Source: a virus. Taken from it: a stretch of DNA of 64,000 bases. Below the pieces are notes generated by a model. The model ran no database searches. It was not told the origin of the DNA and was given only the letters and a program-made list of their open reading frames with translations. A program made the position numbers and the translations under genes. This document shows positions 1 through 64,000 of this stretch, one piece after another (within the stretch, counting starts at the first letter, position 1; each line of letters starts with the position of its first letter). Location: IMG/VR virus record IMGVR_UViG_3300025096_000004, positions 64,001 through 128,000 of that record; one strand, 5' to 3'.

Positions 1-1
1 G

Positions 2-121
2 CCAACCGTCAGGGTCACCAAAGAAAAATCAGGCAATCTTGTGAAAGAGTTTATAGAGGACTCAAGAAAAGAACTTAATGAAGAAAAGAAAAAATTGACA
101 AGTGAGGAATATGATCGATGA
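2..121 (+). CDS. C-terminal fragment of a gene entering from the left edge (PTVRVTKEKSGNLVKEFIEDSRKELNEEKKKLTSEEYDR*)
   Basis: Frame 2 is open from base 2 to TGA at 119-121. The stop overlaps the next ATG (ATGA), the coupling seen throughout the window. Confidence 0.7.
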   Translation, partial: PTVRVTKEKSGNLVKEFIEDSRKELNEEKKKLTSEEYDR

Positions 122-531
122 CGATACTTAATATATGGTTAATAGTGGCCTTGACTCTTTCGTTAACAGCAAATATTTTGTTGGTGTGGTACCTTCGAAA
201 ACTTCTTGATAAATTTCTATTTATATCCCAAAACCTTGGTGATTTAGTAGAAATGGTTGAAAATTATCATGCGCACCTCAAACATGTTAATAATATGGAA
301 ACTTATAATGGAGACGAAACAATAGAGTACTTACTACGCCACACACATAGTTTGATTGATTTAATGGATGATTATAGAGATGTTTACGATATTAGCATAC
401 CTTTAGAAGGAAAACAGGAGAACCTAGATAATGAAGAACGAGACACCCAAATTGAAGAGGAGGAGGCGGAGCCGGTCTCGATCTCCGAAGAAAATGTATT
501 TTACGCAGGAACACGAAGACGCAATAGTTAA
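118..531 (+). CDS. Hypothetical protein with N-terminal transmembrane helix and acidic C-terminal tail
   Basis: 137-aa ORF; hydrophobic ILNIWLIVALTLSLTANILLVWYL; SD-like GAGGA at 104-108. Confidence 0.8.
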   Translation: MTILNIWLIVALTLSLTANILLVWYLRKLLDKFLFISQNLGDLVEMVENYHAHLKHVNNMETYNGDETIEYLLRHTHSLIDLMDDYRDVYDISIPLEGKQENLDNEERDTQIEEEEAEPVSISEENVFYAGTRRRNS

Positions 532-1153
532 ATATGCTCTTACAAATTGCAGAGAGGTAAGGACAGAGCTTTATGTTACGCTGCTTAAACCAGCATTTGA
601 TGAAATGGTTGATAAAATAGTTTTTACTTATAAATTTACAACTTTGCCAAATATTGATGAATTAAGAGATGAGTGTAAGGTATGGCTAACTACTATTCTA
701 GATAAGTATGATCCCAACAAGGGGTCCAAAGCTTTTTCATATTTTAGTGTTATAACGAAAAACTGGTTTATTCATAAGGTTAAACAAACAACTCGCCGAG
801 CAAAGAGAGAAGTTGACTATGAATTGGTTGCAAAAGAAGTTGATGAAAAACTTGTTGATAACAGGAATATCTATGTTGAAACTCGAGAGAAAAAAGAGTT
901 CTGGCAAAATCTTTGGAAAGAAATCGAAAGTTGGCAACCCGAAATGATGAAAGAGAATGAACGCAAGGTGTATGAAGCAGTAAAAATCCTTTTACAATCT
1001 GTGGATCAGATTGATATTTACAACAAAAAGGCGGTTTATCTTTATTTGAGAGAATTAACTGATTTAAACACTAAACAAGTTGTTAATCAACTCAATAAGA
1101 TGAGAAAAAAATATAAGGTATTTCGGAGGAATTGGGATGACGGGAAAATTTAA
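431..1153 (+). CDS. Phage sigma-70-family sigma factor (T4 gp55-like late sigma candidate)
   Basis: Region-2-like motif LDKYDPNKGSKAFSYFSVITKNWF and a C-terminal HTH-like segment (LRELTDLNTKQVVNQLNKMRKK). AGGAG at 416-420 supports the start at 431; an alternative start is at 494. Confidence 0.7.
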   Translation: MKNETPKLKRRRRSRSRSPKKMYFTQEHEDAIVKYALTNCREVRTELYVTLLKPAFDEMVDKIVFTYKFTTLPNIDELRDECKVWLTTILDKYDPNKGSKAFSYFSVITKNWFIHKVKQTTRRAKREVDYELVAKEVDEKLVDNRNIYVETREKKEFWQNLWKEIESWQPEMMKENERKVYEAVKILLQSVDQIDIYNKKAVYLYLRELTDLNTKQVVNQLNKMRKKYKVFRRNWDDGKI

Positions 1154-1159
1154 CCTGAG

Positions 1160-1168
1160 ACTAGTTAA
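1160..1168 (+). promoter_or_regulatory. ACTAnTTA intergenic motif (ACTAGTTAA), putative late promoter element
   Basis: One of six copies found in intergenic gaps of the structural region. Confidence 0.4.
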
Positions 1169-1171
1169 GGC

Positions 1172-1477
1172 ATGGCAAGCGAATTAGATAAATATTTACA
1201 AGAGACAGTGGACAATATCCGCAATGATAGAGAGGTCACCAAAGAATTGTTAGATGATGCAATGAAATGGTTAGCCAAGGACGAATCTCGTCATCGTGAG
1301 TTGGGACTTGTATTATCAAAATATGTTGAAACATTGCAGAGATCAAATGAGCAGTTGGTAAAAGTGGCCTCTCTTATTTCAAAAAAAGCATCATCCCAAG
1401 ATCTTACTGATGATGACAAAGAGCAAATATTTGATATGATCAAGGGAGATGAAAAAGATGAAACATCACAATCCTGA
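1172..1477 (+). CDS. Hypothetical helical protein
   Basis: 101-aa ORF filling the space between neighbours; no recognisable motif. Confidence 0.75.
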   Translation: MASELDKYLQETVDNIRNDREVTKELLDDAMKWLAKDESRHRELGLVLSKYVETLQRSNEQLVKVASLISKKASSQDLTDDDKEQIFDMIKGDEKDETSQS

Positions 1478-2642
1478 TTTGTTAGCAGATGATCATAGTC
1501 TAAGTCAAGTTCGTCAAGATATGGAGGATGATATAATTAAAGATGCTTTTTTTGATTTTACCAAAGGTAAGAGAAATTGGAGAGCAGTTTGTTTGACCGA
1601 TTCGGACTCATCAGATAAAAAAATGATAAATTCGCTAGATGGCTCTCGACTGCCAATCAAACTAAGAGTGTTGGATACATTGGATTCTGTTCTACCCAAC
1701 CCCTGTGCTCTTAAGTTTTCTGAGCCCGAGGTGAAAAAGATAGTTTCACTTTACCCAACCGGATGGTCAACACAGCCATTCGAAAATCGATACTCTTTGC
1801 CGTCATTTGGGCATGTATTAAGGGTCTCTTTTAATGAAAAAGGCCCCGCCGAACAAGGCCGCCACAGAGGTCTTCAGTACACATATAAGACAGATAAAGA
1901 AACAGAACGTTACGACTGTGAAACACGAAAGTTTATGGGCGGCCTAACTAGTTTTACAGGAAGAAATGCTAGATTATTGAGGTCTGTTGCCCCCGGTGCC
2001 GCCGGACCTCATGGCGCCATAGGCCCTCCTCTTGGCGCCGCCTCTTGGGATGACACCGTCGGCGCGGGTGAAACACATTGGTCTAATGAAGATACGAAGA
2101 ATAACTATATGGACAGCAATCACTCTAATCGAAATTCATATGATGATTTGATTGTCAAGTGGTCGTCTCAATATAATATTGATCCAAATTTGGTCAAAGC
2201 ACTCATATGGGCCGAGAGTGGTTTTAAAATCAAAGCTCAATCGAACAAAGGCGCCTCCGGCCTGACTCAGATCATGCCAGATACTCAAGAGAGTATTAAT
2301 AAAGTTTTAAAATATAAAACAATAAATTTGGGAGATCCCGACCAAGCGGTTCATTTTGGCGTTTATTATCTTGTAAGAAAAATAAATCAAGTCGCAGAGA
2401 AGAATTATGTAGACAAATATAAGGACGTCGAAAATGTAAACGCCGGCGGTAAAGGATATAGTGCGCTTGAATTGGGCTTAATATCATATAACTCTGGTCG
2501 AGGAAACTTGGTAAAATACGGCCCAAAGACAGTTATGGGTGAGAGATGGGACTGCAAAAACAACGCTTGTGGTCAAACAAGAAAATATGTTCGAAAGGTG
2601 ACAGCATGGTATGAATGGCTCCTCGCGAATGAAAAATTATAG
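1458..2642 (+). CDS. Baseplate hub/spike-associated protein: shared OB-like N-terminal domain plus SLT lytic transglycosylase domain
   Basis: SLT motifs ALIWAESGF, GASGLTQIMP and ISYNSG (about 2139-2620). The N-terminus is homologous to the next two ORFs. Start 1458 is preferred over 1449 because of SD spacing (AGGGAG at 1443-1448). Confidence 0.85.
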   Translation: MKHHNPDLLADDHSLSQVRQDMEDDIIKDAFFDFTKGKRNWRAVCLTDSDSSDKKMINSLDGSRLPIKLRVLDTLDSVLPNPCALKFSEPEVKKIVSLYPTGWSTQPFENRYSLPSFGHVLRVSFNEKGPAEQGRHRGLQYTYKTDKETERYDCETRKFMGGLTSFTGRNARLLRSVAPGAAGPHGAIGPPLGAASWDDTVGAGETHWSNEDTKNNYMDSNHSNRNSYDDLIVKWSSQYNIDPNLVKALIWAESGFKIKAQSNKGASGLTQIMPDTQESINKVLKYKTINLGDPDQAVHFGVYYLVRKINQVAEKNYVDKYKDVENVNAGGKGYSALELGLISYNSGRGNLVKYGPKTVMGERWDCKNNACGQTRKYVRKVTAWYEWLLANEKL

Positions 2643-2657
2643 AAAGAGGTACGCAAA

Positions 2658-4025
2658 ATGACTTATTTAAATCCTGACTTGATAGCTGATGATTTTTCGC
2701 TAAGCCAAATTCTCGAGGAGAAGGTAGCGAATCAACATGATGATATTTACAATAATACAATTAGGGGCAAGGAGCATTTTACAAGCAGGGTGATAACAAA
2801 CAGCGCATTACGCGGAAAAGATGAAAACTATACTGGCCGTCATTTTTTCTGTAAGGCACGTCCTCTTGACACAATGCATGATCATTGTGTTCCTGATCCA
2901 TGCACCAACCACAAGCTTGGAAAGGAGCAGCAAAAATTATTAATTAGCCTTCATCCCACTATGGTCTCCAAGAGTCCAATGAATGAGAATCAACGACCGC
3001 CAAGGTTTAGTGATAAGATAAAAATGTCTTTTTATGGAGAGGGTCCAAATGGAATGACAGCAAAAATGCGCGATATTAGATATTCCCACAAAAGCAAAAT
3101 AGATGAATTTCAATATGCATGCGCTTTTGAAGAGATAGAAGAAATGGCAGGTATGTTTGGATCTGGCCTCCCTTCAGAGCCCTTAAACCGATCAGGTGGG
3201 AACAGAAAACAGAGAGGTGACTTCCCCGACGCCAGTCTTTTTCACAACACGACTGACGGCCTCCCTGACAACCCATCGCCCAACATCCCCGGTCCATTTT
3301 CGAAATATTATGATTGTTCTAAAAAATATAAGTATACAGGCCAGCACCCTGACTTTCAAGGTCAAGAAATATATAATGGCCAATTTCCCAATGAACTCTT
3401 GGCCCTTGCTAAACACGGAAAAGGCGGCGGTGCTGGGCAAGAGAATGGAAAAACCATTTTGGCTCGCGAGGCTGTTAGATCATATGATGAAATGGCAAAA
3501 GCATATCACGCCGACACCGGCCGCGATCTTGTTGCTTCGGGCTATCGCCCGGTATATCGTCAACAGGACGCCCGCCAAGATGCTATTAAAAAATATGGTT
3601 CTCATTCCGGCTCGAAGGCATACAAAAAAACTGCAACCCCCGGAAATTCAAAGCATGGCCTCGGCCTTGCCGTCGATTTTAAGAATGGTAACATTGATCA
3701 CAGTGTCTATGGTTGGACAGATAAAACATATTATTGGTTGGTTGACAATGCCAATGCCTTTGGCTGGTACCACCCTTCTTGGGCTGCAAAGAATGATGAT
3801 AATGAACCGTGGCATTGGGAATATAAGTTTGCAGATAAAATTTTAAAGCTGAATACTGAATCCAAATCAGAAGCCCGAGCACGTCGAAGAGCTTTTGAGA
3901 AAGCCAACAAAATCGATTGCTCCAAGCGCAATCCAAAACTAAAAGTTTCGATAGATCCACTTGACACTGATACGACTTTATTTGATAGTCCTTTACTTAT
4001 TCAAATTCAACAGGGAGTGGCATAG
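2658..4025 (+). CDS. Baseplate hub/spike-associated protein: shared OB-like N-terminal domain plus M15/VanY-type zinc peptidase domain
   Basis: SGYR..Q, PGNSKHGLGLAVD (S-x-H-x6-D) and EPWHW zinc-peptidase motifs (about 3460-3830). The shared N-terminus begins NPDLIADDFSL. Confidence 0.85.
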   Translation: MTYLNPDLIADDFSLSQILEEKVANQHDDIYNNTIRGKEHFTSRVITNSALRGKDENYTGRHFFCKARPLDTMHDHCVPDPCTNHKLGKEQQKLLISLHPTMVSKSPMNENQRPPRFSDKIKMSFYGEGPNGMTAKMRDIRYSHKSKIDEFQYACAFEEIEEMAGMFGSGLPSEPLNRSGGNRKQRGDFPDASLFHNTTDGLPDNPSPNIPGPFSKYYDCSKKYKYTGQHPDFQGQEIYNGQFPNELLALAKHGKGGGAGQENGKTILAREAVRSYDEMAKAYHADTGRDLVASGYRPVYRQQDARQDAIKKYGSHSGSKAYKKTATPGNSKHGLGLAVDFKNGNIDHSVYGWTDKTYYWLVDNANAFGWYHPSWAAKNDDNEPWHWEYKFADKILKLNTESKSEARARRRAFEKANKIDCSKRNPKLKVSIDPLDTDTTLFDSPLLIQIQQGVA

Positions 4026-4028
4026 ATT

Positions 4029-5690
4029 ATGGGCGTTGAATATTATACAAATAATTTAGATGCTCTTGCTGATGATCATTCTTTAAGGGATATGCGTCGT
4101 CAACTTCTTTCTGATGCTTTGGATCAAAATGAGTTTAACACAAAAAAAAGAAGAAATGAATATATTGGTACTGTTCTTTCGAACGAGCAAGAGGCGGATT
4201 TCCCACAGGCCTCCGCCGGAGGCCAATCTATTGCTGTAAAGGTAAGGCTCGATGAAGCTCAAGAAGAATATTTGCCAGATTTTTGTGCTGACACTTGGAC
4301 TGAAAAGCAAAAATTTATTCTCTTGTCTTGTCATGGATCCGCCGTTAGTCATACTCCGCTCGTCGATGATAACGGCGAAAGAGTTCCTAAATTTGGGGAT
4401 CGATTGAGTCTTTTTTTCTCTGAGGAGTCTCCTGATTTCTATGGGAGAATGAGGGATTTAAGATATAGATACCCAACTAGCGAGGGGGAGATGTGGAAAA
4501 AGAAGTGCCCTCCAGCAAAACCATTTCTATTAGCTGAGATTGTCGGAGACAAGATTCAAATCAATGAAGAAATATTTTTTGCTTTTGACAAATGGGATAT
4601 AAAAGAAGTCAGCTTTAAAGTTTTATCCGCTGTTGCAAAAATCCTTAAAGCCAATCCAAGAATAAAAATCAAACTTGATGGACACACTGATAGTCGTGGC
4701 AGCAATAAATATAACATGGCTCTTTCCAAAAAGAGAGTGGCTTCTGTTTTTAAGCACTTAACAGAAGTAAACGGAGTGTCGGCATCTCAAATACCAAAGC
4801 GACAGGGCCATGGCGAAACAAAGCCATGGAGCAAGTTGTGTGACCAATATGGGGATCACCTCAAGAGAAACCCACCTAACACACCTAGAGGAAAAAAAGA
4901 ATGGACCTATTGTCACGCCAAAAACCGTCGGGTTGAATTTAATATTATTGAAGGATTGGAATCCGGCGCTGCTAGTTATGGCTCCGCCACCGCAACTACC
5001 GAACCCACCAAAACCGCCGCCGAATCCACCTCTGAAGCAGACACCTCTTCTGAAAAAAGACGAAAACATGAGGAAAAGGCCAAAGAGGGTCAAGAAGATC
5101 CATCTAAACCAGAAGAAGTCCGCGACGATCCTTCCCAATCCGAAGCATACATAGAAAAATCAGCAGAAACAAATTCAGAAAATTGGCAAAAGTGGTATGA
5201 ACATAAACTATCATCAGAAACAGATCCTGTCATGAGATCGACTCTAGAAGAATATATTCAAAATGAAAAGAATTATAGAAGAGATCGCCCTTATGGCGAA
5301 GACCCCATAAACATTTATCCGCCCCGCTGGCGCGGAGGAAATTCTTTAGAAGAGTGGCATAGACCTGCACCTCAAACAGATTTCGAGACAGGCCACAACA
5401 CTCCCTCTTCCGGTGATGCCTATGCTTGGGTGCCGTCAGTGGACATGACCATCGAGGCCGCCAAGGGATATATGGAACATCAACAGAGCAAGATGCAAGA
5501 TTTGTTTAACGAGTATGAACTACAACACAAAAAAGAAGGATATGACGCAGTCAATGAGTTTCTTCCTGATCCATGCGCCCCCGGGCTTTCTGAACAAGAA
5601 CGTCAACGAATTTTGTCAATGTACCCACTAGACCACCCACTCAGGACGGGAGAGAGGGATTGCTATGGCATCCCTGCTGATGCGGGCTGA
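4029..5690 (+). CDS. Baseplate hub/spike-associated protein: shared OB-like N-terminal domain plus OmpA-like peptidoglycan-binding domain
   Basis: IFFAFDKWDI, GHTDSRGSNKYNMALSKKR, GHGETKP and NRRVEF (about 4570-4945). The shared N-terminus begins NLDALADDHSL. Confidence 0.85.
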   Translation: MGVEYYTNNLDALADDHSLRDMRRQLLSDALDQNEFNTKKRRNEYIGTVLSNEQEADFPQASAGGQSIAVKVRLDEAQEEYLPDFCADTWTEKQKFILLSCHGSAVSHTPLVDDNGERVPKFGDRLSLFFSEESPDFYGRMRDLRYRYPTSEGEMWKKKCPPAKPFLLAEIVGDKIQINEEIFFAFDKWDIKEVSFKVLSAVAKILKANPRIKIKLDGHTDSRGSNKYNMALSKKRVASVFKHLTEVNGVSASQIPKRQGHGETKPWSKLCDQYGDHLKRNPPNTPRGKKEWTYCHAKNRRVEFNIIEGLESGAASYGSATATTEPTKTAAESTSEADTSSEKRRKHEEKAKEGQEDPSKPEEVRDDPSQSEAYIEKSAETNSENWQKWYEHKLSSETDPVMRSTLEEYIQNEKNYRRDRPYGEDPINIYPPRWRGGNSLEEWHRPAPQTDFETGHNTPSSGDAYAWVPSVDMTIEAAKGYMEHQQSKMQDLFNEYELQHKKEGYDAVNEFLPDPCAPGLSEQERQRILSMYPLDHPLRTGERDCYGIPADAG

Positions 5691-5716
5691 TAATACAGAA
5701 ATAAATCAACAAATAA

Positions 5717-5725
5717 ACTAATTAT
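5717..5725 (+). promoter_or_regulatory. ACTAnTTA intergenic motif (ACTAATTAT), putative late promoter element
   Basis: Lies in the 51-nt gap before the spike-like gene. Confidence 0.45.
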
Positions 5726-5741
5726 ACTTTTTGGAGCGAGT

Positions 5742-6713
5742 ATGCCAACAGATAAGAAAAAACATGTAAATCAATTGTGCTTAAAGCCAAATAACCCCTT
5801 GACCTTTTGGAAAAAATTGGGCTATCCCCCCGGTCAATTTTGTACTGCATTAGATGAATATTTTCCAAAACTTGAAAGGGCGGGCTGTGAAGTGATTTAT
5901 AGTGGCAAAAATAATAGCGATATTGTCCTTGGGCGAGATCGAGATGCCTCTCTTGCGTCTGGATACGGCGGGTCTGGTGGAACTCAATGTGGAATGATTG
6001 ATATTGTTGTCGGCCGCTTGGCATGTCAACCAGTTCAAAAATGTGAGGTTATTACTGGTCCGAATTTTTGTGATGACGGTGCTCGTATTTATTTAACCCA
6101 ACGAGGAGATATAGATAAATATTTTGGTCTCCCCAAGGGAAAGGTTAGTGGGAAAACGGATAATAGTGCAGCCATTGGCATTAAGTCTGATCATACTAGA
6201 ATAATTGGCAGAGAGACAGTTAAAATATATGCTGGCCAAGGAGATTTTCAAGGCTTGGGTATGAATGGTGAACGAAATTCCAAGGGTGGCAGTATTGACC
6301 GTCGTGGGGTTATTGAATTGATAGCTGGATATCGAGATCCTAAATACATCCATCCCGCAGTCTTGGGAACTAACTTAGTAGAGTGTCTAAAGGGGCTTTA
6401 TAGATTAATAGCTCAAACTTTTTCTGCGCTTCATCACACTCACCTTATTCAATCGAAGATGTATGTTGCACTGTCCGGACATTCACACCAAGGCACCGGC
6501 ATCGGTGCTATTACTACTTTTCCAGACCCAATGTTGACTTACAAATCATTCAAGTCTTTTGCAAAAGCCGCCGCTTCCGGGTTTGATGACATGTTGTCGA
6601 TTATGAACACAGCTAGAGACGAGATGGAATATTGCGGCGTGGGTGATCCTAAGACAGGAGATCTCATTCCCGGATGGAAAAATATAACGAGTACAAAAGT
6701 CTTTTTAACATGA
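5742..6713 (+). CDS. Central spike-like protein (gp5/gpV C-terminal beta-helix type) with HxH motif
   Basis: Short beta-strand repeats (SDIVLGRD, ARIYLTQ, IGIKSDHTRIIGRETVKIYAG), an H-S-H motif at aa 247-249, and a position between the hub genes and gp25. Confidence 0.55.
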   Translation: MPTDKKKHVNQLCLKPNNPLTFWKKLGYPPGQFCTALDEYFPKLERAGCEVIYSGKNNSDIVLGRDRDASLASGYGGSGGTQCGMIDIVVGRLACQPVQKCEVITGPNFCDDGARIYLTQRGDIDKYFGLPKGKVSGKTDNSAAIGIKSDHTRIIGRETVKIYAGQGDFQGLGMNGERNSKGGSIDRRGVIELIAGYRDPKYIHPAVLGTNLVECLKGLYRLIAQTFSALHHTHLIQSKMYVALSGHSHQGTGIGAITTFPDPMLTYKSFKSFAKAAASGFDDMLSIMNTARDEMEYCGVGDPKTGDLIPGWKNITSTKVFLT

Positions 6714-6720
6714 GGTAAAT

Positions 6721-9700
6721 ATGGCAGAAAAAACAATAAGGGATTTCCAGACAGATGTTTGTGAACCCCTAAAACCCCCTACACCAGAAAGAGCCTGTCC
6801 AGAGTGTATACCCAACCCAGATGCAATTCTTGAGGATTGGACGCTTTCTGATGGAGAGCCGTTTTTTAACGAACGAACGTGTGAATATCAAGTTGCAGTT
6901 ATGATTAACCAAGATGGTGATTATTATCGTGCGAAAGAACTCCGCGAAGCTGATGAGAAGGGCATAGATTTTGAAATGGTTTTACAGTCCTTTGTCCTTC
7001 CCGGGTTGCGAATAATGCTTAGATATTATGATAAAGACGAATCCGATAAATTTGTGTGTGCCTTCCCGCCAGAATTCGAACACCAATATGAAAAGTCCGG
7101 TGGTGAGTCCGCCACCGAAGTTGTCACTGCTATGGGAGTTGGTTTTTTATGGGGCGGTATACCGGGAGCCATCATTGCTGGTGGGCTTGAGGTCGCCTCC
7201 GAAGTTGCAGAATGGGTTATGGATGAGAAGACCACGGAAGACAGAGCCGCCGAGGGACAGAGCGGCACAGGAGATTCAGACAAATATGGATATGACCGCG
7301 TTGCTGAGGACTACGAACGGACCCAAAATGAGATTGTGGAGGATTATAAAAATATGGTCGAAATGAGAGAAAATAATATCTCAAAGCAATCTCTTCGCTG
7401 TCGATCAATTTATAAACAAATGGTTGACGGAACACTGCCAAAGCATTTTCACAGCCAAGTCACAAAGAAGATAGAACTAACAACTGGTTTGCCAGATGGA
7501 AGTACTTTTGAAATAGTCATCCCAAACCCAAGTGGTCTTTTGGCATACCAAGAATCCAATAATGAAATTAAAAACCCTGATGCTTTGGAATTGTACGCCA
7601 GAGCAATAGATTTTGACTATGGACAAACCCCGGGCGAACCAATGATGGTTTTGGTATCAATTCCTTCCTATATAATGGACAAGGTTCCTCCCCATCCAAC
7701 TCCTGAAATAACCGATTTTTCCGGTCCACAAGAGGTCGTGCTCGATGGCCCACGAATATATGCCATGACAAGTCGATTGTCTGAAGCTTTAAGAGTTTAT
7801 GGCAATTATCAGGCGTATTGGTGGCAAACAGAGCGAGCTACCCTGTATCAGAAAATGATGCTACCAGATGGCACATTTGTTTCTCAAACCACCGGCGGCG
7901 CGGGAGCAGCCTTCTCAGAATCTTCTTTAATTAGTGAGATGGTCGGAGGCAGCGTAGAGGTGGAAACCCCAACAGATTATGAATTAGTTGGTGATCCACA
8001 AGTATTTTATATTATTCAATACCAACAAGCAATTGTCGATTTTTATATGGCTTTACAGGAATTATTGGAAAAAAATGATTTTCGTTTAACCGCATGGCCC
8101 AATTTTCTAGGAGATCGAGCAGAAGAGGTTAAAATAGTATTTGAACAAGTTGAGCCCCCAGACACAACCAAGTCCACCGACCCATCGACACCCGCCCCCT
8201 CTGGACATTTTAAAATAAAATCAGTTTGGGCAAAATATGATTTATGTGGTTGGCACAAAATGAAACAAATGGGGGGATTCTTAAACCACCCCTCGGTGAG
8301 GAACGAAACAATAATGGGGTATGTTTCCAGATTACCAGAAATAGATACCGCTTTGACTGCAAAGTCGACACCCCCGTGGTTAGATTTTATTGTTCAATAC
8401 ACATATCCTCCTTTGGATGTCAGATATCATTCTGATGCTGGTTCCCAAGGAAAACCTGCTGTCGGTGGCTGTTTTCCACTGGGCGAAGGGGGCGCGGAAG
8501 CCTTTAGAGATTGGGTTTTTAACTCAGTAATGTCCCTTGGAGAAGCTGTTGCATATCAATTTAACAAATCTTCTTGTAAGTTGCTGACAGATCCTACATA
8601 CCGCCCAACAGAAAAAAAATGGGCCGACTGGCGCAAAGGACAACGAGAAGAACACATAAAAAGAATAAACGAACACTATGCTCGAGAAGAGGCCACCATT
8701 ATGGCCGCAGGTCAAAGAATTAGAGAAAAGGAGTATAAAGATCCTCTCACAAAATCCGCAGACTACCAAGCCCAGCAACAAGCCCTTCAGTCTAGCAGGG
8801 ACAATAGAAAGGAGGCCCTTAATCATCCTTACAGGTCCGCCGCCATTGATGCCGCTTTACAAGAGTTTGATATGGATAGTTCCCTGATTGGTCTTTTTAT
8901 AGATCAAGCTGAACTTCGTAAACTCGGCCTTGGCACATCAATTTGGAAAGGCTTTAAGGGAACACTTGGGGGTAAAGACCCCGGAGTTAGTAAATTTGAA
9001 ATGTTCAAGACTAGAATAGATAAGTGTGGTTTTTCAGCGATGCTGTTCAAAACAATCCAGTGCTTAATGGGCGGCGTCACCGCCGCCGCCGCTTACGACG
9101 CCGCAGCGAAAGCCTTACTTAAATCTTTAGAGAAGGCCAATTGGGAGATTTTATTTGTTGGTATACCTTATCACAAACAGATTGAAATAAAGGACAGAGT
9201 TAACAAAGAAATGGGTAATTTGCCTCCCCCTTGGGAGTGGGTTCCCGGAAAGAATGAAATTCCTGATGATAAAATGAAAGTTGTTGAGCATGCCGACAAT
9301 GTTAAGTCTTATGAGCAACAAATCATGATAAATGACGAAAAATTGCAATCGCTGGACACCGAGTGGTTCGGTATTAATGATTCCATAGATCAGACCATGG
9401 CAAAACAGAGCCTCGCCCAGAACGATGATGAAAGACAGACATGGTTTGATATGCAAAAAGAACTAGAAAAAAAGCAATCTGACGTCGATGACCGGATGGA
9501 GGACATAAAGCGCCAAAACAAAAAATTGAAAGCAAAGACTGGAGCTTTCTGGAAATCTGATGATAAGGCCTATAGTGATTTTAAGGCTTTGTCTGACGAC
9601 GACAAAGAAAGAATCAGAAAGGAAACAGCAGCTTATCAAAAATCTCTCGGTTCAGACCCACAGAGTCGATATACTCAAGGCTCTGTCGGCGGAGGTTTGG

Positions 9701-12700
9701 GAAAAGCACAACAAGCAGCTTTTGACATCTATATTGATGCGATTATCGAAGTTTGGGGCGGCGAGCATGTTTTAAACTTTTGCGAAAGGTTTCCCGGAGC
9801 TAAGTTTATAGTTGATGCGATTAGGAGATGGGATTGTCCATATCCAAATCTTTTTAATCCACCAGCCGGCTCCTTTATGGAATCATTTAGTTTGGATATT
9901 TGTTCTGGAGATGCAAGTGGCAAATTGTCGATGCCTCATTTAATGTCTTTTGGTAACCTTACTTGGACAAATATTATTAAGATTTTGTGGCAAGCGATAT
10001 TGAAACAAGTAACTGCATCTCTTTTTAAGGTCTTGGTTACAATGATAGTAAAGGTATTGCAGATTCTGGAATCTGCCCTTTGCAAAGCTATAGAGCTTGC
10101 GGGCCGCTTGGCTGTGAACCTCATTACTCCCGGCGATCAAGGTGGGTTCATGGGGGCAATTTCGGATGTTTTTTGCGGCGACCAAGGGACTGCTGATGAT
10201 GAGCAGGTTACCGCTTCAAATCTTTTTTCTGCTTTGGGAATTAATCCCTCTGATATTCAAGGAATGAATCAAGAAGATCTCATGGATTCCCACATGAAAG
10301 TCGCTCAAACGCTGTCATCTGTTAGTACAAGAAATGAGATAAAAGAATTATTTATTTCAGATTCGCGTGATCATGACCAAAACGTTCTTAGAAGAATATC
10401 AAAAGCAGTATCGTTAGTCAATCCAGAATATGCTTCTATTTTTTCTGACCCCAATAATATTTCACAGCTTTTCGCAGCCGCGAAGAATTATTTAACACCA
10501 ACTCAGCTTATGGCCCTCCGAGAGGAATTGGATGCACCAGAGGATGATGTTCCTGTTGACGATAGTATTTGTTTGACCAAAGCCCAACTTGACAAGTGGA
10601 ATGAAGATAGAGAAGCTATATTTTCCGAGCTTCCCGGTGATTTGGCCAAAGAGTGGGTAGATAAACAAAACGATAAGGCAAAAACCGATCTAATTGAGGT
10701 TTGCTCGTTGGCCGCGAGAGGGGTTGACGGACCCATGCGCGATGAGCTTGATAAATTACTTAACTTTGAAACCGCCATGGGAGATCCGGCATGTAAAAAA
10801 AATACATCTGCCATCAGTTTTCGGACTCCCGAGACCGACGCTGCTGATGAAGAAGCTGCAAGTGGCATCTTTCGATCTTTGACAAAAGAATTTCAAAAAG
10901 ATATGATTGGCGGCGGCTGGATTTGGAACAAGTATGGGGTGGTTGATCATATGCTTGCGGATAGGAGAGGAACCCCTCTTAGAAAACATGAAAATAGAGT
11001 TAGATCGAGCTTTTTATGGCCCAGTTGGGCGAATACTCAAGAGGATTATGAAGCGAAAAAAGATGATTTAGCTGAATTTCTTGGCATTCCTGAAGATTTT
11101 ATAGATTGGATTTTGCCAGAAGATGCTTCGGGGATCTTCCCCGATACAGTTGGGATCTTGTTGCAAGATGAGTTATTTAAAAATGATTTCCATTCTGATC
11201 CAAAGTTTTCATATGGTTCCGGTACAAGCATCGCCCCACAGACCGGCTTAAAAGAGCGGTGGTTTGGAATTGATTATAGTTTTACCTATTCAAAGCCAAT
11301 TATGAAAGATGCAGATATGATTTGGACATATAAGGACAATTTGACTCCCCTTGAGACAGACAAGTCAGAGTATGGTTTTGCAATGCATTATCGTTCTTTT
11401 ATTATTAATGGTTTGAATACAAGCGAAACACCAATGGTATCAACCAAGTTTGATTATGAAATTAGTCTAGATTCTCACCTATATTACAATGAATCCATCG
11501 ATCCCGAAACCGGTGTTGCATCTCCAATGCCTGAGAGTGTCGTCAGTATAGAGAAATTTAGAATGAAGGTACAAAATGATATTGATCACCCTCGTCAAGA
11601 AATCATAGATTCATTGGAAATTCAATCATCGGACCTTGCTTCTATGAAATATACCTATGAAAGCCTTTTATGGTGGAAATATTGTGAAAGCAGGTGGTCT
11701 GAATTTGGCGTTTCTTTATCAAAATTTAACCTTGCGGAAACATCTTGGAAAAATATTTCTGGAAAAATGTTTGAAGATGTTGCCAACATGATGATGAATC
11801 CAAATGGAGATATTGCCAGTGGGTTTAAATATGGATATACCTCCGATTCATCGATTGGCTTTAAAGATCTCTTATATGTTAACCCCGGAGCAGACCCCGA
11901 TGATGAGAGTACGTGGGAATATACATACGATGAAGAAGAAAAAGTTTTGGGCAAATCAGCCACTAATAACCCTAGGGTCCACTTTCTTGACCCCGATATT
12001 CACGGCGGTTGGTATTCGTGGCCCAAAGTTTATGTGGATAGGTTTGAATATTCTGGCCTTTTAAGTGTGATTCAAATAATGGTTCCAGATATTGATGGTT
12101 GTCCACCCAAGACGACTGATTTTTTAGATTGGAAATATTTGTCTAATCGCCAAGTAGAAGTCAAGCAAAAAATGATTCCTGACAAGCGTTTGACAAAGGA
12201 TGAAGAGTGTGTGAAAAAAATCCCATTTGATCTTATTCAAACAAATGATATTCATGGTTATATCGAGGCATCGGTCCTTGCAACAGTTCGAACTTATGTT
12301 TCTGAATTCATATTGAGGTCCTTGCCTGTAATATCTGCTTTGGAATTTAATGATAGAAACTATGATGATGCTCTTGCGCAAATGATAGTGCAAAATATGG
12401 AAACAGAGTTGCCGGATCAGGGCTCGTGGCTTGACTGGACTTGGATTAAGCGATATGATTATTGGCTACACTTTTTAGAACAAGCATATCAAATAGTAGA
12501 ACGCAGAATCGATCTGAAAGAGTTACACCCCACTGAAGAAATGAACGAGGTTATTGATGCTATAAAAAAGATTCAAAGAAGTTATGTTCATGTTAACAAT
12601 GACGTAATGGAGAATCTTGAGAAGAACATCCACGCCGAATCTTTGCCACATCTTAGGGACAAGTACCCTGACGAAGATGATGAATATTTTAGGGGCCGGA

Positions 12701-14229
12701 GGGTTTTGTTCCTGAACGATGACCCACGACCCAAGGATGCAGATTATCAAATAATGAAGGGAGCGTCTATCATTTATTTTGGTCGAACCGCTGATCAAAT
12801 AACGCGATTTAGAAGACAAGGTAAAGCCAAATGGTATGATGGTATGGAGACTAGGTTCTCTAATAACTTTTTTACTATAGTTCATGCTCGACGATGTGCA
12901 AAATTATATTCTTTACATCGAGGCCGCAAGCATTGTAAAAAAATGTTAAAACATCTTGTAAAAGAAGAATTGCAAAACTATGCTGAAAAGATCTATAATA
13001 CTCTAAAGCCTGCTGCAACCATAACAAGTTTATCAAAATATTACATTGGAGCCAGTAATTCAATAATTAACGGTGGTTTGCGAACTGGAATCGCAGCCAC
13101 TGAAACTCCACATCCAGCAACTCTGGAATCAACTGGGGAAGTAATTGAAACCTATATTGAGTCTATCGGTGATTGTGTCGACGTTAGTTCTGATATAAGC
13201 CTATATAATCCTTTAGATGCTGAAGGTCTTGTTGTTCCTGATCTCGATGCCGGACAATTTGTAGTTGAGAAGTATGTGAGAATAATCGACAAGCCAGAAA
13301 ATGAAAGCGAAAATGTACCAGATTTTATAAAAAATAGACCAGATAATTTGAGGGGTGTTGTTAGTATAAAGGAATTCAGAAAATTTGTTAATGAGAATAT
13401 GATTAACAATCCACTATTTGACCAAGAAGCCTACAATTTGTCCGATTTGTTTGGCGATGCAGAGCTTTTAAGAAATTTGCAGGAAAAACCCACCGGCCTC
13501 ATTGGCTCTGTCGGGTTTAGATTTGGAGTTCGATTGAGTTTAGTTCCTCCTAATGGATTTACTGTCCCTGAACCAGACTCCGATATGCTAAAAATTGCCC
13601 AACGAGAAAAGGCCTTTTATTTAAAGAAATCTTCGCAAGGGGGTATGAATACGAGACATATTTTCCCGCTTGCAGTATTTGAAAAGGATATTTTGGATGA
13701 TAAAATATCAAAAATTGATTGGGAACATGAAGCTTTTGGAGAAGATTTTCGATGCTATATTGACAATTTAGTTGAAACTCCACAGTTTAGATTGGTTTTT
13801 GATAATATATTTCCACTTCGCCGGGCTTCTTCTATGGTTGCGATATACACCAATTTTGGTTGGCTTCCATCTATAGGAAAGTCCGACAAAGAACGAGATA
13901 CGGCATGGGGCGACCGACCAATACTTCTGGGAGGCTTGGCTGACCCCGATTCACAAGAGATTTGGGGTGAGGGCCTATTTGAAGGCACTAAAATATCCTG
14001 CTATAGGATGTTCCATGGTTTCTATGAATCGGATAGTTGGGATTGGGGATGGGACTGGAATTATGATTTTAACTTTTCAATTTGGTTTAAAGACATGATG
14101 CCAAAGATATTTATGAATATTGATCCTACAACCCGTTGGTGGCAACGATGGAGGATTGAGAGAGACCGTCCCTTTGATAAAGATGGCGAACAATGTGATC
14201 ATCTTTTGTCAAATTTATTTGTTTGGTGA
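6721..14229 (+). CDS. Giant (2502 aa) virion-associated protein of unknown function
   Basis: Uninterrupted ORF with SD GAGGT, located between the spike and gp25 genes. Has a Cys-rich N-terminus, a glycine-rich hydrophobic segment and coiled coils. Confidence 0.85.
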   Translation: MAEKTIRDFQTDVCEPLKPPTPERACPECIPNPDAILEDWTLSDGEPFFNERTCEYQVAVMINQDGDYYRAKELREADEKGIDFEMVLQSFVLPGLRIMLRYYDKDESDKFVCAFPPEFEHQYEKSGGESATEVVTAMGVGFLWGGIPGAIIAGGLEVASEVAEWVMDEKTTEDRAAEGQSGTGDSDKYGYDRVAEDYERTQNEIVEDYKNMVEMRENNISKQSLRCRSIYKQMVDGTLPKHFHSQVTKKIELTTGLPDGSTFEIVIPNPSGLLAYQESNNEIKNPDALELYARAIDFDYGQTPGEPMMVLVSIPSYIMDKVPPHPTPEITDFSGPQEVVLDGPRIYAMTSRLSEALRVYGNYQAYWWQTERATLYQKMMLPDGTFVSQTTGGAGAAFSESSLISEMVGGSVEVETPTDYELVGDPQVFYIIQYQQAIVDFYMALQELLEKNDFRLTAWPNFLGDRAEEVKIVFEQVEPPDTTKSTDPSTPAPSGHFKIKSVWAKYDLCGWHKMKQMGGFLNHPSVRNETIMGYVSRLPEIDTALTAKSTPPWLDFIVQYTYPPLDVRYHSDAGSQGKPAVGGCFPLGEGGAEAFRDWVFNSVMSLGEAVAYQFNKSSCKLLTDPTYRPTEKKWADWRKGQREEHIKRINEHYAREEATIMAAGQRIREKEYKDPLTKSADYQAQQQALQSSRDNRKEALNHPYRSAAIDAALQEFDMDSSLIGLFIDQAELRKLGLGTSIWKGFKGTLGGKDPGVSKFEMFKTRIDKCGFSAMLFKTIQCLMGGVTAAAAYDAAAKALLKSLEKANWEILFVGIPYHKQIEIKDRVNKEMGNLPPPWEWVPGKNEIPDDKMKVVEHADNVKSYEQQIMINDEKLQSLDTEWFGINDSIDQTMAKQSLAQNDDERQTWFDMQKELEKKQSDVDDRMEDIKRQNKKLKAKTGAFWKSDDKAYSDFKALSDDDKERIRKETAAYQKSLGSDPQSRYTQGSVGGGLGKAQQAAFDIYIDAIIEVWGGEHVLNFCERFPGAKFIVDAIRRWDCPYPNLFNPPAGSFMESFSLDICSGDASGKLSMPHLMSFGNLTWTNIIKILWQAILKQVTASLFKVLVTMIVKVLQILESALCKAIELAGRLAVNLITPGDQGGFMGAISDVFCGDQGTADDEQVTASNLFSALGINPSDIQGMNQEDLMDSHMKVAQTLSSVSTRNEIKELFISDSRDHDQNVLRRISKAVSLVNPEYASIFSDPNNISQLFAAAKNYLTPTQLMALREELDAPEDDVPVDDSICLTKAQLDKWNEDREAIFSELPGDLAKEWVDKQNDKAKTDLIEVCSLAARGVDGPMRDELDKLLNFETAMGDPACKKNTSAISFRTPETDAADEEAASGIFRSLTKEFQKDMIGGGWIWNKYGVVDHMLADRRGTPLRKHENRVRSSFLWPSWANTQEDYEAKKDDLAEFLGIPEDFIDWILPEDASGIFPDTVGILLQDELFKNDFHSDPKFSYGSGTSIAPQTGLKERWFGIDYSFTYSKPIMKDADMIWTYKDNLTPLETDKSEYGFAMHYRSFIINGLNTSETPMVSTKFDYEISLDSHLYYNESIDPETGVASPMPESVVSIEKFRMKVQNDIDHPRQEIIDSLEIQSSDLASMKYTYESLLWWKYCESRWSEFGVSLSKFNLAETSWKNISGKMFEDVANMMMNPNGDIASGFKYGYTSDSSIGFKDLLYVNPGADPDDESTWEYTYDEEEKVLGKSATNNPRVHFLDPDIHGGWYSWPKVYVDRFEYSGLLSVIQIMVPDIDGCPPKTTDFLDWKYLSNRQVEVKQKMIPDKRLTKDEECVKKIPFDLIQTNDIHGYIEASVLATVRTYVSEFILRSLPVISALEFNDRNYDDALAQMIVQNMETELPDQGSWLDWTWIKRYDYWLHFLEQAYQIVERRIDLKELHPTEEMNEVIDAIKKIQRSYVHVNNDVMENLEKNIHAESLPHLRDKYPDEDDEYFRGRRVLFLNDDPRPKDADYQIMKGASIIYFGRTADQITRFRRQGKAKWYDGMETRFSNNFFTIVHARRCAKLYSLHRGRKHCKKMLKHLVKEELQNYAEKIYNTLKPAATITSLSKYYIGASNSIINGGLRTGIAATETPHPATLESTGEVIETYIESIGDCVDVSSDISLYNPLDAEGLVVPDLDAGQFVVEKYVRIIDKPENESENVPDFIKNRPDNLRGVVSIKEFRKFVNENMINNPLFDQEAYNLSDLFGDAELLRNLQEKPTGLIGSVGFRFGVRLSLVPPNGFTVPEPDSDMLKIAQREKAFYLKKSSQGGMNTRHIFPLAVFEKDILDDKISKIDWEHEAFGEDFRCYIDNLVETPQFRLVFDNIFPLRRASSMVAIYTNFGWLPSIGKSDKERDTAWGDRPILLGGLADPDSQEIWGEGLFEGTKISCYRMFHGFYESDSWDWGWDWNYDFNFSIWFKDMMPKIFMNIDPTTRWWQRWRIERDRPFDKDGEQCDHLLSNLFVW

Positions 14230-14256
14230 TTCTGTATATTAAGTTTTGATAGCTGA

Positions 14257-14265
14257 ACTATTTAT
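14257..14265 (+). promoter_or_regulatory. ACTAnTTA intergenic motif (ACTATTTAT), putative late promoter element
   Basis: Lies in the gap before the gp25-like gene. Confidence 0.45.
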
Positions 14266-14302
14266 TAATCCACGGGCCTTGTTTTTGATAGAGGAATAAA
14301 AT

Positions 14303-14683
14303 ATGTCATCCCCTAAAGCCGCACCAAAATTACCAATTGAAATTGTTAATGGAACAGTTGATTCATTTGATATTTCTGAAGTACAAGAGATTGTAAAACA
14401 AAATGTCAAAATGGTTGTATTAACTTATCCCGGAGAAAGGATAATGATGCCAGAGTTTGGCGTAGGTATGCCAAGATATCTTTTTGAACAAGCAGGTTCT
14501 GAGATCCCAGCAGAACTTAAAATGATTATAAGAGACCAATTGAAAAGATATATTCCATCTATTAATTTATTAAATGTCTCTGTAAGATCCGGTTTTGATG
14601 ATCATAAATTAAATGTTTCGATATCTTATGAGATTGACTTTTTAAGTATAAAAGATCGACTAGATTTGTTATTGGAGTATTAA
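14303..14683 (+). CDS. gp25: Baseplate wedge subunit, GPW/gp25 family
   Basis: VKQNVKMVVLTYPGERIMMPEFGVG..YLFE motif; 126 aa; precedes the gp6-like gene. Confidence 0.9.
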   Translation: MSSPKAAPKLPIEIVNGTVDSFDISEVQEIVKQNVKMVVLTYPGERIMMPEFGVGMPRYLFEQAGSEIPAELKMIIRDQLKRYIPSINLLNVSVRSGFDDHKLNVSISYEIDFLSIKDRLDLLLEY

Positions 14684-14697
14684 ACTTATTTAAAATT

Positions 14698-14706
14698 ACT
14701 ATTTAT
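14698..14706 (+). promoter_or_regulatory. ACTAnTTA intergenic motif (ACTATTTAT), putative late promoter element
   Basis: Lies in the gap before the gp6-like gene; identical to the copy at 14257. Confidence 0.45.
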
Positions 14707-14728
14707 TGACAAGAGGGCTTAATATAAA

Positions 14729-16534
14729 ATGGCAAGAAAAAAACAAATTCCAATAAAATATACTAGTAGAGATTTTATTTCCATAAAGAGTGAACTAATA
14801 GAACACGCAAGGAGATATTATTCCGAAACGTATAAAGACTTCTCCGCCGCATCTTTCGGTTCTTTAGTTATAGATACTGTTTCTTATGTGGGAGATGTGC
14901 TATCATTTTATTTGGACTATCAGGCAAATGAGAGTTTTATGGAGACTGCCATTGAGTCAGAAAATGTCCGCCGCCATGCCAAAAATTTGGGATATAAATA
15001 TAATACAAATAGTAATTCTTTTGGTTTTGTTTCGTTGTATATTATAGTTCCATCAAATTCCGATGGCTCTTCTCCTGATTTTTCTTATGTGCCAATTTTA
15101 AAATGGGGCTCATCATTTAAATCATCAACTGGTGCCGAATATAGTTTAACAGAAAATGTCGATTTTGGGAATGCGAAAAACGATATTGTATCTGCCCGAT
15201 TTGATTCAACCACTGGTATGACTACTCATTTTGCAATCCGTGCGATAGGCCAAGTGGTGTCCGGCCAGACTGGTGCCATATCGCTTGATTTAACTTCACA
15301 TCCTTTTGAAAAATTCAAGCGTGTCCGCCTTGGTGGAACAGATATCACTGAAGTCATTTCAATAACGGATAACGAAGGTCATATATGGTATGAGGTTGAT
15401 AATTTGTCTCAGGAGATAGTATTTTTGGATACGACCAACCGCAATGCTTTTAACGATGGCGTCCCAAGTATTATTAAACCATTTGTTGCAGCTAGGCGAT
15501 TTGTTGTGGACCAAGGTCCAGAAGGAACATATTTGCAATTTGGCAATGGGTCTGATTTGTCAACACAAGTAACGGGACTCCTCGAGCCAACCCGAGTTGG
15601 CATGAAACTTTATGGAAAAAGAAATATCTCCTCTTTATCATTTGACCCCACTCACCTGATTAATTCTGGAAAACTAGGTATGTGTCCAAGTGGCAAACAC
15701 CTTCGAGCAGTAGTTAAGATAAATCCTTTCACGCAGGGATATTCTTCTCCTGTTGGGTCGATAAACACTGCTCTCACTTTCGAACTTCAATTTGAAGATC
15801 CAACTTCTCTAGATCCAACGATCATAAACTCAATCATAGATTCTCTAGAAGTAAACAACGACGATCCCATTGTTGGGTCTAATGAAGAACTGACAAAAGA
15901 TGAAATTAAAATAAGAGCAAGGGCCCACTATGCAATGCAAAACAGAGCAGTAACCGCCGGCGATTATGAATCGTTGGTTTACTCTATGCCGCCTAATTTT
16001 GGCACAGTCAAAAGGTGTAATATTATAAACGATCCGTCTTCTGCAAATCGCCGACTGGCTATGTATGTCATCTCTGAAAATGAAGACGGCCACCTAACCT
16101 CAACAAACAATATTATAAAAAATAATTTAAAAAACTGGATATCGATATATCGTTCCATAAATGATGTTGTCGATATACTTGATGCAAAGGTTGTAAATTT
16201 TGGTGTTGAATTTTCTGTTGTAACGTCCGCACAGTACAATTCGCAGGATGTCATACAATCTGCAATTTATGAACTACAAGAATATTTTAAGGATGGTATG
16301 TATATTGGAGAACCTTTGTATCTTAGTGAGATTTATAGGGCATTGAATTCAACTCCCGGCGTTGTTGATGTGAAAAATGTTAAGATAAATATTAAATCTG
16401 GCGGAGTGCATTCCGCTAACACTCTAGATTTAGATGAAATATTGTCCCGAGATGGTACATACTATAAGGTTCCAAAAAATGTAATAATGGAATTGAAGTT
16501 CCACCAGTTGGATATTAAAGGTATTATTAGATAA
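14729..16534 (+). CDS. gp6: Baseplate wedge subunit, T4 gp6 / baseplate J family
   Basis: YTSRDFISIKSEL..Y.DF..AS.G..VID..SYVGDVLSFYLD..ANE.F..TA at the N-terminus and QNRAVTAGDYE in the J-like domain. Confidence 0.9.
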   Translation: MARKKQIPIKYTSRDFISIKSELIEHARRYYSETYKDFSAASFGSLVIDTVSYVGDVLSFYLDYQANESFMETAIESENVRRHAKNLGYKYNTNSNSFGFVSLYIIVPSNSDGSSPDFSYVPILKWGSSFKSSTGAEYSLTENVDFGNAKNDIVSARFDSTTGMTTHFAIRAIGQVVSGQTGAISLDLTSHPFEKFKRVRLGGTDITEVISITDNEGHIWYEVDNLSQEIVFLDTTNRNAFNDGVPSIIKPFVAARRFVVDQGPEGTYLQFGNGSDLSTQVTGLLEPTRVGMKLYGKRNISSLSFDPTHLINSGKLGMCPSGKHLRAVVKINPFTQGYSSPVGSINTALTFELQFEDPTSLDPTIINSIIDSLEVNNDDPIVGSNEELTKDEIKIRARAHYAMQNRAVTAGDYESLVYSMPPNFGTVKRCNIINDPSSANRRLAMYVISENEDGHLTSTNNIIKNNLKNWISIYRSINDVVDILDAKVVNFGVEFSVVTSAQYNSQDVIQSAIYELQEYFKDGMYIGEPLYLSEIYRALNSTPGVVDVKNVKINIKSGGVHSANTLDLDEILSRDGTYYKVPKNVIMELKFHQLDIKGIIR

Positions 16535-18549
16535 TGGCTATTATAAGATACACTGCTAGCGCAGACAACACAATAACAAATGCTTTTACTGAGACAATCT
16601 TGTCTTCACAGAGAGCCACCGGATCGAACATGGGAAAATCCGATGTGCTTGAAGTATTTTCTATATATGGCCAGAGTTCCGGGTCCACAGGAGTTTCATC
16701 CGAATTGTCGAGGGTTTTGATCAAGTTCAACACAACAAAGATTGCTTCTGATCGCAATACATCAGCAGTCTTGCCGGCTTCCGGGTCTGTTAATTTCTAT
16801 CTTTGTCTTTATAATGCCCCGCATGTTTCAACCCTTCCAGAAGACTATAAGTTAACAGTAGCTCGTGTAACAAATGACTGGGAAGAGGGCTATGGCCTTG
16901 ATATGGATAATTATACAGACAAGACATATGATGGTATCGGCTCTAATTGGGTGAATGCCCAAGGAAGCCCAGCAGCAGCAACATTGGTCGATGCGATTGA
17001 TCTGACCGGCGTTTCCTATGGTGATAAATTTACGATGACAGTCCCAACCTCCGCAGGTGGAGATGGTGTCGCCCACCAATTTGTATTTGATCGTCATACC
17101 GACATCGACAACCTCTCCGATACAACTGGTTTTGGTATTAACACCCAGCATGCCGCCGACGATGCAGCAAAGGCTGCAATCTTGATTAATGCTATAAATG
17201 GAACAGCCGATACTAACAACTATCAATACGGCGGTGCTGCCCTCAGTGCCGGATCAACCCTAGCGGCTGGAACATTGGGACTCACAGCAAAGCAAGGCTC
17301 TAGCACCTCCAAGATTACTTTAACAATGGACGACAAAGGCGATGCTGGAAATGTGGCAGTTCTGACCCGTGTTACTGGATTTGCTGGTAGCAAACTAGTC
17401 ATCACCGCCGCCACCGGCGGACAGGGCCCATGGACAAATTTCGGTGGAGATTTTGTAACAGCCGCCAATAGCGGCATGGACTTTGTTGATGTATCTTTTC
17501 CAGATGGCGATGAGGATATTAAAGTGGATATCACATCAATTGTTGAGGGTTGGGTTACCACTGGTAATACAAACTATGGATTGATAGTTAAGATGTCTTC
17601 AAGTTATGAGGCATATTTTTCTGCATCCTCCGGCGCTGATACGGCCACTGCAACACACAACACATCTGGCGCCAAGCGATCTTATTATACTAAGAAATTC
17701 TTTGGCCGAGGTACTGAGTATTATTTTAAAAGACCTGTCATAGAAGCTCGATGGGATGATTCAGTCAAAGACGATAGGGGCAATATTTATCTCTCAAGTT
17801 CATTGGCTCCTCAAGCTGATAACCTTAACAAAATTTACTTATATAATTACATCAGGGGCAAACTCACAGATATCAAAGGCAACAGCAGTGAGGTACCCAA
17901 TGTTAAATTTTATTATTCCTCCGGCTCTGTACCAGAAGGCCTGCCGAGAACCTTTATTGAAAGTAATTCTTCTAAAACCAGTAACAACGCAACCCGGATC
18001 TCGAAGGGGTTATACAGCATCTCTTTCGCAATTAACAAAGATCAATTTCCAGATGGCTATCCATATCTCATCGATGTTTGGGCCCATGAGGGCAAGGAAA
18101 TACACACTGGCTCCGCAATGTTGCCCAAGTCTTTTGGATTTTCAAGTGTGAATCCAAATTCTCAATATGTTCTCGCAATATCAAACATGCGAAAGTACTA
18201 TAACAAAGATGAAACTGCAAGGTTTCGAGTATCAATTCGCTCAAAGGATTGGTCACCCACCATACACACAATAGCCTCAAACAATGTTGAATTGGCCACG
18301 GTTCCGAGTGCTTCCTACGAAATTTATAGAGTTATTGATGAAGAGATCGTCATTCCTTTTGGAACTGGTTCAATAGCACACACTATGTTATCACATGATG
18401 TGTCTGGAAACTATTTTGATCTTGATATGGGTAATTTAGAGCCGGGCTATTCTTACGGCGTTAAAATATCGATATACGAAGATTCAATCGGCTCATATCG
18501 AGAACAGCCATATACATTTAAGTTTAGAGTAAGAAAAGATGAGTATTGA
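16534..18549 (+). CDS. Virion structural protein with DNRLRE-like carbohydrate-binding-fold N-terminal domain
   Basis: ADNTI..SN.G....LEV...SRVLIKFN pattern, W.EG.G...W..A...GGDF motif, and an internal Ala/Gly/Thr-rich insert. Confidence 0.6.
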   Translation: MAIIRYTASADNTITNAFTETILSSQRATGSNMGKSDVLEVFSIYGQSSGSTGVSSELSRVLIKFNTTKIASDRNTSAVLPASGSVNFYLCLYNAPHVSTLPEDYKLTVARVTNDWEEGYGLDMDNYTDKTYDGIGSNWVNAQGSPAAATLVDAIDLTGVSYGDKFTMTVPTSAGGDGVAHQFVFDRHTDIDNLSDTTGFGINTQHAADDAAKAAILINAINGTADTNNYQYGGAALSAGSTLAAGTLGLTAKQGSSTSKITLTMDDKGDAGNVAVLTRVTGFAGSKLVITAATGGQGPWTNFGGDFVTAANSGMDFVDVSFPDGDEDIKVDITSIVEGWVTTGNTNYGLIVKMSSSYEAYFSASSGADTATATHNTSGAKRSYYTKKFFGRGTEYYFKRPVIEARWDDSVKDDRGNIYLSSSLAPQADNLNKIYLYNYIRGKLTDIKGNSSEVPNVKFYYSSGSVPEGLPRTFIESNSSKTSNNATRISKGLYSISFAINKDQFPDGYPYLIDVWAHEGKEIHTGSAMLPKSFGFSSVNPNSQYVLAISNMRKYYNKDETARFRVSIRSKDWSPTIHTIASNNVELATVPSASYEIYRVIDEEIVIPFGTGSIAHTMLSHDVSGNYFDLDMGNLEPGYSYGVKISIYEDSIGSYREQPYTFKFRVRKDEY

Positions 18550-21500
18550 AGACCTATTTAGAAAAAAAACAGTTGTATTTGATAGCTATGCTTCCGCCTC
18601 CGTTGATGCAGAATCATCTGAATTTATTTCATCATCGATCGCTGAAAATCAAACATTTTTGCCTGTTATTGATTTTGGCACCGCCTCTAATTTTGTAAAA
18701 TACGGATCTGCTGAACTTTATTATGAAAATGCAATAAAGAGAATTTATCAACGTTATCCTTATGATGGATCCTTGTCTGAAAAAAATGAATATCATTTGT
18801 CATCCTCAGCTTTAGATCGATGGATATATAACTATAAATACCCTAAGACGACTGGATACATAAATCTGGGAACGACCGGTCAATGCACTGACAATGATGA
18901 TCAGGGTTATTACCAATCTGCTCCGACATCAACAACTCCTAATAGTTGTACATCGGGCGTAAATGAATACATAAGAGTAAATGGAGGAATTCATACAGCC
19001 TCTGTTGGAATGGAAGGCACACCGCTAGCTGATGTTTATGATGACGCTGTTATATACCATACAGCGTCTAATCGAACAACTTCGCTTAGGATGAACTTTC
19101 AATCTGGTTCAACGATCGAATTTTGGCTTAAGAAAGATAGTTTTGCCCACGCTCGTAGTGAGGTTATATTTGACGCTTGGAATGGCGTTTTGTCTAGTTC
19201 TAGTGGTTATGGTCGATTAAAATTATATATGGATACCTATGGGTATACAAATCTTGGCAACAATTCGCCTTTGTTTGTTACTGTCTGCTCTTCATCTACT
19301 CCGATTGATAACACCTCTGCTGGTCGAATTGCAGTTAAAAATATTGGGAAAAATATTGGTAGCTCTGTTGCTCCTTATCCAATTGATTGGACTCACATCG
19401 CAGTTAGTTTTCTGTCTGAATCAAATGGCATGAGGGTTAAAACTTATGTTAATGGTGAAGAGAACGATGACCAACTGTTGGGTTCAATAGGATTTAATGA
19501 GGTAACTGGGGCCATTACTGCTAACATTGGGGCCCTTCGTGCTACTCCTCCATCTGATTCTGCCACGGCTAATCATGGTGCAAACGATCACGATATAATG
19601 AATGGATACGGCAAACTATCTGCATCTCTTGATGAATTTCGATATTGGAAAGTCAAAAGGACCTCTGAGGAGATCCAAAAGAATTATTGGCATCCGATTG
19701 GTGGAGGTCAAAATAAGAAGCACCCCGATGAACAATTAAGAAATTTAGGAGTTTATTTTAAATTTAACGAGGGTATCACAGGCACCTCATCTACAGATTC
19801 TGCCGTCTTGGATTATTCTGGTCGAATTGCTAATGGTAATTGGGTCGGCTTCCCCGGCTCGGTTGCAAGAAATACAGGCTCTGCATTTGTATCCGCCTCC
19901 GTGTTAACCTCTGAACCTCCCGATCCTATTATATATTCTTCTCACCCAGAAGTTGTTTCTTTATCATCAGAAATGCAAGAGTCAGGATCATTGCATGATA
20001 GAGTGAGTGGCAGTTTTTTATATGAAACTATTCCACACTGGATTCGCGAAGAGGACACCAAAGGAAACACAAAGGCTCTTTTTCAAATCATGTCAAGTTA
20101 TTTTGATACATTACATTCACAAATTACTGAATTGACAAAGTTGCAAGAAAAAAGATATTTTAATATTGACAATCCTGATTATGAGGTTCGACCAACAGAC
20201 TTTGCCAAAAAAATGCTTGATGGTCGAGGCCTGCTGGTTCCTGAGCTTTTCCCAAATACTTCTGTGTTAGAATATTTCATGCAAAGAAATGAAGATAAAA
20301 TAAAGTTTGATCATAGCATTAATGATATTAAAAATATGATCTATCAAAATATTTATAACAATTTAGAATACATTTTTAAATCCAAAGGAACCCATGAAGG
20401 TTATCGTAATTTATTGAGATGTTTTGGCATTGATGATGAAATACTTAAGTTAAATATGTATACTGACAAGGGTATTCATTACTTTAGAGATAATGTAAGA
20501 CATACTTCGGTTAAGAAAAAGTATATAAATTTTAATAGTTTAGATAAGATAGAAGCAACAGTTTATCAAACAGCATCCACCTCTGGTGGTAATACTTTTA
20601 TTGCCGGCACCAAGACGGCTTCTAGTTATGAAAGATATTCTTCATTCACTTATGAGGTTGACTTAATAGTGCCCTTTAAGGTAAAGCCCGGCCTTTCTGG
20701 ATATTATTCTATTGATTTTGTAACAGCTTCTATATTTGGCCAACATGAGGCAAAATCAACCGCATCTGACTATACATGGGGTGAAGGCCCTGTTGATGAC
20801 GCCGCATTTCAAGTTTATTTAATTCGAGAAGAAAGTAATTCTGAAAATGCTTATTTTATGCTAACCTCCTCTGTCTTGGGAGTCGAATTAAAGACTCCAA
20901 CATATTATAAGATTTATGACAACGAGCGTTGGAATTTGGCTGTTAGGATAAAACCAGAGCATTTTCCATTTGATGGAGGTGTAACTAGTCAAATAGCACC
21001 TTCTTATGTTGTGGAGTTTTATGGTATTAATTACGCACTAGACAATGTTCGCAATGAGTTTGATCTTAGTACTACAATTAGCAATGCCTTGGGTTCTGCC
21101 CTTCAACATGCCAACAAAAGGGTTTATATGGGCGCCTATCGCACCAATTTTACCGGTTCGGTGTTGCAAAAAACTGATTTGCAGATTGGATCTCTCCGTG
21201 TTTGGATGGATTATTTAGATAATAGTGTGATAAAACAACATGCATTGGATCCGTTTAATTATGGTGCATCAAAAAATGCATTTTCAAATTCTACCATGTT
21301 TACATATAATTTGAGTGGATCTCATATTCCAAAGTATGATTCTTTGGTATTATTTTGGCAATTGGACACTTTAACTGGATCTGATTCGAGTGGCTTTTTG
21401 GCTATTGATGATTTCTCAAGCGGTTCTTCTGATTCTGTATATGGTTGGGTAGATAATATTATAAGAGAAAAACACCCAGCAAAGGGCCAATATTTCCCAG

Positions 21501-24500
21501 CCTCATCAACTTCACCAATTTCAAATGAATTTATTTTTGCTAGCAGAAAGCAGCTACCTGAAGTGTCGGTATCTTATGACAGGATATTCGTCAAGGAAGA
21601 CGAAGAAAAATATTTTATTGAAGATGACGATCTAAGTGACAATTTTTATTCTCTGGAGAAGAGTTTTTATGCTAATGTTTCTGAAGAAATGTTGGACACC
21701 TTTTCAACAGTGGCTGAATTGTCAAATCTTATGGGAAAATATCAAGATCGGTATAAGAGAAATTACACCAAGATGGACCATCTTAGAAAATTGTTCTTTG
21801 AGCGGGTCGACGGCGATTTAGATTTTGACCAATTTACTTCTTATTTCAAGTGGATTGATTCTTCTATTTCGACAATAGTTAGGCAACTTGTTCCTATTTC
21901 TGCCAGAATTTCTCCTGATGTATCCAATATGATTGAAGATCATATGCTGGAAAGGAACAAATATGATAATAAATTTCCATTATTAGAGCGAGAAGTACAA
22001 GATCCTAAGTTTGGTTCCATAAAAGCAATTAACGAGTTAAATTATAATTGGAAATTTGGCCACGCTCCAATTGAAACCGTAATTCCTGAAACTGCAACCT
22101 GTTTGTTCATCGACAATCACAATCAGGTTAACTCAGTTGAATATTTAAAAACCGAATATTCAAGTTTAGACGGTGGAAATAGCACTTTGACAACATTTGC
22201 GCCAACTGATTTTACCATTTCAATGTGGTTAAATCCAAGTTCTTTGATGAGTTCCAAGGCAATAATTTTTGCTCTTCATCGCTCCAATACATTTATAAGT
22301 CCGATACAAATTGGCATAGGTTCTAATAATAAATTGTTTTTTACGACAATCTATAGTGGCGACATGATTACGTGGGAGGCTGATGCATTGCAGTGGGGAA
22401 ACCAACTCCCCTTGGATCAATGGTCACACATTTCCATAGTATTTAATGGTTCCGCCACGAATGGTGCCCAATCTGACTCAACAGTGACTTTTTATACCAA
22501 TGGGTCGCCATATTCGGGAACCATAAACAGAACTACATCTGGCGGTTCGTTCCCAACGGGCAGCCCTGATTCTTATGAAGACACTTCAGGTTGGCTTCTC
22601 GGTGTCGGCATGGCCGGCGGAGCCTTTGAATTTATTGGAAAAATTGATGATTTGGCTGTTTGGAAAACTTTGCTATCTTCATCTGAGGTATCTGCGGCCT
22701 ATAACAGCGCCACCCCGGTTGATTTGAAAACAGTTCAAGCATCTAATATTTTAGCTTGGTGGAGAATGGGAGATAGCCATCACGACACTGATCCTCCTCA
22801 ATTAACGGTGTACAATGAAATTGACTCAAATTTTCCTCTTGAGCAGATCGGAGAAGCAGGGGCAATAGAATTTCAAACTGGTGTTACAAATGTATATAGT
22901 ACAACTGTGCTAGCCTCATCGGATCCAACGTTTGATAATAGACATTGCTTGTGGTGGGATGAACGCGCCCTCCGGGACCATGATGTAACAACGAGTAATT
23001 CAACAAATGATGAACAAAGAGAAACAATAAGAAAATTAAGCACATTTGAAGTCTCTTCCTCTTCTCCTATTTTTTCTAAAACAGATAATACAATATATTC
23101 CGGCTCTGCTTATGCAATACGAAGATTCTCAAAGCCTTACAAATTGACGGCCATCGAGCAACCAGTGATCCATGCTGGAACGAATTATGATAGAAGAAAA
23201 AATCGAGATATAATCCACAATGCAGTTCACATTCATGGACCATATGCTAGCACTGGTGTTCCTTCGAACATTGTACTGGTCGGTGCCCTCGGCGGCGATG
23301 GTCTAACCAAAGAGATAGATTGTGTTGACATCGAGGAGCCAACTTTGGACTCTTCGGGGACATCTATTATTGCCAGAAAGAAGAAAAGGAATAGTGCTGC
23401 CATCATGGGGCGCGAATACGAAGATGAAAAACATACGCTTGATAGAATTCTTCCCGGTGATATGGTGTTACCATTTAATATTTATTCCTCTTCAACTGAC
23501 GGTATGGATGGGACTTATAAAGCTATACGATTTACCTATGCTAAGAATATTATTTTTACAAACTTGCATTCTGACACCTATGGAAATCAAAATGATATAG
23601 GTCTTCAAGGCCCCTTTTCAGATACTTGGGTCGGCGGCCATCAACATCGTCATGTTCCATTAAACCATCCAGATGCAAATTATATATCATACACGCCATC
23701 AAATAACCCACAGAAACCAAACCCAACAACTCCTCCTAATAATTTGGCAGACCTTCACACGAGACCAGAAGCTTGGTATATTTATCATCAATCTGCTGGA
23801 AACCTTGAGGATCCTTTGGGTAATGGCCCAGACACCGACGGTATCATTGGCGTTGTAGGTCCTGACTATGGTTTCGGATATCCATCTCCTTTTATGAAAT
23901 ATGCTTATAAATATCGTGATGAAAGGGCGAAGAGACCGTTTAATATTAGAAATATAAAAACAATCCGACCTCAGTTTGATTCAACTGGGTCCTATCTTCT
24001 TAACACCGATGGTATCCACCGCCAGTCTCATCCATATTTTCACTCATCCTCTGGTCAGAGTCATAAAATGACCGGGTCTGCTAGACTGGGGAATTTTTAT
24101 TCTAATTATGAGGTGGTTCAAACTACCGGGCGCTCTACCAACAATCTTTATCTCAGAAAAGCTTTTGGATCAGCAGATGTGGATGGTCAGGAGTCTCCAT
24201 TTTTACCAGAGGCGATGAAAAGTGCTAACTCAGAAATATATTCTGGCAACACTTTGTTAACGAACGCCACTCACTATTCTTCATTGTATGGTCGAAGACC
24301 ATCTGTGTTACACACCCAAGCAAACCATTTTTTGCGAACTCCATCTGCGGCCGAGGGCATTGGCCACTTGGGAACCAAACAGTATTGTGTTGATTTTACC
24401 CAAACACCAGACTCTGGTTTATCTATTCGGAGATTGTTTACCAACTTACATCAAATTAATGGTACGGGAATCTTGAGTGAGTTCTGTTTTTCAATGTGGT

Positions 24501-26893
24501 TTGGGGTTTCTCTTTTATCTCTGGGAAATGATAGATACACTATCTTGGCCAAATTCGGTGACAACTCTTTGGACTATACCTCTGAGGTTCATTTGTGTAG
24601 AAAATCAACAGGTGATATGGGTCTTAGAATTGTCATTGGTGGTTCAGCCTCTATTGGTGTTTGGGAGTCTACAGTTGATAATCTTGAATCTTTGGGCACC
24701 AATTGGAATCATGTTGTTATTGAGTTCACTGCAACGACTCAGGTTCCTCGGGTCTTTTTAGAGGGACAAGAAGTGGAACTGACTCAAACTCAAACACTTG
24801 ACGGTTATAATTCTGCTTATCAATCTGAAGGTCATTTATGTATGTCGGAAACAACAACTACATATAAAGTTGATATGACAAACACAACCACACTAGGCCC
24901 CACCACTTTGAGTAAATATGTTGGCTATTTGGGTGACTGTTTTATGGTATTGCATAAATCACAATCCACAGGGTTTTCAGATCGCCTCTTGAAAAGGTTT
25001 TATAATAGAGGTCACTTGTGTGACCCAACCACCTTGACCGACAGGGAGGTGTTATTTTGGTTCGGGATGGGAAGAGGCCCCTCTGATAAGCTTTTGTCGC
25101 AGGGCCCGTATGGAACCAATGTATCTGTTTATGACTCCTCTCTTCTTGAGATGGAAGATGGTATTAAAATATTCAATTTAGTTCAAAAAACAGCACCTCA
25201 TATTGATATTATTTTGGACCAACAGGGCACCGGCGGCCCTAGTGACTACAATCAAACAACTACTGAAAACTCTTTTAAAAGCCGCGACGGCATTGGCTCT
25301 GGTCCACTTCTTGTTGACAACAGCGGTTATCATTGGGAATATGCGTTTGATAAAAATCCAAGTCTTACTGGCTCTAATTCGGATTCTGTGTTTGTAAATC
25401 GATTTTCTTCTCCCGGCGGTCCGGAAGTAATGAGTCGTGGGTTTTTAGACGCCGCCGCCGGTGAATATTCTGTTTATAATGCGCTGCCTTGGAGAAATTT
25501 GAGTGTTCGAGGTTTTAAGCCAAAATCCGGCCCGGTCAATTATGGTGTAATATTTCCAATAATGGAAGATTCTGGGCCCTTTAATGGAACCAACTCTTCT
25601 CAATCTGGCATACATGTTGTTGATCATCACAATGAATTTGATGGATTGGTGGCCAGATTGGCAAGACACTCTGGAATATATGGCACTGATCCGAAAAAAG
25701 TTAGACATATTGATATAACAAACGAGAATGAGAATGCATCGTTTTTAGAAGAGCGGTTTAATATGCCATCATGGCACAAACAGCAAAGAAACATAAGTCG
25801 AGTTCCCACAACAGCCTCAACAATTTCCTCTCCGGAATTTAGAGAAATATTTGATAATGCTTATTTAAACACTCCAATTCCAAGATCCGATTTCCAATAT
25901 TCTTGGATCACAGACTCTTTGGGTCAAGACTACAATATCCACAGTGGAAAGCAACGGGTATATGGTTATACCCCTCGAAATGGAGAAGCAATTGTCAGAA
26001 CTCCCACTACCGTCAACGGAAGTTCTCATTTGCTTCAATTGTCATCAACTAACATTGGGTATAGGGTAAATCCACTTGCGGATTTAACTAAATTTTATAA
26101 TCAACAGTGGACTTTCGCCGCATGGATTCGCCCCGATTTCAGTGGCCTCTCCACTTTCCGCAATTTTCTATACAAAGTTAATATGCAGAATCCACAAGGC
26201 GCTACTATGCAGACATCGATTTATATCTCTGGCAATGTGGCAAAGTACCTGTATGTAAGAGTGCCAAGTGTTGACGGCACTTGGACTGATTGGTATATTC
26301 CTTTCGATAGTTATTATGACCAAAGGTGGCTTCATGTAGCAGTCTCTTTTGATGGTAGCGAAGAAAAAATATCTAATCCTATTTATATTTATATAAATGG
26401 TATCAAAGTGAATACCACTCAATCGGGAACTTGGGAAAACCCCTCTGTTACAACTTGGAACTTTCCTAAAGTTAATTTGTATTGCATGAATATAACTGGC
26501 AATGGGTATAACTTCGTCGGCGCCGTTGATGAGACTGTGGTTTATAATAGGGCCCTAAACAACAATGAAATAGAAAAAATCTATAATCTTGGAAAGGCTT
26601 ATGACTATAAGGACAAATCGGCGGTTTATGGTGTATCCGCGTGGTGGAGATTCGGAGATTCAAATGATTTTCAAGGAGACTCTCACAATGTGCAGGACTC
26701 TGCCGCCGATGGAAGTCAAGTTAGAGATCGATCTGGCAGTGAACTTCACCTTAAAGTAGCTAATACGGGTGTAGATATATTTCAAATAGAACAAACAAAT
26801 GTGATTGGAACCTTTGATCACAAAATAGTGGGAAAGAAGTCGCTTGTAGAAGCAATCATTTTCCCAAGCGCATCAGAGATAATAGGAGTTTAA
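18539..26893 (+). CDS. Giant (2784 aa) baseplate/tail protein with multiple LamG/concanavalin-A-like domains
   Basis: Repeated T(I/F).(F/M)W.....W.H(I/V)...F....Y.NG....(L/I)DE...(W/Y) patterns at about 19080-19850, 22190-22770, 24380-25080 and 26030-26660, plus a degenerate copy at about 20640-21220. Confidence 0.8.
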   Translation: MSIEDLFRKKTVVFDSYASASVDAESSEFISSSIAENQTFLPVIDFGTASNFVKYGSAELYYENAIKRIYQRYPYDGSLSEKNEYHLSSSALDRWIYNYKYPKTTGYINLGTTGQCTDNDDQGYYQSAPTSTTPNSCTSGVNEYIRVNGGIHTASVGMEGTPLADVYDDAVIYHTASNRTTSLRMNFQSGSTIEFWLKKDSFAHARSEVIFDAWNGVLSSSSGYGRLKLYMDTYGYTNLGNNSPLFVTVCSSSTPIDNTSAGRIAVKNIGKNIGSSVAPYPIDWTHIAVSFLSESNGMRVKTYVNGEENDDQLLGSIGFNEVTGAITANIGALRATPPSDSATANHGANDHDIMNGYGKLSASLDEFRYWKVKRTSEEIQKNYWHPIGGGQNKKHPDEQLRNLGVYFKFNEGITGTSSTDSAVLDYSGRIANGNWVGFPGSVARNTGSAFVSASVLTSEPPDPIIYSSHPEVVSLSSEMQESGSLHDRVSGSFLYETIPHWIREEDTKGNTKALFQIMSSYFDTLHSQITELTKLQEKRYFNIDNPDYEVRPTDFAKKMLDGRGLLVPELFPNTSVLEYFMQRNEDKIKFDHSINDIKNMIYQNIYNNLEYIFKSKGTHEGYRNLLRCFGIDDEILKLNMYTDKGIHYFRDNVRHTSVKKKYINFNSLDKIEATVYQTASTSGGNTFIAGTKTASSYERYSSFTYEVDLIVPFKVKPGLSGYYSIDFVTASIFGQHEAKSTASDYTWGEGPVDDAAFQVYLIREESNSENAYFMLTSSVLGVELKTPTYYKIYDNERWNLAVRIKPEHFPFDGGVTSQIAPSYVVEFYGINYALDNVRNEFDLSTTISNALGSALQHANKRVYMGAYRTNFTGSVLQKTDLQIGSLRVWMDYLDNSVIKQHALDPFNYGASKNAFSNSTMFTYNLSGSHIPKYDSLVLFWQLDTLTGSDSSGFLAIDDFSSGSSDSVYGWVDNIIREKHPAKGQYFPASSTSPISNEFIFASRKQLPEVSVSYDRIFVKEDEEKYFIEDDDLSDNFYSLEKSFYANVSEEMLDTFSTVAELSNLMGKYQDRYKRNYTKMDHLRKLFFERVDGDLDFDQFTSYFKWIDSSISTIVRQLVPISARISPDVSNMIEDHMLERNKYDNKFPLLEREVQDPKFGSIKAINELNYNWKFGHAPIETVIPETATCLFIDNHNQVNSVEYLKTEYSSLDGGNSTLTTFAPTDFTISMWLNPSSLMSSKAIIFALHRSNTFISPIQIGIGSNNKLFFTTIYSGDMITWEADALQWGNQLPLDQWSHISIVFNGSATNGAQSDSTVTFYTNGSPYSGTINRTTSGGSFPTGSPDSYEDTSGWLLGVGMAGGAFEFIGKIDDLAVWKTLLSSSEVSAAYNSATPVDLKTVQASNILAWWRMGDSHHDTDPPQLTVYNEIDSNFPLEQIGEAGAIEFQTGVTNVYSTTVLASSDPTFDNRHCLWWDERALRDHDVTTSNSTNDEQRETIRKLSTFEVSSSSPIFSKTDNTIYSGSAYAIRRFSKPYKLTAIEQPVIHAGTNYDRRKNRDIIHNAVHIHGPYASTGVPSNIVLVGALGGDGLTKEIDCVDIEEPTLDSSGTSIIARKKKRNSAAIMGREYEDEKHTLDRILPGDMVLPFNIYSSSTDGMDGTYKAIRFTYAKNIIFTNLHSDTYGNQNDIGLQGPFSDTWVGGHQHRHVPLNHPDANYISYTPSNNPQKPNPTTPPNNLADLHTRPEAWYIYHQSAGNLEDPLGNGPDTDGIIGVVGPDYGFGYPSPFMKYAYKYRDERAKRPFNIRNIKTIRPQFDSTGSYLLNTDGIHRQSHPYFHSSSGQSHKMTGSARLGNFYSNYEVVQTTGRSTNNLYLRKAFGSADVDGQESPFLPEAMKSANSEIYSGNTLLTNATHYSSLYGRRPSVLHTQANHFLRTPSAAEGIGHLGTKQYCVDFTQTPDSGLSIRRLFTNLHQINGTGILSEFCFSMWFGVSLLSLGNDRYTILAKFGDNSLDYTSEVHLCRKSTGDMGLRIVIGGSASIGVWESTVDNLESLGTNWNHVVIEFTATTQVPRVFLEGQEVELTQTQTLDGYNSAYQSEGHLCMSETTTTYKVDMTNTTTLGPTTLSKYVGYLGDCFMVLHKSQSTGFSDRLLKRFYNRGHLCDPTTLTDREVLFWFGMGRGPSDKLLSQGPYGTNVSVYDSSLLEMEDGIKIFNLVQKTAPHIDIILDQQGTGGPSDYNQTTTENSFKSRDGIGSGPLLVDNSGYHWEYAFDKNPSLTGSNSDSVFVNRFSSPGGPEVMSRGFLDAAAGEYSVYNALPWRNLSVRGFKPKSGPVNYGVIFPIMEDSGPFNGTNSSQSGIHVVDHHNEFDGLVARLARHSGIYGTDPKKVRHIDITNENENASFLEERFNMPSWHKQQRNISRVPTTASTISSPEFREIFDNAYLNTPIPRSDFQYSWITDSLGQDYNIHSGKQRVYGYTPRNGEAIVRTPTTVNGSSHLLQLSSTNIGYRVNPLADLTKFYNQQWTFAAWIRPDFSGLSTFRNFLYKVNMQNPQGATMQTSIYISGNVAKYLYVRVPSVDGTWTDWYIPFDSYYDQRWLHVAVSFDGSEEKISNPIYIYINGIKVNTTQSGTWENPSVTTWNFPKVNLYCMNITGNGYNFVGAVDETVVYNRALNNNEIEKIYNLGKAYDYKDKSAVYGVSAWWRFGDSNDFQGDSHNVQDSAADGSQVRDRSGSELHLKVANTGVDIFQIEQTNVIGTFDHKIVGKKSLVEAIIFPSASEIIGV

Positions 26894-26894
26894 G

Positions 26895-29800
26895 ATGGGA
26901 CAACCAGTAGATTTTATTGGACTAAACACGTTTATATATGAAGCGTGTGGCTATAATTCAAACAAACAAGTAACAACCGAAGGGCCGCAAAGGGAAGCCC
27001 GTCCCTTGTCTGATGGGTCGACGATTATTCATATGGAGGTGTTACAAAACCATATTGGTATCCAACCCAACCAATCAGACCTTTTCAACTATGCTGAACA
27101 AGAAATACTTAATATGATATGGTACCAGTTCTCTATACAAAATTTTCCGTTCCCACTGGAACTTCCTGATCCGACTACTGGATTGGTAGCAACCACATTA
27201 CAGGAGAAGTTGAATGCTACAGCCTCCTATTTTCCTGCTCTCATGATGCGTCGAAACGGCCCTTACGGCTGGCCTACGTGGAAACAAATTCGTTCTAGTC
27301 ACAACCCTTTGATCCGAAAACAAAGAAAAAATTCAATTTTTACATATGTCGAAGAGCCGGGAAAAGAGATACAATATTTTGGCCCAAACGGGACTCTAAC
27401 CTTGCCTCAAGCTTTTTCTGATATAAAGGTTTATGAGGAATCTGTTGTTGCTTCTAAGTTCAAACCAGTTACTATTTTGGGTTCTTTAGAATCCGAGTTT
27501 ATGCTTACAAATGCAATCAAAATATATGCCACTCTTGGAAATGAGATGATATATTTTGATAATTATCAACCAAATAGGTATTTTGGGGTATCTAGTGAAG
27601 TAAGTAAGTATTACAAAAATATTAAACAGTTATATTTGAATGGAAGACTTCAGTCCCCTGAGTCGGATTTACAATCTTTTGCTTCTTTAGAATATCGTGA
27701 AACAATATATCCTGCCATTACAAATATTTATAAAAATTATACAAGGTTTAGGCCAACATTTGATTTCCCTTGGCGCGATGATATTCGGGCTTCCATGTAC
27801 CCGGGAACTAGCCAGACTGCCGATGAATATTATAGTGCTCAAACTAGTCCAAAGATTGACAATGGTTTTGGGTTTAATGTATATTATCAAAATCGATGGC
27901 TTAAGCATACAGCATGGAATTCTGACTCTTTCAGCCCAGAAACAGACTCCAAATATTTAGTTAGCGGATCGTTCGCTGGCGCAAAATCGTTTGATGACTA
28001 TCAGAGAGTATCAGATACTAGAAAATCTTTAGACTCTTCAAGTATATTTTTTCCTCCTGTCGGCGGAGCCCGAGCATTTGGGGAATCTCTTTCAGATCCC
28101 TATTCAAGAAGACAAGCAGAGTTGACCAATTCTGCTGGCGGAGACGGCCAATTGATGAACACATATTCTCTTTTTTCTGATTGGAGGCAGGTCTCCAATA
28201 GTTCTGGTTATGCAGATTCAATTGACAATTTCTTAACAGCCTCAGCTTTCTATTCTCGATTACATGTTATACCGTCACCATATTCTATGGCCCATCCACA
28301 TGGTATGCCAATACCAGAAACGGGCTCTTATGTAGAAAATGATATCTTTTTGCCAATTGAGCAAAATTTTGGTGGATCAACCAAATGGCAAACTAACACA
28401 ACTAGAAAAGTGCTAACACCATTTTTTGGCGGCGAAGCCTTCGAGAAAAGAAACCCATTTGCCGATTCTTATTCTGATTTTTCCGAATATACAAGACTTG
28501 TTGGGAAGGATTATTCTTTGGTTCCTGAATTTAGAATCAGTAATCATGTGGAAAATTATTTAATCTCGAACGAAATTGATGGCGAAGACAACGGTATTTT
28601 CGAAATTAGCGGAGGCCTTGAGTCAACTTCTAGTTCTGACGTTACAGAATTTTATAAAATATATTCAAATTCTGATTTTATGAAGCATTTTGAGTTGGTT
28701 CGGACTGATCATTCTGGATTTATAGATCCGACTGCGATCGCGCTAAAATGTAAGATAGTTAAGAAATTTGTTCCTTATGAGGGCTTTTATCCATCACAAC
28801 GCTGCATGCAGATGGCAAAACAGTTTTATAAATCTTATGGAGATTATTTTGAAAATTTAGAATCATTTGTTTTGGAGGCAGAAGACCCAACTCAATTGAC
28901 GGGTGAATACGCCCAAGCCCAAATAAGATTATTGGGAGATTTCTTGTATCCTTATTATGAACTGACACCCGGAAAAACAACAGCTTATGGTGACAGTTAT
29001 GCAAACAACAATTATCAAGATCGAGGAAATCGCGCCCCGATAGCGAATTTGTCAACAGAGGCTTCATCTGATGGGCGATCCGTATTGGGTCCAATGGTCT
29101 GCGAATGTGGTTCACGGAACTGGACCAACGGCTCTGGTTATCATTATGATAACTCATGGAGCACGAACTTATCATATGCTTTTTATTCCCACACTGACCA
29201 GAACCCCAACAGTCCTGAACACAAATCATATAGAGACAATCATGGTTTTATATTGCAAGATGTAAATCGACTTTGTGTCTATGTACAGCTTATCGATGGT
29301 AAAATTTGGGACTTATTTACCGCAAGTGATTTTTTTCAAGATCCTTCCCTGCCTCCGGGCCAAATAAGAAACTATATGTTCCCCTTAGCTGATTATGGCG
29401 CATCCGGCAATCTCCATCGCCAACCCCTTTTGATTAAAGACACTGATCTCATTTTCGCCAATCCCAGTTGGAATTCGGACTGGAATCAATACACACTTGC
29501 TGCCACCACTGGTAACGATCATCTCCCACCAACCATGATTCCAGTTATTTGGGTTCGAGGAGATGACGACCAGACTCAAAACGATCATGTTCGTGTGGCT
29601 AAACATACTGCTCGAAACATTCGAGACGCTATCCAAGCTCTGCATAATAATTCACTTGCTAAGGATGTGGTTAATAAAGATGTGGGCCCCACTTCTAATT
29701 TACTTCATTGGTTTAATAGAGCAACAGATATTAATGGTATTGGTCTAACTTGGGAACGCCAATGGGGCTATTCGATATTTGTCCCCGGACAATCACCAAC

Positions 29801-32800
29801 TGTTGACACTACATTTCCTACAAGCACCGGTACCGGCCCTGCAAGCTGGGGAGTTAGTGCAGCGATAATAAACAGCATACCTTCCTCCAATCTTAGTCCA
29901 GAGTGGGATGATCATGTAATAAAATTTCAAGACAACAGCATCGCTGTGCGAGATGAAGATCAAAGAATGATTATGAACTTTTGTTATGGAATTTCTACAT
30001 CTACTTCACAAATGGGCGCCGAATTCGAATTATCCGAAGCTCCGACCACTCCAAATCACACAGGGATGTGGACGCTATATAATTCTTCTATGATAAACAC
30101 CAATCATGTGATTCAAAATTCGTATGGAGAAGATAGTTCCAAATATACAAGAACTCAGCCTTTTCTCACTCCGTTATTCGCCCCCGGCGTATTATTTAAC
30201 ACAATTAAAGCCGGCGTTGCGTGTGATTATCCCCTCATGACAGATAATCTTAATCGTGTATTGGCAACGGTTAGTTCTTCTCAAGAGGGTACAGCATCTT
30301 TTTGGATGATTGGATCAAGAACTGCCGCAACATCTTCTTTTATTGGTCCCACAGATTATAATTATTTTGAGAATTATAAAGATAATCCTTCCACCTATAC
30401 CACCAACACAGCCCTCCTTGGCGGCGATAACCTCGACGCTGCCGGAAATGTCATTGGCTATTTGTCAAGTTCTCATTTTAGGACAGCCAATGGGGAGCTT
30501 GGTCGTGTCGCTGACGAAGAATCTCACAATTCTTACGGTGTATTGGCAACCGCTCGTAATCTTAATTCAAATCAATTCCGAGGTTTTAACTTGAGGGTTC
30601 CATTTGAAGCTCTTTTAGAACCAGAGGGATATTTGGCACACCGAGCCATGGTTAACCAAGAGCCAGATAACTTTTTATATTTTAATAAATATTTAAGGAT
30701 AAGCTACAAGGCCTTTTGGGATGGCCAAGGAGATAAGTTATACAAAAAGATGGCTCACAATTTTTTGGCCGAAGTTCCTGAATTCTTTTTGAAAAATGGT
30801 GAATTCAAGTCGTTCAAATCATTGAAACAAGGAGATCCTAATTTTGGAATGGTTGAGGGTATAAATGCCGAAGAACATGGCATCGATGAAACCACAGATG
30901 ATAGAGACATAATTCCAAAAACATACAGTATGCGTCTTAAAATGTATCGAAGCACATTCGGCCCCAAAGGAAAATTTTGGAATAATGGTGTTGTCATTTA
31001 CCCACCTCAAGATTGGCCCGGTGAAAACCCCGAGATCTCCCAGATCCCAACGTTTTCAATGTATTCTCGCCCTTCCGCCTTTGGGCCACCCACATGGGAT
31101 GGGTACACTAACATGTCCGGCAACGGCGATGTTCCCGGAAATGACAATAGAATGGGATATAACTTTCCTTTTACACCCCCATATTATCACGGCGATGCTT
31201 GGGCGGATATCACATTTAAGCCGAATCGAATCGGAAAACACACATTGGATGAAATTATAGCCTCTTCATCTGTTGAATATTATCGCTATTGGCATCCCCG
31301 AGCAAACTTGGCAATGAAAAAGATGGAAGGAAATGCCAATACGGGCGCGTTCCCATTTTATTGGACAAACTGGACAGGCTCTTTGGCTAATCAAACATCC
31401 TCTCTTGGATTCATTGAATCTCAAACTATGCCGAACGGTGAAGCATATAGTGTTCAAGTTGATGGAAATTGGTATGGCCCCCAACATCCTTTGTTTGTCA
31501 ATGATAATGCAATGCAATTGGATGCTTCTTTGAATATTTTTAGCAAAGAAGAAAATTTAGTGTTGCCTGAAGAAATTTTAGATGATGGAACCATCGATGC
31601 GACGGGCATCCTCTCAACTATTGATCAAAATGAATCAAAGTGGGCTATCCAGACAAAATTCGAAACCCCCATGTTAAATTTTATGCATGTATCAGCCTCG
31701 GGCCAGCAACAGATTATTGAGATTGATGTTGCTGACTATTTCAATAACAAAGACAACATTGACACTGATGGTGGAACTGCTCCTGTTACATTTACTTATG
31801 GCCCTCAGTCGTTTGGTCCATACACATACAATCAAAGTATTGCCTATCAGGACAATAGGATTGTTATATATGACGGTATTACTCCTTATCATATATGGTT
31901 TGCAAACACCACCACCGAAAATATATGTCGAACTTTTTTGCCGAATACTCCTTTTGAGATTACAATTTGCGAATCAACCGACTTTGAAGATGCTGATCCG
32001 TCCACAGAGGGGTACGGAAACACCATCAAGGTGGACATCACGTCTTGCACATCGGATGTTTGCATTAGGTCTAGATTGCAAACTGCACTAGAGAACCACA
32101 CTCCCTTTGGTGTTACTCTTGCTTCAAATTCTACTTTTGACACGAGACTGCGAATAACTTCTTCCATGAGCGGCCCTTCAAATGCACCTATACTTTCTTC
32201 TAACTTAAGTACGATAGCTTCCACATACAGCTTGGTTGAACCATTTATTACAACTTCCGGTAGCTATGATTCTGGGTCTATGCACTACAACAAGTTGACC
32301 CCTGTGGCAACCACAAGGGGAATGTGGCATCAATATGGTGTGGTTCCAAATCCTCTTGACGGGGTATTTTTATCTCTCAGCGATGTTCCCAAGAATTGGC
32401 AAAAGGGCGCCTTGGGGGTACACCAAGGTTGGCAAGAATGCACAGGTTCGTTGTGCGATCTTGTAGGCTTTCCGAAAGATAGAGTGAAGCTCGGAGAGAT
32501 GCATTCCACCAATATCATCACTGAAGCAATTGTTGCGGTTCCTTTTATTGTTGATAATGGAGAGAGGAAGTTTTTTGAAATCCCAAGAAGAGATATTGAA
32601 GATGCCATGGCAACATATCAATCCGATAGTTCGTTCGCTGGCCATTCGATTCGCCAAATGGTTCAAAAGATGAAAAGATATGTTTTTCCTCCTCAATTTG
32701 ATTTTCTCAATAGGGAAGAATTAATCCCATTTGCAATGTATATTTTTGAATTTCAACATACATTAACTGAGCAGGATTTGTGTGATATTTGGCAAGGATT

Positions 32801-33332
32801 ACCACCCAAAATCGGTGTGGGTTTTGATGACGATGTTGCAACAATCTCACACAATCTATTGTCATCAGAGCTTCTTGGTGGTGGATCTTCCTCAGATACA
32901 CCTCCTGTTCCAGCATCTAGAAACAAAAACCCGGGCCTTCGACTTAACGATAAAATAAGGTGGATGGTTTTCAAGGCTAAAAAACGAGCCAAAACAAATT
33001 ATTATCAAAAAGTTATTAAAAAACCAAATATTACAGATTGGATTGAGGCGATCTCAGGTAAAAACATTACGTTCAACTGGCCTTATGATTTCTTTTCTCT
33101 TGTTGAGCTAGTTAAGATAGACGCGGCAGTTCAATTGTCACAAGTAGAGGAGGTTGATGATGTCGGATCCACTGAGGTATCACCACAGACCGAATCTCCT
33201 ACTGGAAACGGCCCCGTGATGATAAGGGTCAAACCAGATTTGGCTCACAAATTAGCAGCGCCAATAGGCTCCGCCGCACAATTACTCCAGCAAGACCAAT
33301 ATGGACCCAATCCGGAAGAGGAGGAAATTTGA
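26895..33332 (+). CDS. Giant (2145 aa) virion structural protein of unknown function
   Basis: Uninterrupted ORF tightly coupled to its neighbours inside the baseplate cluster. Confidence 0.85.
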   Translation: MGQPVDFIGLNTFIYEACGYNSNKQVTTEGPQREARPLSDGSTIIHMEVLQNHIGIQPNQSDLFNYAEQEILNMIWYQFSIQNFPFPLELPDPTTGLVATTLQEKLNATASYFPALMMRRNGPYGWPTWKQIRSSHNPLIRKQRKNSIFTYVEEPGKEIQYFGPNGTLTLPQAFSDIKVYEESVVASKFKPVTILGSLESEFMLTNAIKIYATLGNEMIYFDNYQPNRYFGVSSEVSKYYKNIKQLYLNGRLQSPESDLQSFASLEYRETIYPAITNIYKNYTRFRPTFDFPWRDDIRASMYPGTSQTADEYYSAQTSPKIDNGFGFNVYYQNRWLKHTAWNSDSFSPETDSKYLVSGSFAGAKSFDDYQRVSDTRKSLDSSSIFFPPVGGARAFGESLSDPYSRRQAELTNSAGGDGQLMNTYSLFSDWRQVSNSSGYADSIDNFLTASAFYSRLHVIPSPYSMAHPHGMPIPETGSYVENDIFLPIEQNFGGSTKWQTNTTRKVLTPFFGGEAFEKRNPFADSYSDFSEYTRLVGKDYSLVPEFRISNHVENYLISNEIDGEDNGIFEISGGLESTSSSDVTEFYKIYSNSDFMKHFELVRTDHSGFIDPTAIALKCKIVKKFVPYEGFYPSQRCMQMAKQFYKSYGDYFENLESFVLEAEDPTQLTGEYAQAQIRLLGDFLYPYYELTPGKTTAYGDSYANNNYQDRGNRAPIANLSTEASSDGRSVLGPMVCECGSRNWTNGSGYHYDNSWSTNLSYAFYSHTDQNPNSPEHKSYRDNHGFILQDVNRLCVYVQLIDGKIWDLFTASDFFQDPSLPPGQIRNYMFPLADYGASGNLHRQPLLIKDTDLIFANPSWNSDWNQYTLAATTGNDHLPPTMIPVIWVRGDDDQTQNDHVRVAKHTARNIRDAIQALHNNSLAKDVVNKDVGPTSNLLHWFNRATDINGIGLTWERQWGYSIFVPGQSPTVDTTFPTSTGTGPASWGVSAAIINSIPSSNLSPEWDDHVIKFQDNSIAVRDEDQRMIMNFCYGISTSTSQMGAEFELSEAPTTPNHTGMWTLYNSSMINTNHVIQNSYGEDSSKYTRTQPFLTPLFAPGVLFNTIKAGVACDYPLMTDNLNRVLATVSSSQEGTASFWMIGSRTAATSSFIGPTDYNYFENYKDNPSTYTTNTALLGGDNLDAAGNVIGYLSSSHFRTANGELGRVADEESHNSYGVLATARNLNSNQFRGFNLRVPFEALLEPEGYLAHRAMVNQEPDNFLYFNKYLRISYKAFWDGQGDKLYKKMAHNFLAEVPEFFLKNGEFKSFKSLKQGDPNFGMVEGINAEEHGIDETTDDRDIIPKTYSMRLKMYRSTFGPKGKFWNNGVVIYPPQDWPGENPEISQIPTFSMYSRPSAFGPPTWDGYTNMSGNGDVPGNDNRMGYNFPFTPPYYHGDAWADITFKPNRIGKHTLDEIIASSSVEYYRYWHPRANLAMKKMEGNANTGAFPFYWTNWTGSLANQTSSLGFIESQTMPNGEAYSVQVDGNWYGPQHPLFVNDNAMQLDASLNIFSKEENLVLPEEILDDGTIDATGILSTIDQNESKWAIQTKFETPMLNFMHVSASGQQQIIEIDVADYFNNKDNIDTDGGTAPVTFTYGPQSFGPYTYNQSIAYQDNRIVIYDGITPYHIWFANTTTENICRTFLPNTPFEITICESTDFEDADPSTEGYGNTIKVDITSCTSDVCIRSRLQTALENHTPFGVTLASNSTFDTRLRITSSMSGPSNAPILSSNLSTIASTYSLVEPFITTSGSYDSGSMHYNKLTPVATTRGMWHQYGVVPNPLDGVFLSLSDVPKNWQKGALGVHQGWQECTGSLCDLVGFPKDRVKLGEMHSTNIITEAIVAVPFIVDNGERKFFEIPRRDIEDAMATYQSDSSFAGHSIRQMVQKMKRYVFPPQFDFLNREELIPFAMYIFEFQHTLTEQDLCDIWQGLPPKIGVGFDDDVATISHNLLSSELLGGGSSSDTPPVPASRNKNPGLRLNDKIRWMVFKAKKRAKTNYYQKVIKKPNITDWIEAISGKNITFNWPYDFFSLVELVKIDAAVQLSQVEEVDDVGSTEVSPQTESPTGNGPVMIRVKPDLAHKLAAPIGSAAQLLQQDQYGPNPEEEEI

Positions 33333-34408
33333 TGGGGTTTTCAAACAAAAAAGAGGATGTGATATATATGGAATTGACTCCCTATGGAAGACAGCTTTTA
33401 TCTCGCGGGCAGTTAAAACCAGCTTATTATAGCTTTTTTGATGATGATATATTATATGATTTGGCCTCTGTTGCCACATCTGATACGTCAAACTATTCTA
33501 GCGGCTTTCTTTCTGAATCTAATGGCGAAATAAAAGAAAGAATATTATCATCAACACCTTATTTAAAACCTTATGTCTCATTTGTTGGAAGAGATAGAAA
33601 AATAACATCAATTCAGAATTATTATCTATACAAGGATCTTTATAAACTTGAGTCTCAGGAAAAGAAAAATTTTTTAAACTATGCTCTTGGTACTTCTGAC
33701 TATCACTCTAGAGACTCTGCCCCCTTTTGGAACATAAAATATTTGCATGGAACAGGCTCATCAACAGAGGTGTCAACAGGTGTTTATAGTTTGAATACAA
33801 AAAAAATCTTAGATTCAAGCAGTATTCTAAGTTCTTCTTTACCATACAAGAACATCCCCCAGATTCAATTTGATGTTAATTATGAAATTTCAATTAGAAA
33901 CGTATATACCGATGACGATATAGAGCAGATAGAATATGTGAGTCCAAACTTACAAATAACCGATGTCGCTGCGGATGGAACCTATATTTCACTAAAAGAG
34001 TCTCCACTGTTGTTGCATATGTTGGAAGAAAATGGTTTCAAGGGGGCTGACATTTTTAATGTGGAGGTATTCAAACAGGATACGCTCCAAAATGATGAGT
34101 ATGTTTCTTTAAAGTTTGTAAATGATAGATATCAAGTTGCAAACCATAGAGTTATTGATGGTATGTTGGTTGAGACCCAAGAAGTTTCGATTTATGATCC
34201 AGTTACACCTGTGAATCATAATTATGTTGAATATTATTTTGACTTAAGGTTGGATTCGGAAGTTCCCGAAGATGATATATGTTCCGGCTTGAAGCTCTTG
34301 AAGAGAAAAGAAATTTTTATAGATATGGACATTGACTGTTTAGAAAGAGATGCGATTGCCGATATTGATATTTATGCGACAAAAGTAACCGAAATAGAGG
34401 AGTGTTGA
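33329..34408 (+). CDS. Tail/baseplate protein; N-terminus paralogous to 39333..40307 (tail-collar/DUF3751-like start)
   Basis: MELTPYGRQLLSRG....YYSFFDDDILYD compared with AVLTDHGRKLLAQG....QFALADDEIDYS. Confidence 0.6.
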   Translation: MMGFSNKKEDVIYMELTPYGRQLLSRGQLKPAYYSFFDDDILYDLASVATSDTSNYSSGFLSESNGEIKERILSSTPYLKPYVSFVGRDRKITSIQNYYLYKDLYKLESQEKKNFLNYALGTSDYHSRDSAPFWNIKYLHGTGSSTEVSTGVYSLNTKKILDSSSILSSSLPYKNIPQIQFDVNYEISIRNVYTDDDIEQIEYVSPNLQITDVAADGTYISLKESPLLLHMLEENGFKGADIFNVEVFKQDTLQNDEYVSLKFVNDRYQVANHRVIDGMLVETQEVSIYDPVTPVNHNYVEYYFDLRLDSEVPEDDICSGLKLLKRKEIFIDMDIDCLERDAIADIDIYATKVTEIEEC

Positions 34409-34409
34409 A

Positions 34410-37280
34410 ATGACAACAGTGATTGAAAACCTACCAAATGTTTGCATTAGAAATATAACCCTAGATAATACTCAGGAGTCAAAATCTCGATGTAAGATCA
34501 CAGTTGATGTTGTGGTAAAAGCTGGGAACAATGCCCAATGGGTAAATGATGATTTTCTATTGAAACATTTAAGTTTGGTTGTGGTGAAATCTTCGAATGA
34601 ACAGTTTAATGTAGATGCCACATCCGGCCAAATTATGATAAATGGCACCAGCGTAAATTCATATTCCACTGAGCCGGGGGATATAGTTCTAAAACAAATA
34701 CCTCTGTTACAAAAAATAAAACAACAGCGGAAAAACATTCCTCTTGGAGATTCTGTTTGTATGGTTACGCTAGAGTTTTATCAGTCTGTTGATGCAAATA
34801 GTGTAGATATATATGCTATGACAACGATTAATATGTTGGACATTTCAAATTCATATGGTGTTAATTTGAATATACAAGGAATGAATAATTATTGTGGTCC
34901 GATTGTTTCTGAATCCATTTTTAGAAATGGCGCCGTCGTTACTCAGTCTAATCTCTTTCGCATCGCCGGCGGCGAGGAATATTATGGCCCGGTTCATCAA
35001 TACCCCGGAACCGGCTGGATGGCTGGCTCAAGACACACTCAAATGTCGCACCCTAAATTATCTATCCACAACGTGCCCAATACTAAACTAAAGGATAATA
35101 GGGTAGTTAGTTATGCTACCAATAATATCTTAAATCACACAAACAATTCTATTTTTTCTTCGCTAGAGACGACAATTGATAAAGACAAACTTATGAATGG
35201 TATATTTTCCATCAATATTAATACTATAGCCTTAACAAAAACAAAATATGGAAGATTATTTTATAACCTGAAGCCTGAAATCTATAATCAAATGTTAAGT
35301 AATTTTAGGATTAAATATATAAAGATATTCAAGAGCAAAGTAAAACAGTTTAAACAAAGTAAAAAAATTAGCAAATATCTCTCAACTGAACTGCTTATAG
35401 ACAGCAAAGATCCTTTAGATGATAATTTTTTGATAAGTAGATTAAAGGTTCGATCTGCTGATAACATTGCTCATGTCAATGCCGAGGCCTTTAATCTCGG
35501 TTCTGATGTGCCTTTCGACTCCTTTCAAAGAGTATCTCACATAAAAGAACAGAGCCTGGATCTGGTTCCATGGTCTTTTAAAAACCACATTAGGTCTTTT
35601 TCTTTTGTTGATGCAGAAACAAAGACAAAATTTGATGATAAATATTCCTATCGAGTTGATATTGGTTTTTATGATTCTTCTATTGCAACATTGCAGGGTA
35701 TCATGCAAGAGATCGAAACATCCATATTAAGTTTGGATAGATATATTAACCTTTCACTGAGTTTGAAAAATTATGATTTTAGATTAAAAAAGCTTAAACC
35801 AGAATATGTGAGTAGTTTGGGCGGAATATTTGGAAACTCTGGCAATGTTCCGTGGATTAACTCAATCGTGATTTATGCAAAATATTATGCTTTGTTGAAA
35901 AATCTTTCTGATGATGATCAAAATGAAATAATGAATAAATATTATAATTTTTTAAATCCAACATCCTTTGATGCCCGTTCTGCAAAATCATTTTTATATA
36001 AATTTAAAGAATTTTCTTATTCTTTTATGAAATATTTCAAAATTTCAAATAAAAAGATGCATAATTTAGTCTCCGGCAATTCACAGGAAATATATCAAAA
36101 TGTTAATTTTTCAGACATTTCGCTTTCCCATCAGTTTTCAAATGTTTTGGATTTTCAAAATAGCAACCTTGCCTTTAATTATCTCCTTGGATCATCTACT
36201 CCAAGTTCGGTGTTTCAAACCAGCGCTAACGGCAACATTCTGATATTAACAAAAGCTCAGTTTGAACAAAGGTTTCAATTAGAACTGCAACGCTTCCCAT
36301 TTATCGGAGGTGGCAATTCTGATGTGTTGTATTCTTATCTATCTCCTTTGGCTTGGCATCAAGATAATACAGTGTATGATCTTGCAAACCCAGTTAGTGT
36401 AAATTATCGAAAATTGATTGCAGGCATCCAACAGGTATCACAGGATGTAAATTTTGAAGATGGTCACCAAATGACAGTGCCAAACAATAGTAATTCTACT
36501 AATCCGGCAGATATGTTAGAAGAAGGTTTTGAAACTGCTGATATTGATTATACAAAGGCCTCGAGATATATTGGACATAGATATGGCTCTTTGGGAGCAG
36601 AAGATACTTTTGAAGAATATCCAAATTCCGCTTGGAGTGAGCCATCGACCCCCCATAACGAATCTGCCCCCAATATTCCTGTTGATCCCAACGATACATC
36701 AGAGGATGATCCCTTTTCGTCCATTCAAGAACAATACTGGAAAGACATTATGGGACAAACTTTATACACCCCAAGAAACAAGGCTTTACTTTCCATTTTG
36801 TTTTTTTCTTTGCAACGGGTTGAATATAAAGAGCCCCACACTGATTCATACTATTCGATGAAGAAAGATAATTGGAAATTGATGACACCAGATATTTTTA
36901 ACAATTTGGAGGGCAGTGTGCTTTTCCGACTTGTTCCAGCTTCATCTCGCATGTTTCCACAAGCTAAGGGCTTGCCGAATCTTTCTCCGCACAATAGAGT
37001 GTTTATAGTAAATTTTCCAAAGTCACAGGTAAACGAACAGAACCAATTAGTGTCTGCAACTGAAAGTTTGTTGGCAATAGATGGCAGCCACAATAGTGAT
37101 TATTTGGTTAGCAATATTGTAACCCAACCCAGCCGAAGAGATGGGGTCAACTTTGGTTTTGTTTACACTACTGATGCCACTACCTTCACCGCCGGAGGAA
37201 CACTTACGAGCACAAGTGCTCCATCGGAGCCCACAGCGACACCGGGGATGACAACCTCTGGAGGTAATTATGGGTATTAA
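34410..37280 (+). CDS. Hypothetical virion protein (956 aa)
   Basis: Long ORF in the structural cluster; no diagnostic motif recognised. Confidence 0.8.
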   Translation: MTTVIENLPNVCIRNITLDNTQESKSRCKITVDVVVKAGNNAQWVNDDFLLKHLSLVVVKSSNEQFNVDATSGQIMINGTSVNSYSTEPGDIVLKQIPLLQKIKQQRKNIPLGDSVCMVTLEFYQSVDANSVDIYAMTTINMLDISNSYGVNLNIQGMNNYCGPIVSESIFRNGAVVTQSNLFRIAGGEEYYGPVHQYPGTGWMAGSRHTQMSHPKLSIHNVPNTKLKDNRVVSYATNNILNHTNNSIFSSLETTIDKDKLMNGIFSININTIALTKTKYGRLFYNLKPEIYNQMLSNFRIKYIKIFKSKVKQFKQSKKISKYLSTELLIDSKDPLDDNFLISRLKVRSADNIAHVNAEAFNLGSDVPFDSFQRVSHIKEQSLDLVPWSFKNHIRSFSFVDAETKTKFDDKYSYRVDIGFYDSSIATLQGIMQEIETSILSLDRYINLSLSLKNYDFRLKKLKPEYVSSLGGIFGNSGNVPWINSIVIYAKYYALLKNLSDDDQNEIMNKYYNFLNPTSFDARSAKSFLYKFKEFSYSFMKYFKISNKKMHNLVSGNSQEIYQNVNFSDISLSHQFSNVLDFQNSNLAFNYLLGSSTPSSVFQTSANGNILILTKAQFEQRFQLELQRFPFIGGGNSDVLYSYLSPLAWHQDNTVYDLANPVSVNYRKLIAGIQQVSQDVNFEDGHQMTVPNNSNSTNPADMLEEGFETADIDYTKASRYIGHRYGSLGAEDTFEEYPNSAWSEPSTPHNESAPNIPVDPNDTSEDDPFSSIQEQYWKDIMGQTLYTPRNKALLSILFFSLQRVEYKEPHTDSYYSMKKDNWKLMTPDIFNNLEGSVLFRLVPASSRMFPQAKGLPNLSPHNRVFIVNFPKSQVNEQNQLVSATESLLAIDGSHNSDYLVSNIVTQPSRRDGVNFGFVYTTDATTFTAGGTLTSTSAPSEPTATPGMTTSGGNYGY

Positions 37281-39291
37281 ACGAATTAAATTTTCTTTAA
37301 ATTCTCCTGAAGATTTGTTCAAAGAGAAGAAAATTAATATGACAAATATTAAAACAATTTCTCAAGAGCCAATTAATAATCAAATAATATATAAAACATT
37401 GGAAACTGTAGAAATTGATTTTTCAAATACTATGGTATCAAATGGATCTATTTTTTCTAGTTTCATAAACGATGTTATGAGTAATAATCAAATAATATCT
37501 TTTACTGCTCAATCTGCATCACCTAGATCTCAAGGAGCAGTAGACAATTCTGATTATGGGTCATTAACATATGGTATTACACCAGTCTATAATTATTATG
37601 CGCCCCAATATGAGGAACTTGTTTCGGATTTCTTTGATAAACAATTGATTAATATATATGTGTCATCAAAGAATGGAACAAACGACTCCACCGCCAATTT
37701 CCGGCATTTTTCAAATACATCCATAACAAGAGATACATTTTTAAAATGCAAACAACGGAATACTGTTAGTTACCTTCCAATACTCCTTGGTTTGAGCGAG
37801 TCACCACAAATAATGTACCCTCAAGGCTACAATTTTTTAGATGTGGCTCCCTATGAGAAAAAGTTTCCATTTGGAATAGACATATCTGTTGGCGTGGACA
37901 ACGTTAATAAAAAATTTAAAACTTTTTTAAAGAAAGCGAATCTATATGAAACATTTGTCAAAGGATATTTTTTGTCTGAAAAGAGAAATTTGTCTATAGA
38001 TACCAAATTTAATATTGAGGGCACTGGCGAAACAAGAGGAACAGTTAATATACTCAGTCTTGATATGTTACAGTTAAATCTAAATTCTTTTCTTGCACTT
38101 CCATCGTCTCCATCAGAGGCGTATTTCTCTTCAAAACCTAGTTCTATACAGGGAATGGCACTAAAGACTGCACTTTTATCAGGCTTTATGAGACAATTAA
38201 CACTAGAGGAGGGAAAATCTTTTGCTGAGACTGTAACTGGCGCAAAAAACTATTATGAGCCGATTTTTTATAAAATAGAGAAAACCCGTGGCACCACTGC
38301 CGGACAAGTCCTTCAAACCTATGTTATCCCAGCCGATGACAAGAATATAATTAAATATTTTGATTCTCAAGTAATAGCTAATCAGACATACTCATATCGC
38401 ATCACAGAGTGCGCTCTTGTTCTTGGAAACAAGTTTTCCTCCTTAAGTGAAACTCAGTTTGATTTGGACAATAAGGTGCGATTTAATGTTGAGATTGAGC
38501 CTGCTATCTATTTGATAGAAATACCAATGATTCAAGACTCTGTAATGACTATGTCTAATGCACCACTTCGACCAAATGTTGATTTTTATACAAAAAATAA
38601 CTTTGAGAATATAATTTATATGCGAATGTATACATCTGGCGTTGGACAAGTTATAGATAATTATTATCCCATCACACCTTCGGACAATGACAATATTGAT
38701 AAGCTTAGATATAAAAATCGATTTTTTGATCAGTATGTTTTTGAAAATAAGCACAATATAATACAAAGCTATGAAGTTATGCGGTTATCAGAAAAGCCCA
38801 ATAAATTGGAGGATTTTGACAAAGGGACTCATTATTTGATTCGAGATAAGGTAGTATTTGGAAGTGTCACTGTCTCGGCCGCAATTAGGCCAAACCAAAA
38901 ATATTATTATCTTTGTCGCTCTTCCAATCAGTATGGAGTAAAATCAAATCATAGTGTAATTTACGAAGTAGAGTTGGAAAAGGGAGCTTCAACGTCTAGG
39001 CTCAAGATTAATACATATTCTTTTAATACTGAAGACAAAAATTATCATTTTAGAAAAATGTCAAACTTGATGCAAATTACACCAGCCTCTCAGCACACTA
39101 TGTATCCATCTCTTGCAGAAAACCTTACCTATAAAAATTCTCTAGATAACTACGCCCTTGGCTCCGCTGGCTCTCCGATTTGGGGTGAAAAATTTAAAAT
39201 AAGGGTCACCTCTGACAATACAGGCAGAAAAATAGACTTTAATCTGCATTTCAATCTAATTAAGAAGAAAACAAATGAAGAAATAAAATAA
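37270..39291 (+). CDS. Hypothetical virion protein with FN3-like beta-sandwich segments
   Basis: VIANQTYSYRITE and IRPNQKYYYLCRSSNQYG..SN.S resemble FN3 Y.Y.V.A.N..G patterns. Confidence 0.6.
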   Translation: MGIKRIKFSLNSPEDLFKEKKINMTNIKTISQEPINNQIIYKTLETVEIDFSNTMVSNGSIFSSFINDVMSNNQIISFTAQSASPRSQGAVDNSDYGSLTYGITPVYNYYAPQYEELVSDFFDKQLINIYVSSKNGTNDSTANFRHFSNTSITRDTFLKCKQRNTVSYLPILLGLSESPQIMYPQGYNFLDVAPYEKKFPFGIDISVGVDNVNKKFKTFLKKANLYETFVKGYFLSEKRNLSIDTKFNIEGTGETRGTVNILSLDMLQLNLNSFLALPSSPSEAYFSSKPSSIQGMALKTALLSGFMRQLTLEEGKSFAETVTGAKNYYEPIFYKIEKTRGTTAGQVLQTYVIPADDKNIIKYFDSQVIANQTYSYRITECALVLGNKFSSLSETQFDLDNKVRFNVEIEPAIYLIEIPMIQDSVMTMSNAPLRPNVDFYTKNNFENIIYMRMYTSGVGQVIDNYYPITPSDNDNIDKLRYKNRFFDQYVFENKHNIIQSYEVMRLSEKPNKLEDFDKGTHYLIRDKVVFGSVTVSAAIRPNQKYYYLCRSSNQYGVKSNHSVIYEVELEKGASTSRLKINTYSFNTEDKNYHFRKMSNLMQITPASQHTMYPSLAENLTYKNSLDNYALGSAGSPIWGEKFKIRVTSDNTGRKIDFNLHFNLIKKKTNEEIK

Positions 39292-39293
39292 AT

Positions 39294-39302
39294 ACTAATT
39301 AT
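39294..39302 (+). promoter_or_regulatory. ACTAnTTA intergenic motif (ACTAATTAT), putative late promoter element
   Basis: Lies in the 41-nt gap before 39333, followed by SD AAGGAG. Confidence 0.45.
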
Positions 39303-39332
39303 TGTATATATATCAAATTAAGGAGAAGGTAT

Positions 39333-40307
39333 ATGGCTTTTTTGGACAATAGTGGCGACATCATTCTCGATGCGGTTTTAACTGATCATGGGAGAAAATT
39401 GTTAGCCCAAGGTGATGGATCGTTTGAAATTACACAGTTTGCTTTGGCAGATGATGAAATAGATTATTCTTTATATGAGAAAAATCATCTTAGCGGCAGT
39501 GCCTATTATGACATTCAGATCCTACAAACACCAGTGTTTGAGGCATTCACAAACAACTCCTCTTCTGTTAAAAACAAACTAGTCAGTTTTGAGAACTTAG
39601 AGCTTTTGTTTTTGCCAATTATAAAAATGAACCAACAAACAAACGCAACCAGTATGCACTCTGCGGGCACATTTATTATTGCTGCGGATGGCTATACCGA
39701 GGACGATAATGGATCAACCCAGTCGGAAAATGGAATCGTACAGGATTCTGATGGGGTCGATCGAAATGGTATTCTTCGAGGCGAAACTTTGCTTGGAGAC
39801 AACCACATTAGAATAGACCAAGGTTTAGATACTTCAACTCAAAGTGGAGACCCCGAAATTAGCCCAACCCAAGCTCTTGGAAACATGATTGAGACAGAAT
39901 ATACGGTTCAACTGGACAGTCGCCTTGGGGTTCTTTCAACTTTGAATGGGGATATATTAACGGAAGATTACATTGATGATGATCATATCGCTTTTTATAC
40001 GGTTTCTCAATCCGACACGGCGAATCAAATTGTTTCATTGATTAATGATACTACCAATAATACCTCCAACACCATTAATGGCCCTCGGGGAACAAAGTTG
40101 GAATTTAAAATTAAAAGTTCAATGGAATTACAAACTAGTACTTTTTTGTTTCAACGCTTGGGGGGCACAACAACATTGCCCAACAGGGCTAATCCAAGCA
40201 CCAACACCAATCTTTATTATGTCGACACAATGATTAGAATAACAGGTGTTAAAACTGGGCAATCAATTGATGTTCCATTACGTTTTGTAAAATATAAATC
40301 AACATAG
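39333..40307 (+). CDS. Tail/baseplate structural protein (DUF3751-like N-terminus)
   Basis: ILDAVLTDHGRKLLAQG..FEITQFALADDEIDY; strong SD. Confidence 0.65.
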   Translation: MAFLDNSGDIILDAVLTDHGRKLLAQGDGSFEITQFALADDEIDYSLYEKNHLSGSAYYDIQILQTPVFEAFTNNSSSVKNKLVSFENLELLFLPIIKMNQQTNATSMHSAGTFIIAADGYTEDDNGSTQSENGIVQDSDGVDRNGILRGETLLGDNHIRIDQGLDTSTQSGDPEISPTQALGNMIETEYTVQLDSRLGVLSTLNGDILTEDYIDDDHIAFYTVSQSDTANQIVSLINDTTNNTSNTINGPRGTKLEFKIKSSMELQTSTFLFQRLGGTTTLPNRANPSTNTNLYYVDTMIRITGVKTGQSIDVPLRFVKYKST

Positions 40308-40317
40308 GATATAAAAA

Positions 40318-41460
40318 ATGGCAGATTCAGCTTATAAAGTCTTGGGTGCAAACGATAGAGTTACGACCCGAACCCTTCTCCATGAAGCAATTCCGATTAC
40401 GGGAACAATTGTTAGTGGAACTTATTCAGATAACAATATTAAAAACTTTTCTCATGGAATGTTTCAGAGTGTTTATGATTATCCATACCTTTCGTCTTCG
40501 GCAAATCATATTTTTGATATCACAGTTGGCGTCGGCGCTGAATCAACCCTCTATGGTTCTGTGGATTCACAAAAAGATAAAAAGCGAAATGTTTACAACC
40601 AAATGGCCCAAGTGCTTGTTGGCTATGACCCAACTGGCTCAATTCTTAGATTTGATACAGATGGGGACTTTTCTGGCACAACAACCGATAAGATGGATGA
40701 TGTCGTTTTTCTGGTGTTCTCAAGACTCTTGGTTAAAGATGAGATTAAAAAAGAGTCTTTTTCATTGACTCTTGGGACGAATGTGACCTATACTTCTCCC
40801 TTTAGTGATTTGACCACAGTCACTGATGTTAGTGCATCAAATGAGTATCGAATCAACTCCCCATCAGGAGAATATGGAATCCTATATGCAACTGGCAGCG
40901 ACCTTCAATTTGATTATTATGGCAATGGCGGTACCGCAAGTGATTTCTATCCCCATACAGCTAGCTTTAATGGAAATGATTATGCAAAAGTTGGGTTGAT
41001 CTATTATCAAGCCGGTGTTATTGTTTTAACAGCTTCTTTGTTCAAGGATCACGCATCAGAGGGTATTTTGAAGGAGACAGGAAATAACGTTGGGCCAGAT
41101 TTTGTCGACGGAACTCATGATATTGTCGACGCCCTCACGGGTTCAGAAATTTCGTCTTCGGCCGATGCCTTTAGAAATAGAATTCAGAATGTACAGTTCA
41201 ACAACACAACGGAGTTAAATTCAACAATTTATTTCTGTCGAGCCAATCATAATGAATTTAACTATTCATCTAACCCAACTTATCTTTCCGGATCTAAGAT
41301 CCGTATTAAGAATTTTGCGACTGATGATCCGGTATCCTATATCACAACCATTGGCCTCTACAATGATCGAAGAGAGTTGTTAGCTGTTGCAAAAGTTAGC
41401 GAACCACTCAAGAAAACCCCAGACACAGAATTCACCTTGAGGGTGCGATTGGACTACTAA
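40318..41460 (+). CDS. Tail/baseplate structural protein; paralogue of 41463..42710
   Basis: Shared C-terminal FNYSSNPT...YITTIGLYN....LLAVAK.S.P.KKT.D..FT..V.LDY. Confidence 0.7.
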   Translation: MADSAYKVLGANDRVTTRTLLHEAIPITGTIVSGTYSDNNIKNFSHGMFQSVYDYPYLSSSANHIFDITVGVGAESTLYGSVDSQKDKKRNVYNQMAQVLVGYDPTGSILRFDTDGDFSGTTTDKMDDVVFLVFSRLLVKDEIKKESFSLTLGTNVTYTSPFSDLTTVTDVSASNEYRINSPSGEYGILYATGSDLQFDYYGNGGTASDFYPHTASFNGNDYAKVGLIYYQAGVIVLTASLFKDHASEGILKETGNNVGPDFVDGTHDIVDALTGSEISSSADAFRNRIQNVQFNNTTELNSTIYFCRANHNEFNYSSNPTYLSGSKIRIKNFATDDPVSYITTIGLYNDRRELLAVAKVSEPLKKTPDTEFTLRVRLDY

Positions 41461-41462
41461 GT

Positions 41463-42710
41463 ATGTCTTGTTATAAATTTAATGAAGATGACCTGTTTAT
41501 TAACACGGTAAGAGCCGAGCCACAGCATAGTTTTTATATCTATAGTGGCTCTGTTTATATCGACAGTGTGCCACATCTTTCTGGCACCAAATCTACTAAT
41601 TCAAACCCAAACATTTACGGTGTTCCAGATGGCTACATAAGTCTATATGAATATAACATTGATAGGCTTGTAGATGAGAAGATTTATCCGTTTGTTTATA
41701 AAGATGGTAAAAGAAATTCATTTAAGGTTGTTACAGAGGCAAATTATGAAACACAATATGATCATGGCGATGTTGTCTCTTCCTCTTATAATATGTCAGC
41801 AAGCATTGATATTATTTATAGATTGGATTCAGATGCGACCGTCGCAGCTAGAAAAGAAATAATCGCCCTTAAGAACACACTAAACCATTATGCATATTTG
41901 TCTCCACATTATGAATATTCTTCGCCGTTTGGAGATAAGGGAACCCAAAGTATTCGTATTGTTTCGATTCCATCGATTTTTTATGGAACAACTATTAAGA
42001 AAGGAACAGTTAAATTAGATTATTTTTTTAGCGGATCGTTGTTGGGAAGTTTGGTTGATAATAAAAAAAATGGCGAGCTTATTCAGGTCTCCGGCGCCAA
42101 TTCAAGTAATGATGGCAAGTGCGCTGGGGTTGTTTTATATGATGAAGGATTTATCGTGTTAACTGGTAGCTGGAGTCTGACCGGCTCCGGCGGATCGCCA
42201 TCAACTGGTATTATAAAACATTTGAACTCATCAAACACTTTGACCTTGGAAACGATAAATTCAAATAACCCCTTGTCGTGGAGACATTGGGGTCACGGCC
42301 TTGACTTTGCTGCTTCTGACTACACAACAACAATGATCTCTTCATCTTTTGCTCTTGAATATTCCGGCTCGACAGAGACCCAAGTTATGACCATGCTCGC
42401 TCATGCCCCATATGATGAGTTAAATTATTCCAATAACCCAACCTCGTGGACTGCAAGTGATGCGAATAAGCAGACAATTTTATCCGCCATGTCAGGCTCT
42501 CATCAATATGTGGAAAAGGCAATACAAATCAAAAATATAGTTTCCGCCTCCTATACTGATCAAAATCCCCCATTTGAAAAGACAACCTACATCACAAAAG
42601 TTGCTATATACGATGAAAATAAAAATCTTATTGGCATCGCTAAACTTGCCACTCCTGTTCGGAAAACCGAAGATATTGATTATACTTTTAAAATAAAACT
42701 TGACATCTAG
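41463..42710 (+). CDS. Tail/baseplate structural protein; paralogue of 40318..41460
   Basis: Shared C-terminal LNYSNNPT...YITKVAIYD....LIGIAK.A.P.RKT.D..YT..I.LDI. Confidence 0.7.
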   Translation: MSCYKFNEDDLFINTVRAEPQHSFYIYSGSVYIDSVPHLSGTKSTNSNPNIYGVPDGYISLYEYNIDRLVDEKIYPFVYKDGKRNSFKVVTEANYETQYDHGDVVSSSYNMSASIDIIYRLDSDATVAARKEIIALKNTLNHYAYLSPHYEYSSPFGDKGTQSIRIVSIPSIFYGTTIKKGTVKLDYFFSGSLLGSLVDNKKNGELIQVSGANSSNDGKCAGVVLYDEGFIVLTGSWSLTGSGGSPSTGIIKHLNSSNTLTLETINSNNPLSWRHWGHGLDFAASDYTTTMISSSFALEYSGSTETQVMTMLAHAPYDELNYSNNPTSWTASDANKQTILSAMSGSHQYVEKAIQIKNIVSASYTDQNPPFEKTTYITKVAIYDENKNLIGIAKLATPVRKTEDIDYTFKIKLDI

Positions 42711-42728
42711 TTTAAATCGTGTTATAAT
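42700..42728 (+). promoter_or_regulatory. Consensus sigma-70 promoter with extended -10 (TTGACA-N17-TATAAT, TG at -15/-14)
   Basis: TTGACA at 42700-42705, TG at 42720-42721, TATAAT at 42723-42728; ATG follows 7 nt downstream at 42735. Confidence 0.85.
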
Positions 42729-42734
42729 ATAAAT

Positions 42735-43268
42735 ATGAATGTATATATAGGATTAGATATTAGCACCTCCAAGATTGGTATGGCACTTATTGCCGAGGAC
42801 CAAACTCTTGTCGAGACAAAACTAGTGAAACTCAATTCAGCCAATAGCCTTGAAACAAGGGCTATGAACTTTGCAATGCACTTAATAACATTCCTCGGTC
42901 CAAAATACAAGGCCATTGGTGTGTTTGTTGAGGAGCCCGCATCTATATTCTCCATGGGCCGCTCGTCTGCGCATACAATCTCTAAGCTTCAAAGGTTTAA
43001 CGGTATGTGTTGTTATGCAATTGCCACTGGATTGGGAATGAGCGCAAAATTGATTCCCGTTAGATCCGCAAGGTCATCCGTTGGAATTAAAGTTAAGCGA
43101 GGAGACAACACGAAGCTTGAAGTTATTAAATGGGTGAAACAAAAATATCCAAAAGATTTTTTATTTGAAATAACAAGGTATGGAAATCCCAAACCCGGTA
43201 CGGATGACATGGCAGATGCAATCGTCGTTGCCCTTGCAGGAATAAATCAAAAAAAACTTGACAAATAG
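42735..43268 (+). CDS. RuvC-like Holliday junction resolvase
   Basis: RNase H-fold catalytic pattern IGLDISTSKIG / VFVEEP / DDMADA. Confidence 0.85.
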   Translation: MNVYIGLDISTSKIGMALIAEDQTLVETKLVKLNSANSLETRAMNFAMHLITFLGPKYKAIGVFVEEPASIFSMGRSSAHTISKLQRFNGMCCYAIATGLGMSAKLIPVRSARSSVGIKVKRGDNTKLEVIKWVKQKYPKDFLFEITRYGNPKPGTDDMADAIVVALAGINQKKLDK

Positions 43269-43286
43269 TGGCAACTGTGTTATATT
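43258..43286 (+). promoter_or_regulatory. Sigma-70 promoter with extended -10 (TTGACA-N17-TATATT)
   Basis: TTGACA at 43258-43263, TG at 43278-43279, TATATT at 43281-43286; ATG follows 7 nt downstream at 43293. Confidence 0.8.
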
Positions 43287-43292
43287 ATTATT

Positions 43293-44231
43293 ATGACAGA
43301 AAAACATTCTATTATTAATAATATACTTGGCGGATATAAAAGGGTTAGTGGCGAATGCCTCTATCACTGTCCGTATTGTGGACATCACAAAAAAAAGATG
43401 TCAATTAACTTTCCGAAAAATGCGTTTAAATGTTGGGTTTGCGATGAGCGTGGCAAAAACATTTATCGCCTTGTTCGTAAGTTTGGTAACTTTCAACAAC
43501 GGCAAAGATGGTTAGAATTAGATGGTCGCTTGGATTTATCCGAGTTTGACAAGTTGTTCGTCGCTCTCAACGATGAAAAGATTGAGCCAACAACGGAACT
43601 TCCACCAGAATTTATTTCACTTTGCAATAGGCACCTTCCTCGTTCTTCTCAAAGACCGCTTCATTATCTCCATGAGAGAGGTCTAAACCAGAAGGACATT
43701 TTTAATTGGAAGGTTGGCTATTGTAAAGATGGAGAGTACGGCGGTCGAATCATTATCCCATCTTTCAACAATAACGGAGACATAAATTATTATATAGCGA
43801 GATCTTATGTAGGGCACAAGTGGAAATATAAGAACCCACCGGTGAGCAAAAATGTGATCTTTAATGAGTTATCCATCGATTGGGATGAGTCAGTAGTCCT
43901 TGTCGAGGGCGTGTTCGATGCTGTCGTCGCGGGACGAAATGCCATCCCAATCCTTGGATCAACTCTCAGAGATAATACAAAATTGTTTCAGGCTATTGTT
44001 TTGAATGATAGTCCTGTATATCTTGCCTTGGATGCTGATGCTGATAAGAAACTCAGCCATATTGTTAAAAATCTTTTAAAGTATGACATTGAAGCTTACA
44101 AGGTTGATACCTCCGATATTGAGGATGTAGGGTCAATCACAAAAGCCCAATTTGATACAAGATTAGCTACAGCGCAGCCAATAACATTTGACGATTTCTT
44201 TCTCATGGGTGAATTACGAAGGGTTATATAA
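43293..44231 (+). CDS. DnaG-type DNA primase (Zn finger plus TOPRIM)
   Basis: CPYC.H...CWVC zinc finger, YL.ERG, GRIIIP, KYKNP, and TOPRIM LVEGVFDA...LALDADA. Confidence 0.92.
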   Translation: MTEKHSIINNILGGYKRVSGECLYHCPYCGHHKKKMSINFPKNAFKCWVCDERGKNIYRLVRKFGNFQQRQRWLELDGRLDLSEFDKLFVALNDEKIEPTTELPPEFISLCNRHLPRSSQRPLHYLHERGLNQKDIFNWKVGYCKDGEYGGRIIIPSFNNNGDINYYIARSYVGHKWKYKNPPVSKNVIFNELSIDWDESVVLVEGVFDAVVAGRNAIPILGSTLRDNTKLFQAIVLNDSPVYLALDADADKKLSHIVKNLLKYDIEAYKVDTSDIEDVGSITKAQFDTRLATAQPITFDDFFLMGELRRVI

Positions 44232-44461
44232 TGCACGTATTAGATTTACATGGGACTCACCATGAAGATGTTGAGTCAAGGTGTCATCGTTTTATAAATG
44301 AACATTGGGGCAATCAACTTAAAATTGTTACGGGTCATTCTTCAACTATGCAATCAATTGTATGTAATGTTCTTAATCAATATAACCTACAATATATAGT
44401 TGGCGGAATCACAGGAAGCGAAGGATATATAAAAATATTTAAGGGAGGAATAAATGTTTAA
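44231..44461 (+). CDS. Stand-alone Smr-domain protein
   Basis: VLDLHG at the N-terminus and LKIVTGH.S; 76 aa. Confidence 0.7.
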   Translation: MHVLDLHGTHHEDVESRCHRFINEHWGNQLKIVTGHSSTMQSIVCNVLNQYNLQYIVGGITGSEGYIKIFKGGINV

Positions 44462-47400
44462 GATAGCTCACTTGGGTGATACCCACATAAGGAACTTGAA
44501 ATATCATCAGGAATACCGGATAATATTCAAGGAACTTTATAAAAAACTCAAAGCGGATAAGCCGGATTATATCGTTCACTGCGGCGATATAGCACATACT
44601 AAAACGCAGTTAAGTCCAGAGTATTTTCAATTAGCCTCCGAGTTCCTCTCGGAGCTTTCTGCTATTGCGCCATTGATTGTCATCCTTGGTAACCACGATG
44701 GCAATTTGAAAAACGAAAGTAGAGAAGACGCAATTACACCAATCGTTAATGCACTGGAGAATCCACAAATCACTCTTTTGAAGGATTCTGGAGAGTATTC
44801 ACCCGAAACCGGTCTAACATTTAATGTTTTGAGCGTTTTCGACAGAGAGAATTGGATCAAGCCGTCATCGGACCAATCAATCAACATAGCTCTATATCAT
44901 GGCTCAATTAGCGGTTGTTTGACCGATACCGGCTGGATTATGTCTCATGGCGAGGATGAAGCAACCATATTTAACGATCATGATTATGCTCTTCTCGGAG
45001 ACATTCACAAGCCTCAGTTTCTCGACTCCAAGCGCAAGGTTGGCTATTGTGGCTCAACCGTTCAGCAGAACTTCGGCGAAGACCAGAACAAGGGCTATAT
45101 GATATGGGAGATCAAAGATAAAGATAATCATGTGGTCTCGCACCATTCGCTCTACCATCCAAAGCCATTTATTACGGTGACTCTTAACACTGACGGGACT
45201 CTACCAGAAGCAGACGTTCCAAAGTATTGCAGACTTCGCTTGGTTACCCCACGAAACCTTCCAATTAGCCAACTTCGGAAAGCCTCTGACATGGCTAGGG
45301 TAAAGTGGCGTCCGTATAGTGTTGCGTTCTTAAACCGTGGAAATGCAACAACTTCTGGGCAAAACTCGGCATCTGCTAACATCACCGAGAATCTCCGAGA
45401 CCTGAAGGTTCAAGAGAAGCATATTCGAGAATACCTCAAGGACTACAACCTTGATGAGGTCATTATCCAAGAGGTGCTTGATCACAATCTCAAATATAAT
45501 CGACTGGCAACTGAGAACGAAGAGATAAGCCGCAATGTTGTATGGCGTGTAAAAGAGATAGAATGGGACAATCTATTCAACTATGGTGGAGGCAATAAAG
45601 TAAATTTTGACAAACTAAGGGGTCTCGTTGGAATTTTTGGAAAAAACTATTCCGGCAAGTCATCGATTATTGATTCGATCTTGTTCACAATGTTTAATTC
45701 AACTTCAAAGGGCGAGCGCAAAAACGTTCATATTATAAATCAAAATAAACAATCAGCAAAGTCTAAGATAAAGATCGAGATTGGTAATGAGTTAGTTGAA
45801 ATATCTCGTAACCTTAATAAGTACGAGAAGAGGTTAAAGGGAAAAGTTACGACAGAGGCAAAAACAGATTTAAACTTTCACAATCATACACTGGGCGAAT
45901 CTATTAATGGCACTTCTCGAAATGAAACTGATGCCAACATCCGCAAAAAGATAGGCACTTTGGATGACTTCCTTTTAACATCAATGGCTTCACAACTTGA
46001 TTCTCTTGCTTTTGTTAAAGAGGGTTCGACCAAACGGAAAGAGATACTTGCAAAGTTTTTGGATCTTGAACTGTTTGACAAGAAGTTTAAATCGGCGAAA
46101 AAAGATGCTTCTGATATGAAGGCTGTGCTTAAGAGGCTGCAAAACAAATCATGGGCTGTTGAGATTGAAAATTCGAAAGCGGCAATGGAACAAATCGGCG
46201 AAGAGGTTGAACAAAAGTCTGCAAAATGCAAAGAACTTAATTCAGTATTGACACGTCGACAGGCAGAGTTAATAGAATTAGAAAAACAAATAGATTCGGT
46301 TCCTGTGGAGCCAATTAACATTGCTGAGATTCAAGGAAAAATACAACAGTTTGAATTCGAGATCCAAGAGAATATAAGAAAGAAACTGGAATACAGAGGC
46401 CGCGCCAAACAAAATGAAGAGCTTGCTGATGAATTAGAAATAGAACTCAAAAACATACCACTTGATAAATTGCAAAAGTTAAAAGAGCGATCATTGGAAT
46501 TAAGTGAAGAAAGGAGAAAAAAACACTCAAAGCACAAATTGTTAAATTCTCAAATTGCAAATTTAGAAAAAAAGCTTGAAATGCTTGAGGGCCACAAATA
46601 TGATCCAAATTGTAAGTATTGTACCGATAACAAGTTTGTTAAGGATGCAAAGGCAGCGCTGGATAGTTTGCCCCAATTGAGAGAGAAAGAGCTAGAACTT
46701 GCTGAAATAGTACAAGGTTTGACCGAAAAACTATCAATTATGGACATATCTGAGATAGAAGAGCGAATTCAAAAATGTGACAAGATCCAAGTAAAAATTG
46801 ATAAATCAAAAGCAGATGCTAAACATCTTCGACATAAGGTTGAAAAGTGTGATCTCACAAACGAGCGCATTAAATCTGATCTTATAGATTTAAGACGTAA
46901 AGAGTCGCTGTATGAAGAGAACAAAGAAACAATTGAGAACCTTGGTACTTTATGCAAGGAACAGATATCTCTTAAAAAGATGATATATAAGAAGCAAGTT
47001 GATTTGGATAATTGCAATTCTAGATTGCAACTCCTTTATATTGATCAAGGCTCGGAGACCACAATATTAAAAAATCTAAAAGAGAACCAACAAGAGCTTG
47101 AAAAAATGGAAAGACAATGGACAGCTTATGATTTGTATATGCAATGCATGCACCCCAATGGTATTCCATATAATATTATTAAACAATCGCTTCCTCTGAT
47201 CAACGAAGAGATAGCAAAGGTATTGGCGAACATTGTCGAATTTGAAACATTTTTTGACAATACCGATGGCAAGCTCGACATTTATATCAAACATCCAAAT
47301 TATGATCCTCGACCTTTATCAATGGGATCGGGAGCAGAGAAGACAATCGCTGCAATGGCAATACGCCTAGCTCTGATTTCAATAACGAATTTACCAAAAT

Positions 47401-47597
47401 CCGAACTATTTATACTTGACGAACCAGCAACAGCTTTAGACCAAGAACATATGGAAGGTTTTATAAGGCTTTTGGATATGATTAAGAATCAATTCAAGAT
47501 CGTTATTCTGATCTCCCACTTGGACTCTCTTAAAGATGTTGTTGATATGACGATTGACATTCAAAAAAATGGCGACTATGCCAAAGTGAGGATTTAA
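44454..47597 (+). CDS. Fused Mre11/SbcD nuclease and Rad50/SbcC ATPase (gp47-gp46-like)
   Basis: Phosphoesterase motifs GDTH, GDIAH, GNHD, YHG and GDIH. Walker A GKNYSGKS, Zn-hook CKYC, signature SMGSGAEK, Walker B ILDEP, and H-loop ISH, all in one 1047-aa ORF. Confidence 0.93.
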   Translation: MFKIAHLGDTHIRNLKYHQEYRIIFKELYKKLKADKPDYIVHCGDIAHTKTQLSPEYFQLASEFLSELSAIAPLIVILGNHDGNLKNESREDAITPIVNALENPQITLLKDSGEYSPETGLTFNVLSVFDRENWIKPSSDQSINIALYHGSISGCLTDTGWIMSHGEDEATIFNDHDYALLGDIHKPQFLDSKRKVGYCGSTVQQNFGEDQNKGYMIWEIKDKDNHVVSHHSLYHPKPFITVTLNTDGTLPEADVPKYCRLRLVTPRNLPISQLRKASDMARVKWRPYSVAFLNRGNATTSGQNSASANITENLRDLKVQEKHIREYLKDYNLDEVIIQEVLDHNLKYNRLATENEEISRNVVWRVKEIEWDNLFNYGGGNKVNFDKLRGLVGIFGKNYSGKSSIIDSILFTMFNSTSKGERKNVHIINQNKQSAKSKIKIEIGNELVEISRNLNKYEKRLKGKVTTEAKTDLNFHNHTLGESINGTSRNETDANIRKKIGTLDDFLLTSMASQLDSLAFVKEGSTKRKEILAKFLDLELFDKKFKSAKKDASDMKAVLKRLQNKSWAVEIENSKAAMEQIGEEVEQKSAKCKELNSVLTRRQAELIELEKQIDSVPVEPINIAEIQGKIQQFEFEIQENIRKKLEYRGRAKQNEELADELEIELKNIPLDKLQKLKERSLELSEERRKKHSKHKLLNSQIANLEKKLEMLEGHKYDPNCKYCTDNKFVKDAKAALDSLPQLREKELELAEIVQGLTEKLSIMDISEIEERIQKCDKIQVKIDKSKADAKHLRHKVEKCDLTNERIKSDLIDLRRKESLYEENKETIENLGTLCKEQISLKKMIYKKQVDLDNCNSRLQLLYIDQGSETTILKNLKENQQELEKMERQWTAYDLYMQCMHPNGIPYNIIKQSLPLINEEIAKVLANIVEFETFFDNTDGKLDIYIKHPNYDPRPLSMGSGAEKTIAAMAIRLALISITNLPKSELFILDEPATALDQEHMEGFIRLLDMIKNQFKIVILISHLDSLKDVVDMTIDIQKNGDYAKVRI

Positions 47598-47852
47598 ATG
47601 ATGAGTGAAAGCGAAAGAGAAAGTCTGGTCGAGGACATTAAAAAAGAATTGTACCTTGACAACAAAGACAAAGGCATGTTAGATGCCATTCAAGAGAAGA
47701 TGATAAGCAGAAAGCTTTTGGTTTTCTTAACTGCAACTGGCCTTATGTATTGGTCAGATCTTGACCCTGAAACTTGGGGTATGATTGCTGTTATGTATAT
47801 TACTGGACAATCTGTTATTGATGCAGTTAAAGCATGGAAATGGGGCTCCTAA
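47598..47852 (+). CDS. Small two-TM membrane protein, holin-like
   Basis: SRKLLVFLTATGLMYW and WGMIAVMYITGQSVIDA hydrophobic segments with a charged N-terminus. Confidence 0.5.
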   Translation: MMSESERESLVEDIKKELYLDNKDKGMLDAIQEKMISRKLLVFLTATGLMYWSDLDPETWGMIAVMYITGQSVIDAVKAWKWGS

Positions 47853-47855
47853 TCA

Positions 47856-48257
47856 ATGTGGTGGCTTGCAGCTAAAAAGTGGCTCAAGATATCTGCTATA
47901 TGGTGCAGGCAACACTGGCGATGGGTCGTTTTAGGCGGCTTTGCGCTAGTGATGTATTATTTTGGGAGAAAGGCCTCTAAAGCCCAACTGATTCAAGCCA
48001 AGCTTGCTCTTAAATCATATGAAGCCGAAAAAGCTGCAATTGAGCGAGCCCATGCAAAAGAAGTCGAAGATATAAAAAAAGCACAGGCTAATTACTCTAA
48101 AGCTTTGGCACACATAAGCCAAAGATATTCTGGAGAGACCAATTCTTTAAAAATCAAAGAAGAGAAGAAGATTCGAGATATGATCAAGAAAGCTAAGGAT
48201 GATCCTGAAGAAGTTGATAGGATCTTAGAACAAGAACTGGGAATTAAAAAAATATGA
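47856..48257 (+). CDS. N-terminally anchored coiled-coil protein, inner-membrane-spanin-like
   Basis: TM segment WVVLGGFALVMYYF followed by a long heptad-rich helix. Confidence 0.45.
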   Translation: MWWLAAKKWLKISAIWCRQHWRWVVLGGFALVMYYFGRKASKAQLIQAKLALKSYEAEKAAIERAHAKEVEDIKKAQANYSKALAHISQRYSGETNSLKIKEEKKIRDMIKKAKDDPEEVDRILEQELGIKKI

Positions 48258-48424
48258 AAATCGATATTAAAACAATGATGTCTATCTTGGCAGCATCCGC
48301 CATCCTCGGCGGTTTTTATTATACAACTCAACATCGGCTTGATCTTCTTGAGGCAGACATTGCAGACCTTGAGACTGAAATTACGAAGGTCCGCAAAATT
48401 GCAAACAGGAAAAACAAACAATGA
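48254..48424 (+). CDS. 56-aa membrane-anchored coiled-coil protein (not in the ORF track)
   Basis: MKIDIKTMMSILAASAILGGFYYTTQHRLDLLEADIADLETEITKVRKIANRKNKQ*; overlaps both neighbours by 4 nt. Confidence 0.7.
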   Translation: MKIDIKTMMSILAASAILGGFYYTTQHRLDLLEADIADLETEITKVRKIANRKNKQ

Positions 48425-49233
48425 AATTATCAAAAGAGCAGCTTAACCATATTATCAAAGAAGAACTACAGGGACAGATTCAGGATATAAAAGCAAAATT
48501 GATGACTATCGATGCCTCGGGAGATCCGAATGCTAAGGGTTGGAAATATTGGAAATATGCAGGTAGCGGCCCAAGTGATTTCGAAATAGTAGATAGCTAT
48601 CTTAAAGCATCCGGTGAGCCCGGTCTTTCAAGCCCCGACACTGATCGAACCCCAAGCGAAGAGGAAGAACAGCAATGGGGGAATTCAATGGATGATGTAT
48701 TCGCGTCTATGCATACCAAATTGAACAAAGAATCCAAACAAATGAAATTAACAAAAGAACAACTTGCAAATATCATCAAAGATGAACTTGCGAAGACACT
48801 AAAAGAATATGGCCCATTTGGTTCTGCGATGGAACATTCTCTTTACGACAAGGTCAAATCAAACATTCAAAGGATTTCCCATGATGGATCCAAAGGTCTG
48901 GAAGTTCGGAAACATGTAACATTGTTGCAGAAACTGGAAGACAGCAGTTGGGACCCTGATGAATTCAACAACCCAGAGACAGCACACGGAGTGTGGACGG
49001 ATGTTTTTATGGACACCATGAATGATACCTATTGGGATGGCAAACAAGAAGTTGATATTAGATTTTCAACACCGGAAATAGAGGAAATGTGTCCTGACTG
49101 CGGCCCCGTCTGGGACCAAGTGGTGAGAGATAACGGAATGGACGGCCCCGGCTACGGCTCAGAACAAGAACCATGGTCCGACATCGTCGACGCTGTGAAA
49201 GAGAAGAACCCACAATATAAGGATTTTGAATAA
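48421..49233 (+). CDS. Leader-tagged putative internal head protein carrying two leader motifs (aa 1 and aa 108)
   Basis: MKLSKEQLNHIIKEE at the start and in-frame MKLTKEQLANIIKDE at 48742. Confidence 0.75.
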   Translation: MKLSKEQLNHIIKEELQGQIQDIKAKLMTIDASGDPNAKGWKYWKYAGSGPSDFEIVDSYLKASGEPGLSSPDTDRTPSEEEEQQWGNSMDDVFASMHTKLNKESKQMKLTKEQLANIIKDELAKTLKEYGPFGSAMEHSLYDKVKSNIQRISHDGSKGLEVRKHVTLLQKLEDSSWDPDEFNNPETAHGVWTDVFMDTMNDTYWDGKQEVDIRFSTPEIEEMCPDCGPVWDQVVRDNGMDGPGYGSEQEPWSDIVDAVKEKNPQYKDFE

Positions 49234-49490
49234 TGAAACTAACAAAAGAACAACTTGCGAAGATTATTAAAGAAGAGATAGGACAGATGGCAGAAGCTGG
49301 CCGCTATGGCCTTGGTTCACAAAGGCCCGATTCCTCTTTCAATGAATTGCCCGATGAACCAACAACAATGTCGGGAGCCGAATCAGCAAATGATTTGCGA
49401 ACAGCTATTGCACAGTTTGTCGCAGACAATCCACAACTCTCAGACCCCAAAGCAACAATCATGGCTATTATAGATGAGGCATTGAGATAA
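49233..49490 (+). CDS. Leader-tagged putative internal head protein
   Basis: Starts MKLTKEQLAKIIKEE; 85 aa. Confidence 0.75.
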   Translation: MKLTKEQLAKIIKEEIGQMAEAGRYGLGSQRPDSSFNELPDEPTTMSGAESANDLRTAIAQFVADNPQLSDPKATIMAIIDEALR

Positions 49491-49535
49491 GGTGAAGCTA
49501 ACAAAAGAACAACTTGCGAAGATTATTAAAGAAGA
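49239..49535 (+). repeat. 38-nt perfect direct repeat (49239-49276 and 49498-49535) encoding the leader LTKEQLAKIIKE
   Basis: CTAACAAAAGAACAACTTGCGAAGATTATTAAAGAAGA occurs twice, with looser copies at 48421 and 48742. Confidence 0.95.
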
Positions 49536-49905
49536 ATATGCCAATGTTAAAGAATCGTGGCAACAAAAGATGTTCGGCGGAGAAGAGGAAATAATTCCAC
49601 CATCCGAACCCGCCCCCGCTTCTAAAGAATCTGAGAGTTGGAAGACTCTCGAAAGACTTGTGAGAGCTACCAACAAAGAATTTCCTGAATTGAATTTGGG
49701 CTTCCCTCTGCTTCGTAAATTTTACAAACTACACCGAGCCCATGGCCGCCAAGATATAGGATGGAGATTGCCAAAGATCACACAAATCATTCCAATGGAA
49801 GGTGGCCGATACGACATAGTATTCGCCGATGGCACCCAAGAAGTGTATCAAGATCGCTTTACTGACAGGGGCCACCGTGGAAGCGCTTTCCGAAGTACTT
49901 ATTAG
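49492..49905 (+). CDS. Leader-tagged putative internal head protein (GTG start)
   Basis: Starts MKLTKEQLAKIIKEE; 137 aa. Confidence 0.75.
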   Translation: MKLTKEQLAKIIKEEYANVKESWQQKMFGGEEEIIPPSEPAPASKESESWKTLERLVRATNKEFPELNLGFPLLRKFYKLHRAHGRQDIGWRLPKITQIIPMEGGRYDIVFADGTQEVYQDRFTDRGHRGSAFRSTY

Positions 49906-49952
49906 ATGAGCTTCGAGGTCATAAAAGAAAAAAATCTTTTTGAAAAAATATG

Positions 49953-49981
49953 TTGCACAAATCGTATAACCATGTTATATT
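49953..49981 (+). promoter_or_regulatory. Sigma-70 promoter with extended -10 (TTGCAC-N17-TATATT)
   Basis: TTGCAC at 49953-49958, TG at 49973-49974, TATATT at 49976-49981. The 17-nt block TGTTATATTATTATTAT is identical to the primase promoter; SD GAGGAGG precedes 50023. Confidence 0.7.
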
Positions 49982-50022
49982 ATTATTATTACTTAAATTG
50001 TCTAATGTATAGAGGAGGATAG

Positions 50023-50448
50023 ATGAAAAGTTTTGTTTTAGCGTTCTTATTGGTTTACTCGCCACCTGCCAACGCAGAAGAGCCGGTGTTCACCCCACTT
50101 AAAAAAGGTCAAAAAGCCCCTTTCGATGGGAGGTTGTTTAATAACGCAGCCGTTTCTAAATTCATTATAGAAGACAGGCTAAAGGTCGAACAGTGTAATG
50201 TTCAAATCGAATATGAAGTTGGAAAAGCAAATGCCGCCTCAAAATATCAATTTGATCTCCATTCAGCAAAGTGTGAAGCTGACGACCACAGACTTCAAGA
50301 TATGATAGCCATTCGAGACGACGAGATAAAGTTTTTGAGAAAGTCATATGAGCCCCCGAAACACCAATGGTGGCTCGCCGGTGGATTTGTGGTTGGAGCA
50401 GCCTCCGCCATCGGCATCATGTATGCTGTTGCTCCGGGACTACGATGA
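50023..50448 (+). CDS. Periplasmic coiled-coil protein with signal peptide and C-terminal TM (possible lysis accessory)
   Basis: Signal-peptide-like MKSFVLAFLLVYSPPANA, a helical core with two Cys, and C-terminal WWLAGGFVVGAASAIGIMYAV. Confidence 0.7.
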   Translation: MKSFVLAFLLVYSPPANAEEPVFTPLKKGQKAPFDGRLFNNAAVSKFIIEDRLKVEQCNVQIEYEVGKANAASKYQFDLHSAKCEADDHRLQDMIAIRDDEIKFLRKSYEPPKHQWWLAGGFVVGAASAIGIMYAVAPGLR

Positions 50449-50822
50449 AGGAAAAAGATCCCAACTATGTTGCAAAGGTGGAACAAGCCATAGCGAAGAA
50501 ATATGGCGAAGAAACAATTCAACACCCAAAGAAAGATTGGACGAATGAAAAAGAAAAGGAATACCTTGAGCAACAAAAACAATTACACTTCAAAGATATT
50601 CAAGAAGAAGATATTGACAAAGTTCAAGTAAATGGAGTTTTTGTTCCCAAAAAACTAATTAAGAAGAACTCTAATCGTTCTTGTCCCGTTTGTAATATAT
50701 ATTCATTCAAGTCAAACGATGATGTGTATATGTCAAAGTTTGAGTGTTGTGAAAAGTGTTATATCCAATGGGTCGAAGGTCGAGAAGAACGTTGGAAAAC
50801 CGGATGGAGACCAAATAACTAA
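50445..50822 (+). CDS. Hypothetical protein with C-terminal CxxC...CCxxC Zn-binding-like motif
   Basis: Start reassigned to the ATG at 50445 (ATGA overlap); CPVC and CCEKC motifs. Confidence 0.75.
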   Translation: MKEKDPNYVAKVEQAIAKKYGEETIQHPKKDWTNEKEKEYLEQQKQLHFKDIQEEDIDKVQVNGVFVPKKLIKKNSNRSCPVCNIYSFKSNDDVYMSKFECCEKCYIQWVEGREERWKTGWRPNN

Positions 50823-51295
50823 TGGCAACAAAAGTAACAGCATCAACTTTAAAAGTATCTGTTAAAGAGGAAATCACTCTTAACGGCAAGAAACATGAAT
50901 ACCGCCATGAGCAGTCCATTGCTGATATCAATATGATTTCACAGCGAATTGTGAGAGTTCCGTACACTGGTACTGAAATAATTTTATCATTTGGAAGTGC
51001 GATTGGTGCCGGCACATATATTGCAGGAGACGTAAAGTATATTCGCGTAACAAATTTAGATGATGCTAATTTTGTTAAATTGGGACTACTTGATTCCGGC
51101 GCTGGTGATCGAGCTTATTTTAAACTTGAAAAGGGCGATACTATGATTTTTCACAATACAAAATTAGAGGCAAAAGCAGATACTAGCGGTGCATGGGTTG
51201 CTTTTGCGGATATTGAATCAATTAACGCGATAGCAGATTCCACCCTCGCCATCCCCGTCGATATAGAAGTTTTCGTTGCATCAAGTCAAAGTTAA
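50822..51295 (+). CDS. Small beta-rich virion protein (possible decoration/jelly-roll fold)
   Basis: YIRVTNLD...FKLEKGDTMIF resembles the pattern in 61114 and 61520. Confidence 0.55.
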   Translation: MATKVTASTLKVSVKEEITLNGKKHEYRHEQSIADINMISQRIVRVPYTGTEIILSFGSAIGAGTYIAGDVKYIRVTNLDDANFVKLGLLDSGAGDRAYFKLEKGDTMIFHNTKLEAKADTSGAWVAFADIESINAIADSTLAIPVDIEVFVASSQS

Positions 51296-51309
51296 GGAGA
51301 AACTAAATA

Positions 51310-51861
51310 ATGGCTAATTCAGAAATGTTAAAAGTAGTACAAGGACTGGCACAAGCCGTCTCCGATATTAAAGCAAACGGTCACGATGAACGTTACGCTT
51401 ATGATGGCGAAGCTCGCACAGTTGGTCTCAAAAGAGAAGAGGGAGACATTATTCTTGATAAAAGAGTTAATGATGGTTTTACTGTTAAATTTGTGGGCCA
51501 TATGCTTTGCATTCACTATCAAGCTGACATTATGTTAAAAGATATTTATGGTGGCAAGTTTGAAAATGAAATGCAACTTATGATCAATCAAGTTAAAAAG
51601 GCAATTCAAAAAGAATATAAAAAGGTTACTGGCGATTCAGTCACTTTAACTGGCGTTGACGAACCATATATTTTGGCTTCTTCAGTATCAAGGGTTCGCT
51701 CCTTTGTCCAAGCTCATCAATATTTTAAAATTTCTGGAATCAAAGAAAACGAGTATACTGGTGGCTCCGAAGATCGAAAAATTGAAGACTCATGGCGAAA
51801 ATTTTTAGACCTTGATAATAAAAATAAGCGACCACCCAACGACACAAGACCAAAATCATGA
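51310..51861 (+). CDS. Hypothetical protein upstream of terminase
   Basis: 183-aa ORF with SD AAGGAG. Confidence 0.8.
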   Translation: MANSEMLKVVQGLAQAVSDIKANGHDERYAYDGEARTVGLKREEGDIILDKRVNDGFTVKFVGHMLCIHYQADIMLKDIYGGKFENEMQLMINQVKKAIQKEYKKVTGDSVTLTGVDEPYILASSVSRVRSFVQAHQYFKISGIKENEYTGGSEDRKIEDSWRKFLDLDNKNKRPPNDTRPKS

Positions 51862-51870
51862 TGAGAGATT

Positions 51871-53454
51871 ATGGCCTATCAACCTTCAAAACAAGAAATT
51901 GTAAAAGAGATTCTTAAATCAGGCAAAGATCCTGTTTATTTTATTAATAATTATTGTCGCATCTCGCACCCTATGAGGGGCTTGATCTCTTTTAAGACAT
52001 ATCCTTATCAAGATGATTTGCTTAATGATTTTAATGATTACCGCTTCAGCATTATTTTAAAAGCCCGCCAGCTAGGAATTTCAACCATTACTGCTGCTTA
52101 TTGCGTTTGGATGATGCTGTTTCATAGAGATAAGAATGTTCTTGTAATGGCAACCAAATTCGGAACAGCATCAAACTTGGTTAAAAAAGTTAAGGCGATG
52201 ATGAAGAACCTTCCTCCTTGGATTCGCATTTCCAACATTAAGGTGGATAATCGATCTTCATTCGAGCTTCACAATGGGTCTCAAATTAAAGCAACATCAA
52301 CATCCGGTGATGCGGGTCGTTCCGAAGCGCTCTCTCTGTTAGTGATTGATGAGGCTGCCCATGTGGACGGGCTAGATGAATTATGGACTGGTCTTTATCC
52401 TACACTATCAACAGGCGGCAGGTGTATTGCCCTATCAACACCCAATGGGGTCGGTAATTGGTTCCACAAGACTTATGTCGACGCTGATAATATGGAAAAC
52501 GATTTTCATCCAATCAACTTGGCGTGGGACGTACATCCTGAACGCGATAGGGTTTGGTTTGAAAAAGAGACAAAAAATATGTCTCGGAGACAAATTGCTC
52601 AAGAGTTGGAGTGTAACTTTAACACATCAGGAGATACAGTGATCCATCCCGATGATTTAGCTAGATTGAACGCCGCAACTAAAGAGCCAAATTATAGAGT
52701 CGGCCACGACAGAAATTTTTGGCTTTGGGAGAAGTTCGCCGAAAACTTTACTTATCTTATGGTCGCCGACGTAGCCCGAGGTGATGGTTCAGACTCTTCA
52801 ACCTTTCATATCTTGAAGCTAGAAACAATGGAGGTGGTGGCTGAATATCAAGGAAAACCCAGTCTTGATCTATATTCAAATATATTGTTTCAAGCTGGTC
52901 ATGAATATGGAAAGTGTTTGCTAGTGGTTGAAAACAATGGAATAGGCATTTCAATTCTCGAGAAGCTTATAGATTTAGGATATCCAAATTTATATTATTC
53001 CATAAAAGGGACTCACGAGTTTGTTGATTCGATACAGGGCGAAGTAAACAATAGAGCCCTTCCGGGGTTCACAACCTCAACCAAGACCCGCCCATTGATT
53101 GTGGCAAAATTAGAAGAGTTCATAAGGAATGGACTAATTACTTTATATTCTAGTAGGTTGTTTCATGAACTTAAGACATTTATTTGGCATAACGGTAAAC
53201 CACAAGCGATGCGTTCCTATCATGATGATTTGGTGATGTCATTGGCGATAGCTTGTTGGGTTAGGGATACAGCCCTACAGACAAGCCAAAAAGATGTTCA
53301 ATACAAAAAAGCAATGCTTGACGGTATGTTCATGAAAACTACACAAATGAGTACCACAATTGAAGGAATGGAAGGGCATAAAAAATCTTTTGATGAGAAA
53401 TACGAAGAACAACAGAAGCAAGCAACTGATTTTGCTTGGATTTTTAAAGGATAA
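51871..53454 (+). CDS. terL: Terminase large subunit (T4 gp17-like)
   Basis: Walker A KARQLGIS, Walker B LVIDEAA, coupling motif STPNG, QELEC.F, and nuclease motifs ADVARG..D, VENN and HDDLVM. Confidence 0.96.
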   Translation: MAYQPSKQEIVKEILKSGKDPVYFINNYCRISHPMRGLISFKTYPYQDDLLNDFNDYRFSIILKARQLGISTITAAYCVWMMLFHRDKNVLVMATKFGTASNLVKKVKAMMKNLPPWIRISNIKVDNRSSFELHNGSQIKATSTSGDAGRSEALSLLVIDEAAHVDGLDELWTGLYPTLSTGGRCIALSTPNGVGNWFHKTYVDADNMENDFHPINLAWDVHPERDRVWFEKETKNMSRRQIAQELECNFNTSGDTVIHPDDLARLNAATKEPNYRVGHDRNFWLWEKFAENFTYLMVADVARGDGSDSSTFHILKLETMEVVAEYQGKPSLDLYSNILFQAGHEYGKCLLVVENNGIGISILEKLIDLGYPNLYYSIKGTHEFVDSIQGEVNNRALPGFTTSTKTRPLIVAKLEEFIRNGLITLYSSRLFHELKTFIWHNGKPQAMRSYHDDLVMSLAIACWVRDTALQTSQKDVQYKKAMLDGMFMKTTQMSTTIEGMEGHKKSFDEKYEEQQKQATDFAWIFKG

Positions 53455-53458
53455 ATAA

Positions 53459-55411
53459 ATGGCGAAAAATAACAAAAACCCATATAATAATGAATCAGAT
53501 TTATTCAGATCACTGACTAGATTGTTTTCTGGGCCCATCTTGAACAGAAGAACCCAAACTGGCCGACAGTTGCGTCGGAGACATTTGGATGTCTATTCTA
53601 AATGGTTTAAGTCTGCTTCAGGAAGACAGTTCAAGAAAGCAGAATACAACCCAATGAATATAACTTCTGCCAACATGATTTCAAATCGAAATAGATCAGA
53701 ACGATATGTTGACTTTGACCAAATGGAGTATATGCCAGAGATTGCATCGTCATTGGATATTTACGCAGATGAGATGACAACTCATTCTGATTTGCAACCA
53801 ATGCTCAAGATTAAATGCCCAAACGAAGAAATTAAATCAATTCTTCAGGCTCTTTATCATAATGTGCTTAACGTTGAATATAATTTATTTGGTTGGTCTC
53901 GTACAATGTGTAAATATGGAGATTTGTTTTTATATATGGAACTCGATGAATCTCTTGGAGTCAAGAATGTTATCGGACTCCCACAACAAGAAGTCGAGCG
54001 CTTAGAGGGCGAGGATATGTCAAATCCGAACTATGTCCAATTCCAATGGAACTCCGGCGGCCTTACTCTTGAAAACTGGCAAGTAGCTCATTTTCGAGTT
54101 TTGGGACATGATAAACATGCTCCATATGGAACATCAGTTCTTGAAGGCGCCCGCCGAATCTGGCGACAATTAACTCTTTTAGAAGATGCAATGATGGCTT
54201 ATCGTATTGTACGCTCTCCAGAGCGCCGTGTGTTTTATATTGACGTTGGTGCCATTGCTCCTCAAGATGTTGAACAATATATGCAAAAGGTTATGACCCA
54301 AATGAAGCGTCATCAGGTTGTTGATCCAACAACCGGCAAGATTGATCTTCGCTATAACCCGCTTTCAATTGAGGAAGATTACTATATTCCGGTTCGTGGC
54401 ACTTCAAATACCAAGATTGAAAACCTCCAAGGTGGCCAATTCACTGGAACTGTCGAGGATGTAAAATATTTAAGAGATAAATTATTTGCTGCTCTCAAAG
54501 TGCCCCAATCTTACTTGACTATGGGCGAAGGCGCCACCGAAGACAAGACCACCCTTGCTCAAAAGGACGTTCGCTTTGCCAGAACCATCCAACGCCTCCA
54601 GCGCGTTGTGACCTCGGAGCTTGAAAAGATAGGAATTATTCACTTATATACTCTTGGGTTCCGAGGTGATGATCTTTTATCATTTAAGCTTGGATTGAAC
54701 AACCCTTCTAAAATTGCAGAACTTCAGGAACTTGAACATTGGAAACAGAAATTTGATGCCGCCGGAGCCGCGACCGAAGGGTTCTTTTCAAAGCGCTGGA
54801 TTGCCGAAAATATGCTTGGCATTTCTGAAGATGAATTTCTTAGAAACCAAAGGGAGATGTTCTTTGATAAGAAGTTTATGGCAAGCCTTGAAGCTTCCGC
54901 CGAAGGTGCCGCCGCAGAAGGCGGTGAAGGTGGAGGATTGGGCGAACTCGGCGATCTGGGGGGTGAAGGTGGAGAAGAAGGAGACCTCGGCGACCTCGGC
55001 GATTTGGGCGATGAAGGGGAAGAGGCTGGTGGAGAAGAAGCCACAGCCGCCGATGAAAAGGAATCGCCCTTGCTGGCTGAACCGCCGGGAAAAAGAGACG
55101 ATAGTCAATATGGCATCCGCAACAAAGGGGGAACCTCAAAGAGAATTAAGAGCGAAGCAGGTATAACCAGAGACGCCATCAGGGCCACTCCAAGAACAAT
55201 TAATCCGGGCTGGAAGGGAGACCATGGTATGAATCCCCTTGCCAATATGTCGAAAAGTTATGTCACTTCCGGACCAATGGGAATTATGTTTGAGCAAAAA
55301 ACTGTTGACAATGATTTGTTGGAAGAACAAAAACTATTTAGTGTAAATAATGAAATAGAACACCTTTTAAAAAGTCTAAAGGAGAAGAAAAAATATGAAG
55401 ATGAAACATAA
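53459..55411 (+). CDS. gp20: Portal vertex protein (T4 gp20-like) with long acidic Gly-rich C-terminal tail
   Basis: PEIASSLDIYADE, LEDAMMAYRIVRSPERRVFYIDVG, EDYYIP.RG and DVKYLRDKLFAALKVP. Confidence 0.96.
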   Translation: MAKNNKNPYNNESDLFRSLTRLFSGPILNRRTQTGRQLRRRHLDVYSKWFKSASGRQFKKAEYNPMNITSANMISNRNRSERYVDFDQMEYMPEIASSLDIYADEMTTHSDLQPMLKIKCPNEEIKSILQALYHNVLNVEYNLFGWSRTMCKYGDLFLYMELDESLGVKNVIGLPQQEVERLEGEDMSNPNYVQFQWNSGGLTLENWQVAHFRVLGHDKHAPYGTSVLEGARRIWRQLTLLEDAMMAYRIVRSPERRVFYIDVGAIAPQDVEQYMQKVMTQMKRHQVVDPTTGKIDLRYNPLSIEEDYYIPVRGTSNTKIENLQGGQFTGTVEDVKYLRDKLFAALKVPQSYLTMGEGATEDKTTLAQKDVRFARTIQRLQRVVTSELEKIGIIHLYTLGFRGDDLLSFKLGLNNPSKIAELQELEHWKQKFDAAGAATEGFFSKRWIAENMLGISEDEFLRNQREMFFDKKFMASLEASAEGAAAEGGEGGGLGELGDLGGEGGEEGDLGDLGDLGDEGEEAGGEEATAADEKESPLLAEPPGKRDDSQYGIRNKGGTSKRIKSEAGITRDAIRATPRTINPGWKGDHGMNPLANMSKSYVTSGPMGIMFEQKTVDNDLLEEQKLFSVNNEIEHLLKSLKEKKKYEDET

Positions 55412-56210
55412 TAAGAAAAGAAATACCGCTTTTCTTTACGAGTCTTTGGTTAAAGAGTTAACAAAAGCAATAGTCAGAAAACAACATGTTAGAAAAAAAC
55501 AAGTTGTTGAGATTATAAAAAAATATTTTAATAATAACTCTGTGCTTAAAGAGGAATTAGATATTTATAATTCTTTAATTGCAACCGGCTCTTTAAATAA
55601 AGAATATAGTTTGCGACTTATGCATGAAAGTAAAAAGGACTATGATTTGCTTGACAAAAAGAAAATCTTTAACATGCAAACAAGCTTGATTAAAGAGATT
55701 AATGAATCACTATCCAATCAAGTATTCGCAAACTTTATTTCAAACTATCGTCAACTTGCTAATATTGGACAATTTTTTGATTCTAACAATTTGAATGCAA
55801 AACAAAGAATTTTGGTTGAATCAAAGGTTGTTGGAATGTTGATAAATAAGAAGAAAGAGACCAAAGATATGAAGCATATTGATAATTTAACTTACAACAC
55901 TTTTGTGAATAAATTTAACAGAACCTATGAGTCATCGCTGAGAAAAGAGCAGAAAGATTTGTTAACAAATTACATTACGTCTTTTTCTGACAACGGCCTT
56001 GGGCTGAAGTCTTTTCTTAATGAGGAGATTGGACGTCTAAAGGTGGTTCTGAATGCTGCTGCCTCTAAATCAAATATTGATCGGCAACTTGCCGAGAACA
56101 CAAAAAAAGTTATAATAAAATTGGAATCATTTTCTAAAAAGCAAATAACTGAACAACTGGTTAGAGATATATTTTATATTCAAGACCTAGCTTATGAGGT
56201 GAATAAGTAA
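55395..56210 (+). CDS. Hypothetical helical head-cluster protein
   Basis: 271-aa ORF directly after the portal (KHNKKRNTAFLYESL). Confidence 0.8.
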   Translation: MKMKHNKKRNTAFLYESLVKELTKAIVRKQHVRKKQVVEIIKKYFNNNSVLKEELDIYNSLIATGSLNKEYSLRLMHESKKDYDLLDKKKIFNMQTSLIKEINESLSNQVFANFISNYRQLANIGQFFDSNNLNAKQRILVESKVVGMLINKKKETKDMKHIDNLTYNTFVNKFNRTYESSLRKEQKDLLTNYITSFSDNGLGLKSFLNEEIGRLKVVLNAAASKSNIDRQLAENTKKVIIKLESFSKKQITEQLVRDIFYIQDLAYEVNK

Positions 56211-56812
56211 TGACCATCAATGTTAAAATTACCAATGATCAGCCCGAAGAGGATTCCAATAAGGTGAACGTCAAGATCAAAAAATCTGATGAAATACAGG
56301 TTGAGATCGTAAAAGAAGACCCTCCAATATCGTTTAAGTTAAATGCTCGCAAAGCAATGAATGGAGATATTATGATTTTTGATCATGCTGATATCGACAT
56401 CATCATTTTAACAGAAAAGAAAAAAGTTGTCGCCTTTGCAAAAGAAATCATGAGCGATATTGTTTATGGTGCTGAATCGAGATTATTTGAATATTTGCGC
56501 AAACGAGGTATCGTTGCTTTTGACTCAATACAGGGCGGCAATGTTTATGGATCCCTTGAGGCGAAAATACATGAATCAACAGAGTTCGACCCAATTAAGA
56601 TGACATTACTTAATGTATCTAAATGGATGGATGACGAACGCCCCTATTTTGAATCATTAAAGGCTCATGATGAAATGATGGACGATGCAATTTTGGAACC
56701 AGATGTGGAAAATTCAACAGAACTTGGCGAAGTTCCCCATGAAGAAGAGAAGGGTTCGATTTTGCAGCATAATTTGTTTGCACCATACTTGTACGGGAGA
56801 TACACATACTAA
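56210..56812 (+). CDS. Hypothetical head-cluster protein
   Basis: 200-aa acidic ORF with TAATG coupling on both sides. Confidence 0.8.
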   Translation: MTINVKITNDQPEEDSNKVNVKIKKSDEIQVEIVKEDPPISFKLNARKAMNGDIMIFDHADIDIIILTEKKKVVAFAKEIMSDIVYGAESRLFEYLRKRGIVAFDSIQGGNVYGSLEAKIHESTEFDPIKMTLLNVSKWMDDERPYFESLKAHDEMMDDAILEPDVENSTELGEVPHEEEKGSILQHNLFAPYLYGRYTY

Positions 56813-57156
56813 TGAAAATAACACAAAAACAACTTAGAAAGATTATAAAAGAGGAAGTTGAAGAGACCATGAAAGAATATGGTTCTGATAAAAGAAGTAT
56901 TCCAAAGCAAGCTTGGTTAAAAGCCATTTCTGATGCCAACATGACGGATCAAAACCACCGCCCAATAGGCGAACAGACGTTAAATAATTATGGATATTAT
57001 TATCAGCCAAATCGCGACATTGGAGACTCTCGGTGGACCGGCGCCTTTTATAAACCTTACGATGCAATGGCGGATAGCGGAGGTATTTATGCTGAAAATT
57101 GGGCCGACAAGGCCATTAAAGCAGCAATGGAAATGTCTGGCGATGTTGTCGAATAA
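56812..57156 (+). CDS. Leader-tagged putative internal head protein
   Basis: Starts MKITQKQLRKIIKEE. Confidence 0.75.
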   Translation: MKITQKQLRKIIKEEVEETMKEYGSDKRSIPKQAWLKAISDANMTDQNHRPIGEQTLNNYGYYYQPNRDIGDSRWTGAFYKPYDAMADSGGIYAENWADKAIKAAMEMSGDVVE

Positions 57157-57172
57157 ACAATAAGAGGTACTA

Positions 57173-57490
57173 ATGGAATTAATTTGGTTTATGTTAGCCG
57201 CTTTTGGCTTAACACAAATTCTTGTATACGGGAAGATTTTTGATAACTATAGGCCAGCCAAAGAACAATACAAAGGATGGGGAGAAGTATTTCATTGTCC
57301 AATGTGTATGGGCTTTTGGACTGGTGTATTTTTATTTTTCATAAATGGTTTCACAGAACTATTTACATTTGATTATAATTTAATTAATATGTTGATATGT
57401 GGATGCACGTCCTCGGGCACGTCTTATATACTTAATATGTTATTTGGAGATTATGGTCTTAATCTAAACATTGGAGATAAAGATGAATAA
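57173..57490 (+). CDS. Small membrane protein with CxxC (DUF1360-like)
   Basis: Three hydrophobic segments and the motif FHCPMCMGFW. Confidence 0.6.
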   Translation: MELIWFMLAAFGLTQILVYGKIFDNYRPAKEQYKGWGEVFHCPMCMGFWTGVFLFFINGFTELFTFDYNLINMLICGCTSSGTSYILNMLFGDYGLNLNIGDKDE

Positions 57491-57548
57491 AGTATGGACA
57501 CAAAAGTGGATGCTTCAACCAGTAAGGCATTGTTGTAAGGGTAGCTGA
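57483..57548 (+). CDS. 21-aa small ORF MNKVWTQKWMLQPVRHCCKGS (not in the ORF track)
   Basis: ATG overlaps the end of the upstream gene with GGAG upstream; TGA lies 3 nt before a terminator-like hairpin. Confidence 0.45.
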   Translation: MNKVWTQKWMLQPVRHCCKGS

Positions 57549-57551
57549 CTC

Positions 57552-57580
57552 AAGCGGGTAGCGCCCGCTTTTTATTTTTA
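57552..57580 (+). terminator. Intrinsic terminator-like hairpin
   Basis: AAGCGGG-TAGCG-CCCGCTT 7-bp stem (57552-57570) followed by TTTATTTTT. Confidence 0.75.
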
Positions 57581-57592
57581 AGGAATTAACAG

Positions 57593-57949
57593 ATGAAATT
57601 GACAAAAGCCAGACTTAAACAGATAATTTTAGAAGAAATTAACGAAATGCGTGTCACGGATATTGCCGGCGATGATGAGGATCGTGCAATTGATGCACAC
57701 CGCCGCGCCAAGAGAGCCCGTGGCGAATATCCCCGCCGACCAACTGGTGGATATGAAGATACTCGATGCCCTGCCGAAATTGAACAAGCTCGCAAGGAAG
57801 GAATGGTCGAGGCCACAAGAAATATTTTAGAAATGTTCCCCGGCGGCGGCCTTATGGTAGATCAAAATACATATAATGCTATTCAAGAAATGGCCCCTGA
57901 ACTGCTTGACAGAATATCGGTCACCCGATCACGACGAAGAGAACAATAA
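57593..57949 (+). CDS. Leader-tagged putative internal head protein
   Basis: Starts MKLTKARLKQIILEE. Confidence 0.75.
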   Translation: MKLTKARLKQIILEEINEMRVTDIAGDDEDRAIDAHRRAKRARGEYPRRPTGGYEDTRCPAEIEQARKEGMVEATRNILEMFPGGGLMVDQNTYNAIQEMAPELLDRISVTRSRRREQ

Positions 57950-58560
57950 TGTCAAAAAAGCTTTTAACAGAATATTTTGAATTGTGTCCCGATGGTGCAT
58001 GTCTCGATCTTTTGAACGAAAGAGAAAAGAAAGAGGTCATGGAAGGTGGTATGTATTTAACAGGCCGCATTCAGTCCGCTGATGTTAAAAACGGCAACGG
58101 ACGAAAGTATCCTGAAAAAGTCTTAAGACGAGAAATGGAGAATTATATGAACGTTGTTCGAGACAATAGGGCTACCGGAGAATTGGATCATCCTGATGAT
58201 TCTGTTATTAATTTAAAGAATGTATCTCACATGATTACAGACATCTGGTGGAAGGGAAAAGATGTAATGGGCAAAATCAAAGTTCTTAATACACCATCCG
58301 GCAGAATATTAAAAGATCTTGTAAATGCTGGTGTAAAAATTGGCATTTCTTCTAGAGGTCTTGGTTCTGTCAAAGAACAGATGGGGGAATCGATTGTGGA
58401 AGATGATTTTCAACTAATCTGTTTTGATATTGTATCAGAACCATCCACACCAAATGCTTATGTTTTCCCCAAATCAGATCAGCAGCGCTTCAAGATGGCT
58501 GTGCGCGAAGGAAAAGAAAACAGTATCAACAATTTATTTAAAAAAATATTGAGGGATTAA
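57949..58560 (+). CDS. gp21: Prohead core protease (T4 gp21-like)
   Basis: N.NGR.YP, GELDHP, VSH, TPSG.IL and GISSRG.GS, with DIVSEPS.P.A at the end. Confidence 0.96.
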   Translation: MSKKLLTEYFELCPDGACLDLLNEREKKEVMEGGMYLTGRIQSADVKNGNGRKYPEKVLRREMENYMNVVRDNRATGELDHPDDSVINLKNVSHMITDIWWKGKDVMGKIKVLNTPSGRILKDLVNAGVKIGISSRGLGSVKEQMGESIVEDDFQLICFDIVSEPSTPNAYVFPKSDQQRFKMAVREGKENSINNLFKKILRD

Positions 58561-58563
58561 AAA

Positions 58564-59562
58564 ATGAGCTATTCAAGTGATAAAAAACATAAGTTAATGT
58601 TTGAGAGTTGGAGAAAATTTGTCTCCGAAGAGGCAGATCCAAAGAAAATGTCTGGAGAGGATTTTCCAATGAAACTTGGCGATGTGGGTTCAAAATATAC
58701 ACCCCAACAGGCTAAAAAAATTGCAGTAGGTGGACTTAAGGATGGAGATAAATCAGACGATATTATTAATGCCAAGCCCGGCGGAGGTCCAGTTTCTAAA
58801 CTGAAGCCCTCTCAATCATCAATGAATATCGGAAAAGCTGTTGCTTTTGCAATAGCAGCGATTCTTGAAAACGAACCTTTTCCAACAGGTCCCGGGGGCG
58901 ATTTGGGAGCAATTATAACCAGTGATAATCATATTATGGATGGCCACCATCGTTGGATCGCTAGTGGAATGATCGACCCATCTGCTAAAGTTCAAGGATT
59001 TATAGTAGATTATCCCGCGAAACAATTGATTTCTGTTCTAAATGTTCTTACTCTTCACTTTACAAAAAGTCCCAAAGGAAAACCCGGAGGGGGCAGTTTT
59101 AAAGATTTTAATGAAAAGGCAATCGGAGCGGTATTACAAAAATATGCTGCTGATGGGGTGTGGTCCGCTGGTGATGACCCTGCCATGGTTATGAGCGCTT
59201 TGGAACAATTTACAGGACAAACTGGCGAAGCAGCCGTCCCCCTTGCTGCAAAGAAAATGGCCAAAAACGTAAGTCAATTGACACTTTCTGTTCCTTCTGG
59301 TTTTCCACAGAGAGAAGATATGCCTATCATCAGCGCCAAAAAAGGACACTTGGCCTTGGCAGTCAAATTGTTAAACTCCGGCGCTATTGATGTAAATCCA
59401 CAATATGCTGGAGACACCGGTGAGCCCGGCGGAGTCGTTCCTGATTCTGGGGGAACATATGAAAAAGGCTCCCAAGCTGGCGCTGATTCCGATCAAGCCG
59501 AAAGAGAAAGGAAAATGAGAGACCTTGAAGAAAACAGAAAACGACGAAGAAGAAAAAAATGA
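58564..59562 (+). CDS. ParB/sulfiredoxin-fold protein with type-II leader
   Basis: LKPSQ...AIITSDNHIMDGHHRW; the N-terminus is shared with 59559. Confidence 0.75.
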   Translation: MSYSSDKKHKLMFESWRKFVSEEADPKKMSGEDFPMKLGDVGSKYTPQQAKKIAVGGLKDGDKSDDIINAKPGGGPVSKLKPSQSSMNIGKAVAFAIAAILENEPFPTGPGGDLGAIITSDNHIMDGHHRWIASGMIDPSAKVQGFIVDYPAKQLISVLNVLTLHFTKSPKGKPGGGSFKDFNEKAIGAVLQKYAADGVWSAGDDPAMVMSALEQFTGQTGEAAVPLAAKKMAKNVSQLTLSVPSGFPQREDMPIISAKKGHLALAVKLLNSGAIDVNPQYAGDTGEPGGVVPDSGGTYEKGSQAGADSDQAERERKMRDLEENRKRRRRKK

Positions 59563-59593
59563 GCTATTCAAGTGATAAAAAACATAAGTTAAT
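58564..59593 (+). repeat. 35-nt perfect direct repeat at gene starts (58564-58598 and 59559-59593)
   Basis: ATGAGCTATTCAAGTGATAAAAAACATAAGTTAAT occurs twice. Confidence 0.95.
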
Positions 59594-60458
59594 TTTTGAG
59601 AATTGGAGACGGTTTCTAAAAGAAGACGCCATTGACGATTTCATTAAGGGAAGTGGAAAGGGATTGCATGACTATACCGCTATGCTAAAGAGCATCGCCG
59701 GCGACCCTGAATTCCGTAAATTAGCACTTTCGGGCCGTGACGACAGCGCTGGCCCAGCCGATGAATCAATCCAAGTGCATGGCGGTAAGCCGGTACCAGC
59801 CATCGATTTGGTGCCAACTCAATTTGACATTGATACGGAAAAAAGTCTTGGAGATCAAATGGTTAACCGCTTCAACGGAACTGAGTATGCCTTAGAAGAG
59901 GGCTCTCCAATTCTTATGGGCTCTAAGGAGGGAAGAATTCCTGTATTGGTGTTCGACAATAAATATATTTTAGATGGTCACCACCGATGGTCGCAGGTGG
60001 TTATGACAAACCCCGGCGGCATCATGGCAGTTGATAATTTGTCTGCCCCAGCTTTTGGCTCAGGCCAAGAAGGCGCAGAACTTGCTTTAAAGGCAACACA
60101 GTTGGCCATCGCCGGAATCGCCGGAAATGTTGTCACAAATGACACTGATGTTAATCTTTTAGAAGTAGATGTTGCCACTTTGGAAAAATATGTTTTAAGT
60201 AGAATAAGTGATGAAGTTGTGCAAATGCTTTTTAATGCCGAAAAGATACCCAAAGCGGATAAAAGATTGGCTGCCAAAATGTACGGCAAGAATCTTATGT
60301 TGGTCCAAAGAGCACAAAAGGGTAAATTCCAAAGAAAACTTGGCATGCCTCAAGCCGCCGATTCCGGAACTAACCAAGCTAAAGTCAACAAGGCCCTTGA
60401 ACAAGGTCTTGTCAATTTTGATTCCCCTGAGAGAGATGATATAAAGGGCAAAAAATGA
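59559..60458 (+). CDS. ParB/sulfiredoxin-fold protein with type-II leader (paralogue)
   Basis: LVPTQ...VLVFDNKYILDGHHRW. Confidence 0.75.
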   Translation: MSYSSDKKHKLIFENWRRFLKEDAIDDFIKGSGKGLHDYTAMLKSIAGDPEFRKLALSGRDDSAGPADESIQVHGGKPVPAIDLVPTQFDIDTEKSLGDQMVNRFNGTEYALEEGSPILMGSKEGRIPVLVFDNKYILDGHHRWSQVVMTNPGGIMAVDNLSAPAFGSGQEGAELALKATQLAIAGIAGNVVTNDTDVNLLEVDVATLEKYVLSRISDEVVQMLFNAEKIPKADKRLAAKMYGKNLMLVQRAQKGKFQRKLGMPQAADSGTNQAKVNKALEQGLVNFDSPERDDIKGKK

Positions 60459-60856
60459 ACAAAAATGAATTAAAAAAGATTTTGAAACCTCTGATTAAAC
60501 AGTGCATCAAGGAGGTGATTTTCGAAGACGGCACTCTTTCGAATATCATATCGGAGGTTGCAAAGGGCCTCGGATCTACAACTGTTATTTCCGAGGCTCA
60601 ACCAACTATACAAAAACCAATGCAGCTTGAGTCTGATAGTACAGCAGCAAAGCGTCTAGAAAGGAAAAAACGTATGCTTGATTCTATTGGTAAAGATGCC
60701 TATAACGGCGTTGACTTGTTTGAGGGAACAACCCCAACTACCCAGCCCAAAGAACGGGGCCAAGGTCCCCTTGCAGGAGTAGACCCAAGAGACCCCGGTG
60801 TAGATATATCTAACTTTGGCTCTTTAGGGCACTGGAAGAAGCTGGCAGGAAACTAA
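60455..60856 (+). CDS. Hypothetical head-cluster protein with several I-x-E sites
   Basis: MNKNELKKILKPLIKQCIKEVIFE...IISE; 133 aa. Confidence 0.75.
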   Translation: MNKNELKKILKPLIKQCIKEVIFEDGTLSNIISEVAKGLGSTTVISEAQPTIQKPMQLESDSTAAKRLERKKRMLDSIGKDAYNGVDLFEGTTPTTQPKERGQGPLAGVDPRDPGVDISNFGSLGHWKKLAGN

Positions 60857-60857
60857 A

Positions 60858-61094
60858 ATGAGAAAACGAATACCAAAGAAAAAAAACAATTTAACAATTT
60901 ATCCTCGAAGAAATGAATCTCCAGAAAGACTTGTAAAGAGGTTTAATAAAAAAGTTAAAAAAATGGGAATAATCGATGAAGCAAAAGACCGACGCTATTA
61001 TACAAAACCTTCTGAAAAAAAACGATTGGCGAGAAAACGCGCCATCGCAAGAAGAAAAAAGGAAGAGGCAAAAGCCAAGAGAAGAACTAATTAA
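60858..61094 (+). CDS. rpsU: Phage-encoded ribosomal protein bS21 homologue
   Basis: NES.ERLVKRFNKKVKKMGIIDEAKDRRYYTKPSEKKR matches the bS21 pattern (NE..E.ALRRFK....K.G...E...R..Y.KPS..R). Confidence 0.88.
   Translation: MRKRIPKKKNNLTIYPRRNESPERLVKRFNKKVKKMGIIDEAKDRRYYTKPSEKKRLARKRAIARRKKEEAKAKRRTN
61086..61094 (+). promoter_or_regulatory. ACTAnTTA motif (ACTAATTAA) overlapping the bS21 stop, putative late promoter element
   Basis: Same consensus as the other copies; precedes 61114. Confidence 0.4.
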
Positions 61095-61113
61095 GTTATC
61101 GAGGTAGAACATT

Positions 61114-61509
61114 ATGTCAAAGTATGGTGTAGGCTTAAGAAGTGTTGGCTCTTATCAAGTATCTGGGACCCCTTTTATAACAGGGAGTACAGTCCCAGCA
61201 AACGATGAAGATATCATTTCTTTCCCATATGTTACAAAAAAGGTATGGGTTAAAAATACAAAATCATCGGGGTCCACAAAGGTTATTAGAGTTCACTTTC
61301 AAGCAACCGGCTCTGGAAATGTGATTTCTGGCAAACATTTTGTTGAATTAGCGGCACAAGAGAGTGTAACTCTTGATGTAAAGTGTAGTAAAATATATAT
61401 AACAGTCAAAGCATCAGGCCAGACTTGCGATTATCAAGTTTATGCATCTTTAACAAATATACCAACTGACAGCATGTATACCCTGACAGGATCAGGAATA
61501 ACGGAGTAA
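61114..61509 (+). CDS. Small beta-rich virion protein, tandem paralogue A
   Basis: MSKYGVGLRSVGSYQVSGTP...FPYVT...LTNIP...MY.LTGSGITE. Confidence 0.75.
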   Translation: MSKYGVGLRSVGSYQVSGTPFITGSTVPANDEDIISFPYVTKKVWVKNTKSSGSTKVIRVHFQATGSGNVISGKHFVELAAQESVTLDVKCSKIYITVKASGQTCDYQVYASLTNIPTDSMYTLTGSGITE

Positions 61510-61578
61510 GGAGTGAATTATGTCAAAATATAATGTAGGATTGAGAAATGTTGGCTCTTATCAAGTATCTGGGACCCC
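61143..61578 (+). repeat. 30-nt perfect direct repeat (61143-61172 and 61549-61578)
   Basis: TGTTGGCTCTTATCAAGTATCTGGGACCCC at the same offset (+29) in both paralogues. Confidence 0.95.
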
Positions 61579-61930
61579 ATGGTTAACTGGATCTAGTATA
61601 GCCGCCGCCACAACATATAATGTCTCCGGCGTAGCTGGAGAAATGATGTTGACATTTCCATATGTTACACAAACAGTCACGGTTGTCAACACTTCCGCCT
61701 CTGGGGCCACATTAATTCATTTTGTTTCTTCAAGTTCTCCGGGAAATGTTCACACCAACAAACATTTTATAACTTTAAACGCCGGGGAGTCTATCTCTTT
61801 TGATGTTAAATGTAAAGAAATATTTTTACACAACAACAGTGGGACCCAAACTTTTGAAATGATTGCTGATTTAACAAACATACCAATTCGTCGTATGTAT
61901 GAACTAACAGGATCTGGTATAACCGATTAG
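61520..61930 (+). CDS. Small beta-rich virion protein, tandem paralogue B
   Basis: MSKYNVGLRNVGSYQVSGTP...FPYVT...LTNIP...MY.LTGSGITD. Confidence 0.75.
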   Translation: MSKYNVGLRNVGSYQVSGTPWLTGSSIAAATTYNVSGVAGEMMLTFPYVTQTVTVVNTSASGATLIHFVSSSSPGNVHTNKHFITLNAGESISFDVKCKEIFLHNNSGTQTFEMIADLTNIPIRRMYELTGSGITD

Positions 61931-61943
61931 GAGATGAACACAA

Positions 61944-62432
61944 ATGAGTAATAAAAGTTTTAGCAACCTATCCCCTGTGGGAACTTGGGTTTTAACTGGA
62001 GATGGAAGAATCACTGGCACCCTAACTGTGGAGGGAGCCACAACAACAGTTGAAAGCACAACCATCACCGTTGATGACAAAAACATTGAACTTGGTTCTG
62101 TAGATTCTCCCTCTGATATAACTGCCGATGGCGGAGGTATCACGCTTAAGGGCGCTAGTGACAAAACCATCCTATGGGAGAATGATACAGATGCTTGGGT
62201 GTTCAATCAACACCTCCTCCCCGCTGGCGACGGAGATTTTCACTTAGGCACCGCTGGAATCCGCTGGGGAAACATATATGCCGACGATGTGTATACTGGT
62301 GACCTTCATTTATCAAATGAGAGAGGAGATTGGACTGTTATTGAGGAAGAGAACTATTTAACAATAAGAAATAACAAGAACGGAAAGCGTTACAAACTTC
62401 TTATGGAAGAGCTTCCCGAGGATGAGGATTAA
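61944..62432 (+). CDS. Fibre-type virion protein
   Basis: G.LTV.G.TTTV.STT.TVDDKNIEL module, LG....RW.NIY, and a C-terminal TGDLHLSN.RGDWT..E motif. Confidence 0.65.
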   Translation: MSNKSFSNLSPVGTWVLTGDGRITGTLTVEGATTTVESTTITVDDKNIELGSVDSPSDITADGGGITLKGASDKTILWENDTDAWVFNQHLLPAGDGDFHLGTAGIRWGNIYADDVYTGDLHLSNERGDWTVIEEENYLTIRNNKNGKRYKLLMEELPEDED

Positions 62433-62435
62433 TTT

Positions 62436-62921
62436 ATGGCTGCAACATTAGGATGGGTCAACATACAAGCAGGCACAGCGTCAAGTGTTATAGGCACCGA
62501 TAATGGCCTTGTTTTTAAAATTTCAGGCCAGCAGCTTGAAGCTGCATCTGATATTATATGGGACTCAACTGCCAAAACCCTCACGATCACGGGTACATCT
62601 GCATCATCGACCACTTTAACAATCACTGGCAAAATAACATCGGATGCCATCGCCATAACAAACGATATTACGGCAGCCACTGTCACTACCACTGGCGAAA
62701 TCTATGCCGGCAGTCACTCCAGAACTTTAAGCAATATGGGACAAATTTTAGGTCAAGGAAATGTTTTAACTATTTCTGGAAACGAAGTGGTCCCTGCTGA
62801 TTTTCGAAGTCTAGTGTATGGTCCATTATCGGTATCAGCTAACGCCACATTGGCAATTGGAACTGGCGCCATCATCGCAGTCCGTCCTGACGAAGACTTA
62901 CCAGCTATTTTGCAATCATAA
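62436..62921 (+). CDS. Fibre-type/beta-helical virion protein
   Basis: Thr/Ala/Ile-rich short beta repeats (TLTITG x2); SD GAGGA. Confidence 0.6.
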   Translation: MAATLGWVNIQAGTASSVIGTDNGLVFKISGQQLEAASDIIWDSTAKTLTITGTSASSTTLTITGKITSDAIAITNDITAATVTTTGEIYAGSHSRTLSNMGQILGQGNVLTISGNEVVPADFRSLVYGPLSVSANATLAIGTGAIIAVRPDEDLPAILQS

Positions 62922-62938
62922 TTACGGAGTAAAAATTA

Positions 62939-64000
62939 ATGAGTACACTAAAAGTAAACAACATGAAGGTCTATTCTGGTAGCGATTTGGCCATTGGAGA
63001 AGCTGCTACTGAAATTAAGACAGTTGGGAACACAACCCTTGGTGACAGTAGTAGTAATACTGTCACCTATAATGCTAAAGTTGATTCGGCTGTCATACCA
63101 GACACTGATGGGACTCGTAATTTAGGTTCTTCCACGGCTCGTTGGAATATTTATTCCGCCACATCAACACTGGCCTCTGTAACTACTCCTGTCTCAACAG
63201 ATTTAACACTTGGCTCAACTCAAGATATCATCTTAAGTCCCGGTTCAGGCTTTGGCGTGGGTCTAGGAACATCCGACCCCGCCTCGGGCATGCTTTTACA
63301 CCTTTCAAAGGCTGATTGCCGTGCGAGAATTGAGGCAACAACAGCCGATAACAATTGTCAATTAGACTTTTACAATGCTAATGGCAAATATGCCAATATT
63401 GGAAACAGTATCAATGTTGCTGGTTCGCTATTTGAGATAAACGAAGTTAGCCCAGCCGCTTCGTCAAGAATGACAATTCTCACAGGAGGGAATGTTGGAA
63501 TTGGAACAACTACTCCTACCGCCCTCCTTCATGTAAATGGAGCAACCACAATAGAGGGCGACTTAACTGTCAATGGCACCACTACAACCGTTAATAGTAC
63601 AACACTAACGGTTGATGACAAGAATATTGAATTAAATACGAGCCCAAGTGGTACCGCTGGAACCGATTCTACCGCAGATGGCGGAGGACTTACACTTAAA
63701 GGCGATACCGATAAGACTATCCTTTGGGAGAATGACACAGATGCTTGGCACTACAACCAAGGAATCAACATTACCAGTGGAAAGCTTGGTATTGGAATGT
63801 CAACAGCGCCTACTAGCCAATTGGAGATTGAAGGGTCATCAGGAGACCTTGTCATTGAGATAGACAACAACGCAGCAAACTCGTCCAATTTCAAGATTAA
63901 TAATGGAGCAGGCAACGCCCGTACCGATTTTGTTTTAGATAACAACACCCATGTTACACTAAAAGGTCAAAGAGTTGGTATATTGGATACAAGTCCTTCA
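62939..64000 (+). CDS. Tail-fibre-like protein, truncated by the window end (not in the ORF track)
   Basis: The frame is open from ATG 62939 to base 64000 (354 codons). Contains GNVGIGTTTP and GKLGIG repeats plus a TVDDKNIEL module shared with 61944. Confidence 0.85.
   Translation, partial: MSTLKVNNMKVYSGSDLAIGEAATEIKTVGNTTLGDSSSNTVTYNAKVDSAVIPDTDGTRNLGSSTARWNIYSATSTLASVTTPVSTDLTLGSTQDIILSPGSGFGVGLGTSDPASGMLLHLSKADCRARIEATTADNNCQLDFYNANGKYANIGNSINVAGSLFEINEVSPAASSRMTILTGGNVGIGTTTPTALLHVNGATTIEGDLTVNGTTTTVNSTTLTVDDKNIELNTSPSGTAGTDSTADGGGLTLKGDTDKTILWENDTDAWHYNQGINITSGKLGIGMSTAPTSQLEIEGSSGDLVIEIDNNAANSSNFKINNGAGNARTDFVLDNNTHVTLKGQRVGILDTSPS

What the first reader, a model, noticed from the sequence alone, without database searches (positions are those of the whole stretch)
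1458..5690. Three tandem spike/hub paralogues share one N-terminal domain but carry three different peptidoglycan modules
All three ORFs begin with a homologous ~150-aa domain: N(P/L)D.LADD.SL, K.R...(L/V)P(N/D)(P/F)C, P.F(G/S)(H/D).(L/I)...F..E.P and R.(L/I).Y. The P.F(G/S)...F...P segment resembles the gp5/gpV/VgrG OB-fold. The C-termini differ: a glycan-cleaving SLT, a stem-peptide-cleaving M15 zinc peptidase, and an OmpA-like binder. T4 gp5 is a homotrimer with a single lysozyme. Three paralogues for a three-fold position suggest either a heterotrimeric cut-glycan/cut-peptide/hold-wall penetration device or interchangeable spike heads analogous to evolved VgrGs. I do not know of a described example.
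Basis: partly seen in the sequence, partly recalled or inferred. Interest (0 to 1): 0.88.

Follow-up and report, generated by a model that had tools for sequence, protein, structure and literature searches.

The report
Three spike-head paralogues with wall-acting cargo
An uncultured marine T4-like phage encodes three side-by-side versions of the small barrel domain that sits at the head of a phage's cell-piercing tail spike. Each version carries a different cell-wall-acting module, and related phages swap these modules and have tripled the gene more than once.

Summary
ORFs 1449/1458-2642, 2658-4025 and 4029-5690 share a ~165-aa N-terminal domain (BLASTP E 4e-18 to 5e-13). They end in SLT, VanY/M15 and OmpA-like modules with intact signature motifs.

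The gp5/VgrG OB-fold guess holds at fold level. AlphaFold2 gives pLDDT >90 for an N-terminal helix plus OB barrel. In an unbiased search of 48,161 PDB chains, the top eight hits are all central spikes of phages or contractile injection systems (Z 5.5-7.3). No sequence method links the domain to gp5.

None of the three proteins has a beta-helix needle. The conserved 323-aa gene downstream (5742-6713) weakly matches the spike segment that follows the OB domain. This suggests a split spike, comparable to T4 gp5* plus gp5C encoded as separate genes.

About 130 metagenomic relatives carry this domain N-terminally, fused to many different cargoes. Cargo is swapped directly after the barrel.

Of 68 related loci, 57 have one copy and 5 have three (7 trios counting the window and L002). 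One further locus, not among the 68, has two copies. Triplication arose at least twice independently.

An obligate heterotrimer is therefore possible but unproven, and it is not required in single-copy relatives. The scan noted analogous split-spike paralogue sets on other DNA (e1-5380454, e1-5856211).

The parts
1172..1477 (+). 101-aa helical protein directly upstream of the paralogues; a ~96-104-aa gene holds this position in all relatives examined; role unknown
   Evidence: gene tables; no Pfam or PHROG hit above threshold
1449..2642 (+). Paralogue A (397 aa; alternative start at 1458 gives 394 aa): N-terminal helix plus spike-type OB domain, disordered linker, SLT lytic transglycosylase
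1458..1958 (+). Paralogue A carrier domain (aa ~4-170): helix aa 15-35, then OB barrel (strands 44-48, 60-67, 70-74; helix 92-101; strands 104-107, 122-131, 140-144)
   Evidence: AF2 model m57b3616fe7b6, pLDDT >90 over aa 10-160; VIA Z 7.3 to P1 gp5 and Z 6.2-6.3 to T4 gp5 residues 6-129
2148..2522 (+). SLT domain of A (aa 234-358), with catalytic Glu in AES (aa 255-257) and the GLTQIM and SYNSG motifs
2658..4025 (+). Paralogue B (455 aa): carrier domain aa 1-167, linker, VanY/M15 zinc peptidase aa 268-389 (SKHGLGLAVD, EPWH)
4029..5690 (+). Paralogue C (553 aa): carrier domain aa 1-161; OmpA-like peptidoglycan-binding domain aa 183-267 (TDSRGSNKYNMALSKKR); E/S/A/T/P-rich low-complexity region aa ~310-480; partial repeat of the carrier's LPDPC-helix segment aa ~488-534
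5742..6713 (+). Conserved 323-aa neighbour, the candidate separately encoded spike body or needle: beta-rich aa ~42-164, long helical hairpin 209-245/263-298 with HxH (aa 247/249) in the connecting loop
   Evidence: AF2 pLDDT 86. VIA Z 5.4, rmsd 2.7, 73 aa, 22% identity to Streptomyces CIS spike 9gtr_q residues 463-544, just after that spike's OB domain. Weak ESM-Atlas leads to Gp5_C and DUF2345. Adjacent to an OB carrier gene in at least 62 of 68 related loci. HxH in 45 of 86 homologues.
6721..14229 (+). 2502-aa giant protein between the 323-aa gene and gp25; conserved position in relatives (2147-3039 aa); function unknown
   Evidence: The L007 orthologue has a precomputed PG_binding_1 hit.
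14303..16534 (+). gp25-like (14303-14683) and gp6/Baseplate_J-like (14729-16534) wedge genes; they place the locus in the baseplate module

Best explanation
The three genes encode spike-head subunits of the baseplate's central spike complex. They are functional counterparts of T4 gp5* (OB domain plus lysozyme after cleavage), but encoded without the needle.

Proposed mechanism:
1. Each protein has an N-terminal helix, a spike-type OB barrel, a flexible linker and one envelope-directed cargo.
2. By analogy with cyanophage A-1(L) gp25, the helices form a tripod that holds the C-terminal helices of the tape-measure protein.
3. Three OB barrels form the ring under the hub at the tip of the tail tube.
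4. The needle is probably supplied by the separately encoded 323-aa protein downstream.
5. On sheath contraction the complex is driven through the outer membrane. The tethered cargoes then act locally on the sacculus: SLT cuts glycan, M15/VanY cuts stem peptide, and the OmpA-like module binds peptidoglycan.

The carrier is a constant delivery handle. Cargo is exchanged by recombination just after the barrel.

In this phage lineage the carrier gene was triplicated long ago. The three-fold ring can therefore carry up to three different activities, either as mixed trimers or as a defined A-B-C heterotrimer.

Shown: domain homology, the predicted fold, synteny, cargo diversity and copy-number history.
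Inferred: virion location, tripod and ring geometry, the split-needle partner, and stoichiometry.
For: Paralogy: BLASTP E 4e-18 to 5e-13.

Fold:
- The AF2 N-domain has pLDDT >90 with helix plus beta1-3/alpha/beta4-5 topology.
- A wide VIA search of 48,161 chains puts only central spikes in ranks 1-8: P1 gp5 Z 7.3, A-1(L) gp25 6.3 (including its N-terminal helix), AFP 6.3, PVC 6.3, AlgoCIS 6.0, Streptomyces CIS 5.9, VgrG1 5.8, KP1 5.5. Mu, phiKZ, pyocin and P2 gpV spikes follow lower down.
- T4 gp5 residues 6-129 score Z 6.2-6.3.
- The A-1(L) spike is described as N-terminal helix (TMP-binding tripod) + OB + beta domain (PMC10966104). P1 gp5 is the trimeric spike (PMC12810830).

Context:
- The locus is a late structural block: gp55-like, 101 aa, A, B, C, 323 aa, giant protein, gp25, gp6.
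- The same order occurs in relatives.
- No other Gp5_OB, Phage_base_V, Gp5_C or PAAR hit exists in the complete 191-kb genome.
- A separate Amidase_2 gene far away (genome 184795-185715) is a candidate lysis endolysin.

Split needle: the 323-aa model's aa 42-164 match the segment just after the OB domain of a CIS spike (Z 5.4, 22% identity). The Atlas gives weak leads to Gp5_C and DUF2345.

Family:
- 129 representatives carry the domain, apparently always N-terminal.
- Cargoes include VanY, SLT, Amidase_2, M23, lysozymes, LysM, OmpA, YkuD, DSP phosphatase and GDSL lipase.
- Long single-copy forms carry two enzymes in cis.
- Window A and L001 A are 67% identical to aa 177 and unrelated afterwards.
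Against: - Z-scores are moderate (all below 8), and OB is a common small fold.
- There is no sequence-level link to gp5 or gpV: Pfam, PHROG and PDB-sequence searches and hhalign against T4 gp5 were all negative.
- No hub (gp27-like) or tape-measure gene was identified in this genome, so the docking partners are unknown.
- The needle assignment of the 323-aa protein rests on one Z 5.4 match and sub-threshold Atlas leads. Foldseek and the wide VIA search returned only helical-hairpin matches.
- No fused OB-needle protein was found.
- There are no proteomic, expression or structural data for any member.
- A spike whose OB ring is not covalently joined to its needle has, to my knowledge, only the cleaved T4 gp5 as precedent.
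Confidence: 0.68

Rival explanations
1. Obligate A-B-C heterotrimer. One copy of each paralogue occupies the three-fold ring, so every virion carries exactly one glycan cutter, one peptide cutter and one wall binder.
For: - The A, B and C lineages are stably co-inherited as orthologous sets in four phages (window, L001, L002, L006), with 97-100% branch support.
- The genes are tightly coupled, with 15-nt and 3-nt gaps.
- Expansion stopped at three in every multi-copy lineage except one. Trios arose independently: the AU test rejects a single origin including L052 (p 0.0015) and is marginal for L011 (p 0.042).
- Three-copy states (7 loci, at least 2-3 origins) outnumber the two-copy state (1 locus), although two copies is the necessary intermediate.
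- Cargoes within a set are nearly always different.
- Heterotrimeric specialised VgrG spikes are an accepted model in T6SS (review PMC10433429).
Against: - 57 of 68 related loci have a single carrier gene, so homotrimers work.
- A genuine two-copy phage exists (L066).
- Some single-copy phages achieve multi-activity with two enzymes in cis.
- Nothing tested here separates a defined heterotrimer from random mixing or from three kinds of homotrimer.
- The AU groups were named after seeing the tree.
Confidence: 0.3
2. Interchangeable heads with mixed or alternative assembly. A, B and C compete for the same three positions, giving a heterogeneous virion population (homo- and mixed trimers). This would be a bet-hedging arsenal against differing cell walls.
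For: - This reading rests on the same fold and synteny evidence as the best explanation.
- Single-copy relatives prove that homotrimeric use of the carrier works.
- Cargo swapping between close relatives shows the carrier tolerates any cargo.
- Copy number is variable: 1, 2 or 3.
Against: - The window's three OB domains are only 26-30% identical. Free cross-assembly is therefore not guaranteed.
- Long-term retention of all three lineages suggests each is individually needed.
Confidence: 0.35
3. The proteins are not spike components. They would be soluble endolysins, or ejected or tail-lumen proteins, that use a generic OB domain as a cell-wall or oligosaccharide-binding module.
For: - The catalytic domains match PHROG 'endolysin', 'internal virion protein with endolysin domain' and 'tape measure' families, over the enzyme part only.
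- OB folds commonly bind oligosaccharides.
- Structural Z-scores are below 8.
- No virion data exist.
Against: - The eight best structural matches out of 48,161 chains are all central spikes. Generic OB proteins (RNase II, IF1, S12) rank lower.
- The N-terminal helix plus OB layout equals that of the A-1(L) spike.
- The genes sit at a fixed position in the baseplate operon next to gp25 and gp6 in more than 60 phages.
- Non-lytic cargoes occur (OmpA, LysM, phosphatase, and OB-only forms of ~197 aa).
- A separate Amidase_2 candidate endolysin lies elsewhere in the genome.
Confidence: 0.12

Closest known systems
Bacteriophage T4 gp5 (gp5* + gp5C) in the gp27-gp5 cell-puncturing device (PDB 1K28)
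   Same: - An N-terminal OB domain is followed, through a linker, by a peptidoglycan hydrolase carried on the central spike.
- After maturation cleavage T4 has OB+lysozyme (gp5*) and needle (gp5C) as separate chains, as proposed here.
- Structural match Z 6.2-6.3 over gp5 residues 6-129.
- The genes sit next to wedge genes.
   Different: - T4 has one gene, one enzyme and a homotrimer, with the needle encoded in the same polypeptide.
- Here there are three paralogous OB carriers with three different modules and no beta-helix.
- An extra N-terminal helix is present.
- There is no detectable sequence similarity.
Central spikes of simple myophages and CIS: P1 gp5 (9VZK), Anabaena phage A-1(L) gp25 (8KEA), Mu gp45, P2 gpV
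   Same: - These are the best structural matches (Z 7.3 and 6.3).
- A-1(L) gp25 has the same N-terminal helix + OB order, with the helix forming a tripod that binds the tape-measure C-terminus (PMC10966104).
   Different: - Those spikes continue directly into a beta-helix or beta domain and carry no enzyme.
- In A-1(L) the hydrolases sit on the hub, not on the spike.
Specialised ('evolved') VgrG proteins of type VI secretion, e.g. Vibrio cholerae VgrG-3 with a peptidoglycan-degrading C-terminal domain; heterotrimeric VgrG spikes
   Same: - A constant spike scaffold carries swappable C-terminal effector domains.
- Several paralogues per system can be combined in one trimer (review PMC10433429).
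- The VgrG OB domain is a structural match (Z 5.8).
   Different: - VgrG is a gp27-OB-beta-helix fusion, with the effector after the needle.
- Here only helix + OB is present, and the cargo follows the OB domain directly.
- This is a phage virion protein, not a bacterial weapon.
- Heterotrimer formation is not shown here.
Virion-associated peptidoglycan hydrolases on other scaffolds (tape-measure proteins, T7 gp16-type internal proteins, A-1(L) hub gp15)
   Same: The same classes of catalytic domain (SLT, M15, M23, amidase) are used for local wall opening at infection. PHROG hits to such proteins cover the enzyme part only.
   Different: The carrier scaffold differs. Here it is a dedicated ~165-aa helix+OB handle with no Pfam or PHROG family.

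Membership tests
gp5/gpV/VgrG-type central spike (OB-domain superfamily of contractile injection systems) | OB-fold barrel of the spike type at the start of the spike protein | tested here: met
   The AF2 model has pLDDT >90. Ranks 1-8 of 48,161 PDB chains are central spikes, Z 5.5-7.3. T4 gp5 residues 6-129 score Z 6.2-6.3. The Z-scores are moderate, so this shows fold-level resemblance and does not prove homology.
gp5/gpV/VgrG-type central spike (OB-domain superfamily of contractile injection systems) | Sequence membership in Pfam Gp5_OB (PF06714) or Phage_base_V (PF04717) | tested here: not met
   There is no hit at E<=1 anywhere in the genome. Pfam finds nothing over the N-domain. hhalign of A1 against T4 gp5 gives probability 0.1.
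gp5/gpV/VgrG-type central spike (OB-domain superfamily of contractile injection systems) | Trimeric beta-helical needle C-terminal to the OB domain in the same chain | tested here: not met
   The OB domain is followed by a linker and an enzyme or binding domain. There is no Gp5_C hit in the genome. The needle is possibly supplied in trans by the 323-aa protein (weak).
gp5/gpV/VgrG-type central spike (OB-domain superfamily of contractile injection systems) | Gene located in the baseplate module next to gp25/W and gp6/J homologues | tested here: met
   gp25 and gp6 lie 8.6 kb downstream on the same strand. The same order occurs in L005-L011.
gp5/gpV/VgrG-type central spike (OB-domain superfamily of contractile injection systems) | Trimer docked under a gp27-like hub in the virion | not testable with these tools
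   No hub was identified and no virion data exist. The complex-prediction tool was unreachable.
SLT lytic transglycosylase (PF01464), paralogue A | Pfam hit above cut-off plus the catalytic Glu-Ser, GLxQ and AYNxG-type motifs | tested here: met
   76.3 bits against a cut-off of 21.3. AES at aa 255-257, GLTQIM at 271-276, SYNSG at 346-350. Activity was not assayed.
VanY / peptidase M15 (PF02557), paralogue B | Pfam hit above cut-off plus the zinc-ligand motifs SxHxxGxAxD and ExxH | tested here: met
   62 bits against a cut-off of 25. SKHGLGLAVD at aa 331-340 and EPWH at 383-386. Activity was not assayed.
OmpA-like peptidoglycan-binding domain (PF00691), paralogue C | Pfam hit above cut-off plus the TDxxGxxxYNxxLSxxRA motif with the DAP-binding Asp and Arg | tested here: met
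   57.9 bits against a cut-off of 27.2. TDSRGSNKYNMALSKKR at aa 220-236. Binding was not assayed.
Heterotrimeric specialised spike (VgrG1/2/3-type) | Different paralogues co-assemble in one trimer | not tested
   Only indirect evidence exists: co-inherited orthologous trios and independent triplications, set against a single-copy majority.

The most novel reading that the evidence does not exclude
This phage group builds a modular, split central spike. A separately encoded needle (the 323-aa protein, possibly a six-helix bundle tipped by an HxH metal site) is capped by a defined A-B-C heterotrimer of OB carriers. Every virion would then deliver one glycan-cutting, one peptide-cutting and one wall-gripping module. 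Selection for filling the three symmetry-related slots with different cargo would have driven the same triplication repeatedly in separate phage lineages.
Probability: 0.25. Interest if true: 0.85.

Novelty: new variant of a known kind. Interest (0 to 1): 0.66.

Why it matters
Central spikes of contractile tails are usually described as homotrimers of one gene carrying at most one enzyme.

- This work defines an unannotated ~165-aa helix+OB 'handle' family with no Pfam or PHROG entry. It has about 130 cluster representatives and is widespread in uncultured marine T4-like myoviruses. It works as a plug-in carrier for at least a dozen kinds of envelope-acting cargo, including non-peptidoglycan ones (phosphatase, lipase).
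- The family gives a natural system for asking how a three-fold position is diversified: one gene with enzymes in cis, or three paralogues with one cargo each.
- It is a phage counterpart to specialised or heterotrimeric VgrG spikes.
- It offers a ready annotation rule for many 'hypothetical' baseplate genes.
- If the heterotrimer is real, it would be, to my knowledge, the first phage spike with programmed asymmetry of enzymatic cargo.

Tried and rejected
- DNA and protein searches of 50,697 phage records with the locus, the N-domain and the 323-aa protein found no match. By portal protein, the closest cultured phages are Flavobacterium phage immuto (42%), Microcystis phage Mel-JY01 and RM378.
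- A PDB sequence search with the N-domain profile and with the 323-aa protein gave nothing.
- hhalign of A1 against T4 gp5, and of A4 against T4 gp27, gp53 and gp5, gave nothing. The templates were single sequences, so power was low.
- IMG/VR scans with the single 323-aa protein and with the C-lineage alignment failed, and A1 was too divergent to scan with. Alignment A4 worked.
- For the 323-aa model, Foldseek against PDB and BFVD and the wide VIA search returned only generic helical hairpins or an unnamed homologue.
- PHROGs found nothing for the three giant proteins. The Atlas found nothing for the N-terminus of the 2502-aa protein.
- The search for longer, fused homologues of the 323-aa protein found none, which is weak evidence. 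The extended 'anchors' in L047 and L055 have non-OB N-terminal extensions.
- The T4 late-promoter motif TATAAATA is not upstream of the locus.
- I considered a '1 or 3 copies only' rule and rejected it: L066 has two copies.
- Complex prediction (323-aa protein plus A's N-domain) was attempted nine times and the machine did not complete (include these attempts). No result exists.


Full report
**What is there**

The window is bases 64001-128000 of a 191,495-bp IMG/VR virus record rated 100% complete. Almost all genes lie on the + strand. Recognisable genes are T4-like:
- a gp55-like late sigma factor (431-1153)
- gp25 (14303-14683)
- gp6/Baseplate_J (14729-16534)
- primase, an SbcC-like protein, large terminase and portal

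By portal protein the nearest cultured phages are only about 42% identical: Flavobacterium phage immuto, Microcystis phage Mel-JY01 and RM378. This is therefore a distant, uncultured marine T4-like myovirus. Relatives come from TARA and other marine assemblies.

**Observation**

Three tandem ORFs, A (1449/1458-2642), B (2658-4025) and C (4029-5690), are separated by 15 and 3 nt.

Pfam assigns SLT, VanY/M15 and OmpA to their C-terminal parts, all well above the curated cut-offs. The diagnostic motifs are intact.

Their first ~150-170 residues are homologous at 26-30% identity, with BLASTP E-values of 4e-18, 1e-15 and 5e-13. Within the whole genome, a profile of this domain hits only these three proteins.

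**Fold of the shared domain**

No Pfam, PHROG or PDB-sequence hit covers the domain. Gp5_OB, Phage_base_V, Gp5_C and PAAR models find nothing in the genome.

A profile search of 1.84 billion cluster representatives returned 129 proteins at E<=1e-3. In the listed matches the domain starts within about 50 residues of the N-terminus, and lengths are mostly 340-540 aa.

With 124 of these as the alignment, AlphaFold2 modelled residues 10-160 of A at pLDDT >90. The model is a helix (aa 15-35) followed by a beta1-3/alpha/beta4-5 barrel, the OB topology.

A structure search not biased by Foldseek compared the model with 48,161 PDB representatives. Ranks 1-8 were exclusively central spikes of phages and contractile injection systems:

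| Match | Z |
|---|---|
| P1 gp5 | 7.3 (80 aa, rmsd 3.0) |
| A-1(L) gp25 | 6.3 (alignment includes its N-terminal helix) |
| AFP | 6.3 |
| PVC | 6.3 |
| AlgoCIS | 6.0 |
| Streptomyces CIS | 5.9 |
| VgrG1 | 5.8 |
| Klebsiella phage KP1 | 5.5 |

Mu, phiKZ, R2 pyocin and P2 gpV spikes appear further down, interleaved with generic OB proteins. T4 gp5 residues 6-129 score Z 6.2-6.3.

The Z-values are moderate. What carries the argument is three things together: spike OB domains rank ahead of the far more numerous generic OB proteins, the position in each target is correct, and the genes lie in the baseplate module.

The A-1(L) paper describes its spike as an N-terminal helix (a tripod that intertwines with the tape-measure C-terminal helices), then an OB fold, then a beta domain (PMC10966104). 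P1 gp5 is the trimeric spike (PMC12810830).

**What the proteins lack, and the neighbour**

None of A, B or C has a beta-helix. The barrel is followed by a low-confidence linker and then the cargo. They resemble T4 gp5* (OB + lysozyme) rather than a whole spike.

The next gene (5742-6713, 323 aa) has hundreds of unnamed homologues. Its model has pLDDT 86, with a beta-rich half and a long helical hairpin.

Most structure searches saw only the hairpin. In the second-look alignment, the only non-helical match placed residues 42-164 on residues 463-544 of the Streptomyces CIS spike (Z 5.4, rmsd 2.7, 22% identity). That segment directly follows the part of the same chain (378-462) that matched the OB domain of A.

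The ESM Atlas's nearest named clusters were DUF2345, Gp5_C and Gp5_trimer_C. Their scores (0.82-0.84) are below the level at which they count as more than leads.

An HxH motif lies in the loop at the tip of the hairpin in 45 of 86 homologues. HxH apexes are a feature of tip-less spikes (PMC12407873), and no PAAR gene is present.

I therefore propose, with modest confidence, that the spike is split: OB heads on A, B and C, and the body on the 323-aa protein. No fused form was found.

**Comparative genomics**

The same block (gp55-like, ~100 aa, carrier gene(s), ~320 aa, giant protein of 2100-3000 aa, gp25, gp6) recurs in every related contig examined.

Using the 323-aa protein as anchor, 80 IMG/VR loci were fetched. 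An iterated profile found a carrier gene directly upstream of the anchor in nearly all of them.

Among 68 loci with at least 4.5 kb of upstream sequence:

| Copies of the carrier gene | Loci |
|---|---|
| 1 | 57 |
| 3 | 5 |
| none detected | 6 |

The window and L002 are two further three-copy cases. L066 is a genuine two-copy case that falls outside the 68.

Single carriers range from ~197 aa (OB only) to 1422 aa. The long ones carry two enzymes in cis: Amidase_2 + M23, or VanY + Amidase_2.

Across the family the cargoes include VanY, SLT, Amidase_2, M23, several lysozymes, LysM, OmpA, YkuD, DUF2272, DSP-type phosphatase and GDSL lipase.

Window A and its closest relative L001 A are 67% identical up to residue 177 and unrelated beyond. 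Cargo is thus exchanged just after the barrel.

**History of the triplication**

In a tree of OB domains, the copies from the window, L001, L002 and L006 fall into three orthologous lineages, each with 97-100% support. That triplication is old and all three copies have been kept.

The trios of L011 and L052 and the pair of L066 each cluster within their own genome and next to single-copy phages. L005's trio is sister to the window clade.

Paralogues within these sets are 37-57% identical. Recent gene conversion is therefore unlikely to explain the within-genome clustering.

An AU test rejects a single clade containing all trios once L052 is included (p 0.0015). It is marginal for L011 (p 0.042) (the groups were chosen after seeing the tree).

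At least two, and probably three, independent expansions ended at exactly three copies. Only one lineage sits at two and none exceeds three.

**Mechanism and alternatives**

The best-supported reading is that A, B and C are spike-head subunits that tether wall-acting modules to the tip of the tail tube. Their N-terminal helices would contact the tape measure, and their OB barrels would form the three-fold ring.

A separate Amidase_2 gene elsewhere in the genome is a better candidate for the lysis endolysin.

Whether the three paralogues form a defined heterotrimer, mix freely, or make alternative homotrimers cannot be decided here. The single-copy majority shows that heterotrimers are not intrinsic to the family. 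The co-retention of three lineages and the repeated arrival at three copies are what one would expect if filling the three slots with different cargo is advantageous.

The planned complex prediction could not be run because the service was unreachable in all attempts.

**Relation to the known, and novelty**

Functionally this is a variant of the T4 gp5 tail lysozyme and of specialised VgrG spikes (PMC10433429). It differs from both in four ways:
- It has a helix+OB-only carrier.
- The needle appears to be supplied in trans.
- The cargo set is polymorphic and partly not peptidoglycan-directed.
- The carrier gene has been triplicated recurrently.

Earlier notes of this scan describe analogous tandem OB-carrier sets next to spikes in other, non-homologous phage DNA (e1-5380454, e1-5380431, e1-5856211, e1-5856206). 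I did not test them. They suggest the design is recurrent in uncultured T4-like phages.

I rate the finding as a new variant of a known kind, with fairly high interest.

Noticed in passing
window 5490-5630 (ORF C aa ~488-534): The C-terminus of paralogue C repeats the most conserved segment of the carrier domain (LPDPC + helix + S.YP). It follows a 170-aa E/S/A/T/P-rich region. It may be a recombination scar from cargo swapping or a strand-complementing peptide. Similar small second hits occur in L014 and L087.
   Followed up: partly
window 5742-6713 (aa 247-249): The conserved 323-aa neighbour has an HxH motif in the loop joining its two ~35-residue helices, present in 45 of 86 homologues. 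In a trimer this would put three HxH motifs at the tip of a six-helix bundle, reminiscent of the iron-binding apex of tip-less spikes. No PAAR gene is present in the genome.
   Followed up: partly
window 6721-14229, 18539-26893, 26895-33332: Three giant proteins (2502, 2784 and 2145 aa) flank gp25 and gp6 and have no Pfam or PHROG hit. The first keeps its position between the 323-aa gene and gp25 in all relatives (2147-3039 aa). Its L007 orthologue has a PG_binding_1 hit.
   Followed up: partly
window 1172-1477 and 118-1153: A conserved upstream block precedes the carriers in every relative: a small Zn-ribbon protein (in relatives), a ~130-aa protein, a gp55-like ~220-240-aa protein and a ~100-aa helical protein. 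The ~100-aa protein could be an assembly factor or part of the spike complex.
   Followed up: no
L005, L006, L007, L009, L010, L011 (first ~5 kb of each locus): Relatives carry large sugar-nucleotide and glycan-modification gene sets just upstream of the gp55-like gene. These include DegT aminotransferase, epimerases, glycosyl- and sulfotransferases, radical SAM/B12 enzymes and UDP-glucose dehydrogenase.
   Followed up: no
window 44454-47597: A 1047-aa protein combines an N-terminal metallophosphoesterase hit (aa 2-110) with an SbcC/gp46-like body. This is possibly a gp47-gp46 fusion.
   Followed up: no
L011 7325-8602 and 5926-7323; L006 7601-8752: Some carrier paralogues bear a DSP-type protein phosphatase (hits include the polymorphic-toxin Tc-R-P domain) or a GDSL/SGNH lipase instead of a peptidoglycan enzyme. 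The handle may therefore deliver effectors aimed at targets other than the sacculus.
   Followed up: partly
genome G000:C1:184795-185715 (outside the window; L092): A stand-alone Amidase_2 protein (306-313 aa) lies far from the baseplate module. It is the likely lysis endolysin.
   Followed up: partly

Follow-up and report, generated by a model that had tools for sequence, protein, structure and literature searches.

A conserved N-terminal leader as a candidate prohead-targeting propeptide in a marine T4-like phage lineage

Here we describe a conserved N-terminal leader on otherwise dissimilar proteins of a 191,495-bp viral genome, a 64,000-nt stretch of which is referred to here as the window, and we propose, with a probability of about 0.65, that it is a prohead-targeting propeptide resembling the capsid-targeting sequence (CTS) of phage T4 and longer than the latter. 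According to this model, a 22-residue N-terminal amphipathic helix would bind freshly synthesized proteins to the scaffolding core of the assembling prohead, the shell would close around the leader-bound proteins, and an S77 (gp21-type) protease would cut after Glu14 (I-K-E) and/or Glu22 ([LM]-x-E), freeing the cargo within the capsid while the leader fragments escape. A 14-residue type 2 tag would do the same job and be interchangeable with type 1, and tandem leader-cargo genes could merge to encode polyproteins, from which the protease would release the individual cargos. Four steps are inferred, namely that the leader binds the core, that it is cleaved off, that the cargo stays in the virion and that it is ejected into the host. 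A capsid-targeting leader read by a gp21-like protease had been put forward in a first-pass annotation of this DNA, and this part of it is favored by the leader boundary, the preference for Glu, the S77 protease, synteny, leader swaps, polyproteins and a shared promoter motif.

The leaders and their cargos

The six leader copies listed in the first-pass annotation are all present on the plus strand, at 48421 (MKLSKEQLNHIIKEE), 48742 (MKLTKEQLANIIKDE, internal and in frame within the 270-aa ORF at 48421-49233), 49233 and 49492 (MKLTKEQLAKIIKEE, with a GTG start codon at 49492), 56812 (MKITQKQLRKIIKEE) and 57593 (MKLTKARLKQIILEE). The downstream hydrophobic-x-Glu site ascribed to five of them (LKE, MAE, VKE, MKE and INE) was also seen, with the 48421 leader having I-Q-D in its place. 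A genome-wide count, suggested at the time, gave 11 copies, five of them outside the window (genome positions 27179, 28357, 29171, 41049 and 170843), and half of the tagged genes are distant from the head module. When the window and the whole genome were searched in all six frames, the motif was confined to the coding frame and to the starts of ORFs or modules; by a rough estimate, far fewer than one match to the strict pattern would occur by chance per window. The sequences following the leader are as dissimilar as had been claimed: at a BLASTP threshold of 1e-3 the cargos of this genome are singletons, barring the module 2 sequence (from 48742), which pairs with the 270-aa ORF because it is contained in that ORF. 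Three points were absent from the earlier account, namely, the leader's own I-K-E, its unit length of 22 residues and the existence of a second leader type.

The type 1 consensus in relatives is MK[LI]T[KN]E[QT]LK[QR]IIKEELxxV[LM]xE. Information content, computed over 123 leader proteins of 80 protease-anchored relatives, stays high up to residue 22 and falls to noise at residue 23, and the same collapse is seen in a set of 382 unique tagged proteins. This leader holds two sites of the T4 gp21 type, I-K-E at residues 12 to 14 and [LM]-x-E at residues 20 to 22. I12-x-E14 occurs in 372 of the 382 proteins and a second [LIVMF]-x-E, with its Glu at residues 16 to 27, in 312 of 382, against a null of 21% for windows of 12 residues taken within cargos; the second site is missing in 18% of type 1 leaders, and the residue following it is most commonly G, A or S. 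When the acidic positions were left free, the counts of Glu and Asp were 371/5 at position 14, 355/3 at position 15 and 175/7 at position 22, and 59/0 at the end of the type 2 leader, against a background E:D ratio of 1.5. Part of this preference for Glu would be expected of any helix. At the cleavage position of the T4 CTS, Asp stops processing (PMC9026906).

The second tag, MKLLLENWRKYLxE (14 residues), occurs in the same genome and in relatives. In three pairs of orthologous cargos (75%, 50% and 75% identity), one phage has the type 1 leader where the other has type 2, and leader and cargo meet directly after the Glu; these swaps speak for portability at the sequence level only. Natural polyproteins contain two to three internal leaders, fully conserved and lying deep in long ORFs, far from their starts.

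The 382 tagged proteins (46 to 422 aa, median of 120 aa) fall into 258 cargo clusters by BLASTP. There are approximately 19 tagged proteins per genome, which is many for a T4-sized head. No Pfam family was found for 146 of 150 representative cargos, and most cargos are ORFans; the domains that could be recognized include unrelated folds (AAA_33 kinase-like, GNAT and HTH). Since cargos span unrelated domain families and the same cargo is found under two different leaders, a simple family of diverged paralogues was rejected. A candidate 2H-phosphoesterase cargo gave no match in a PDB sequence search, and the Pfam and structure searches lent no support to the suggestion that the cargos are antidefense factors. 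The median pI of the cargos is 5.1, with 62% below 5.5 and 23% above 8. We regard it as conceivable, if slightly short of an even chance, that the leaders, in at least two exchangeable classes, form an address code by which a globally common lineage of marine T4-like phages fills its capsid with hundreds of different proteins to be delivered together with its DNA, including enzymes and multi-cargo polyproteins that would be cut apart by the head protease. The enzymes named in this reading are kinase-like, NUDIX, GNAT and candidate 2H phosphoesterase proteins.

Head module, protease and distribution

The protease encoded at 57949..58560 (plus strand) is a prohead maturation protease of the S77 family and a homologue of T4 gp21, as the first reading of this DNA had it. 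It matches Pfam Peptidase_S77 (PF03420) with an E value of 8.7e-36 (123.7 bits versus a cut-off of 27) and phrog_207 with an E value of 1.6e-60, and it shares 36% identity with T4 gp21 (E value of 3e-29), its GELDHP and ISSRGLGS segments aligning with GELNHP and VSSRGLGS of T4. This protease is presumed to be the enzyme that removes the leader. Its gp21-type specificity has probably been retained, since the maturation site of the capsid protein aligns with that of gp23 (LLRE/ASGMG here opposite FLTE/AEIGG, keeping the L-x-E/A of T4); the sites aligned with it in the relatives Flavobacterium phage immuto and Mel-JY01 are IVSE/AN and LISE/AN, respectively. Among the matches listed, both tagged genomes of 100% completeness encode an S77 protease, and tagged records that lack one are at most 62% complete in every case. 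The link between leader and S77 protease may merely mirror one clade.

The surrounding genes, all on the plus strand, can be compared with the T4 order 20-67-68-21-22-23. The large terminase subunit (51871..53454) was assigned from where its gene lies and from an N-terminal resemblance to the terminases annotated in immuto and Mel-JY01, and it is syntenic with L206 and L207. It is followed by a T4 gp20-like portal protein (53459..55411), which is 42.5% identical to the gp20-like protein of immuto by tblastn and has weaker tblastn matches to T4-type portal annotations, such as gene 20 of Rhodothermus phage RM378. The slot of T4 gp67, between portal and protease, holds the gene for a 114-aa type 1 leader protein (56812..57156), with M-K-E at residues 20 to 22 ending the leader (to 56877); a word-index search with this protein returned three homologues and is unusable as a leader census. 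The gp68 position, immediately 5' of the protease, is taken by the gene for a 118-aa type 1 leader protein (57593..57949; leader to 57646, ended by I-N-E at residues 16 to 18), for which an ESM Atlas search yielded unnamed clusters alone, all below 0.8. Across relatives, the gene just 5' of the protease starts with a type 1 or type 2 leader in approximately 34 of 74 cases (~46%). The gene immediately 3' of the protease encodes a 332-aa type 2 leader protein (58564..59562; MSYSSDKKHKLMFESWRKFVSE) for which no Pfam family was found, and a 299-aa paralogue of this protein, also with a type 2 leader, is encoded at 59559..60458 (MSYSSDKKHKLIFENWRRFLKE). A DGHHRW motif can be seen in the 332-aa protein.

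Three further ORFs on the same strand carry the remaining type 1 leaders of the window. The 270-aa protein (48421..49233) consists of two modules, with a first leader at 48421-48486 and its cargo extending to 48741, and a second, in-frame leader at 48742-48807, ending in L-K-E, whose cargo extends to 49230. Module 2 is found as a stand-alone leader and cargo in P0004, P0006 and P0008 and as the final module of proteins with two to three leaders in P0005, P0009 and P0010. An AlphaFold2 model of this module predicts a helix at residues 5 to 23, a low-confidence linker and a confident domain at residues 31 to 133; searches of the PDB and BFVD with the model of this cargo gave no structural match, and hence the model yields neither a function nor support for an antidefense role. 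The 85-aa protein at 49233..49490, for which no Pfam family was found, has a leader ending in M-A-E at residues 19 to 21 (to 49295). In the GTG-initiated 137-aa protein at 49492..49905, the leader ends in V-K-E at residues 19 to 21 (to 49554), and a poor single-sequence AlphaFold2 model (pLDDT of 54) has a helix at residues 5 to 28 followed by disorder at residues 29 to 46.

A strand-biased ACTATTTA motif lies 27 to 46 nt upstream of the baseplate, adaptor and sheath genes; four isolated leader genes are preceded by it at a distance of 12 to 42 nt, and it is a candidate late promoter common to isolated tagged genes and tail genes. The T4 late promoter TATAAATA is not in use in this genome: it has seven plus-strand copies, none of them sensibly placed, and ACTATTTA was taken instead. 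Upstream of a type 2 gene at genome position 38682 is a sigma-70-like TTGACA-N17-TATATT sequence, which suggests that this gene is expressed early.

The tag is frequent in IMG/VR (at least 120 stretches) and nearly absent from prokaryote genomes, with two matches in 596 Gb, one of them clearly a binned phage contig. A tblastn search of 50,697 phage records with a 24-residue leader, a query that is probably too short, returned nothing at E values up to 10. Cultured relatives have diverged versions of the leader, the N termini of immuto being of the MKKSQLRQIIKEAL and MKKSQIVKAVQEVLEE types. Within the searched literature, we found no virion proteome or protein N-terminal sequence of this lineage, no proteomics papers on immuto or Mel-JY01 and no paper on a CTS in marine phages or cyanophages, and searches with the leader motif strings gave nothing relevant.

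Alternative explanations

Against targeting one can set the acidic cargos, the number of tags per genome, the nucleotide-enzyme cargos, the promoter at genome position 38682 and the leaders without a second site. Several of these points fit a different role, in which the leaders would be uncleaved docking helices that tether proteins to a phage or host assembly other than the prohead, for example a complex for nucleotide metabolism or replication, a chaperonin or a membrane site. Among the type 2 cargos are NUDIX, guanylate kinase, AAA_33 kinase, cytidylyltransferase-like and HAD-like enzymes, and for nucleotide enzymes of this sort the cytoplasm is an equally plausible place of action; the remoteness of half of the tagged genes from the head module, the one sigma-70-like early promoter and the acidity of the cargos point the same way. 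We nonetheless consider docking unlikely, as conservation ends exactly at the hydrophobic-x-Glu and the Glu/Asp ratio is at least 25:1 at three type 1 positions (74:1 at position 14). Furthermore, the gp67/gp68 slots by the protease are tagged in nearly half of the relatives and their cargos swap between type 1 and type 2, polyproteins with internal leaders are sensible only if cut, and the motif of the tail genes recurs 5' of the four isolated tagged genes.

It is less probable still, and improbable overall, that the shared 5' end serves mainly as a recombination handle for shuffling cargo cassettes and that the peptide has no targeting role. Leader bases 7 to 42 (36 nt) are identical between the adjacent 49233 and 49492 genes, relatives have arrays of three to five tandem leader genes, and fusions and swaps amount to exchange at the leader-cargo junction. 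However, it is the peptide that is conserved and not the DNA, with 123 distinct sequences among the 123 leader DNAs, six codons in use for the invariant Leu8 and an entropy of Leu and Ile codons near background; the type 1 leader is, by these codon data, selected at the peptide level. The two leader peptides, unrelated but alike in their ending, also substitute for each other, and a recombination handle is compatible with targeting rather than a replacement for it. Finally, an mRNA-level or translation initiation element, by which an A-rich, unstructured 5' coding region would boost expression, accords with AAA, GAA, ACA and CAA being above the genome average at codons 2 to 7 and 13 to 14 but is highly improbable given that the hydrophobic residues are invariant while their codons are free, that fully conserved leaders lie deep inside long ORFs and that the leader has helical periodicity.

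Relation to known systems and significance

The CTS of T4 internal proteins was reportedly the subject of work by Mullaney and Black in 1996. Prohead targeting by the leader described here would resemble it in that a short N-terminal peptide is common to otherwise unrelated proteins, the hydrophobic-x-Glu ending matches the gp21 consensus L/I-X-E, an S77 protease is encoded in the genome and the set of cargos differs among related phages. The leader is not known to resemble the T4 CTS in sequence. The system also differs in having 22 (type 1) or 14 (type 2) residues versus 10 in T4, two candidate cleavage sites, at least two interchangeable tag classes, tagged polyproteins, and approximately 19 tagged proteins per genome and at least 258 cargo clusters in the lineage, compared with a handful of tagged proteins in T4, and it is known from sequence alone. 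In T4, the CTS is found on IPI, IPII, IPIII and Alt and is removed by gp21 (PMC9026906, PMC3012670, PMC5694885), and reviews already propose it as a general loading route for varied proteins in T4-like phages. Since it is established that diverse internal proteins of T-even phages share just a CTS (PMC3012670, PMC9026906), the leader is not new in kind, and its earlier description as an independent version does not hold. The T4 internal proteins are basic (PMC9026906), IPI to IPIII being small and packed with DNA, whereas the cargos here are mostly acidic.

The small 56812 and 57593 genes occupy the same portal-protease interval as the genes for T4 gp67 and gp68, which gp21 cuts at L/I-X-E (PMC9026906), and gp67 contains DLIKEEK. 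However, the 56812 and 57593 proteins match no Pfam or PHROG family, and the cargo in this slot differs between relatives and hence is probably not a conserved core protein. In the phiKZ-like phages 201phi2-1, phiKZ and SPN3US, many head proteins are likewise cut after Glu and propeptide sites are redundant, and the SPN3US paralogues gp53 and gp54 have an identical 15-residue N terminus that was compared with the T4 CTS by the authors (PMC5694885). Those propeptides, borne by ejection and inner-body proteins of giant phages, in contrast, are mostly longer than 100 residues, have an S/A/G-X-E motif, are processed by S80 rather than S77 proteases and include no single portable tag across hundreds of cargo families.

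If the leader indeed loads proteins into the capsid for delivery with the DNA, the injected proteome of uncultured phages could be inferred directly from sequence, with the tag marking the capsid-borne proteins that are the first to reach the host in an abundant, uncultured marine lineage, and the tagged proteins would be a natural search ground for new counterdefense and host takeover functions. In practice, the tag, with its 22 residues and defined cleavage site, could be reused and would add a second means of packing foreign proteins into phage heads. The capsid-targeting principle of T4 would then be old and widely used, and it would be expandable to approximately 10% of the genes of a phage, exist in interchangeable versions and tolerate polyprotein precursors.

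Genome and head gene neighbourhood

The source record (191,495 bp, rated 100% complete in IMG/VR), of which the window covers bases 64001-128000, belongs to a distant T4-type myovirus, whose plus strand carries 116 of the 125 open reading frames (ORFs) of at least 150 amino acids. Among cultured phages, Flavobacterium phage vB_FspM_immuto (42.5% identity) and Microcystis phage Mel-JY01 are the best relatives of its gp20-like portal. It also encodes a candidate scaffold protein (genome positions 133275-134483), a gp23-type major capsid protein (134504-136435), a baseplate wedge, a head-tail adaptor and a tail sheath. Judged by sequence, a 1047-amino-acid ORF at window positions 44454-47597 appears to combine a nuclease N terminus of the Mre11/SbcD type (GDTH) with a P-loop and a coiled coil of the Rad50/SbcC type, functions that T4 places on separate proteins, gp47 and gp46.

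The gp21-like protease that the first-pass annotation had placed at window position 57949 is indeed an S77/gp21 prohead protease; it aligns with T4 gp21 at 36% identity, with conservation of both the His and the Ser block. Its hydrophobic-x-Glu specificity has probably been kept as well, since the T4 gp23 maturation site (FLTE/AEIGG, with the slash marking the cut) aligns with LLRE/ASGMG in the capsid protein of this phage, IVSE/AN in immuto and LISE/AN in Mel-JY01. In T4, the genes of this region are ordered 20-67-68-21-22-23; in the present genome, the interval from portal to protease contains leader genes 56812 and 57593. The immediate neighbour of the protease gene starts, in about 34 of 74 relatives, with a leader of type 1 or type 2 (the 22-residue and the shorter N-terminal tag, respectively), and the cargo that follows varies. 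Between genes 56812 and 57593 lies a 105-amino-acid membrane-type protein with a CPxC motif (57173-57490; phrog_781), a homologue of which is the gene nearest the protease in approximately half of the relatives. The head module also includes a 78-amino-acid homologue of ribosomal protein bS21 (60858-61094; phrog_21469; E value, 1.8e-9), present at the same position in Mel-JY01.

S77 is encoded in 9 of 12 large tagged IMG/VR records, including both complete ones; the three lacking it are 44 to 62% complete. The 22 tagged contigs of middle size all derive from large genomes, of which they are fragments (11 to 54% complete), and S77 is found on 10 of them. A search of 596 Gb of prokaryote genomes with the leader DNA pattern gave two matches only. 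One of these, L229 (PBSV01000031.1, a 15.9-kb contig of an "Opitutia bacterium" MAG), carries five leader genes within 8 kb, two of type 1 and three of type 2, and is almost certainly a misbinned phage contig of this lineage.

Type-1 leader and its cargo

All six leader N termini reported previously (window positions 48421, 48742, 49233, 49492, 56812 and 57593) were recovered, the hydrophobic-x-Glu site was present after the leader in five of them, and the whole genome contains 11 copies. The sequences after the leader had been described as dissimilar, in agreement with which no BLASTP match was obtained between cargos of this genome. In six-frame searches, the motif occurred solely in frame, at the starts of ORFs or modules. 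Among 80 IMG/VR loci anchored on the protease (68 to 95% protease identity), we found 129 leader ORFs, 128 of them on the protease strand. The 123 unique proteins gave the consensus M-K-[LI]-T-[KN]-E-[QT]-L-K-[QR]-I-I-K-E-E-L-x-x-V-[LM]-x-E, with an information content of 1.4 to 4 bits at conserved positions up to residue 22 and <0.6 bit from residue 23 onward. A wider sample of at least 382 unique leader proteins, which includes loci matched by an IMG/VR pattern scan, had the same profile. Leader-like N termini are also encoded by genes of the cultured phage immuto (at L206:3049, 4562, 9005, 10006, 14729 and 16615).

The cleavage consensus of T4 gp21 is L/I-X-E (PMC9026906), and the leader consensus, with I-K-E and [LM]-x-E, therefore contains two T4 gp21-type sites. 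Among the matches listed, I12-K13-E14 was present in 372 of 382 proteins and a second [LIVMF]-x-E in 312 of 382, with Glu most common at residue 22; equal-sized windows inside cargos contained such a site in 21% of cases. At the leader acidic positions left free in the search pattern, Glu:Asp ratios were 371:5, 355:3 and 175:7, against a background of 1.5:1. In the T4 capsid-targeting sequence (CTS), Asp at the cleavage position blocks processing and leaves targeting intact (PMC9026906).

Conservation is at the level of the peptide and not of the DNA: all 123 leader DNAs are distinct, and six codons are used for the invariant Leu8. The leaders of two adjacent genes (49233-49274 and 49492-49533) are identical over 36 nucleotides (bases 7 to 42), while leader DNAs differ elsewhere, which points to recent duplication or gene conversion within the tandem array. 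For the 48742 module, AlphaFold2 (11-sequence alignment) predicted a helix at residues 5 to 23, a low-confidence linker and a compact, confident domain at residues 31 to 133 (pLDDT, 81 to 91).

The cargos are diverse, with at least 258 BLASTP clusters among the at least 382 leader proteins, whose lengths range from 46 to 422 amino acids (median, 120; 382 proteins, among the matches listed). A Pfam family was assigned to 4 of 150 cluster representatives (AAA_33, GNAT, DUF6745 and HTH_32), DUF3293 was found in the cargo of the gene at genome position 170843, and the one confidently folded cargo gave no structural match. Cargos are mostly acidic (median pI of 5.1 versus 6.6 for the genome). Directly before the protease in two relatives (L062:9504-9998 and L040:9501-9998), a cargo carries two H-x-T motifs, HHMTIV and PHVTIA, making it a candidate 2H phosphoesterase; it had a weak tRNA_lig_CPD match under the cut-off (E value, 0.0046) and no match in a PDB sequence search. 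Certain phage enzymes that break down cyclic-nucleotide signals belong to the 2H phosphoesterase fold class.

Interchangeable leaders and polyproteins

Eight proteins of this genome start with the type-2 leader (MKLIMENWRxFLxE-like), and two of their genes, 58564 and 59559, directly follow the protease. This leader ends in [LIVM]-x-E, the final residue being always Glu and never Asp, and the domains found in its cargos include NUDIX, guanylate kinase, AAA_33, cytidylyltransferase-like and HAD-like ones. The decisive observation concerns three orthologous cargos whose genes lie immediately before that of the protease: each has a type-1 leader in one phage but a type-2 leader in a second (loci L047 and L049, 75% identity; L046 and L068, 50%; L062 and L040, 75%), and in all three pairs similarity starts within a few residues past the Glu. 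Because orthologous cargos swap leaders with the junction just after the Glu, the two tags are, judged by sequence, functionally equivalent, and cleavage is predicted to take place at the boundary between modules.

The two type-2 genes directly after the protease (58564-60458) are tandem paralogues that share the leader sequence MSYSSDKKHKL[MI]FE[SN]WR[KR]F[VL]xE. Both also contain DGHHRW, a motif that by eye looks ParB/Srx-like; they had no Pfam match at an E value of ≤0.1, and their sole match was phrog_2859, of unknown function. A 133-amino-acid protein at 60455-60856 starts with MNKNELKKILKPLIKQCIKEVIFED, has the sites I-K-E and I-F-E, and may be a further propeptide; the corresponding position downstream of the Mel-JY01 protease has a similar N terminus, YQKIVQEVVREVIAE. 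Outside the window, large proteins at genome positions 30359, 33837 and 37161 (736, 757 and 493 amino acids) have related basic N termini (MKIRIRKKKVPFLNEA, MIKIKIRKNPVLQEA and MRICMKVKIKRKMDELF), two of which end in L-x-E-A, and these may represent a third leader class.

The 270-amino-acid ORF at 48421 consists of two leader-cargo modules. Its second cargo is found elsewhere both as a stand-alone leader-cargo protein (P0004, P0006 and P0008) and as the last module of longer proteins (P0005, P0009 and P0010), whose internal leaders, two or three in number, are fully conserved. Such internal leaders rule out a role tied to the start codon and would fit modules being cut apart by the protease.

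The T4 late promoter TATAAATA is not in use in this genome. A ACTATTTA motif is strand-biased (CTATTTA, 37 plus versus 4 minus genome-wide) and lies 27 to 46 nucleotides upstream of the baseplate wedge, adaptor and sheath genes and 12 to 42 nucleotides upstream of four isolated leader genes (genome positions 41049, 170843, 47110 and 190163). Examples of the plus-biased (A)CTATTTA are found at window positions 14258-14264 and 14699-14705 and genome positions 41017, 47079, 170801 and 190151. We infer that ACTATTTA/(A)CTATTTA is a candidate late promoter, unlike the TATAAATA of T4. The type-2 gene at genome position 38682 has a sigma-70-like promoter upstream instead.

Relation to the T4 capsid-targeting sequence

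The 10 N-terminal residues of IPIII suffice for packaging in T4, gp21 removes the CTS, and reviews have already proposed the CTS as a general loading route for varied proteins in T4-like phages (PMC3012670, PMC9026906, PMC5694885). Our literature search found no paper on the present leader system. It follows the same logic, but the length and sequence of the tag are different, there are two sites and no fewer than two swappable classes of tag, and scale, cargo charge and polyprotein precursors set it apart as well. That the cargos are ejected into the host, or have anti-defence functions, is speculation. The best-supported explanation, to which we give a probability of roughly two in three, is that the leader serves as a capsid-targeting or propeptide tag.
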